Assembly (NCBI GenBank): GCA_003345555.1
Contig: PRDJ01000012.1
Coordinates: 1-32,000, forward strand
Origin: Candidatus Thorarchaeota archaeon
Lineage (GTDB): Archaea; Asgardarchaeota; Thorarchaeia; Thorarchaeales; Thorarchaeaceae
Reading direction: 5' to 3'
DNA length: 32,000 bases
The notes under the pieces are model-generated. The model was not told the DNA's origin. It saw nothing but the letters and a program-made list of their open reading frames with translations, and searched no databases. This document shows positions 1-32,000 of this stretch, piece after piece; the stretch's first letter is position 1, and every line of letters begins with the position of its first letter. The position numbers were made by a program, and so were the translations under genes.

Positions 1-1380
1 CTTGGTTCAAGCTACGTGGAAGCTCGATATGTCCGCGAACGGGCAAAGGGTGTCGGGTATCGAAATGGTGAGCTGCTCTCTGGCGGACAAGAACCCTCTT
101 CAGGGATTGGCGTTCGTCTGCTTGTTGGAGGCAGCATGGGTTTTGGATCCTTCGACAGAATGGAGAAGCAGCTGGCGGAGGATGCAGTACGCGCTGCATT
201 CCGCATGGCGAAGAATGCCAAGCGGAAGAAGAAGATTGAACTTGGCAAGTCAGTCAGCAATCGAGCTAGTTGGTCTGTCAAAGCAAAGCAGCCTCTCGAA
301 GACATTGGTGTCGATACCATGATGGCCACTGCTGAAGAGTTGAACAAGCAGATGGCAGGCCTTTCCTACTACACCCTGATGCTGATGCCGACCAAGATAG
401 AGAAGTACTTGGTAACCAGTGAAGGAACGGAAATCACTGCTGATACCTCGTTTACTCGGGTATTTGTCCTCCTGACAGCTGAAGGGAAGAACGGTTCGGA
501 ACAGAGAATCAAAGACTTGACACGATCTGGGGGCTGGGAGGCGTTCAAAGAATCCAAGTTGGCTGATGTTGTTGCCGATCAGGTATCTCACCTCAAGAGG
601 GCAGCAGAGGAAGCACAGAAAGTCCCTGAACTCCTAGATCAGCCCGTCGACATGATTGTCGGCTCAGAGGTAGCGGGTATTATCAGCCATGAGAACGTAG
701 GCCACCCTAGTGAGGGCGACAGAATCATGGGGAGAGAAGGTGCCCAAGCAGGGGAGAGTTTCTGGAGAGACCTCAAGATTGAGGAATCGAGGATAGGCTC
801 TACTGTCGTGAATGTCTCCGATGATCCCACCATTCCTCAGACGAGCGGGTTCTACTTGTATGATGATGAGGGGGTCAAGGCAAGGAAACGCCGCCTCATC
901 AAGAATGGAATTGCGAACGAGCCTCTTCTCAACAGGGAATTTGGTCTCAGATTCGGAAAAGAGTCAAACGGAGCTGCAAGATCCTCGAGTTACAATAGAG
1001 AGCCAATCATCAGAATGTCAAACACGTTTTTCGAGCCGGGTGATTTGACATTCGAAGAACTCATTGAGGACGTCAAGCTTGGCGTCTACATGAAGAGTTT
1101 CCAAGAATGGAACATAGACGACCGCAGGTTTCAGTCGAAGTATACCGGTTCTGAGGCATACTTGATTAGAAACGGAGAGCTCACTGACACAATGGTTCGT
1201 AGACCGGTACTTGAGACAACAAGCGTCGGTCTCCTGAGTGCGATAGACGGAGTCTCAAAGGAATTCGTGCTCGACTTCGCAGGAACATGCGGCAAAGGCG
1301 ATCCGATGCAGGGCGTTCCCGTCTATGCAGGCGGCCCACACATTCGCATCAGAAATGTTAGACTTGGAGGAATGGGTTGA
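1..1380 (+). CDS. tldD: TldD/PmbA family metalloprotease, catalytic TldD subunit (5'-truncated by window edge)
   Basis: Frame is open from base 1. HExxxH zinc motif (SHENVGHPSEGDR), DDPT..GFYLYDDEGV, PIIRMSNTFFEPG and C-terminal GTCGKG..Q.VPV..GGPH with the conserved Cys. Confidence 0.93.
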   Translation, partial: LGSSYVEARYVRERAKGVGYRNGELLSGGQEPSSGIGVRLLVGGSMGFGSFDRMEKQLAEDAVRAAFRMAKNAKRKKKIELGKSVSNRASWSVKAKQPLEDIGVDTMMATAEELNKQMAGLSYYTLMLMPTKIEKYLVTSEGTEITADTSFTRVFVLLTAEGKNGSEQRIKDLTRSGGWEAFKESKLADVVADQVSHLKRAAEEAQKVPELLDQPVDMIVGSEVAGIISHENVGHPSEGDRIMGREGAQAGESFWRDLKIEESRIGSTVVNVSDDPTIPQTSGFYLYDDEGVKARKRRLIKNGIANEPLLNREFGLRFGKESNGAARSSSYNREPIIRMSNTFFEPGDLTFEELIEDVKLGVYMKSFQEWNIDDRRFQSKYTGSEAYLIRNGELTDTMVRRPVLETTSVGLLSAIDGVSKEFVLDFAGTCGKGDPMQGVPVYAGGPHIRIRNVRLGGMG

Positions 1381-2759
1381 TGTCAAGTCTCGGTGAGCTG
1401 AAGTCTTTTGCAGATGCGGCGATCAATCGGGCAAGCGGAAGAGTCAGCGGTATCATTGCCAAGGTCATCCGCTCAACGGGATCACAAATCAGGTTCTCCC
1501 AGAGCCAAGTGGACATTTCAAACAGATGGGAGGACCTTAGGCTTGAGCTATTCGTGGTAGTGGGAAAGGCCAAGACATGCTCTTCACAGAGGTCAGTAGG
1601 TTCAGAGAATGACGTTCTAGCGGCTGTTGAAGACACTGTCTCCTTGGCGGAGCGTCTGCCTGAGTCTTCGATTTACCGCGGGATTGAAGAATCCACGACC
1701 CGCTTCGATGATTTGCCCGGTCAGTTCGATGAGCGAATCGACGACTATGTGGAGAGAGCTCCAGGAATAATCAACGCCGCGATTGGCGCTGCCTTAAGAG
1801 AAGGAGCCAAGAGGACAGCAGGAGCCCTCAAGTTTTCTAAGGACACTGCTTTCATGCGCTCAAGCCTCGGGCCAGAGGGAACAACAAAGAGAACGGCATT
1901 CGATTTCAATATCAGAGCTTTTCAGAATGAGCTTGACTACTCCGGTCAAGGCCTGTGCTGCGGCGTGAAACTGCTTGAGTCAGAACGTCAAGTTGTGGAG
2001 GCAGGTGCTCATGCGGGCATGTTGTCCAAGCAAGCTATAGGAGCTAAGCAGGGTGAGCCGGGCGTATACGACCTCGTGCTAAGCCCTACTGTAGCCGCTA
2101 ATGTGATGGGTTTCCTGCCTCAGACAGCTAACCCATACCTGATACTGACGGGTAGTTCTCCTCTAGGTGATAAGATGGGGCAGCTTCTTGGTTCGGAGGA
2201 AGTCAACGCATACGACGACGCAAGATACCCCGGAGGTCTGGGGTCTGCATCTTTCGACTTCGAAGGAACCCCGACACGAAGGACAACCATAATAGAGAAG
2301 GGAGTTCTGAAGTCGCTGATACACAATACAAGCACCGCAAAGATGTACGAAACGCAGTCAACCGGCAACTCACAGCTTATTCCGATTGCCTCCGGTCTAA
2401 TGATGTTGCTGCCAGGATCGACTAACGTCGTCTTCGATAACGGGACAATCTCGCCTGATTCTCTGTTCGAAGGTAACAGACCAACCATCTTCGTCACATC
2501 GAACTGGTACACGAGATGGCAGAACTACCAGACTGGTGACTTCTCAACAATACCGAGAGATGCGATGTTCTTGGTAAAGGACGGAAAGACGAAACCGATA
2601 AAGAATCTCAGAATCAGCGACAACATACTTCGCATGTTCAAGAACATAGCCGCATTAGGAAACGACAGAAAGCAAGTCTATTGGTGGGAAGTGGACGTTC
2701 CGACATTTATCCCCTCGATGAGGATTGCCGATTGCAGGATGACGGCAGCAACTCAATAA
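1380..2759 (+). CDS. tldE: TldD/PmbA family protein, non-catalytic TldE/PmbA subunit (459 aa)
   Basis: TGATG stop/start overlap with tldD. FDFEGTPTRRTTIIEKGVL, STGNS, GDFSTIP and IKNLRISDN motifs; no HExxxH. Confidence 0.85.
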   Translation: MSSLGELKSFADAAINRASGRVSGIIAKVIRSTGSQIRFSQSQVDISNRWEDLRLELFVVVGKAKTCSSQRSVGSENDVLAAVEDTVSLAERLPESSIYRGIEESTTRFDDLPGQFDERIDDYVERAPGIINAAIGAALREGAKRTAGALKFSKDTAFMRSSLGPEGTTKRTAFDFNIRAFQNELDYSGQGLCCGVKLLESERQVVEAGAHAGMLSKQAIGAKQGEPGVYDLVLSPTVAANVMGFLPQTANPYLILTGSSPLGDKMGQLLGSEEVNAYDDARYPGGLGSASFDFEGTPTRRTTIIEKGVLKSLIHNTSTAKMYETQSTGNSQLIPIASGLMMLLPGSTNVVFDNGTISPDSLFEGNRPTIFVTSNWYTRWQNYQTGDFSTIPRDAMFLVKDGKTKPIKNLRISDNILRMFKNIAALGNDRKQVYWWEVDVPTFIPSMRIADCRMTAATQ

Positions 2760-2776
2760 TCGACTCGTAGAGTCGA
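2760..2776. terminator. Short perfect hairpin between convergent tldE and GTPase genes
   Basis: tcgactc-gta-gagtcga (7-bp stem, 3-nt loop) starts at the base after the tldE stop. No U-tract. Confidence 0.3.
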
Positions 2777-2783
2777 CGCAGAC

Positions 2784-3335
2784 TCAGACCTGCTTGCTTT
2801 GCCTCAGTGATTGCAGGGTCATTCGACATGAGATTGCAGCATGCAAGAATATCTCGCTCACGTTCTGCCCAGTTTTCGCACTTGCCTCGAAGTATTGCAT
2901 TGACAGAAGCTCTGCCAAGTCTTGTCCTTCTTGCGATGTCAAAGCAAGCTTCTGAACCATGTCTGCCTTGTTGCCAACGAGGGAGCCCGTGAGGTGCATT
3001 CCGGGTGATGGGCATGCTCCCTGCGTAATCGCATCATACCACTTTGGAACTTCCTCGAAAGTTGGTCGGTCCGTCATGTCAAATACTAGAATAAGGTGAT
3101 GCGTTCCTTGATAGAAGCGATTTCTGAGAGAAATGAAAGACTGTTGACCGGCCAAGTCAATTACATCAAGAACCACCTTGCCGTCAGGGAAGTCAAGAGA
3201 AGCCACGTTCATATCAACGCCGATTGTGGCAGTGTACTGCGGCTCGAATCTGCCAGAGAGGTATCTCCGAAGAAGAGATGTCTTGCCCACATTTCGAGGA
3301 CCTGCAAGTATTATCTTGAAGACTTCAGTGGGCAA
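2784..3335 (-). CDS. Rab-like small GTPase (Ras superfamily), ~183 aa
   Basis: G1 GPRNVGKT, switch I YTATIGVDM, G3 DLAGQ, G4 NKAD, G5 EASAK. TTG at 3335 has GGGTGG upstream; the alternative start is GTG at 3395. Confidence 0.93.
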   Translation of the reverse strand: MPTEVFKIILAGPRNVGKTSLLRRYLSGRFEPQYTATIGVDMNVASLDFPDGKVVLDVIDLAGQQSFISLRNRFYQGTHHLILVFDMTDRPTFEEVPKWYDAITQGACPSPGMHLTGSLVGNKADMVQKLALTSQEGQDLAELLSMQYFEASAKTGQNVSEIFLHAAISCRMTLQSLRQSKQV

Positions 3336-3608
3336 TACTCGGAACCACCCTTGGTTGACACCGGCTGCGACGGGTTCACTTAAGAGAGTTCCCACGACGT
3401 CTGTTCAAAAGCCAGGTATCTTTTCACTGCTATGCCGCAAACAAAACCTGTTTGTTGCTTCGTAAAGAATTTCAGTGTGTTCAACCCGGACAACCCCAGA
3501 CAAGGTGACACCCGGCACTGGCGACAATGAAATCGGCTTTGGCCCTTTCATCACATGCCTTGAACAGCTCCACGGATCAATGGAGAGGTAAGTAAGGAGG
3601 AAGAGACG

Positions 3609-4793
3609 ATGAGAAAAGAGGAAGCAGCAATCAGGAAGGAAGAGGAGAAGATTAAGGAAAAGGAGGAGAGGATGCTTTCATCGTTTGCACACTCGTTCAG
3701 TCTATTCTGGGCATCAAAGCGACTGAGATGGTTAAGCGTAGTTTTTGTTTTTGGTCTGATTTGGACGACATTCATCTACAGTTATGGTCCGCATGTTATA
3801 CCAAGTGGCATTCTTCTTACCTTGACAATACTGACCGGCGGTCTATGGCCTTTCTTCTTCATGCTAGCAGCCGCTTTGGCGTTACTACATTTGGAACGAC
3901 TTATTGCAAGTCAGACATCCTACCGCAAGTCGTTCTCGATTCTGCTACCATGGCTTGCACTAAGCGGCTATTTGGTGCTGGTTGTCTGGACTCGTTTCTT
4001 GGCAGCGTTTCTTCTCTTGATATTTGGCGTAGCTTTCTTTGGTTGGGTTTCATTCCAAGCATTCTTTGCCACCAGAACCAGTCTGCACTACGCAGACGAT
4101 GTATACATGAAATCGCATAATCTGCTGATCAAGGGCCTCGCGGTTCTCAGCAATTTCTTCTGTTACGCAGCGATAATCGGGTCCTTCTATTTCACCGTCT
4201 ATGTACTGAATCCTTCTGAAATCCTTAATCAGCCCAGAGAAATTCCGCTAATCGTAGGAACTGTATTTGCCCTCGGTTTCAACTTCGCCAACTTCCTCTA
4301 CATGGTGAGGCATCGTCACACAACGATTCTCGACAATCTCGCTTTATTCGGCTTGTTCATCTCGCTCTACTCTGCCTATTTCATCTACGAAGCTGGCAGA
4401 CCCATTACCGTTGGCATCAACTGGGTCTCGGTATCAATCTCCGTCTTTTTTGTAATCTATACTATGGGCTCAGTTGGCGAGACCCTTAGAGAGAAATCAC
4501 ACATCCGCGCCCATTGGACATTGACAGCTGAGTCTTCAGCCGCCCTAACTTTCTTTCTCGCTTCGGGTTACTATTTCGCTGATGCGTTTCTCTCGGTATT
4601 GTTCGCAGAACCAGCGCTTGCTACAGCCATTGGCGTTACATTCAAGCTACTCATCTTTCCCTTCGTGGCTGTTTTGACAGAAGCACATCATATGATAACG
4701 CGAGTCGGGGCTCCCCCTGAGCGGACTCTGGTGCCGGATCAGATTGAGAGTGGTCCGGGCTCAACTGAGGGTGGTACGAGCAGTCTTCAGTGA
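3609..4793 (+). CDS. Polytopic membrane protein (~10 TM) of unknown function with charged N-terminal helix
   Basis: AAGGAGG RBS before ATG. About 10 hydrophobic segments; E/K/R-rich first 22 aa. No family motif recognised. Confidence 0.8.
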   Translation: MRKEEAAIRKEEEKIKEKEERMLSSFAHSFSLFWASKRLRWLSVVFVFGLIWTTFIYSYGPHVIPSGILLTLTILTGGLWPFFFMLAAALALLHLERLIASQTSYRKSFSILLPWLALSGYLVLVVWTRFLAAFLLLIFGVAFFGWVSFQAFFATRTSLHYADDVYMKSHNLLIKGLAVLSNFFCYAAIIGSFYFTVYVLNPSEILNQPREIPLIVGTVFALGFNFANFLYMVRHRHTTILDNLALFGLFISLYSAYFIYEAGRPITVGINWVSVSISVFFVIYTMGSVGETLREKSHIRAHWTLTAESSAALTFFLASGYYFADAFLSVLFAEPALATAIGVTFKLLIFPFVAVLTEAHHMITRVGAPPERTLVPDQIESGPGSTEGGTSSLQ

Positions 4794-4906
4794 AATGAGC
4801 CTCCCACTCTGCGCCTCAGGACTCATGACCGGCCCACGATAGAGACAGTACGCCTCGGCGAAAGAAAGGGTTTTAGCCTGACGAAGCTGGCACCGTTTGA
4901 CTGAAA

Positions 4907-5404
4907 TTGGTCGACCTGCGGAGCATCAGAGACAGGACGAAATCGGCAACCGAGTACATCGAATCCCTTCCTGAGAGTGAGAAACAGGGCTTCTTGGACG
5001 TGTATGAGGACTATCAGCTGGACTTTGGAATCGTTGAGGCATTAAGGAAGCTCGCTAGGGACGTGACAATCGTGGTTCTCAGTGCAGGCTGGTGCAAGGA
5101 CTGCAAGAACGCTATTCCCGTTCTAGCACATCTTGAGGAAGAGATTGACCTCGATGTCAGAGTGTTCGGTGGTATAAAGACCGCTCCGCTCGACCCCAAA
5201 CATAAGTGGGCCATACCTCCCTCTCCCCCTGAGGTTGAGGAATGGAAAGTGAAGGCGATACCTTGGATTGAGATCTTCGACAAGAGAGGAAACAGGGTCG
5301 GGACAATCATTGAAAAGCCTACGGTAAAGACCACACTAGAAGCTGAGCTGCTATATGTTCTGGAAAACAAGACACGGCCGCCTTCGAAACGGCAGACGAA
5401 CTAG
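4907..5404 (+). CDS. Thioredoxin-fold protein (Thioredoxin_9-like)
   Basis: VVLSAGWCKDC CxxC active site and AIPWIEIFD cis-Pro loop. TTG start with gaaagggttttagc promoter-like sequence upstream. Confidence 0.85.
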   Translation: MVDLRSIRDRTKSATEYIESLPESEKQGFLDVYEDYQLDFGIVEALRKLARDVTIVVLSAGWCKDCKNAIPVLAHLEEEIDLDVRVFGGIKTAPLDPKHKWAIPPSPPEVEEWKVKAIPWIEIFDKRGNRVGTIIEKPTVKTTLEAELLYVLENKTRPPSKRQTN

Positions 5405-5463
5405 TGATGGCAATACAGCCCTCCTTCGCAGGTAGACTGAAGCTGTCTTTAGCTTCGAAGAAC

Positions 5464-5595
5464 TCAAATGACGAAGTCCCTCATCTTTGGGCCCTTGGTC
5501 TTGCCGATTCCTTGTGCACCCTGTAACACATGTATCGCCCCCGGTACTAGGATGATTCCCCGGAGAGATCTGGCCACCCGATTCCGAACAGACAA
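5464..5595 (-). pseudogene. Possible relic of a P-loop NTPase (43-codon ORF with Walker A)
   Basis: Translates to ...PGAIHVLQGAQGIGKTKGPKMRDFVI*. GxxGxGKT at 5497-5520 follows a hydrophobic strand. No Walker B and no clear RBS. Confidence 0.25.
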
Positions 5596-5754
5596 TGACT
5601 AAGACTGCTGCCGGCATCCCGATTTCTCTCGGCAATGTGGGGAACATCAAGAGAAGCTTCATATAGAAAGCCTGTGAAGGCGAGCCAGTCGTTGTGGTTT
5701 GGCGGGTCTACTATGCCGGCAAATCACAGACTCATTTTCAGAGGAGAAGAAAAG

Positions 5755-8169
5755 ATGAACTTTAGAGCGAAGTACGCGCTCCTTGCCGTGTTCATCGGGG
5801 TCACTCTTGTGATGCCGATGTGCGCCGGGAGTGCGACAAGCACGCCTCGTCTGAACTCTTCTGTTCAAGAGTCGACCGTTGATGGCCCAGAAAGCATTCA
5901 GGCCATGGAAGTCGTGGACTCATTTATAGATCCATGGGGTGGAGTATACAACGTGGTTGGCGGTGCTTACAACGCCACTCAATACGGGTTCTCCCACATA
6001 ACGGCGCTCCAGAACGTAGTGAAGAATCAGATGCAGAACGATGACGGATATGTCAGCATGTCGGTGTTCGAACTGAGCGGCATGACGGCATTTCCGAATG
6101 GAGTTGTCGGTGGGCCCACAGCTATGCTGGAGATTGTCGTCAGCCCAGTGATTATCGTACCGACACTGAGAGAGAATACCTATTTCGCGGACCTTTCCCA
6201 AGCTGAAGCAATAGCCCTCGCTGACGCAGTCGCAGCGACCTACGAGACCGCACTCACAATTGACCTACAGAGATTCATGACAGTCCAGACGGAGATAACT
6301 TTCTCCTTCTCTTACGACATATACCCGAGTGTCTTCTGTGAGGGCATTTCGTACATGATGACCTATATGGCTCTCTTGACAGCTGACCAAGGTATAGCCG
6401 CAATGAATGCCCTATTGGCCAGACTAGCCAGTCTGGGCGGTGTAATGTCCCTCTTAGGAGCACCCAACTGGCCCGAACTACTCACTTCGGCAGTGGAGAC
6501 TTACATCCCGCACCATTTCATGCCACATTATGAAACATCCTATCCAATGGTTATGAACATGTTCGGCAGCGTAGGCAAGCCCTACATCAGATCTGGAAAT
6601 GTCAATGACACTCAGACAGTCCAGTCGCTGGTGGTTGCGGGTGCAGCCTTCAACTACCCCGGGTATGTCACAGCAGTGGATGGCAATGAGACTTATTCAC
6701 TGAAGACACATGTTGGCTACACCGGAAACATTGAGAACAAGATGCAGCAAGACAGCAGTGCCATGTCAATCTTGGCTTTTGGAGGTCAGGCACCTAGCTC
6801 TCTCACTATGTATGGCATACCGGCCGGGTGGCTAAGAGTCAACGACCAGTTCCAACTGCCAGCCAATGTTACCATTGGCGATTTCACCATTCCAGCAAAC
6901 AGCACCATTTCTGACGCTATCCGTATGGTACTCTCATACCTGCCCCGGCAGGGCGCGCTATCCGTGAACGAAGGCATTGGCGGACTCAACAACACGATGC
7001 TTGATTTCATCGCCGACTTCTGGAGTTCGCCGGGCCTATTGATAGATCTCAGGGATATGGTCCTGGCTCTCAACTACACACTTACAACTCCAGTAACAGA
7101 GATGAACTACGATCTGTTGGCATCCATGATGAGAAGAGCTGGGATGACACCGGATACTCTAGTCAGCAAGATCGATTCAACTCTCGCAGCCAAGTCGCCA
7201 GTTGGTGCCTTGGTCAAAGCCTTTGTGGGATACTTCGATAGCTATCACGTCCTGGACATTCTCGAAGCCGACAACTATGCCAACGCTCCTGCTTTCGCGG
7301 CATACTTGAACACCTTCATTGGCGGTGTCGAGAAAGCTCTGCACGACTTCGGCGGCCTCGACGTGACTACCCAATTCACGACCAAGGAAGGGATAGCTAC
7401 TTTCGTTGAGGAGCATTGGGGTATTGTGTTGCAGGCTCTGTGGACGGCAATGGCTGCCAATGACCTGCCAGGAGTCAAGAGTGCTTTTCACAACATCCTC
7501 GACCCAACAAACCTTCAGGAACATATCACTCCGTACTTGATGGCAGATCTTGGTTCCTCACTGATCGCTGGCCTCGGCTTCCAGTTTGCAGTCAACTTCA
7601 ATGGAACAACATTGTTCCCCTTGTCAACTAGTGATCTGAGCCTCAGCTTCGAAGCTGACCCCGCGTCACTCGACATTAACGGCCCGTACTTGGCTATCGT
7701 CAAGGGTACCAGCACGAGAACCGTCACAGAAGGACAGATTGTCACCTTCAACATTACAGTGCACAACTATGGTGACGCAACTGCTTACGACGTGAAGGTT
7801 CTTGACGGCATTTGCGCGGGTCTAGACGGAGAAAGGCCCTATTACTGGACTAAGTCCACGTTGGCCGCAGGTGAAACCTGGTTATTTGACTATCAGGTCA
7901 CGGCAAGTGACGCAGGTCTCTACATGGACATGCCTGCCATTTGCGTCTACTTCAACCAGAGCTTGAGCACTTTTGACCCAGCTGCTGCAGAGAACTGGAC
8001 CGGCAGTGCCAGATACACTCTTTCAGCAATAGGCTACCAGATACTTGTCGAGGGCGGAAGTTGGTGGCCGTCTACACTCTTCGGCATCCCCACTCTCTAC
8101 GTAGTCGCTGGCGTTGGCGGTGTCGCAGTGTTGGGCGTGGCTTTGCTCGTCATTAGAAGAAGAGGGTAG
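5755..8169 (+). CDS. Large secreted, C-terminally anchored surface glycoprotein, paralog A (804 aa)
   Basis: GAGGAG RBS then MNFRAKYALLAVFIGVTLV signal peptide. About 12 NxS/T sequons. DUF11-like Ig motif (VTFNITVHNYGDATAYDVKVLD), then TM and RRRG tail. The ORF-track start at 5635 is probably too long. Confidence 0.88.
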   Translation: MNFRAKYALLAVFIGVTLVMPMCAGSATSTPRLNSSVQESTVDGPESIQAMEVVDSFIDPWGGVYNVVGGAYNATQYGFSHITALQNVVKNQMQNDDGYVSMSVFELSGMTAFPNGVVGGPTAMLEIVVSPVIIVPTLRENTYFADLSQAEAIALADAVAATYETALTIDLQRFMTVQTEITFSFSYDIYPSVFCEGISYMMTYMALLTADQGIAAMNALLARLASLGGVMSLLGAPNWPELLTSAVETYIPHHFMPHYETSYPMVMNMFGSVGKPYIRSGNVNDTQTVQSLVVAGAAFNYPGYVTAVDGNETYSLKTHVGYTGNIENKMQQDSSAMSILAFGGQAPSSLTMYGIPAGWLRVNDQFQLPANVTIGDFTIPANSTISDAIRMVLSYLPRQGALSVNEGIGGLNNTMLDFIADFWSSPGLLIDLRDMVLALNYTLTTPVTEMNYDLLASMMRRAGMTPDTLVSKIDSTLAAKSPVGALVKAFVGYFDSYHVLDILEADNYANAPAFAAYLNTFIGGVEKALHDFGGLDVTTQFTTKEGIATFVEEHWGIVLQALWTAMAANDLPGVKSAFHNILDPTNLQEHITPYLMADLGSSLIAGLGFQFAVNFNGTTLFPLSTSDLSLSFEADPASLDINGPYLAIVKGTSTRTVTEGQIVTFNITVHNYGDATAYDVKVLDGICAGLDGERPYYWTKSTLAAGETWLFDYQVTASDAGLYMDMPAICVYFNQSLSTFDPAAAENWTGSARYTLSAIGYQILVEGGSWWPSTLFGIPTLYVVAGVGGVAVLGVALLVIRRRG

Positions 8170-8188
8170 TCCCTCTAGTGCATACCCA

Positions 8189-8234
8189 GGTCGCGCGTCG
8201 TTCGTGACGGCGCGCTGACCCTTCTCTTTTTCTC
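8189..8234 (+). terminator. Hairpin plus pyrimidine/T tract downstream of paralog A
   Basis: ggtcgcgcgtcg-ttcg-tgacggcgcgctgacc is a bulged GC-rich stem with a TTCG loop, followed by cttctcttttttct. Confidence 0.6.
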
Positions 8235-8452
8235 ACGTTTGTCATCAACCGTATCAACCGGGTCTGTTGGACATAGGGTGAATTGAAAGAGACAATTCCG
8301 TGTGTTGCCGATCCGATTCAGTTTGCGTGTGTTCGGCATATCTTCATATGCCATCGACTCGGTTGCCCTGTGCTCGTGATAGATTGACCAAAGGGCGACG
8401 GCATCCCAACCGCAGGATAGCCCACAGAAGCGAAGTCACCGCAGCCTTTGCA

Positions 8453-10858
8453 GTGAGGCACTTACTTCCAGCAGTATTCCTGAGTGCCTGCCTTTTGTTT
8501 TCTAGCGCGGCAGCAGGTTTCGCACAACTACAATTGACAACCCTTGGCACATCACTACAATCCGGTTCAACGCTTGGCCCAGCTGCGATTGAGTTGATGG
8601 AAACCCTCATTGACCCTTGGGGAGGCGTACACAACATGATTGCCTCGGTGCAGAACGGAACTCATTATGGCTATCCCTCTGTACAGGCCTTAGAGGCAAT
8701 TGTCAATCACCAACTTGCGTTCGACAGCGGATATGTGGCGGAGATTGCCTTCGTGCTTCTCGGAAAGACCATCTTCCCCAACGGCGTAATCGACGGACCG
8801 ATGGCAGTGATGCAGCTCCAGATTGAGCCTGTGTTTGTGTGTCCCGCCAATCGAGCAGATGCAGCATTCGCGAATCTAACGCAGAATGAAGCCATAACTC
8901 TAGCGCAAGAAGCAGTGTCAGTCTATCAAACAGCTCTTTCAATCGATCTTGAGAGACTCATGATGATCGAGTCACAGGAGCATTTCTACTTCAACCTCAG
9001 TCTTGCTCCCGGGGTGGACTGTTACGGTAAGGGTTACTGGCTAACTTACGTTGGCTTATTCATGAATGAGGAAGGCAGCGCCGTTACGAGTGCTTTTAGA
9101 CAGCGCCTTGCCGCCCTTGGTGGGTTCATGAATCTCGTCGGTGCGCCGAAATGGCCTGATTTGGCGACAATCGCAGCCGAGGGATACATGTCTTGCTACT
9201 CTCTCCCAGATTACGACTCTCGGGGTTCGGTTGTCGACATGCTTCTCAAACACGTTCGACCTTTGATTAGGTCCGCGCATCCGGATCTCGAAGGGAGAGT
9301 TCAATCGGTCATTGCCGGCGTAGCAGCATTCAACAAGCTGAATCAAGTGATGCCGGGACCGGGCGAAGAAAGTTACTCTCTCAAGAGCGACGTGGGCTAT
9401 TCTTCTGCCATCATGAACAAGATGCAGCAGGACATTACTGCTGCGGCCGTCTCGATGGTTGGCGCCGAAGCACCGGGGCACTTGACCGTCGACGGGCTGC
9501 CTTCGTCATGGCTGTCTGTTGACAACGAATTTCCCAATCCCACCAATATCTCGCTGCCCGGAGGATTCGTTATTCCTGCAAACATGAGCGTGGCCGAGAC
9601 GGTGCTCATGCTCCTCGGCTCCATTCCCAAACAGCTTGCACTGGATCTGAATTCGCAGATTGGCACAATTCAGGCTGACACTCTTGATCAATTGCTCGAA
9701 GATATCTGGGGAGGAGGCGGTTTCCCCTTGGATCTCAAGGCATTACTGCTTGCCCTTGACTACTCCACATTAACATCCCCCGTCATCGACATAAATTACG
9801 ACACCCTAGCAGCAATAATGAGGAGAGCTGGCTTGACTCCAGACACACTAATCGACCTGATTGACCCTTCAGTCGCAGAAGAGAGTCCCGTTGGTGCAAT
9901 AGCAGAGGCTTTTGTCAAGTACTTCGACAGCTACAGAATACTGGACATACTGGAGGCAGACCATTACACTTCCCCGTCCGAGACACTAGGCTATCTGAAC
10001 CCCTTCATCCAAGGACTGGAGCAGGCGCTCCATGACATCGGCAATATCGATATGCCTTCGGAAGCAAGAACCAAGGAAGGCTTGGCCGCCTTTGTCGAAA
10101 AGCACTGGGACATCGTGCTGGGAGCGTTATGGAGTACCATGGCGGGCGGTAATCTCACTGCAATACAAGGCAGCCTGCATGCTATCCTCAATGTTACCAA
10201 CCTGCAGGAACACATTACGCCATACCTGATGGTTGACCTTGGCTCGCCCCTCATTGCTGGCACAGGGTTTGTCTTTGCCACAAACTACGAATCGAGCACT
10301 GGCCAGTTCACGGGGATGTCGGCAGATGATTTGAGAACTGTCTTTGATTTAGATCTCCAGAGACTTGCTTTCGACGGACCGTACCTTATTGTGGCCAAGC
10401 ACACTGACAGTGGGTCATTGCTTCTTGGGCAGAACGCGAATTTCACGATAGAGGTACACAACTTTGGAAATGAGACAGCTTACGACATCAAGGTTTTGGA
10501 TGGCGTCAGCTCAGGTTTCGATGGCCAACGTCCCTACTACTGGACCAAAGACGCACTGGCACTAGGTGAGAGCTGGGTAATCAACTATACAGTAAGAGCC
10601 AACGATACAGGTTTGTTCCTTGACATGCCAGCGATCTGCATATACTTCAACACAACTCTGAGCAGCTTTGACCCGGCTCACCCCAGTAACTGGACAGGAA
10701 CGGCGAGATATACGTTTTCAGAATTCGGTCACGAGATCAGAATCGAGGGGCAGAGTGGCTGGCAAGCTTGGCCTGTCGAGTACTCAATCGTGGTATTAGG
10801 GTGTGCGGCCGCGCTGGCCCTGGTGATATGCTTAGCACGAAGGCGCCCACACTCCTAG
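8453..10858 (+). CDS. Large secreted, C-terminally anchored surface glycoprotein, paralog B (~801 aa)
   Basis: Colinear with paralog A (IDPWGGV, FPNGV, NKMQQD, MRRAGxTPDTL, YFDSY, NLQEHITPYLM). GTG at 8453 begins a signal peptide and gives nearly the same length as A; the alternative start is ATG at 8348. About 12 sequons; TM plus RRRPHS tail. Confidence 0.86.
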   Translation: MRHLLPAVFLSACLLFSSAAAGFAQLQLTTLGTSLQSGSTLGPAAIELMETLIDPWGGVHNMIASVQNGTHYGYPSVQALEAIVNHQLAFDSGYVAEIAFVLLGKTIFPNGVIDGPMAVMQLQIEPVFVCPANRADAAFANLTQNEAITLAQEAVSVYQTALSIDLERLMMIESQEHFYFNLSLAPGVDCYGKGYWLTYVGLFMNEEGSAVTSAFRQRLAALGGFMNLVGAPKWPDLATIAAEGYMSCYSLPDYDSRGSVVDMLLKHVRPLIRSAHPDLEGRVQSVIAGVAAFNKLNQVMPGPGEESYSLKSDVGYSSAIMNKMQQDITAAAVSMVGAEAPGHLTVDGLPSSWLSVDNEFPNPTNISLPGGFVIPANMSVAETVLMLLGSIPKQLALDLNSQIGTIQADTLDQLLEDIWGGGGFPLDLKALLLALDYSTLTSPVIDINYDTLAAIMRRAGLTPDTLIDLIDPSVAEESPVGAIAEAFVKYFDSYRILDILEADHYTSPSETLGYLNPFIQGLEQALHDIGNIDMPSEARTKEGLAAFVEKHWDIVLGALWSTMAGGNLTAIQGSLHAILNVTNLQEHITPYLMVDLGSPLIAGTGFVFATNYESSTGQFTGMSADDLRTVFDLDLQRLAFDGPYLIVAKHTDSGSLLLGQNANFTIEVHNFGNETAYDIKVLDGVSSGFDGQRPYYWTKDALALGESWVINYTVRANDTGLFLDMPAICIYFNTTLSSFDPAHPSNWTGTARYTFSEFGHEIRIEGQSGWQAWPVEYSIVVLGCAAALALVICLARRRPHS

Positions 10859-11068
10859 TTGTAGCCGGGGTCTGGAACTGATGACCTCTCATGTTTTCCT
10901 CCGAGATGTCCCAATCGATACAGTATGGGTCGAATCTGCCCAAATGAACCCGAATTTGGCACTTCAGGACGACCTACGCGAAGCCTTTTATTGCGACTGC
11001 GCTCAGCCCGTGTTTATAGGACGACCCAAGAAACCGTTCTAGATTTCCGAACAATAGGAGATTTCGTA

Positions 11069-11380
11069 ATGCCTAAGAAACCAGAAAAGAAGACCCCTCC
11101 TGGGCAAGCGAAGAAGCCAGCTCCTAGCCCTGCAAAGCCAGCTCCAGCTGCCCCAGCGAAGCCAGCTCCCCCTCCGGCAAAGCCAGCTCCCGCTCCGGCC
11201 CCTACGCCAGCCGGTGCGTTCGAGAAATGGGAGTGCCAAGTCTGTGGTTACATCTACGACGAGGCCAAGGGAGACCCCGATGGCGGGATCAAGCCTGGCA
11301 CTAAGTTCTCGGCACTGCCGGATGATTGGGTATGCCCCATGTGCGGTGCTTCCAAGGAAGACTTCGAGAAAGTCAAGTAA
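11069..11380 (+). CDS. Rubredoxin with ~50-aa Lys/Pro/Ala-rich N-terminal extension (103 aa)
   Basis: [37 protein letters not shown] is a canonical rubredoxin. AGGAG RBS before ATG at 11069 and tttatagg TATA-like box at about 11013. Confidence 0.93.
11114..11190 (+). repeat. Four direct copies of aagccagctcc (KPAP) in the rubredoxin tail
   Basis: Copies start at 11114, 11135, 11159 and 11180 (spacing 21, 24, 21 nt). Confidence 0.9.
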
Positions 11381-11389
11381 GACTTAGCT

Positions 11390-11425
11390 GTGGGGCTTTC
11401 CTGCCCCACTTGCTCTTCTTTTTTT
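11390..11425 (+). terminator. Hairpin plus T7 tract after rubredoxin
   Basis: gtggggc-tttcct-gccccac followed by ttgctcttcttttttt. Lies between convergent genes. Confidence 0.7.
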
Positions 11426-11438
11426 CCGCAGTGCTCGC

Positions 11439-14033
11439 TCACCTGTTGCGGCCGGCCTCCCTCAAGAGGCGAACAACGTCTGTATTGACCGCTCTCTTCG
11501 TCACGTAGTATACAGCGAGGAGTGATGCAATGAGGGAGAGGACAACCAAGAAGAGAGTCCTAAAGTCAGCTATGATAAAGAGGCCGCCACTGAAGTGAAT
11601 CACCAAGTTTCTCAGTGCGAGCTCAACTCCAATGCCGGCGGCGCACCCTAAAATCACTCCGGATATCATAGGAACTGAACTCTCAGCTGCAAGTGTCCGT
11701 GCAATCTCTTTGTCCCTCATGCCGAGGGATGCGAGCATTCCAAGTTCTCTTCGGCGTGATGATGAGACAACCCAGCTACTGATTAAAGCACTGACTAACG
11801 CAGATGCGAAAAGCGATATCAACGAGGCATCAATGAGTATCTCGATTGAACGCAGAGCTGACACATAATCGGCCTCAAGAATCGAGACCAGAACGGGGTA
11901 AGCGCCCGGCACCGAGAAGAGCTCCTTGATGACTGCCGCGGGATCAGTGGACTCGATAAGCAGACTGCCAGCCTTGAATGGTTCTCCTCGAATGATGCCC
12001 CAAGTCTCCATGCTCACTATAACAAAGGTCGGCTCTACGGTCGAGAGCATGAAGACTGGCACTGCTGATTCGCTTATTGCGACGACCGTCAGATTCGCAA
12101 TGGCACCTACATGCACAGTATCTCCAAGACCGAGACCAAGAAAGTTAGCCGCATACTCTGATACTGCACAGGACATTGGTTCCAAGATGACATCCAAACC
12201 GCGCGTGAGATTGACAGACTGAAGAATTCCTAGCGACGCCAGCCGCTCCAAACCATGGGGCTCAGCTCCCATGAGAAGGCCATCTCCGAACAGCGACGAA
12301 TGCCATATGATTTCTAGGGCCTGATTCATTGGGACAACAGTCGTGATGTTGGGAATACTCTGGATTTCTGATATAATCTCTAAGTCAGCAGGTGGGTTCA
12401 TGTAGACAACTACATTCGCAGACGTAGTCTGTCCCGCAATGTTCCTCTTCCATGATTCCGTTATCACATATCCAACATTGGTGGATGCGAAATATAGGAC
12501 AGTGGAAGAGGCAAACAGGTTGAATACTACTAGGCCTGCAAGGGTGTTTCGTCTCAGATTCCTACTCGAAAGGATCCTCACGACCTCCGATGCGCCTACC
12601 ACGGCAGGCCAAAGAAACCTGCGAGAACTTGCAAGGTTCGGTGAAAGGGCGGCTACTAACAGGATTAGCGCCGGAATCGAGAGTATGCGAATTGAGGCTA
12701 TCTCAATGATGTGCAAATCGAGAAAATCAGAGACTGCTTGTAGTGCAACAATGGATGTAAGCGAGACAGCGACGGTGCCCACAGCCGCCCGAACTCGTTT
12801 TCGACCTGACCTAGAGAGCAAGCGGCCAGCCCCGGCAGGGGGCAGGGCTCCCGACCCGAGACTAGTGGCAACGGACTCCCTAGATGCGCGCCAAGCTGGC
12901 AAGTAGCCCGCCATTAAGGTCAGGGCAATACCAAACAGACAAGCTATAATCACACTGAGAGGGTCTACGGTCGCAAGACTCCTGAAGTATTGACTCATAA
13001 TACCGACATAAGTGATTCGAGCGAGAAGGACTAGGAAGTTGAGGACAACAGTGCCAATCACGAGACCAAGGCCGATGCCCAATGCGGCTCCGACGATACC
13101 GATTGTGCCGACTTCTGCAAGAAGAAGAACCAGAACATTTGATCTCGAAGCCCCGAAAGCAAGGACCACGCCAGTCTCGTAGCGCCGCTGACTGAATATC
13201 ATCGCGAATGAGGAGAATACCCTGAACACTGCTGTGAAAGATGACACAGCTACAAGTGCTAGCAGAACTGTCTGCGCTTGGCTAAGGAACAGTGATGAAA
13301 GCTTCAGGGGATAGACCTTGAGATTGGTGACCGTGAAACCCTCGCCGCACACTGCCTTTATGTAGTCTGTAGCGGCGGGTGCTGCAAAGACATCATAGAG
13401 CTCAATCAGTAACTTGTTACTGGAGTGTGCTTCGTATCTTATGCTGTAGATCTCCCATGCTCGCTCTAACGATATGAAAACCACAGGGCCGATGACTCCT
13501 TTGTCAATGGCGAGACCGTAACCTGTTATGTTGAAGAAAGCAGCGGCAGCACTTGTGTGTAATGTGAGAAGATCGCCCAACGAGACATTCAACAACTCGA
13601 TGGCGTCCATTGTCAGAAAGCACCCGTCGCCTGAGATGTCAAGAGAACCAGCTGTTGCGTTCAAACTGCCTATGCCAGATTCACTTTGCAGGTCGAGGCC
13701 CACCAGGAATACGTAGATTCCGCTGGTGAGATTCTCATACGTAGCATATTCCTCTATTCTGGGAATCGCTCTCATCACACTGGGTCCACTAAGTATGTCT
13801 GACCTCATTTGTGTAGTAATCGGCTGCCCCCACCTCGTAGCTGACACCGATATGTCTACAGGGGAGAGTGTTGCTTTCAGAAAGAGGTTGGCGCTGTTCT
13901 CTAGGCTGCTGCTGGCAGAGAGAGCAGTATAAAGAAGACTCACCGAGATGGCAATCGACATCACCGTGACAGCGGCTACTCTCTTCCGTCGCAACGCGTT
14001 TCTGAAACCTATGCGAGCCAGCTCTCGTACCAA
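11439..14033 (-). CDS. FtsX/LolE/MacB-type ABC permease with duplicated architecture (~864 aa)
   Basis: Two halves, each TM + large extracellular domain + 3-TM FtsX module (QRRYETGVVLAFGASRSNV and RRRELGMLASLGMRDKEI). Start uncertain: TTG at 14033 chosen because 14171 overlaps the divergent gene region. Confidence 0.88.
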   Translation of the reverse strand: MVRELARIGFRNALRRKRVAAVTVMSIAISVSLLYTALSASSSLENSANLFLKATLSPVDISVSATRWGQPITTQMRSDILSGPSVMRAIPRIEEYATYENLTSGIYVFLVGLDLQSESGIGSLNATAGSLDISGDGCFLTMDAIELLNVSLGDLLTLHTSAAAAFFNITGYGLAIDKGVIGPVVFISLERAWEIYSIRYEAHSSNKLLIELYDVFAAPAATDYIKAVCGEGFTVTNLKVYPLKLSSLFLSQAQTVLLALVAVSSFTAVFRVFSSFAMIFSQRRYETGVVLAFGASRSNVLVLLLAEVGTIGIVGAALGIGLGLVIGTVVLNFLVLLARITYVGIMSQYFRSLATVDPLSVIIACLFGIALTLMAGYLPAWRASRESVATSLGSGALPPAGAGRLLSRSGRKRVRAAVGTVAVSLTSIVALQAVSDFLDLHIIEIASIRILSIPALILLVAALSPNLASSRRFLWPAVVGASEVVRILSSRNLRRNTLAGLVVFNLFASSTVLYFASTNVGYVITESWKRNIAGQTTSANVVVYMNPPADLEIISEIQSIPNITTVVPMNQALEIIWHSSLFGDGLLMGAEPHGLERLASLGILQSVNLTRGLDVILEPMSCAVSEYAANFLGLGLGDTVHVGAIANLTVVAISESAVPVFMLSTVEPTFVIVSMETWGIIRGEPFKAGSLLIESTDPAAVIKELFSVPGAYPVLVSILEADYVSALRSIEILIDASLISLFASALVSALISSWVVSSSRRRELGMLASLGMRDKEIARTLAAESSVPMISGVILGCAAGIGVELALRNLVIHFSGGLFIIADFRTLFLVVLSLIASLLAVYYVTKRAVNTDVVRLLREAGRNR

Positions 14034-14191
14034 AGTCTTCTTGGTTCCGTCGTGGTGATGGATTGGAACTGACCCTAGTACCTTTTCAAGATTCCACTTA
14101 CGAACCGCCCCATTTGCCCGGGCCCGTCGAAAGGTCCTTATGGGCCGATACACGAGGTCGACAATTAACATCGTCAGAAGGTTCCGACATC

Positions 14192-14743
14192 ATGCAATGG
14201 AGCAAGAGACTGACCACAATTGCGACGGTTCGAAACGTCTTACTGGGTCTTCTATTGGTTATCGTCCTCGGAGTCATATTGATGGCCGTGATCCAGCCGC
14301 AGATGATGGCTTTGAGCGGTGGCCTGCCGATTCTCGACTTGCGCCTATTCTATACTCCAATGGATGTCAATCAGCTGTTCGCAGCCTTAGGTGACACCGG
14401 CCGTCTCCTATACACCTACCACCAAGTTGTTGATTCCTTCTTTCCAGCTACCTATGGTATCACCATTGTCCTTGCGCTTGTGAGATTGGTCAACAGAGTA
14501 TCATCTGGACCAAGCAGGCTCAGAGTAATTGTGTTTGTTCCTATATTTGCCGCCATGGCAGACTATGCCGAAAATTGCTTAATTGCCACACAGCTTGCCA
14601 CATTCCCCCTTCTCTCAGATGGAATCATAATGACAGCTGCAATCATGACAGTCACCAAATGGGTACTGATTGTCATTTCCCTTGCGGCGTTAATCGTGCT
14701 TGGTTTGGTGGCAATGAGGAAAGGAAAACAGGTTCACCCTTGA
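14192..14743 (+). CDS. Conserved 4-TM membrane protein of unknown function (183 aa)
   Basis: Four hydrophobic segments. LDLRLFYT..LG..GR..Y....DSFFP..Y and ADYAEN pattern resembles a widespread uncharacterised family (recalled from memory). ATG at 14192 preferred over 14063. Confidence 0.72.
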   Translation: MQWSKRLTTIATVRNVLLGLLLVIVLGVILMAVIQPQMMALSGGLPILDLRLFYTPMDVNQLFAALGDTGRLLYTYHQVVDSFFPATYGITIVLALVRLVNRVSSGPSRLRVIVFVPIFAAMADYAENCLIATQLATFPLLSDGIIMTAAIMTVTKWVLIVISLAALIVLGLVAMRKGKQVHP

Positions 14744-14843
14744 TGCGACCGACTGGCCAACAATGGGTATTTCGGGTTGAACCAAACACTTTTGAACGGT
14801 TAACAACGCGTCATCAGACACCAGCAATTAGGGCTTGGTCAAC

Positions 14844-16580
14844 ATGGACGAGAAGCTCCTCAAGCTTAGACACTCGCTGTCTCATGTCATGGCAGAAGCA
14901 GTGCTAAAGAAGTTCCCGGACGCGCTACTGGGAATAGGGCCAGCCATTGAAGAAGGGTTCTACTACGACTTTCTTCTGCCGCGAGCACTCACTCCTGAAG
15001 ACCTTAATGAGATAGAGCAGGAAATGAGAAGAATCGTCAAGGGCAACATCAAGTTCGTCAGGAAAGAACTGTCACGAGCTGAAGCAAGAAAAGCCTTCAA
15101 GAACCAGAAGTTCAAGCTCGAACTGATTGATGAACTTCCCGAGGGAGAGACCATCTCCACCTATACGAGCGATACCTTCACAGACCTTTGCAAGGGTCCT
15201 CACGTCGAAAGCACCAAGGAGATACCGGCCAATGCTTTCAAGCTCCTTGAGGCATCGGGCGCCTACTGGAGAGGCGATGAGAAGAACCCTCAGCTGCAGC
15301 GAATCTATGGAACCGCATTCTCATCCAAGAATGAACTCGATGAATACCTCAAGAGACTCGAAGAGATTAAGGAGAGAGACCATCGCAAGCTAGGGAAGGA
15401 TCTCGAGCTCTTCCATTTGTCCGATGAGATAGGAGCAGGCCTTGTTCTGTGGATGCCGAAGGGTGCAGCAGTCAGGATGGCTTTGGAGGAGTATTGGAAA
15501 TCGGCCCATTTCAAAGCAGGGTATCAAGTTGTCTACTCGCCCCATATAGCTAAGCTTGACTTGTGGAAGACCAGCCATCACTGGGAATTCTACCGAGAGA
15601 ATATGTATTCACCAATGGAGATTGAGGGACAGGACTACGAACTCAAGCCGATGAATTGCCCCTTCCATCTGCAGATGTACAAGATGCGGAAGAGGAGCTA
15701 CCGGGAGCTACCGTTGAGGTGGGCTGAACTTGGAACCGTCTACCGATTCGAACGGTCAGGAGTATTGCATGGTCTAATGCGAGTCAGAGGATTCACTCAA
15801 GATGACGCTCATATCATAGTTACCCCCGAGCAGCTCGAGTCAGAACTCGTTAACATCCTCAACTTGAACTTGGAGATACTCAGAACCTGTGGTTTCTCGG
15901 AATACGACATCTATCTTAGCACTATGCCGGACCACCATGTGGGTACCTACGAGAACTGGGAGAAGGCAACTAGTGCACTCAAGAGCGTACTTGAGAAGAC
16001 GAATCTGCCTTACAAGATTGACCCCGGGGAGGGCGTGTTCTACGGTCCGAAGATTGACATCAAGATAAAGGACACTCTGGGCAGGGCTTGGCAATGCACG
16101 ACCATTCAGGTTGACTTCAACCTTCCAGAGGCATTTCATATAACTTACGTCGGAGAAGATGGCCAAGAGCATCAGCCAATCATGCTGCACAGGGCCCTTA
16201 TGGGGTCGTTAGAACGGTTCTTCGGAGTTCTAATAGAGCATTACAAGGGTGCCTTTCCGGTTTGGATGGCTCCTGTCCAAGCAAGACTCATTCCAGTCAC
16301 AGACAAGCAGACTGAGTACTGCCGCAGAGTCGTTGCCGAGCTTCGGGACATGGGAATACGCGCAGAGCTGGACGATGCACCTGAGAGAATGCAGAAGAAG
16401 ATAATGACTGCTCAACATGAGAAAGTTCCGTATCAACTTGTAGTTGGAGAGAGAGAGGCGGGACAGGAACAGGTGGCTGTCAGACTTCGCACAAATGAAG
16501 ACCTAGGGCCAATGCCACTTGCTGATTTCAAGCGCATGATACGGCGAATCATTGACGAGCGTTCAGCCTCGCTCAAGTAG
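14844..16580 (+). CDS. thrS: Threonine--tRNA ligase, bacterial-type, lacking the N-terminal TGS domain (578 aa)
   Basis: Editing motifs RHSLSH and DLCKGPH; class II core KPMNCP, YRFERSGVLHGLMRVRGFTQDDAH, AWQCTTIQVDFNLP, MLHRALMGSLERF; C-terminal anticodon-binding domain. Confidence 0.98.
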   Translation: MDEKLLKLRHSLSHVMAEAVLKKFPDALLGIGPAIEEGFYYDFLLPRALTPEDLNEIEQEMRRIVKGNIKFVRKELSRAEARKAFKNQKFKLELIDELPEGETISTYTSDTFTDLCKGPHVESTKEIPANAFKLLEASGAYWRGDEKNPQLQRIYGTAFSSKNELDEYLKRLEEIKERDHRKLGKDLELFHLSDEIGAGLVLWMPKGAAVRMALEEYWKSAHFKAGYQVVYSPHIAKLDLWKTSHHWEFYRENMYSPMEIEGQDYELKPMNCPFHLQMYKMRKRSYRELPLRWAELGTVYRFERSGVLHGLMRVRGFTQDDAHIIVTPEQLESELVNILNLNLEILRTCGFSEYDIYLSTMPDHHVGTYENWEKATSALKSVLEKTNLPYKIDPGEGVFYGPKIDIKIKDTLGRAWQCTTIQVDFNLPEAFHITYVGEDGQEHQPIMLHRALMGSLERFFGVLIEHYKGAFPVWMAPVQARLIPVTDKQTEYCRRVVAELRDMGIRAELDDAPERMQKKIMTAQHEKVPYQLVVGEREAGQEQVAVRLRTNEDLGPMPLADFKRMIRRIIDERSASLK

Positions 16581-16646
16581 ACCTGGACTCCTGCACATCA
16601 ATGGGAACGATTCGTCCTCCCATCTACGTTGATGAGTTGGAACTAC

Positions 16647-16654
16647 TTATATAC
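16647..16654 (+). promoter_or_regulatory. TATA-like box upstream of the peptide ABC operon
   Basis: ttatatac lies about 85 nt before the GTG start, inside an actt-atatac-aagt inverted repeat. Confidence 0.45.
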
Positions 16655-16739
16655 AAGTGGAGCTAAGAGTGGTGAACACACCGCAATTGCCTTGCGATTG
16701 CGCTGGTTAAGCTTGGTTACTAATGGAGGATTTCCATAA

Positions 16740-18377
16740 GTGCAGAAAAATCAAATGACAGCGATTGTGGTCATAATAGTGGTCATCGCCGGAGCGGCAG
16801 GTGCGTACTATTTCTTAGCACCTCCTGCTAGTGTAACCATTGTCATAGGTACTACCGACTCTGTCGAGGCGGCTCTGGACATGGCCCTAGCCTATGACTA
16901 CTTTGGCTGGGAACTCATAACGTGCCTCAGCGCGGGGCTCGTTGACATAAGACCCGGATCGCAGGCTGGAGCCTCTGACATAATCCCTGCCTTAGCGACG
17001 GATTGGATTATGAGTGGCGAGGGTAAAATCTGGGACTTTGAGCTGCGAACTGGTGTGACCTACGATGGTGTCAGACCCTTCAATGCGACCTGTGTCAAGT
17101 ACACCTTTGATAGGAACTGCAACTTGACAGGCGTGGGTCTATACGAACCAGACGGCCCACAGCTAAACATGGACTACCAGGGTATAATAAAGAACGTCAC
17201 CATACTGGAAACCTACAAGGTCAGGTTCAACCTCAAGATTGCATTTGCACCATTCTTGCAGCTCTTGGCTTGTGCTGCATCCTACATAGTGGATCCAGTG
17301 CGTGCTCCGATGAAGCAAGTCATCATGTACAATGGCACAAACTTGGCCGGGAGTACGTCTTGCGGACTGGGACCGTATGTGCTTGAGAAGTGGGATCGTT
17401 CGGGAACCATCGACAAGGAGGTATGGCTGAAGAAGAACCCCTACTACTGGAACGTAACAGGTGGTATTCCGAAGAATACTGAAATCATCATAAAGAAGTA
17501 CACCGATGCTACATCGTTGGCCACGGCCATGGCTGCTCTCGAGATCGACATTGCATACAGGCAGTTGCTGCCTGAGCAGGTCCAAGCCTTCGAGAACAAC
17601 ACGAGCGTTAAGGTGTGGAAAGGGATAGGAGCACAGATTCAGTATATGTGCTTCCAGCAGAGAATCTACCCATTCAACGAGACGGATGTGAGGATAGCTG
17701 TTGCTGCCTGCCTGAACAGGACTAACATCTGCAGTACTGTGTTCCGTGGTACGGCCGACCCGCTGTACAGCATAATCCCGAACGGAATGGCGTATCACAA
17801 GAGCTCCTTCGCGAAGTATGGCACAGCCAACTATACATATGCAGCTAGCCTTCTAGCGCCATTCGGGTACAATGCCACGAATCACCTCGTCATAGACTTC
17901 TGGTACGAGAGCTCAGGACACTATCCGTCAAGTGCTCAACAAGCCTTGGTCTATGAATCCGACTTCGAAGAGAGCAACGTAATAGATGTCAATCTTCATG
18001 GAGTGGACTGGGGTACCTACAAGGGCCTTAGAGACAACGGAACAATGCCGGTGTTCGTGTACGGATGGTACCCAGACTTCGTGGACCCCGACAACTACGG
18101 CTTCCTGCCATTTGCGGCTTGGTTGAACATGGACTACGACAGCACACATCCACAAGGCGGTATCGACATGAACAAGTACTGGACAGATGCTCGAAGTGCG
18201 ACAACGAGTGCAGGCCGTCTTGGCAACTATACTGCTCTGCAGGATCTGCAGGCCTCTGAATGTTCGGTTGTGCCTCTCTGGCAGAAGAGCACTGAGGCTG
18301 TGACTAAGCTCGACATAAAGGGCATAGTCTTTGACATAACTGTCAACTGGCGCAACTGGCTCCTGTATAGAGGGTAA
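16740..18377 (+). CDS. oppA: Peptide/nickel ABC transporter substrate-binding protein (family 5, DppA/OppA-like)
   Basis: GGAGG RBS then GTG. N-terminal TM anchor of archaeal type; GLGPYVLEKW, QYMCF, DVRIAVAACLNR and YGWYPDFVDPDNY motifs; many sequons. Confidence 0.92.
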   Translation: MQKNQMTAIVVIIVVIAGAAGAYYFLAPPASVTIVIGTTDSVEAALDMALAYDYFGWELITCLSAGLVDIRPGSQAGASDIIPALATDWIMSGEGKIWDFELRTGVTYDGVRPFNATCVKYTFDRNCNLTGVGLYEPDGPQLNMDYQGIIKNVTILETYKVRFNLKIAFAPFLQLLACAASYIVDPVRAPMKQVIMYNGTNLAGSTSCGLGPYVLEKWDRSGTIDKEVWLKKNPYYWNVTGGIPKNTEIIIKKYTDATSLATAMAALEIDIAYRQLLPEQVQAFENNTSVKVWKGIGAQIQYMCFQQRIYPFNETDVRIAVAACLNRTNICSTVFRGTADPLYSIIPNGMAYHKSSFAKYGTANYTYAASLLAPFGYNATNHLVIDFWYESSGHYPSSAQQALVYESDFEESNVIDVNLHGVDWGTYKGLRDNGTMPVFVYGWYPDFVDPDNYGFLPFAAWLNMDYDSTHPQGGIDMNKYWTDARSATTSAGRLGNYTALQDLQASECSVVPLWQKSTEAVTKLDIKGIVFDITVNWRNWLLYRG

Positions 18378-18409
18378 GTACGCAGTATTCCACATACAAT
18401 GGTTGAAGA

Positions 18410-18492
18410 GTGCTACCAAGCTGAGTAGACGGTTCGGTGGCTCTATCCGTAGGGCTTAAGAACCACTACTATCTGGGACAGCTTGGTAGCAC
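18410..18492 (+). promoter_or_regulatory. 83-nt extended RNA hairpin between binding-protein and permease genes
   Basis: Perfect 14-bp inverted repeat gtgctaccaagctg / cagcttggtagcac encloses three further 5-bp stems; followed by gttttctttccc. Confidence 0.7.
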
Positions 18493-18522
18493 AACGTTTT
18501 CTTTCCCAGAAAGGTGAACCTC

Positions 18523-19542
18523 GTGACTCTAAGATCCTACGTCGTTAGCCGTCTCCTATTGACCATACCAATGATTATGCTGCTCGTTACACTGGTCTTC
18601 ATCATACTCAGAATCGTGCCCGGTGACCCGGCCTCTCTGCATTTCGAGAAACACGTCGATCCCGTTGTCCTTGCGGCATTCCGCCACGAGTTCGGTCTTG
18701 ACTTGCCAATATGGGAGCAATACGTCAACTACCTTGCTTCCCTGTTCCGCCTTGACCTCGGCGTGTCGATGGGATCAAGCCGAACCCCCATAGTCTATGC
18801 CATAGTGACCAGGTTTCCTGCTACACTTGAGCTGGCAATTTACTCCATGCTGTTTGCAGTTCTCTTTGGCATTGCGCTCGGCATCAAGTCCTCGAAGAAA
18901 TACGGATCGGCCACAGATACGTCAATACGCCTTTTTGGCATCATCACATATGCGATTCCTGTCTTCTTCCTAGGCTCTGTGCTCCAGATAATCTTCGCAG
19001 TATGGCTACATTGGGTTCCAAGCGGCGGACGATTTGAGAATGCATTTCTAGCCTATCAGCCTCCAACAATAACGGGCTTGTACACGATTGACAGTCTCCT
19101 GACCGGAAACCTGTTCGCCTTCGTTGTGTCACTCAAGTGTCTGATATTGCCATCTGTCACACTCGGGACTGTCTTGTGCGGCATCTTTGTTCGCTTGACT
19201 CGTACGAATATGCTTGAAACTCTCAGGATGGACTTTGTCGTGGCCGCAGAGGCTAGAGGTCTCCCTGAGAACGTCGTAACAATGAGCTACGCTTTCAAGA
19301 ATGCATTCTTGCCCATTCTCACGATGATAGGTCTACAGTTCGCGGCCCTTTTGGCAGGGGCAGTCCTCACAGAGACGACTTTCAACTGGCAGGGCCTTGG
19401 GACCTTCCTCGTTGATAGCATCAATTCGCGTGACTATACTGCGGTTCAAGGGATTGTCGTATTCTTCGGAGTTCTTGTGACGCTCGTGAGCCTTGTGGTC
19501 GACCTGTTCTATGCGTACCTCGACCCACGAATCAGACTATAG
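18523..19542 (+). CDS. oppB: Peptide ABC transporter permease (OppB/DppB)
   Basis: VPGDPA, FGLDLPIWEQY, FPATLELA, EAA-loop region (RTNMLETLRMDFVVAAEARGL) and YAYLDPRIR. GTG at 18523 follows an AGGTGA RBS. Confidence 0.95.
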   Translation: MTLRSYVVSRLLLTIPMIMLLVTLVFIILRIVPGDPASLHFEKHVDPVVLAAFRHEFGLDLPIWEQYVNYLASLFRLDLGVSMGSSRTPIVYAIVTRFPATLELAIYSMLFAVLFGIALGIKSSKKYGSATDTSIRLFGIITYAIPVFFLGSVLQIIFAVWLHWVPSGGRFENAFLAYQPPTITGLYTIDSLLTGNLFAFVVSLKCLILPSVTLGTVLCGIFVRLTRTNMLETLRMDFVVAAEARGLPENVVTMSYAFKNAFLPILTMIGLQFAALLAGAVLTETTFNWQGLGTFLVDSINSRDYTAVQGIVVFFGVLVTLVSLVVDLFYAYLDPRIRL

Positions 19543-19553
19543 GAGGTCCATCG

Positions 19554-20819
19554 ATGAGCAGTGACACATCTATTCACGGCATCTTCCTAAGCCTAAAGTC
19601 AGTCAGCGGAGACCTTCAGAGTCGTTCGTTTCGTTGGTGGGTCGGCTTTTTCATTGTGACAGGTCTTTCGCTCTCTGTCATTGTCGGTCTGCTAATTGTT
19701 GCCCTATCCTCGAATAGTGAACTGGGACTGCAAGCCGTTGTGGGCACAGTGGTTATCGCGTCTGTATTTCAGGTCGCGTACAAGCTTCAGAAACGAAGCG
19801 TAGCAGCGGGCCGACTCAAGCGCATGGAAGGTCGCACTATCTGTGCAGCCGTATTTCTCGTTACCAGTGCGGAAGTTGTTCTATGGGCTCTGTCCGCAAT
19901 CCCCACCGTGGCTCGCGCCTTTTCGGTCGCAGTAATTCTGGGGGGCTTCCTCGTTGCAGTCATCATGCTTCTAATCCTTGAGGGGTACCCGATACTCAAG
20001 GTGCGTGGGTCAGCGGGCTACATCGCAGAAGCAGGATTACTGATAGTCTTCTCAATGGCTTATATGACAGTGATTTCGTCCTGGATATCGCCCTTCTTGG
20101 CCACTAAGATTAATGTGGGCCCGATACTATCACCACCGTCGCTTGCCTATCCCCTTGGAACAACGTCGCTAGGTCAGGATCTTCTGAGCAGGGTCCTGAC
20201 AGGGGGATCTATCATGCTTCAAGTGGCAATCTTATCTGTTATAGTATGCTTTTCGATTGGCGTACCTTTGGCGCTCGCTGCCTCGTACAGGGGTGGAGTC
20301 GCAGACCGCGCGGCATCTCTCGTAATGGACAGCATATACGCATTTCCGGGCCTCGTCTTGGCAATCGCCATTTCAGCGATGCTTGGGCCCGGTGTAATCA
20401 ACATGGCCCTGTCCATCGCAGTCGTCTACATTCCATCCTATTTCAGAGTTGTACGGAGTCAGGTACTGACAATCAAGGAGTTGCCATATGTCGAAGCCGC
20501 AGTAGCTATGGGAGCCCGAAGCCGAGACATTGTGTTCAGGTACATACTGCCGAACCTTCTGCCCTCAGCCGTTGTTGTCATGACTATCAATTTCGCAGAT
20601 GCCATATTGACCGAGGCAGGCCTCACCTTTGTCGGGCTCGGCCTTCCAGTAAATGTGCCTGACTGGGGCTGGGATCTCACTTTCGGACGAACGCAGCTAA
20701 TAACCGGCGCATGGTGGGTAATTGCGTTCCCTGGTCTCATGATAGTGTTGCTGGCCCTTGGATTTACCCTTGCAGGGGAAGGGTTGAACGAAGTCCTTAC
20801 ACCCAAGCTCAAGGAGTGA
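19554..20819 (+). CDS. oppC: Peptide ABC transporter permease (OppC/DppC) with ~150-aa extra N-terminal membrane region
   Basis: PLGTTSLGQDLLSRV, VRSQVLTIKELPYVEAAVAMGA and PDWG motifs; AGGAGGT RBS. Confidence 0.93.
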   Translation: MSSDTSIHGIFLSLKSVSGDLQSRSFRWWVGFFIVTGLSLSVIVGLLIVALSSNSELGLQAVVGTVVIASVFQVAYKLQKRSVAAGRLKRMEGRTICAAVFLVTSAEVVLWALSAIPTVARAFSVAVILGGFLVAVIMLLILEGYPILKVRGSAGYIAEAGLLIVFSMAYMTVISSWISPFLATKINVGPILSPPSLAYPLGTTSLGQDLLSRVLTGGSIMLQVAILSVIVCFSIGVPLALAASYRGGVADRAASLVMDSIYAFPGLVLAIAISAMLGPGVINMALSIAVVYIPSYFRVVRSQVLTIKELPYVEAAVAMGARSRDIVFRYILPNLLPSAVVVMTINFADAILTEAGLTFVGLGLPVNVPDWGWDLTFGRTQLITGAWWVIAFPGLMIVLLALGFTLAGEGLNEVLTPKLKE

Positions 20820-20826
20820 GACCGCA

Positions 20827-21837
20827 TTGGGGATAGTTCTAAACATCCAAGACCTGACAGTGACCTACAAAACTCGAAGAGGAACGGCCTGCGGTGTCAA
20901 TAACGTGTCGCTGGAACTCGAAGAGAACAGGACACTTGGATTGGCAGGCGAATCGGGCTGTGGCAAGTCCACACTCGGCAGGGCGATAATGCGACTCGTA
21001 CCGTATCCTGGGCGGATAGTAAACGGCAGCATCATCCTTGACATTGACAGGGACATCGAGTATCAGGGGGGCTTCATCGGCAAAGGTCCGAAGGATCTGA
21101 TGGAGTTTTCTGAAAACGAGATGAGGGCCCTCCGCGGAGAGGAAATGGCCTACATTTTCCAAGATCCTATGACATCCCTGAACCCAATGAAGACCATTGG
21201 CAGTCACTTCGTGGAGCTCGTGAAGGCTCATTACCCGACCATGGAGAAGGCCGAGGCAATAGAGAGGGCCAAGGAGATACTTGAGAACCTTGGCATTCTG
21301 CCGGAACGTGTCGACGACTATCCTCATCAGTTCAGCGGAGGGATGCGCCAAAGAGTCATGATTGGGTTGGGACTTGCACTTCGACCCCGGCTGCTTATCG
21401 CCGATGAGCCTACTACATCATTAGATGTTATAGTCGAGGCACAAATCCTTCAGCAGATGGCTCAGCTCAAGGAGAAGTTCAACCTTACGATGATGCTCAT
21501 CACTCACAACCTGGGTGTACTTGCCCAGACTGCAGATAGCATCGCAATCATGTATGCCGGGAGAATCGTCGAGGTTGCCGATACGGGCGCATTGTTCGAA
21601 CGTCCTCAGCACCCTTATACCAAGGCACTGCTGGAATCAGTACCCGACGTCACCAAGCCAGAGAAAACTCTCTGCTGCATTCCCGGGTCCCCGCCGGACC
21701 TTATTCAGCCGATCTCTGGATGCCCCTATGGTCCCAGATGTGCACAAATGAAGGACACATGCAGGAGGATAGAACCTCTGCTTGTTCGAAGTAGTACTGG
21801 AGGACTTGTGGCCTGCAATCAGTATACAGGAGACTAG
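20827..21837 (+). CDS. oppD: Peptide ABC transporter ATP-binding subunit (OppD/DppD)
   Basis: Walker A GESGCGKS, signature YPHQFSGGMRQR, Walker B LLIADEPT, C-terminal Cys cluster (HPYT...CPYGPRC...C...VAC). Confidence 0.96.
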   Translation: MGIVLNIQDLTVTYKTRRGTACGVNNVSLELEENRTLGLAGESGCGKSTLGRAIMRLVPYPGRIVNGSIILDIDRDIEYQGGFIGKGPKDLMEFSENEMRALRGEEMAYIFQDPMTSLNPMKTIGSHFVELVKAHYPTMEKAEAIERAKEILENLGILPERVDDYPHQFSGGMRQRVMIGLGLALRPRLLIADEPTTSLDVIVEAQILQQMAQLKEKFNLTMMLITHNLGVLAQTADSIAIMYAGRIVEVADTGALFERPQHPYTKALLESVPDVTKPEKTLCCIPGSPPDLIQPISGCPYGPRCAQMKDTCRRIEPLLVRSSTGGLVACNQYTGD

Positions 21838-21840
21838 CAG

Positions 21841-22818
21841 ATGACGCTCATACAAGTGGACCACCTCAGGAAGTACTTCCCAGTTCAGAAAGGCTTCGCC
21901 GCCGCTCTCCTCTCAAAGGAGAGTCAGTATGTCAGAGCAGTAGATGACGTTTCATTTGAGATTGAAAGAGGCGAGGTTCTCGGCCTCGTTGGCGAAAGTG
22001 GATCGGGCAAGACAACAATAGGTCGACTATGCGTGAGACTGCTGAAGCCGACAGAGGGAAAGATACTGTTCGACGGAACCGACATCTCCTTGCTGAGCAG
22101 CGAGGAGATGAGAGTCATGAGGCGCAAGCTTCAGCTCACATTTCAGGACCCGAGCTCATCCCTGAACCCTCGAATGACAGTCGGCAACGCAATCGCAGAT
22201 GCCATGAGACTCCAAGGCATTGGGACACCGAAGGAAAGGAGAGAGAAAGCCGAGGAAGTCTTAGAAAGAGTGGGAATGTCACCGGCGAAAACATTCTATG
22301 ATAGACTGCCACACCAGCTGAGCGGCGGCCAGAGGCAGAGGGTTGTCTTTGGCAGAGCAATCATATTGAACCCCGAGTTCATAGTGACTGACGAGCCAGT
22401 GGCTATGGTCGATGTTTCAATCAAGGCCCAGATATTGGACCTTATGATGGACCTGAAGAGAGAGTTCAACCTGACCTATCTGTTCATCTCACACGATCTT
22501 GCCACAGCACGTCATGTGTGCGACCGGATAGCAGTCATGTACCTTGGGAGGATTGTCGAGATTGCTGACAAGAACAGTATCTACGAGAATCCTCTTCATC
22601 CTTACTCAAAGGGTTTGATGTCTGCTATTCCCGTACCAGACCCGAGAATCAAGAAACCCGCGGCTATCCCGCAAGGTGAGATTCCCAGTCCAATCAATCC
22701 TCCGCCAGGGTGCCGGTTCAACCCCAGGTGCCCGAGCGCATTTGAAAGATGCCCTCTAGAAGAACCTGAACTGCGAGACCTCGGGAATGGCCATCAAGTG
22801 GCATGTCACCTGTACTGA
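21841..22818 (+). CDS. oppF: Peptide ABC transporter ATP-binding subunit (OppF/DppF)
   Basis: GESGSGKT, LPHQLSGGQRQR, IVTDEP and PPGCRFNPRC...VACH. Confidence 0.96.
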   Translation: MTLIQVDHLRKYFPVQKGFAAALLSKESQYVRAVDDVSFEIERGEVLGLVGESGSGKTTIGRLCVRLLKPTEGKILFDGTDISLLSSEEMRVMRRKLQLTFQDPSSSLNPRMTVGNAIADAMRLQGIGTPKERREKAEEVLERVGMSPAKTFYDRLPHQLSGGQRQRVVFGRAIILNPEFIVTDEPVAMVDVSIKAQILDLMMDLKREFNLTYLFISHDLATARHVCDRIAVMYLGRIVEIADKNSIYENPLHPYSKGLMSAIPVPDPRIKKPAAIPQGEIPSPINPPPGCRFNPRCPSAFERCPLEEPELRDLGNGHQVACHLY

Positions 22819-22982
22819 ATCCCATTAGGATTGAGACTCACTCATGAGACCGGCCTAGGCGTCCAAAGCCTTTCAAGCACGGCAGCCCATGAGATGTTAC
22901 GCGGCAAATTGATAACAGAGACTCTCAACCATTGCCTTTCCAGTTAAGATATACACACGCTCACTACGTGCCTTAACGATGT

Positions 22983-23528
22983 TCACGGAACAGACGATAG
23001 CCGGAATCGCCTGCCACAGTTTTGGCATGCTAAAGTCCCATTCACATCGACCTTGTCGCGCGAGTACGAATAGACAGCGTCGCAGTAAGGACACTTCTCC
23101 CTCCATGTGAAGACCATACTCTTATCCTCTGGTGCTTCAATCACTATTCTGCCACAAGCACGACATTTGAGTGCAGGCAGGTGCGGACAGGGCCCCCGGA
23201 AGAAGTAGACATTCCAATCGGACGTAGGGCCCAAGCTCGCTCCAAACGCAGAATAGCGGCGAAAACCGGTAATGGTGGGCACATCCTTGTTCCAGTATAT
23301 GCCTCCGGCGCCGACGATGTACCCCTTATCCATAATGGCATTGCAGAAGGGGCAGATAGTGACAACCTCCTGACTCTCGACACCATCCTGAGGCTCATGG
23401 TCGGGCTCGAATCTTCTGCCGCAGTTCTTACATTCCACGCTTCCGTCTGCATCCATCCTGTCAATTTCATAAATGTAGGCGGCGGAACAGTACGGGCACT
23501 TGGCTGCGGGAAGACTGTTTCTATGCAT
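22983..23528 (-). CDS. Triple zinc-ribbon protein: two CxxC-x18-CxxC ribbons flanking a DUF6487 (PF20097)-like domain
   Basis: KCPYC..CKNCGRRF; CPFCNAIMDKGYI..GGIYW..CRAC; KCPYC..CQNCGRRF. GAGGT lies 10 nt upstream of the ATG. Confidence 0.75.
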   Translation of the reverse strand: MHRNSLPAAKCPYCSAAYIYEIDRMDADGSVECKNCGRRFEPDHEPQDGVESQEVVTICPFCNAIMDKGYIVGAGGIYWNKDVPTITGFRRYSAFGASLGPTSDWNVYFFRGPCPHLPALKCRACGRIVIEAPEDKSMVFTWREKCPYCDAVYSYSRDKVDVNGTLACQNCGRRFRLSSVP

Positions 23529-23534
23529 CTCGCT

Positions 23535-23612
23535 TCATACCTCATCGGACGGGAGACTGTTCGAGGCCGCAAGCACCAAGCGCACAACAAGAACCGAAAC
23601 TCCAGCTGCCAT
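23535..23612 (-). pseudogene. 25-codon in-frame leader segment (MAAGVSVLVVRLVLAASNSLPSDEV) ended by TGA, homologous to the N-terminus of the upstream paralog
   Basis: Same frame as 22983-23528. Gapless alignment to the ORF at 23712-23936 at a 324-nt offset. Confidence 0.5.
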
Positions 23613-23711
23613 ATGTTGACAATGCGATGCTAAGCCTATATCCCTTGTGCAGCCCGAGGCGCCGTCATGAAATACGATGATTCGTTCTACGAGAATACTG
23701 TTCCCCGATTC

Positions 23712-23936
23712 TCATGAAGACGACGAAATAGGAAACCTTTCGCCGCAATTCTGGTATTCGACGCTTCCATCCGCAGCGACCTTGTCGATTCTGCAAGCGT
23801 CGGTGGCGCCGCAGGATGGACAACTTTCCATAAAAGCAACGTGACCAGCATCGTCAAGTTCTGCGCCATCGACAGGGGGCAAGTCCAAGCCAACAAGTAA
23901 GACTCGCACGATAATTCCCGGAAATCCCGATGCCAT
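23712..23936 (-). pseudogene. Degenerate small zinc-ribbon gene (74 aa), tandem paralog of the downstream gene's N-terminal part
   Basis: MASGFPGIIVRVLLVG...CPSCGATDACRIDKVAADGSVEYQNCGERF. The third ribbon Cys is Tyr (TAC) and the YxY motif has become DxC. Confidence 0.5.
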
Positions 23937-24091
23937 ATGGACATGATGAAGCACTAGTGCTTTATCCATTTTGCATCGAAGCGCATTGCTGTGGCAAACT
24001 TGATGCTAGGACATGTCTGACGGGCCTGGTAACACGGCTGAACTAGCTGAACGAAAGAAGCTGAGCAATGAATAACAGCTCAGAAGACACT

Positions 24092-24105
24092 GAAAGCATA
24101 TATGC
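24092..24105 (+). promoter_or_regulatory. BRE/TATA-like promoter of the DUF4139 pair
   Basis: gaaa-gcatatatgc lies about 30-40 nt before the TTG at 24136. Confidence 0.5.
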
Positions 24106-24135
24106 AGGCACCTGAACGACTCGTCAGGGATCTTC

Positions 24136-25725
24136 TTGACAGAGCTGCGCACGGAAATCTCGCGAGTGACCATCTTCAGGGATGGAGCCCGAGTTACTCG
24201 CACGGGCAAGGTGTTACTGGATTCCGGGACCCAAAGGGTGCTTGTGGGTGGTATTACGGAATACGCGCATGAAGACAGCTTCCGAGTAAAGGGCTCGGGT
24301 CCAGCTACTCTATCGAGCATTGATGTCAGAAGAACAGTGGAGACCTACGAACCCAAGAGCGACCTGAAGCCCTTGCTCGATGAACTCAAGAAGCTCAATT
24401 CGGAACGCGAAGCGACAGCTGATGAAATCGCCATATTCAGCGGTCGGCTGTCGTATCTTGAAGCCATGAACGCGGCGTTTGCTGGCAACTTTGGTCTTCT
24501 CTTCGCCGCCAGTGAAGCAGAGGTTTCTCAGTTGACCGAAATGGATACAGTCTCGGGTCGAAGCATAGTCGAAACGAAGAGCAAAATCCGCGAGCTCGAG
24601 AAGAAACTGAGGGACATTGACGACAGAATCAACTCAGTGAAGAAGAATCTTGGAAGAATCGAATCTGAGAAGAAGACTGAGAGTTTCTTCGAAGTCGAAA
24701 TAACTATCGACGTGTCGAAGAAGGCACAAGTTGAGCTCGAAGTCACTTACCAAGTTGCAAACACAGGATGGCGCCCGAGTTATGATTTAGATCTTCTTCC
24801 GGGTTCGGCGAAGCTAAGGAGAGTAGCTCTGCTATACAACCAGACTCGAGAGCCATGGCAAAAGGTAGCCCTAACTGTCTCAACTGCCACTGCAAAGCCA
24901 GTTGAAGCAGTCGAAGCCAGTCCCTTCTACATTACAGCTTACGACCCCGAAGAAGAACGCCGTCGAATGCGAGCTATGAAAAAGGAGATGGCACCGAAAA
25001 TGAGACCTCCTCCTCCGCCCGCAACAATGGCAGCTCCAGCTCCGTCTATGGCGCCACCAGCTCCAAAGCCAGTCATTTCTGAACAGCTTGCACAAGTCTC
25101 CGAACTCGCATCAGGCATCTCAGTATATGAGCTGCCTAGCCGGGTCACGGTTCCCTTTGGCAACGACGAGCATCCATTCACGCTCCTCGAAGAGGAATTG
25201 AAGTCGTCGACAATCCATTACTGGTATGCCGATGGTATGCCAGAGCCAGTAGCTCAGGACGAAGTCACAAACGGTGACACAGTCATATTGCCCGGGAAAG
25301 TGAAGGTCTATGCAGAAGGGGACTACATAGGCGAGTCGACCGTATCACAGATATCGCCTCGAGAGAAGTTCAAGATGGGTACTCGGGTTGCCTATGATGT
25401 GAAGGTAAAGAAGAAGCTCACTTCCCGGGAGATAGAGAAAGCAGGCATAACCCGCGGTAAACTGAGAAGGGCTTACTCGTATAGTCTGGAGATTGAGAAT
25501 TTCGGAAAGACGCCCATCAAGATTGAGGTGTATGATAGAGTACCCCACAGCCTTAACCCATCTATCGAGGTCAAGGGCAATTGGGGTCAGCATCAGCCGG
25601 AGAGTAGTGAGCTTGGAGTGATAAAGTGGAGCCTCGATGTCGAGCAAATCAAGAAGAGGCAAATCGACTACAGCTACGAGGTTCTGTGGGAGCGAGGCAT
25701 CACCATAAGCCCACCATTGCCGTGA
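24136..25725 (+). CDS. DUF4140/DUF4139 (TIGR02231, MuiA-like) protein, paralog A (529 aa)
   Basis: ISRVTIFRDGARVTRTG, SFRVKG, long coiled coil, LEVTYQVANTGWRPSYDL, YNQTREPWQKVALTVSTA and LPGKVKVYAEGDYIGE. No signal peptide. Confidence 0.88.
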   Translation: MTELRTEISRVTIFRDGARVTRTGKVLLDSGTQRVLVGGITEYAHEDSFRVKGSGPATLSSIDVRRTVETYEPKSDLKPLLDELKKLNSEREATADEIAIFSGRLSYLEAMNAAFAGNFGLLFAASEAEVSQLTEMDTVSGRSIVETKSKIRELEKKLRDIDDRINSVKKNLGRIESEKKTESFFEVEITIDVSKKAQVELEVTYQVANTGWRPSYDLDLLPGSAKLRRVALLYNQTREPWQKVALTVSTATAKPVEAVEASPFYITAYDPEEERRRMRAMKKEMAPKMRPPPPPATMAAPAPSMAPPAPKPVISEQLAQVSELASGISVYELPSRVTVPFGNDEHPFTLLEEELKSSTIHYWYADGMPEPVAQDEVTNGDTVILPGKVKVYAEGDYIGESTVSQISPREKFKMGTRVAYDVKVKKKLTSREIEKAGITRGKLRRAYSYSLEIENFGKTPIKIEVYDRVPHSLNPSIEVKGNWGQHQPESSELGVIKWSLDVEQIKKRQIDYSYEVLWERGITISPPLP

Positions 25726-25735
25726 GGTGAACCAG

Positions 25736-27328
25736 ATGAGCACGAATCTAGAGACAAAGGTAACGAGTGTGACCGTATTCCGAGACGGAGCAAGAGTGAC
25801 CAGGACCGGTCTAGCACACGCGACTCCCGGAGAGCAGTCCTTCATCATTTCAGATATCACTGGCTATGCTCAAGATGACAGCTTCCGCGTCAAAGGTACT
25901 GGTGCAGCGGCACTTAGGGGAATCGACGTAAAGAAGAAGCAGCTGACCTTCGAGCCAGCAGGAAGTCTAAAGGAACTGAAGGCAGAACTGGAGAAGATAG
26001 AGAAACGGAAGGTTTCTCTGACAGATCTCATAGCTTACCAGGAGTCTCGCGTGGCCCAGCTGACTTCGATAAGCAAACAGTTCTATTCCGAATTCGGCAA
26101 GTGGTACGCCGCGAAGGAGTCGAAGATGGATCAGATGACTGCTATGGACAAGGCTTCCATGGAGCTTCTGCGCGATGCCAAGAAGAAACTCAGAGAATCA
26201 AGAGAAGAACTGAAGGAAGTTGAAGCCAAGTACAATGCAATTCAGTCCAATATCAGCAGGGTACAGGGCGAGCGACGCACGGAGACAGTTACAGAAGTCG
26301 CGGTCACTCTCGATGTAACTGGGGAGACAGATATCCGACTCGACCTCACGTACCAGCTCAGCAATGCTGAATGGGAACCGAATTACGATGTGGACATCGC
26401 AGACAAGAAAGCTCGGATTAGAAGGATCGCCATGGTTTCGAACCAGAGCTTGGAGGAATGGACTGATGTGGCCCTCACTGTTTCCACCGCGTCTGCAAGA
26501 CCTGTTGAGGCAGTGAAAGCTGAACCATTCTACATAGATGTCTATCAGCCAGTCGTTCTTCGTGCAATGGCTGCTGAAGCAGGCGGGGCTGGGCGACCTA
26601 TGCCACGCGAGGCAGCCGATAGAATGATGATGGTCGAAAAGGAGGCTGGGGAGGAGGCGCCGCCGGCCGCTGAGGAGATGGCCGAACGCTATGCTGAGAC
26701 TACGGAGTCGATCAGTGGCACCGTGATGTACGAGCTGCCGGGCACTGTTACCATTCCCTCTACGGTCGAGCCACACCCCATTACTCTTACCGAGGAGATG
26801 TATGATAGTAAGCGGCTCCATTTCTGGAATGCCTATGCCATGCGAGAAGTGGTTGCTCAGGACGAGATAACCAATGGAGATTCTGTATTGCTGCCAGGCC
26901 CAACGAAGGTCTATGCGGCGGGTGACTTCATTGGTCAGACCTACCTAGCAATGATAGCACCGAGGGAGAAGTTCCGTCTGGGCACAAGAAGCGCATACGA
27001 TGTCAAAGCAGAGAAGAAGCTCCTAGCGAAGGACACAGAGAAGGCTGGTATCTCAAAGGGCAAGAGAAGACGCGAGTACAAGTATCGTCTGGCATTCAAG
27101 AACTTCGCGAAGGAGAAGATAGAGGTAAAGGTCGTGGACAGGATTCCGTACAGCAGCAGTGAGAAAGTCACCGTCTCGCTGCAAACACCTTCCATCCCTT
27201 ACGAGAAATCTGAACTGGGTATCATTGAGTGGAATGCTGCGATTGAGCCCGCGAAGGAACTCAGCATAGATTACGGGTTCGTCGTTGAGTGGGAACAACA
27301 ACTGGAGATACGACCTCCCTTGCCGTAG
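25736..27328 (+). CDS. DUF4140/DUF4139 (TIGR02231, MuiA-like) protein, paralog B (530 aa)
   Basis: Colinear with A (VTVFRDGARVTRTG, WEPNYDV, NQSLEEWTDVALTVSTA). A GAGGTGA RBS overlaps the stop of A. Both paralogs end in PPLP. Confidence 0.88.
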   Translation: MSTNLETKVTSVTVFRDGARVTRTGLAHATPGEQSFIISDITGYAQDDSFRVKGTGAAALRGIDVKKKQLTFEPAGSLKELKAELEKIEKRKVSLTDLIAYQESRVAQLTSISKQFYSEFGKWYAAKESKMDQMTAMDKASMELLRDAKKKLRESREELKEVEAKYNAIQSNISRVQGERRTETVTEVAVTLDVTGETDIRLDLTYQLSNAEWEPNYDVDIADKKARIRRIAMVSNQSLEEWTDVALTVSTASARPVEAVKAEPFYIDVYQPVVLRAMAAEAGGAGRPMPREAADRMMMVEKEAGEEAPPAAEEMAERYAETTESISGTVMYELPGTVTIPSTVEPHPITLTEEMYDSKRLHFWNAYAMREVVAQDEITNGDSVLLPGPTKVYAAGDFIGQTYLAMIAPREKFRLGTRSAYDVKAEKKLLAKDTEKAGISKGKRRREYKYRLAFKNFAKEKIEVKVVDRIPYSSSEKVTVSLQTPSIPYEKSELGIIEWNAAIEPAKELSIDYGFVVEWEQQLEIRPPLP

Positions 27329-27562
27329 ACCTCCAAGTAACGGGTACAAGCTTCAGCCCCACGAAGACCGGCATTATCTATGCCAGCGGAAGACGAGAAT
27401 CGTCTTACTAACGGCCAATTTTGTCTGTGATGCACGCGAATCGCTCGGTTGTATTCCGGCATTTCTCAAGCATCATGCTTTCGTTGTGTAATTGGATGAC
27501 TGGGGAGAAATCACCCCACTCCGAGGTTCAGCATGCGAACCTTCAACTCTCGAGTAACGCGG

Positions 27563-27814
27563 CTATCTGTCAGTATCATCGAGTGGGCCACGTGCCGCAG
27601 GATTGATGCCCCTTCGATTGTATCTCACGCCGCATCCGAACACCAGCACGACATAGAGCCCGAGTCCAAACAAGTTTACGACAAAGAATGCACCACCATT
27701 GAATAATATGTCATAAACTATTGAAGCAAAGATCAAAATCACAGGGGCTAGTATAGCTCCCATGAACGCGTAATAGAAAGTAGGATGCTCCCTTTTGCCG
27801 TATTCCGCCATCAT
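27563..27814 (-). CDS. Small 2-TM membrane protein of unknown function
   Basis: GAGGGTG RBS; two hydrophobic helices with charged ends. Confidence 0.65.
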   Translation of the reverse strand: MMAEYGKREHPTFYYAFMGAILAPVILIFASIVYDILFNGGAFFVVNLFGLGLYVVLVFGCGVRYNRRGINPAARGPLDDTDR

Positions 27815-27940
27815 ATCTCACACCCTCTAATTCTGTGCATTACGAAGATAACAAAGCGAACTCCCATAGTCAACGATTCCCCCAAACCTATTACATGGAT
27901 TCGACGCTCTTAAACTCTCGCAGCCATAGAAGCATTGCAC

Positions 27941-29284
27941 TCACAAATGCTCCATCTCATCCATCAAGTATACAATCCGCTTTATTGACTTCTGGTAGTT
28001 TTCAAGCATGATGCTTTCATTGGGCGAGTGGACACGTGAAAAGAAGTCTCCACAGCCAATCGACACCATCGGGACTTTGTCTTTGAACAGATACAACGGG
28101 CCCGACCCCGGTGATGTAATATGAATGTCAATATCGTGTCCGAAGGCCCTTCTGTTAGCTGCTGCCACCACCTTCACAAACGGATGGTCAACCGGTGCTT
28201 TCGCCGCAGGGTAACCCTCATGCCAAGGAATATTGACAGCCGAGAAGCCATTCTGATCTAGATGAAGCCTAAGCTTTCTCAGAATGTCTTCTGGATCCAT
28301 TCCTTCGACGAGCCTGAAGTCCACTTTGGCGGAGGCCTTCGCGGGTAGAACGGTCTTAGAACCTTCCCCCTGCCAGCCACTGTCGAGACCGCAGATATTG
28401 CATGTAGGTTTGTTATAATAGGCCTCTTTCACTTCCATCCCTGACATACCGTTCAGGAACTCTTCGATTCCGTAGTGCTCTTTGAATACGCGCTCCTGAA
28501 GGTCCATCTTTGTGGCTGCCTCGACTTCTGCTGGTGTTAGAGGCCTTACGCCATCATAGAAACCCCGAATCATTACGCGGCCACGCTGGTCCTTGAGAGA
28601 CGCGAGAGCGTGTACGAGTGTGTATGCTGCAGAAGGGAGTACGCATGCGTTGGCAGAATGTGCATCATGAGAGAGAAGCTGAACTTCTAGCTGTACGTAT
28701 AGTATGCCTTTCAGACCAAGCCAAGCTTCTTGGGTTCCTCCCGGTCCAGAGCCCCCGAATTCCCATATTCCACCATCGGCTTTCAAAAAAGAAGCATTGG
28801 CGCGTGCGAACTCAGGAAGGTGCGGGCTGCTGATTTCCTCCTCCCCTTCCACGATAAACTTCACGTTGATTGGCAGCTTGTGTCCAGTTTCCTTGAGCGC
28901 CTTCATCGCCCATATCCGAGAGATGAGATCGCCCTTGTTGTCTGCTGTGCCACGCCCAAAGATGCGTCCGTTTCGTATCACTGGATTGTAAGGAGACGAT
29001 TCCCAGAGATCAAGGGGCTCCGCAGGCTGCACATCATAATGATCATAGAATAGCAGAGTTCTTTTTGTGCCCGTGTCCACTTTGCCTGTGACAACCGGGG
29101 AGCCCGAGGTTTCGTATACCCGAGTTTGTAAACCCACTTCGCTGAGCATCTTCTCAACGAGCTCTGCGGCCTCGGTGATTCCCTCGCCCTTTGCCGCCAC
29201 AGATGGGATGCGACAGAGCCTCTTGAGATCCTGAAGGGACCTACCTATTGTTCGGTCAACATAAGCAATGGCGTCTTCAATCAT
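27941..29284 (-). CDS. M20 family metallopeptidase (dipeptidase, ArgE/DapE/CNDP2-like), 447 aa
   Basis: FYDHYDVQPA, GRGTADNKG, FIVEGEEEISS, GLKG and HSPNE metal-binding motifs. ATG at 29284 (MIEDAIAYVD) preferred over 29452. Confidence 0.93.
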   Translation of the reverse strand: MIEDAIAYVDRTIGRSLQDLKRLCRIPSVAAKGEGITEAAELVEKMLSEVGLQTRVYETSGSPVVTGKVDTGTKRTLLFYDHYDVQPAEPLDLWESSPYNPVIRNGRIFGRGTADNKGDLISRIWAMKALKETGHKLPINVKFIVEGEEEISSPHLPEFARANASFLKADGGIWEFGGSGPGGTQEAWLGLKGILYVQLEVQLLSHDAHSANACVLPSAAYTLVHALASLKDQRGRVMIRGFYDGVRPLTPAEVEAATKMDLQERVFKEHYGIEEFLNGMSGMEVKEAYYNKPTCNICGLDSGWQGEGSKTVLPAKASAKVDFRLVEGMDPEDILRKLRLHLDQNGFSAVNIPWHEGYPAAKAPVDHPFVKVVAAANRRAFGHDIDIHITSPGSGPLYLFKDKVPMVSIGCGDFFSRVHSPNESIMLENYQKSIKRIVYLMDEMEHL

Positions 29285-29365
29285 GATGCCGCCCGATGTA
29301 TTGGATGAAAGACCCGGGTCAAATACGCTGTGGTCACTCAATCGCGGCCATACAAAGAGCTGTAC

Positions 29366-29405
29366 AAAAGGAAAGAATACAGAGGCTAGTCCGGAAGGGC
29401 TAGCC
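29366..29405 (-). terminator. Hairpin plus T-rich tract downstream of the microprotein gene
   Basis: Minus strand reads ggctagccc-ttcc-ggactagcc followed by tctgtattctttcctttt. Confidence 0.5.
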
Positions 29406-29476
29406 CGCTGCAAGCGTTGCCTGGTGATACAAACTTCAGCAACGGCATTCACCGGAGGGACCGGTTTCAGTATCTC

Positions 29477-29629
29477 TTAGAGAGTGACTGGTCGGCAGAG
29501 GTTCTCCTTCTTGTTGGCCGCTCTGCCACAGACCTCACAGATGAACTTGGGGTCCTTGACTATTCTTCTCATATCATCGACGCCGTGGTGTTTGGCGTAC
29601 TCACAAAGGTGTTGACTGTGTTCACTCAT
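29477..29629 (-). CDS. 50-aa Cys/His-rich microprotein, probably metal-binding (not in the ORF track)
   Basis: MSEHSQHLCEYAKHHGVDDMRRIVKDPKFICEVCGRAANKKENLCRPVTL*. GGAGG lies 7 nt before the ATG; terminator-like element downstream. Confidence 0.85.
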   Translation of the reverse strand: MSEHSQHLCEYAKHHGVDDMRRIVKDPKFICEVCGRAANKKENLCRPVTL

Positions 29630-29748
29630 GCTTAGTCCTCCAAGCAGGCATTTAGGCTAGCAGCACTCGGCACTTCTAATAAGTGTTGGCAAGTGACACC
29701 TCTGGATAGGGATATATCTCCGCAACAAAACCAGCCTTGTGGCCCCGA

Positions 29749-31023
29749 ATGCAAAGCACTCTCCAAACCAGCGACTGGTCGAGTTTAGAATCTGTATACC
29801 GTTCAGCGTTCTTCTGCAGCCTCGGTTTCTTTCTGGTATCATTCCTTCTTCCTATAGTGGCTTACGGCTACATGGGCGCCTCAGCAGTACAAGTCGCTTT
29901 GATATTCTCAATGCTGACTCTCGGCTATGCGATCTTCTCACCCGTTGCCGGCAAGATCGCAGCTCGGGGACGGACGCGCGAGTGCATATGTGGTGGGGCA
30001 TCAGTTCGTGGGCTGTCCTACTTTGGCATGGCTGCTGCCGTCGCGCTAGGTTCTGTTGATACGTTGATAGTGAACAGCCTGCTGTGGGGATTTGGCGCGG
30101 CCTTCTACCAAGTTGGTAGTGATTCGGAAATATCGGAGAGGGTTGTTCGGGAGAACAGGGCCGAAGCATTCGGAAGACGCGAGGCGGCTAACGCTAAGGG
30201 CAGTCTCGCGGGAGCCCCGGCAGGATTCTTGATATTAATGTTCTTCAATGTGTCCTACGTATTCCTGTTCTACGCGGCCATGAACCTAGTTGGCGGGTTT
30301 GCTGTCATTCGACACAGACCTGAGCCAAGACCTCGCGCAGGCTTGTCCCCATACCTACGCGCTGGCGGCGTTGTCGCTACGGGTATCGCGGCGCTTGTTC
30401 TGGCGGCGTCCCTTGATACATTCATCGCCGAGCTGATGAGGCCTTTTGTCGAACTGCTCATCATCAGCGTGTTCAACCCTGACATCCACATCTTGGCTTT
30501 GGTGTATCTACCGGGAGGGATTGTTTCGGGACTTCTTGGTGGAAGAATGGGTCGGCTTGCAGATCGGTCGAGCAGAATGAAGATTGTGGCAGCGGCGGTT
30601 ATTGTCAGCTCGTCTTCCTCTCTGCTCTTGGCGGTGATACCAAATGCCGCCGCCTTGCTCATCGCCGTCATTCCACAGCTTGGGTCTATCACTGAGGCCG
30701 GAGTCGGACTGCTCTTGATAGCAGTTCTCTTCACAATCCAGAGCACTACCACCTTGCTTGCCTATGTGGTCATATCCTCAGTGTTTGGCACGGCGTATGA
30801 AGGAAGGGCCGGAGAGGGCTTCGGTAGGTTTGAGGCAGCGCTCGGCGCCGCAAGATTCGCAGGTCCGATAACAGGCGGCATTCTTTGGGACACAGTCAGT
30901 CCTATTGCGCCATTTGTCCTCGTTGGTCTGAGCGGATATCTGTTGATACCTTTGTACTACGCTGGAATAAGGCGCTATGAGCAATTGTGCCATGACAGAC
31001 ATCATGCCAGTGCCGTAGACTGA
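29749..31023 (+). CDS. Major facilitator superfamily transporter (424 aa)
   Basis: About 12 TM. Motif-A-like loops GKIAARGRTRE and GRMGRLADRSSR; two-fold repeat architecture. Confidence 0.9.
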   Translation: MQSTLQTSDWSSLESVYRSAFFCSLGFFLVSFLLPIVAYGYMGASAVQVALIFSMLTLGYAIFSPVAGKIAARGRTRECICGGASVRGLSYFGMAAAVALGSVDTLIVNSLLWGFGAAFYQVGSDSEISERVVRENRAEAFGRREAANAKGSLAGAPAGFLILMFFNVSYVFLFYAAMNLVGGFAVIRHRPEPRPRAGLSPYLRAGGVVATGIAALVLAASLDTFIAELMRPFVELLIISVFNPDIHILALVYLPGGIVSGLLGGRMGRLADRSSRMKIVAAAVIVSSSSSLLLAVIPNAAALLIAVIPQLGSITEAGVGLLLIAVLFTIQSTTTLLAYVVISSVFGTAYEGRAGEGFGRFEAALGAARFAGPITGGILWDTVSPIAPFVLVGLSGYLLIPLYYAGIRRYEQLCHDRHHASAVD

Positions 31024-31076
31024 ATCAATGAGACCATGTCAAAAGGAATAGTCTGGTGTCGCGTTCTGCCTGTGTA

Positions 31077-31724
31077 CTACACCTGATGAAGGAACCCTGA
31101 GGCAACCAGAGCAATGCCCACGAATATCATGAGGTAGTCAAAGAACGTGTCGAATGCAGAATAAAGGAAGTTTAGCTCGGGACCGCCCGCTAACATAAGA
31201 ACGCCCCCCGTCGTCAGTACGGCACCCATGAGTATCAGGAGCCCGCCAAAGAAAGCTCCTACTCGCCTCACGAATCGTCTCGCTTCTAGTGTTTCCAGTT
31301 TCATGGACAGTTCTCTGTCGACGCGATCGAAGTGCTTTATAGCTTCGTTTAGGCTTTTCTCTGCCGTTCTTGCCTGTTCAATCTTTCCCTCCAACTCTAC
31401 CTTGCCAGTATCATCCTTCGGAACAGCACCATCAGTCGTCATTCCATCACCCGATGCTTTCTTTTCCAGTCGTTCGATGGCCCTTGATATCTCAACTCTG
31501 AGGTTGTCGGCCTTATCACGCGTTTCCATATCCGACCGCGGAATGCCACCTATCCGTTCCAGCTCCAGTCTCAGCCCGGCTCTCTCTTCGCCCAGTCGGA
31601 GTAAATCCTCAATAATCTCGTCCCTTACTTCTCTCTTGAGGCGCGAGCGTTCATGTACCTTTCGCGCTCGCATGGCATGCTGCTTCTCTTCGGGCTCTGA
31701 GCTGCCCTTTTTCGTGTCACTCAT
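31077..31724 (-). CDS. Cytoplasmic coiled-coil protein with C-terminal 2-TM anchor (215 aa)
   Basis: GGAGG RBS then ATG at 31724. Two E/K/R-rich helical blocks, RRFVRR juxtamembrane patch and two terminal TM helices. Confidence 0.8.
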   Translation of the reverse strand: MSDTKKGSSEPEEKQHAMRARKVHERSRLKREVRDEIIEDLLRLGEERAGLRLELERIGGIPRSDMETRDKADNLRVEISRAIERLEKKASGDGMTTDGAVPKDDTGKVELEGKIEQARTAEKSLNEAIKHFDRVDRELSMKLETLEARRFVRRVGAFFGGLLILMGAVLTTGGVLMLAGGPELNFLYSAFDTFFDYLMIFVGIALVASGFLHQV

Positions 31725-31726
31725 TC

Positions 31727-32000
31727 CTATCCGCCTCCCTGAGGAGCAAATAGGTATCTCGTCGTAAACAAAAGATAGCCAGTGACGAGTGCGGTAAGTG
31801 CGGATGCCCACAGAGATAAAGATAGTAAGAACCGATAACCATCGTAGTGCCCTGCTATGAGAGGGTACTGTAGAATCTCATAGAATGCCGCGTAAAACAC
31901 CCCCACTCCGACAGCCGCGAAAACCAGTAACCCAATGGCCGCCAGAGTCTTCAAGACGTGAAGACTGCTTGTCATCAGCTCAAGTCGTTGCGATATGCTG
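31727..32000 (-). CDS. Membrane protein, probably 5'-truncated by the window edge
   Basis: Frame stays open from 31975 to the window end; two TM helices visible. Its last codons contain the RBS of the next gene. Confidence 0.65.
   Translation of the reverse strand, partial: SISQRLELMTSSLHVLKTLAAIGLLVFAAVGVGVFYAAFYEILQYPLIAGHYDGYRFLLSLSLWASALTALVTGYLLFTTRYLFAPQGGG

Follow-up and report, generated by a model that had tools for sequence, protein, structure and literature searches.

Two tandem genes, A and B, in a 32,000-nucleotide stretch of a Candidatus Thorarchaeota genome (hereafter the window) encode full-length paralogs of a cell-surface glycoprotein family that occurs in only one GTDB family of Asgard archaea, that is predicted to fold into a rib-cage β-domain with a helical insert, and that is inherited together with an FtsX-type permease. 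Taken together, A/B and the permease suggest a surface machine of two parts that has not been described before, and not an S-layer. We give about even chances to the more specific proposal that the glycoprotein is a non-catalytic surface scaffold or binding module working as the extracytoplasmic partner of this type VII ABC permease. To our knowledge, the surface of Asgard cells has hardly been characterised, and a solute-binding protein is the only one we know of that has been shown to be glycosylated in these organisms.

The tandem pair had been proposed by an earlier, sequence-only reading of this DNA (804 and about 801 residues), and both open reading frames are indeed present on the plus strand: BLASTP aligns their products over 808 columns with 45% identity, 65% positives and 15 gaps, and the alignment contains all the motifs which that reading had listed as shared. 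The frame of B is open from 8300; GTG 8453 is the start that agrees with the homologues, ATG 8348 being the alternative. In each protein, hydropathy bears out the signal peptide, C-terminal transmembrane (TM) helix and basic tail noted before, in the form of an N-terminal hydrophobic segment and one TM followed by RRR. The signal peptide of A is not of the lipobox type, since the cysteine at residue 23 is not conserved. The earlier estimate of about 12 NxS/T sequons per protein agrees with the counts (A, 12; B, 13), which exceed those of shuffled sequences (5.9 ± 2.2 and 4.2 ± 1.9, respectively); three sites are conserved across the family (N73, 29/31; N382, 23/31; N734, 30/31), and STT3/AglB is encoded in the same genome. 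Purifying selection between A and B, suggested from a bias toward third codon positions, is likewise supported: the genes differ at positions 1, 2 and 3 in 0.43, 0.29 and 0.64 of codons, with a pS of 0.79 (saturated) and a pN of 0.35. The hairpin and T-run between the genes, in which a terminator had been seen, are real by folding (−25.6 kcal/mol for an 81-nt stretch, z = −2.74), and the hairpin at 8189–8220 is not among the sites listed by a simple terminator scan. Scans of the window for tRNAs and Rfam families gave no matches. A DUF4139/DUF4140 pair further downstream (24136–27328) was considered as a possible relative of A/B and discarded, as hhalign detected no relation.

Table 1. Coordinates of the two glycoprotein genes, the parts of protein A and the proposed partner (window numbering).
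Feature	Position	Strand	Remarks
Gene A	5755..8169	+	804-aa type I membrane glycoprotein; ORF and translation; homologues start at the same Met
Signal peptide of A	5755..5832	+	About residues 1–26; hydropathy and homologue N-termini
Rib-cage β-domain, main part (residues 45–384)	5887..6906	+	PIGT/Gpi16 lobe-1-like (predicted)
Family-specific multi-helix insert (residues 385–604)	6907..7566	+	Holds the most conserved motifs of the family
Rib-cage closing strands (residues 605–640)	7567..7674	+	Strands at model residues 563–589
DUF11/CARDB/TRAP-beta-type Ig-like domain (residues 641–770)	7675..8064	+	Membrane-proximal stalk; PF01345 match
GIPT motif, single TM helix, RRRG tail (residues 771–804)	8065..8166	+	Hydropathy
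Candidate terminator of A	8189..8235	+	GC-rich hairpin 8189–8220, then T-rich run
Gene B	8453..10858	+	801-aa paralog of A, same architecture; start GTG 8453
Duplicated FtsX-type (Lol/MacB-like, type VII ABC) permease	11439..14171	−	910 aa; proposed partner

The claim that the body of A and B matches no known family has to be divided. It stands for the N-terminal 600 residues, which have no match in Pfam, NCBIfam or PDB sequences and for which the description as an undescribed cell-surface glycoprotein family holds, and it falls for the last 130 residues before the TM, which match DUF11: PF01345 scores 33.7 bits on A and 26.5 bits on B at a curated cut-off of 24.6. Scanned alone, the C-terminal modules match DUF11 in 17 of 18 members and TRAP_beta in 18 of 18 (E 0.01 or below); TIGR01451 stays below its cut-off on A/B. 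TRAP-beta (PF05753, cut-off 22.4) reaches 20.8 and 20.2 bits on the full-length proteins and 25.6 bits on the C-terminal module of A alone; this model also cross-matches ordinary archaeal DUF11 proteins and clusters, and DUF11 scores higher. PDB sequence searches with family profiles yielded noise only, the match to TRAP-beta lying at an E of 0.26, and a search of the ESM Atlas by features returned exclusively DUF11-type clusters with scores below 0.8.

In the predicted structure, the ectodomain is built on a twisted rib-cage β-sheet that resembles lobe 1 of PIGT/Gpi16, the scaffold subunit of the eukaryotic GPI transamidase. PIGT/Gpi16 is the best structural match by a wide margin (PDB 7W72, 7WLD, 9UB7), although this match denotes a likeness of shape only. 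The PIGT alignments, which span model residues 1–596, may include the closing strands. PIGT itself consists of a rib-cage lobe, a β-sandwich and a single C-terminal TM (PMC9098846), and A/B share its type I topology: a lumenal-type domain is followed by a β-sandwich and one C-terminal TM. Judged by the model, the main domain of A/B would be the first prokaryotic protein we could find with PIGT as the closest solved structural neighbour; a literature search for Asgard archaea and GPI transamidase returned nothing. The central region, described before as long, amphipathic and helical, is modeled instead as about 14 short helices packed into a compact domain, which carries the motifs MRRAGxTPDTL, YFDSY, HW..LQALW and NLQEHITPYLMxDLGS; toward the C-terminus, the GIPT motif is kept even in distant family members.

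All occurrences of the family lie within a single GTDB family (Thorarchaeota in database nomenclature), where it is present in 31 of 85 genomes, mostly as a single copy; the 315 Asgard genomes outside that GTDB family have none. At the 50% identity level it amounts to some 25 clusters in a set of 1.84 billion representatives, and a word-index search with an 18-sequence alignment found no further member. The branch of B in the family tree measures 0.91 and that of A 0.22; the best relative of B reaches 47% identity, and no closer orthologue was found. B would have arisen by tandem duplication within the genus lineage and then evolved about four times faster without losing any of the family motifs; it is probably a variant with a specialised or alternating use. 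Hetero-assembling versions, as envisaged in the sequence-only reading, are not supported as the usual state of a family in which most genomes hold a single copy and B is lineage-specific, fast-evolving and without a closer orthologue. RNA-library contigs of wetland origin from three studies (identity 99% or more) cover A at 5807–8181 and B by a few short contigs, so that A is the principal copy covered in these libraries, within the scope of assembled contigs, beyond which any ranking of gene abundance lies. No contig bridges the gap at 8181–8929, where absent cover proves nothing. Because of the hairpin with its T-run and this unequal cover, the suggested independent regulation of A and B is plausible.

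The permease encoded downstream of B is recognised by Pfam FtsX in two stretches; its nearest solved sequences are LolF and LolC, and the NCBIfam models lolCE and ADOP stay far under cut-off. Glycoprotein and permease are both present in 29–30 of 86 genomes and both absent from 50, and they occur in the same 10 of 16 genera with the same taxonomic restriction, a co-occurrence that overstates the functional link, because the genomes are related rather than independent and adjacent genes can go in one deletion. The co-inherited permease is one orthologous group, the pair is found, usually co-located, in two genomic contexts and several orientations, and PIG-U-like genes, taken as a negative control, do not co-vary with the glycoprotein. 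No partner ATPase gene was found adjoining the pair; an ABC-type gene beside it in one context was rejected as the partner ATPase, as it is ABCE1/RLI. A neighbouring 10-TM protein (3609–4793) and a thioredoxin-like gene were rejected as specific partners as well: these are core genes (81 of 86 genomes) that also occur without the glycoprotein. The complex predicted for the 10-TM protein and residues 600–804 of A scored 0.00, which counts neither way.

With no recognisable catalytic motif, the glycoprotein would act as a surface scaffold or binding module, and the genomic pattern suggests the FtsX-type permease as its most likely partner. By analogy with LolCDE–LolA, FtsEX–EnvC and MacB–MacA, ATP hydrolysis by a putative partner ATPase would power mechanical work on the outer side of the membrane. 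Two options are conceivable: Either the rib-cage and helical module receives from the permease a cargo that is lipid-anchored or hydrophobic and embedded in the membrane, or the permease drives a conformational change in this module. The Lol-type permease link and the PIGT-like fold lend indirect support to the hydrophobic-ligand binder that the sequence-only reading had listed among its options. A bolder version, in which the ATP-driven permease of an undescribed archaeal extracytoplasmic machine would extract a lipid or lipid-anchored molecule and place it on a PIGT-like scaffold whose arrangement of rib-cage, Ig-like domain and TM is remotely homologous to PIGT- and TRAP-beta-type accessory subunits of the eukaryotic ER, strikes us as a long shot; if true, it would provide a prokaryotic example of such scaffolds before their recruitment to GPI-anchoring and translocon complexes.

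A partnership with the permease has to be weighed against simpler accounts of the same genes. The glycoprotein might be a stand-alone surface adhesin or receptor, its co-distribution with the permease reflecting nothing more than a variable island in which both genes lie and which comes and goes as a block, an account that we regard as unlikely, albeit deserving serious attention. In the main context, the segment that non-carriers lack consists of the glycoprotein and the permease along with a small ORF or rubredoxin; the patchy distribution and the fast-evolving B are typical of variable surface proteins, and many other candidate type I proteins in the genome end in a TM plus basic tail. Yet the two genes also stay together in another context, unrelated to the first and with a different orientation, and are both retained even where 26 kb or 330 kb lie between them, whereas no other gene of the supposed island stays with the glycoprotein across both contexts. 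The lead option of the sequence-only reading, an S-layer or canopy-forming structural envelope protein, appears improbable to us, even though signal peptide, numerous sequons, C-terminal membrane anchor, a size of about 800 residues and cover by wetland RNA-library contigs would all suit it: its GTDB family is represented by 23 high-quality genomes, of which only 11 carry the gene, and the other Asgard genomes have none; models for S-layer proteins and PGF-CTERM give no match; and no S-layer protein appeared in the glycoproteome determined for a cultured Asgard archaeon, cultured Asgards apparently being without S-layers (PMC11284389). The A/B tail does have a tripartite shape (GIPT, TM, RRR), but an exosortase/archaeosortase-type sorting signal was rejected, as all CTERM sorting models remain under cut-off on it, none of the 90 further tails of TM-plus-basic type in the genome shares the GIPT motif, and no cognate enzyme (archaeosortase/exosortase, PF09721) was found there.

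Conservation would also fit an extracellular enzyme with its active site in the helical insert, which belongs to the best-conserved parts of the protein (A and B are 53% identical here, compared with 42% in the rib-cage and 56% in DUF11) and holds the near-invariant residues H554, D453, D495 and D598. We nevertheless hold this to be highly improbable, because neither sequence nor fold matches any enzyme family and a recognisable catalytic motif is missing. For the fold, the most literal interpretation is that A/B are diverged true homologues of PIGT/Gpi16 and scaffold an archaeal GPI-transamidase-like complex for C-terminal lipid anchoring. The structural match, the identical part order and a PIG-U-family protein elsewhere in the genome (44.6 bits, over the Pfam cut-off) speak for it, but we consider it very unlikely indeed: The Gpi16 profile (PF04113) gives no match, whether searched against the genome (E up to 1) or against 27 members of the family (E up to 10), PDB chains show no sequence match to the family at E up to 10, and PIGK (peptidase C13), GAA1 and PIG-S were not found in the genome, which at 93% completeness cannot prove their absence. 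Furthermore, the PIG-U-like genes do not follow the glycoprotein, archaeal hypothetical proteins in the ESM Atlas are nearer structural neighbours than PIGT, and restriction to one family speaks against an ancestral role. Finally, a type I glycoprotein with β-rich head, helical region and TM with basic tail recalls the envelope or fusion glycoproteins that viruses or mobile elements encode. Such an origin is hardly credible, given that a viral structure library yielded no match at E 0.001 or below, that the helices are short and packed rather than long heptad coils, and that the flanking genes are housekeeping genes in a neighbourhood syntenic across genera and within a window of even composition.

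The analysis leaves us with a lineage-specific Asgard glycoprotein family, together with a confident predicted structure, a specific candidate partner and cover in environmental RNA libraries. If the permease link is real, type VII ABC mechanotransducers would gain a new type of partner, in archaea; if common ancestry underlies the resemblance to PIGT, the family has a bearing on the origin of ER-lumenal scaffold subunits; and even on a conservative view there remain a domain family that is new and a two-gene module that can be tested. In comparison with known systems, A/B resemble Haloferax SLG and Sulfolobus SlaA/SlaB in being large, secreted, N-glycosylated and C-terminally anchored, but share no domain with archaeal S-layer glycoproteins, lack PGF-CTERM and archaeosortase and were found in no more than roughly half of the complete genomes in their own family. 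With archaeal DUF11/CARDB surface proteins (PF01345, TIGR01451) they have in common a membrane-proximal domain over the DUF11 cut-off and the widespread C-terminal TM with basic tail; however, they carry one such domain instead of an array, and an unnamed body without relation to such proteins makes up 75% of their length. TRAP-beta (SSR2, PF05753), a subunit of the translocon-associated protein complex, likewise combines an Ig-like domain, a single TM and a short tail, although full-length A/B fall under its cut-off and DUF11 scores higher. PIGT/Gpi16 shows the same part order as A/B at about 10% identity and without profile-level similarity, but is devoid of the 220-residue helical insert, and the genomic partner of A/B is an FtsX-type permease rather than PIG-U in a family limited to one archaeal family. 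A/B have no sequence or fold similarity to LolA, EnvC, PcsB or MacA and are, as predicted from their sequences, membrane-anchored and glycosylated; what would unite them with LolA/LolCDE, EnvC or PcsB/FtsEX and MacA/MacB is the arrangement suggested by the genomes, in which a partner acting outside the membrane is coupled to an FtsX-domain permease.

Genes A and B of the window encode type I surface glycoproteins of a new family restricted to one lineage. The two products align end to end in BLASTP (45% identity, 65% positives, 15 gaps), and all of the shared motifs listed in the earlier sequence-only reading lie within this alignment. Each protein has a hydrophobic N-terminal segment and a single C-terminal transmembrane segment (TM) followed by RRR, and carries 12 (A) or 13 (B) sequons where shuffled sequences give 5.9 and 4.2, which confirms the described paralog pair with signal-like N-terminus, sequon excess, C-terminal TM and basic tail. 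For B, the tabulated GTG is the start that matches those of all homologues, an ATG at 8348 being a possible alternative. Codon differences amount to 0.43, 0.29 and 0.64 at positions 1, 2 and 3; since synonymous sites are saturated (pS 0.79) at a pN of 0.35, the duplication is an old one and purifying selection acts on both copies, so that the third-position bias noticed before is upheld. The proposed terminator-like separation of the genes is likewise present as a GC-rich hairpin with an adjacent T-run.

Coordinates of the features (window positions unless stated otherwise)
Feature	Position	Product	Remarks
Core cassette	16-5404		Two TldD/PmbA genes, opposite-strand Ras-family GTPase, Thioredoxin_9, 10-TM protein
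Gene A	5755-8169	804 aa	ORF; co-directional with B
Hairpin	8189-8220		Intergenic, between A and B
Gene B	8300-10858 (open frame)	801 aa from GTG 8453	Co-directional with A
Rubredoxin	10925-11380		Between B and permease; Pro/Lys/Ala-rich N-terminal arm
Duplicated FtsX-type permease	11439-14171 (- strand)	910 aa	Nearest solved relatives LolF, LolC
Family-5 solute-binding protein (oligopeptide-binding)	16740-18377		Opp/Dpp-type ABC operon
PIG-U-like membrane protein	L029:1129-2676 = contig C42:38431-39978 of the source genome	516 aa	Pfam PIG-U (GPI transamidase subunit U)

The only part with a Pfam or NCBIfam match is the 130-residue stretch directly in front of the TM, which scores as DUF11 and, more weakly, as TRAP_beta and CARDB. 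When this C-terminal module is scanned by itself, 17 of 18 members match DUF11 and all 18 match TRAP_beta (A: 25.6 bits, cut-off 22.4); because the TRAP_beta model also matches ordinary archaeal DUF11 clusters, we take the module for a DUF11/CARDB/TRAP-beta-type Ig-like stalk and not for a specific TRAP-beta orthologue. The N-terminal body of 600 aa has no sequence match among Pfam, NCBIfam and PDB entries, in line with its earlier placement outside recognised families. An exhaustive HMMER search of 1.84 billion representatives returned about 25 clusters with the body, the remaining matches being DUF11 repeats throughout, and a word-index search gave nine close relatives, two of them named Thorarchaeota by their sources. 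The body is found in 31/85 other genomes of one GTDB family, including 11 of its 23 high-quality genomes, and in 0/315 Asgard genomes outside this family. The gene is usually single-copy; in the maximum-likelihood tree, B is sister to the clade of A and its close relatives inside the P0008 split (support 97/94), with a branch length of 0.91 vs 0.22 for A, and its closest sequence among the homologues collected reaches 47%. Genome G317 presents a different case, its tandem pair uniting two older subfamilies. Hetero-assembly of two versions, as had been suggested, is therefore not the normal state of the family.

The GIPT-TM-RRR tail resembles a sorting signal; on it, all CTERM models stay below their cut-offs, no exosortase or archaeosortase was found in the genome, and among the 92 open frames there that end in a TM and basic tail, GIPT occurs only in A, not in B. 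In our reading, the tail is a simple stop-transfer anchor whose juxtamembrane motif is specific to the family. Some of these 92 frames (e.g. on contigs C36, C37, C39, C58, C65 and C68) are ordinary permeases, not type I proteins; many long ones carry a poly-threonine stretch directly before the TM, which suggests a stalk-and-anchor design common to the surface proteins of the organism. With STT3/AglB present in the genome and three sequons conserved in 23-30 of 31 members, N-glycosylation of the family appears likely.

A first full-length structure model was poor; the second, covering residues 45-640 and built from 27 family sequences, is confident (pLDDT 89.7, pTM 0.84). It predicts a big twisted beta sheet flanked by helices (residues 45-384, with strands at 605-640 closing it), into which a compact domain of ~14 short helices (residues 385-604) would be inserted. 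In an exhaustive structural search, PIGT/Gpi16, the GPI-transamidase scaffold, ranked top. In PIGT, ten twisted antiparallel strands form a 'half-rib cage' (lobe 1), followed by a membrane-adjacent beta sandwich (lobe 2) and a single TM at the C-terminus (PMC9098846). A and B have their parts in a parallel order, with rib-cage, Ig-like sandwich and TM; their ectodomain, which the model predicts to adopt the fold of PIGT lobe 1, stands on a DUF11-type stalk and is set apart from that lobe by its unique helical insert. In the ESM Atlas, unnamed archaeal proteins of 382 aa come closest (TM-score 0.55 by the match), followed by weaker matches to DUF3857, LppM, DUF2207 and DUF7345; the fold is thus not limited to eukaryotes.

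The permease orthologue group occurs in 32/85 related genomes and 0/315 other Asgard genomes. Comparison of the genome lists over 86 genomes (these 85 and the source genome) gave both genes in 29, the glycoprotein only in 3, the permease only in 4 and neither in 50; presence and absence agree in 16/16 genera, and where a genus is polymorphic, both genes sit in the same genomes. One permease-only genome has a C-terminal glycoprotein fragment at a contig end, and two have the permease at the end of a contig or on a short one. In the fourth (G368, a single contig), where the glycoprotein body was not found, 30 codons beside the permease (L031:8545-8634) match the last 30 residues of A at 73% identity (E 4.7, statistically weak), which looks like a recent deletion sparing the 3' end. 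The genes occur in several arrangements: convergent with a small ORF or rubredoxin in between, or 1-14 kb apart; the 35%-identity subfamily has them head-to-head in another setting, with ABCE1, PNP and DeoC as neighbours, and in two genomes they are 26 kb and 330 kb apart. Even allowing for the non-independence of related genomes and for joint loss of neighbouring genes, the occurrence in two contexts and in several orientations, and the retention of both genes when far apart, suggest that the two function as a pair.

In another genome of the genus (G333:C3:298135-303842), the match to the glycoprotein gene is broken into three consecutive pieces and that to the adjacent permease into two overlapping ones, one with an internal TGA, which could mean that the pair is decaying or that the assembly is faulty. 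A gene of 431-435 aa (L019:2492-3784, L031:12138-13445), absent from the window, is divergent from the adjoining permease orthologue in two genera; the L019 copy encodes a histidine-kinase-type ATPase domain (HATPase_c). BceB-type permeases pair with sensor kinases, an arrangement that this neighbour recalls.

At six of eight examined loci, the glycoprotein gene follows genes for a thioredoxin-like and a 10-TM protein, beside a Ras-like GTPase and two TldD/PmbA genes; this core cassette also occurs without the glycoprotein. Its Thioredoxin_9 protein carries WCKDC, and the unnamed 10-TM protein, which has an acidic tail, is present in 81/86 family genomes, most of which contain, elsewhere in the genome, a second match that is more distant. 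The window has the 10-TM gene before the thioredoxin gene, an order reversed in all other loci seen. The position between gene B and the permease, held by a rubredoxin in the window, is likewise taken by a rubredoxin in G379 (L033), with 74% identity over 51 residues, other genomes having an unnamed 120-134-aa ORF there.

RNA-library contigs from three studies match A over 5807-8181 at at least 99% identity, and B in a few short pieces only; in the same runs several neighbouring genes have no cover, and a DNA run covers all evenly. Such contigs cannot rank expression, and support only transcription of A in wetland sediments and an unequal representation of the two genes. Within the 18.4 kb examined, the deepest RNA contigs belong to the solute-binding protein gene (word depths of 38 and of 14-24 in two studies, respectively). 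A solute-binding protein of family-5 type is the main glycoprotein detected in P. syntrophicum, an Asgard archaeon in culture (PMC11284389).

The most likely reading, which we hold at about even confidence, is that the glycoprotein serves as the extracytoplasmic partner of the co-inherited Lol/MacB-type permease. Its main rival, a stand-alone adhesin, is a less probable but serious candidate; an S-layer protein seems unlikely, and an enzyme more so. That the family represents a viral envelope protein is scarcely credible, a reading weakened because no viral structural match was found.

The structural likeness to PIGT raises a further reading, a true GPI-transamidase-like subunit, which we consider very improbable. 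The same genome does encode, on another contig, a PIG-U-family protein above the Pfam cut-off (42.8 bits, cut-off 24.5, profile positions 56-225 of 378) that matches no other Pfam family at E 0.01 or below. However, PIG-U-like genes, present in 25/86 related genomes, overlap with the glycoprotein at chance (9 observed, 9.3 expected) and may represent glycosyltransferases of GT-C type instead of genuine PIG-U; peptidase C13/PIGK, GAA1 and PIG-S were not found in the 93%-complete genome, and no sequence-level signal ties the glycoprotein family to Gpi16.
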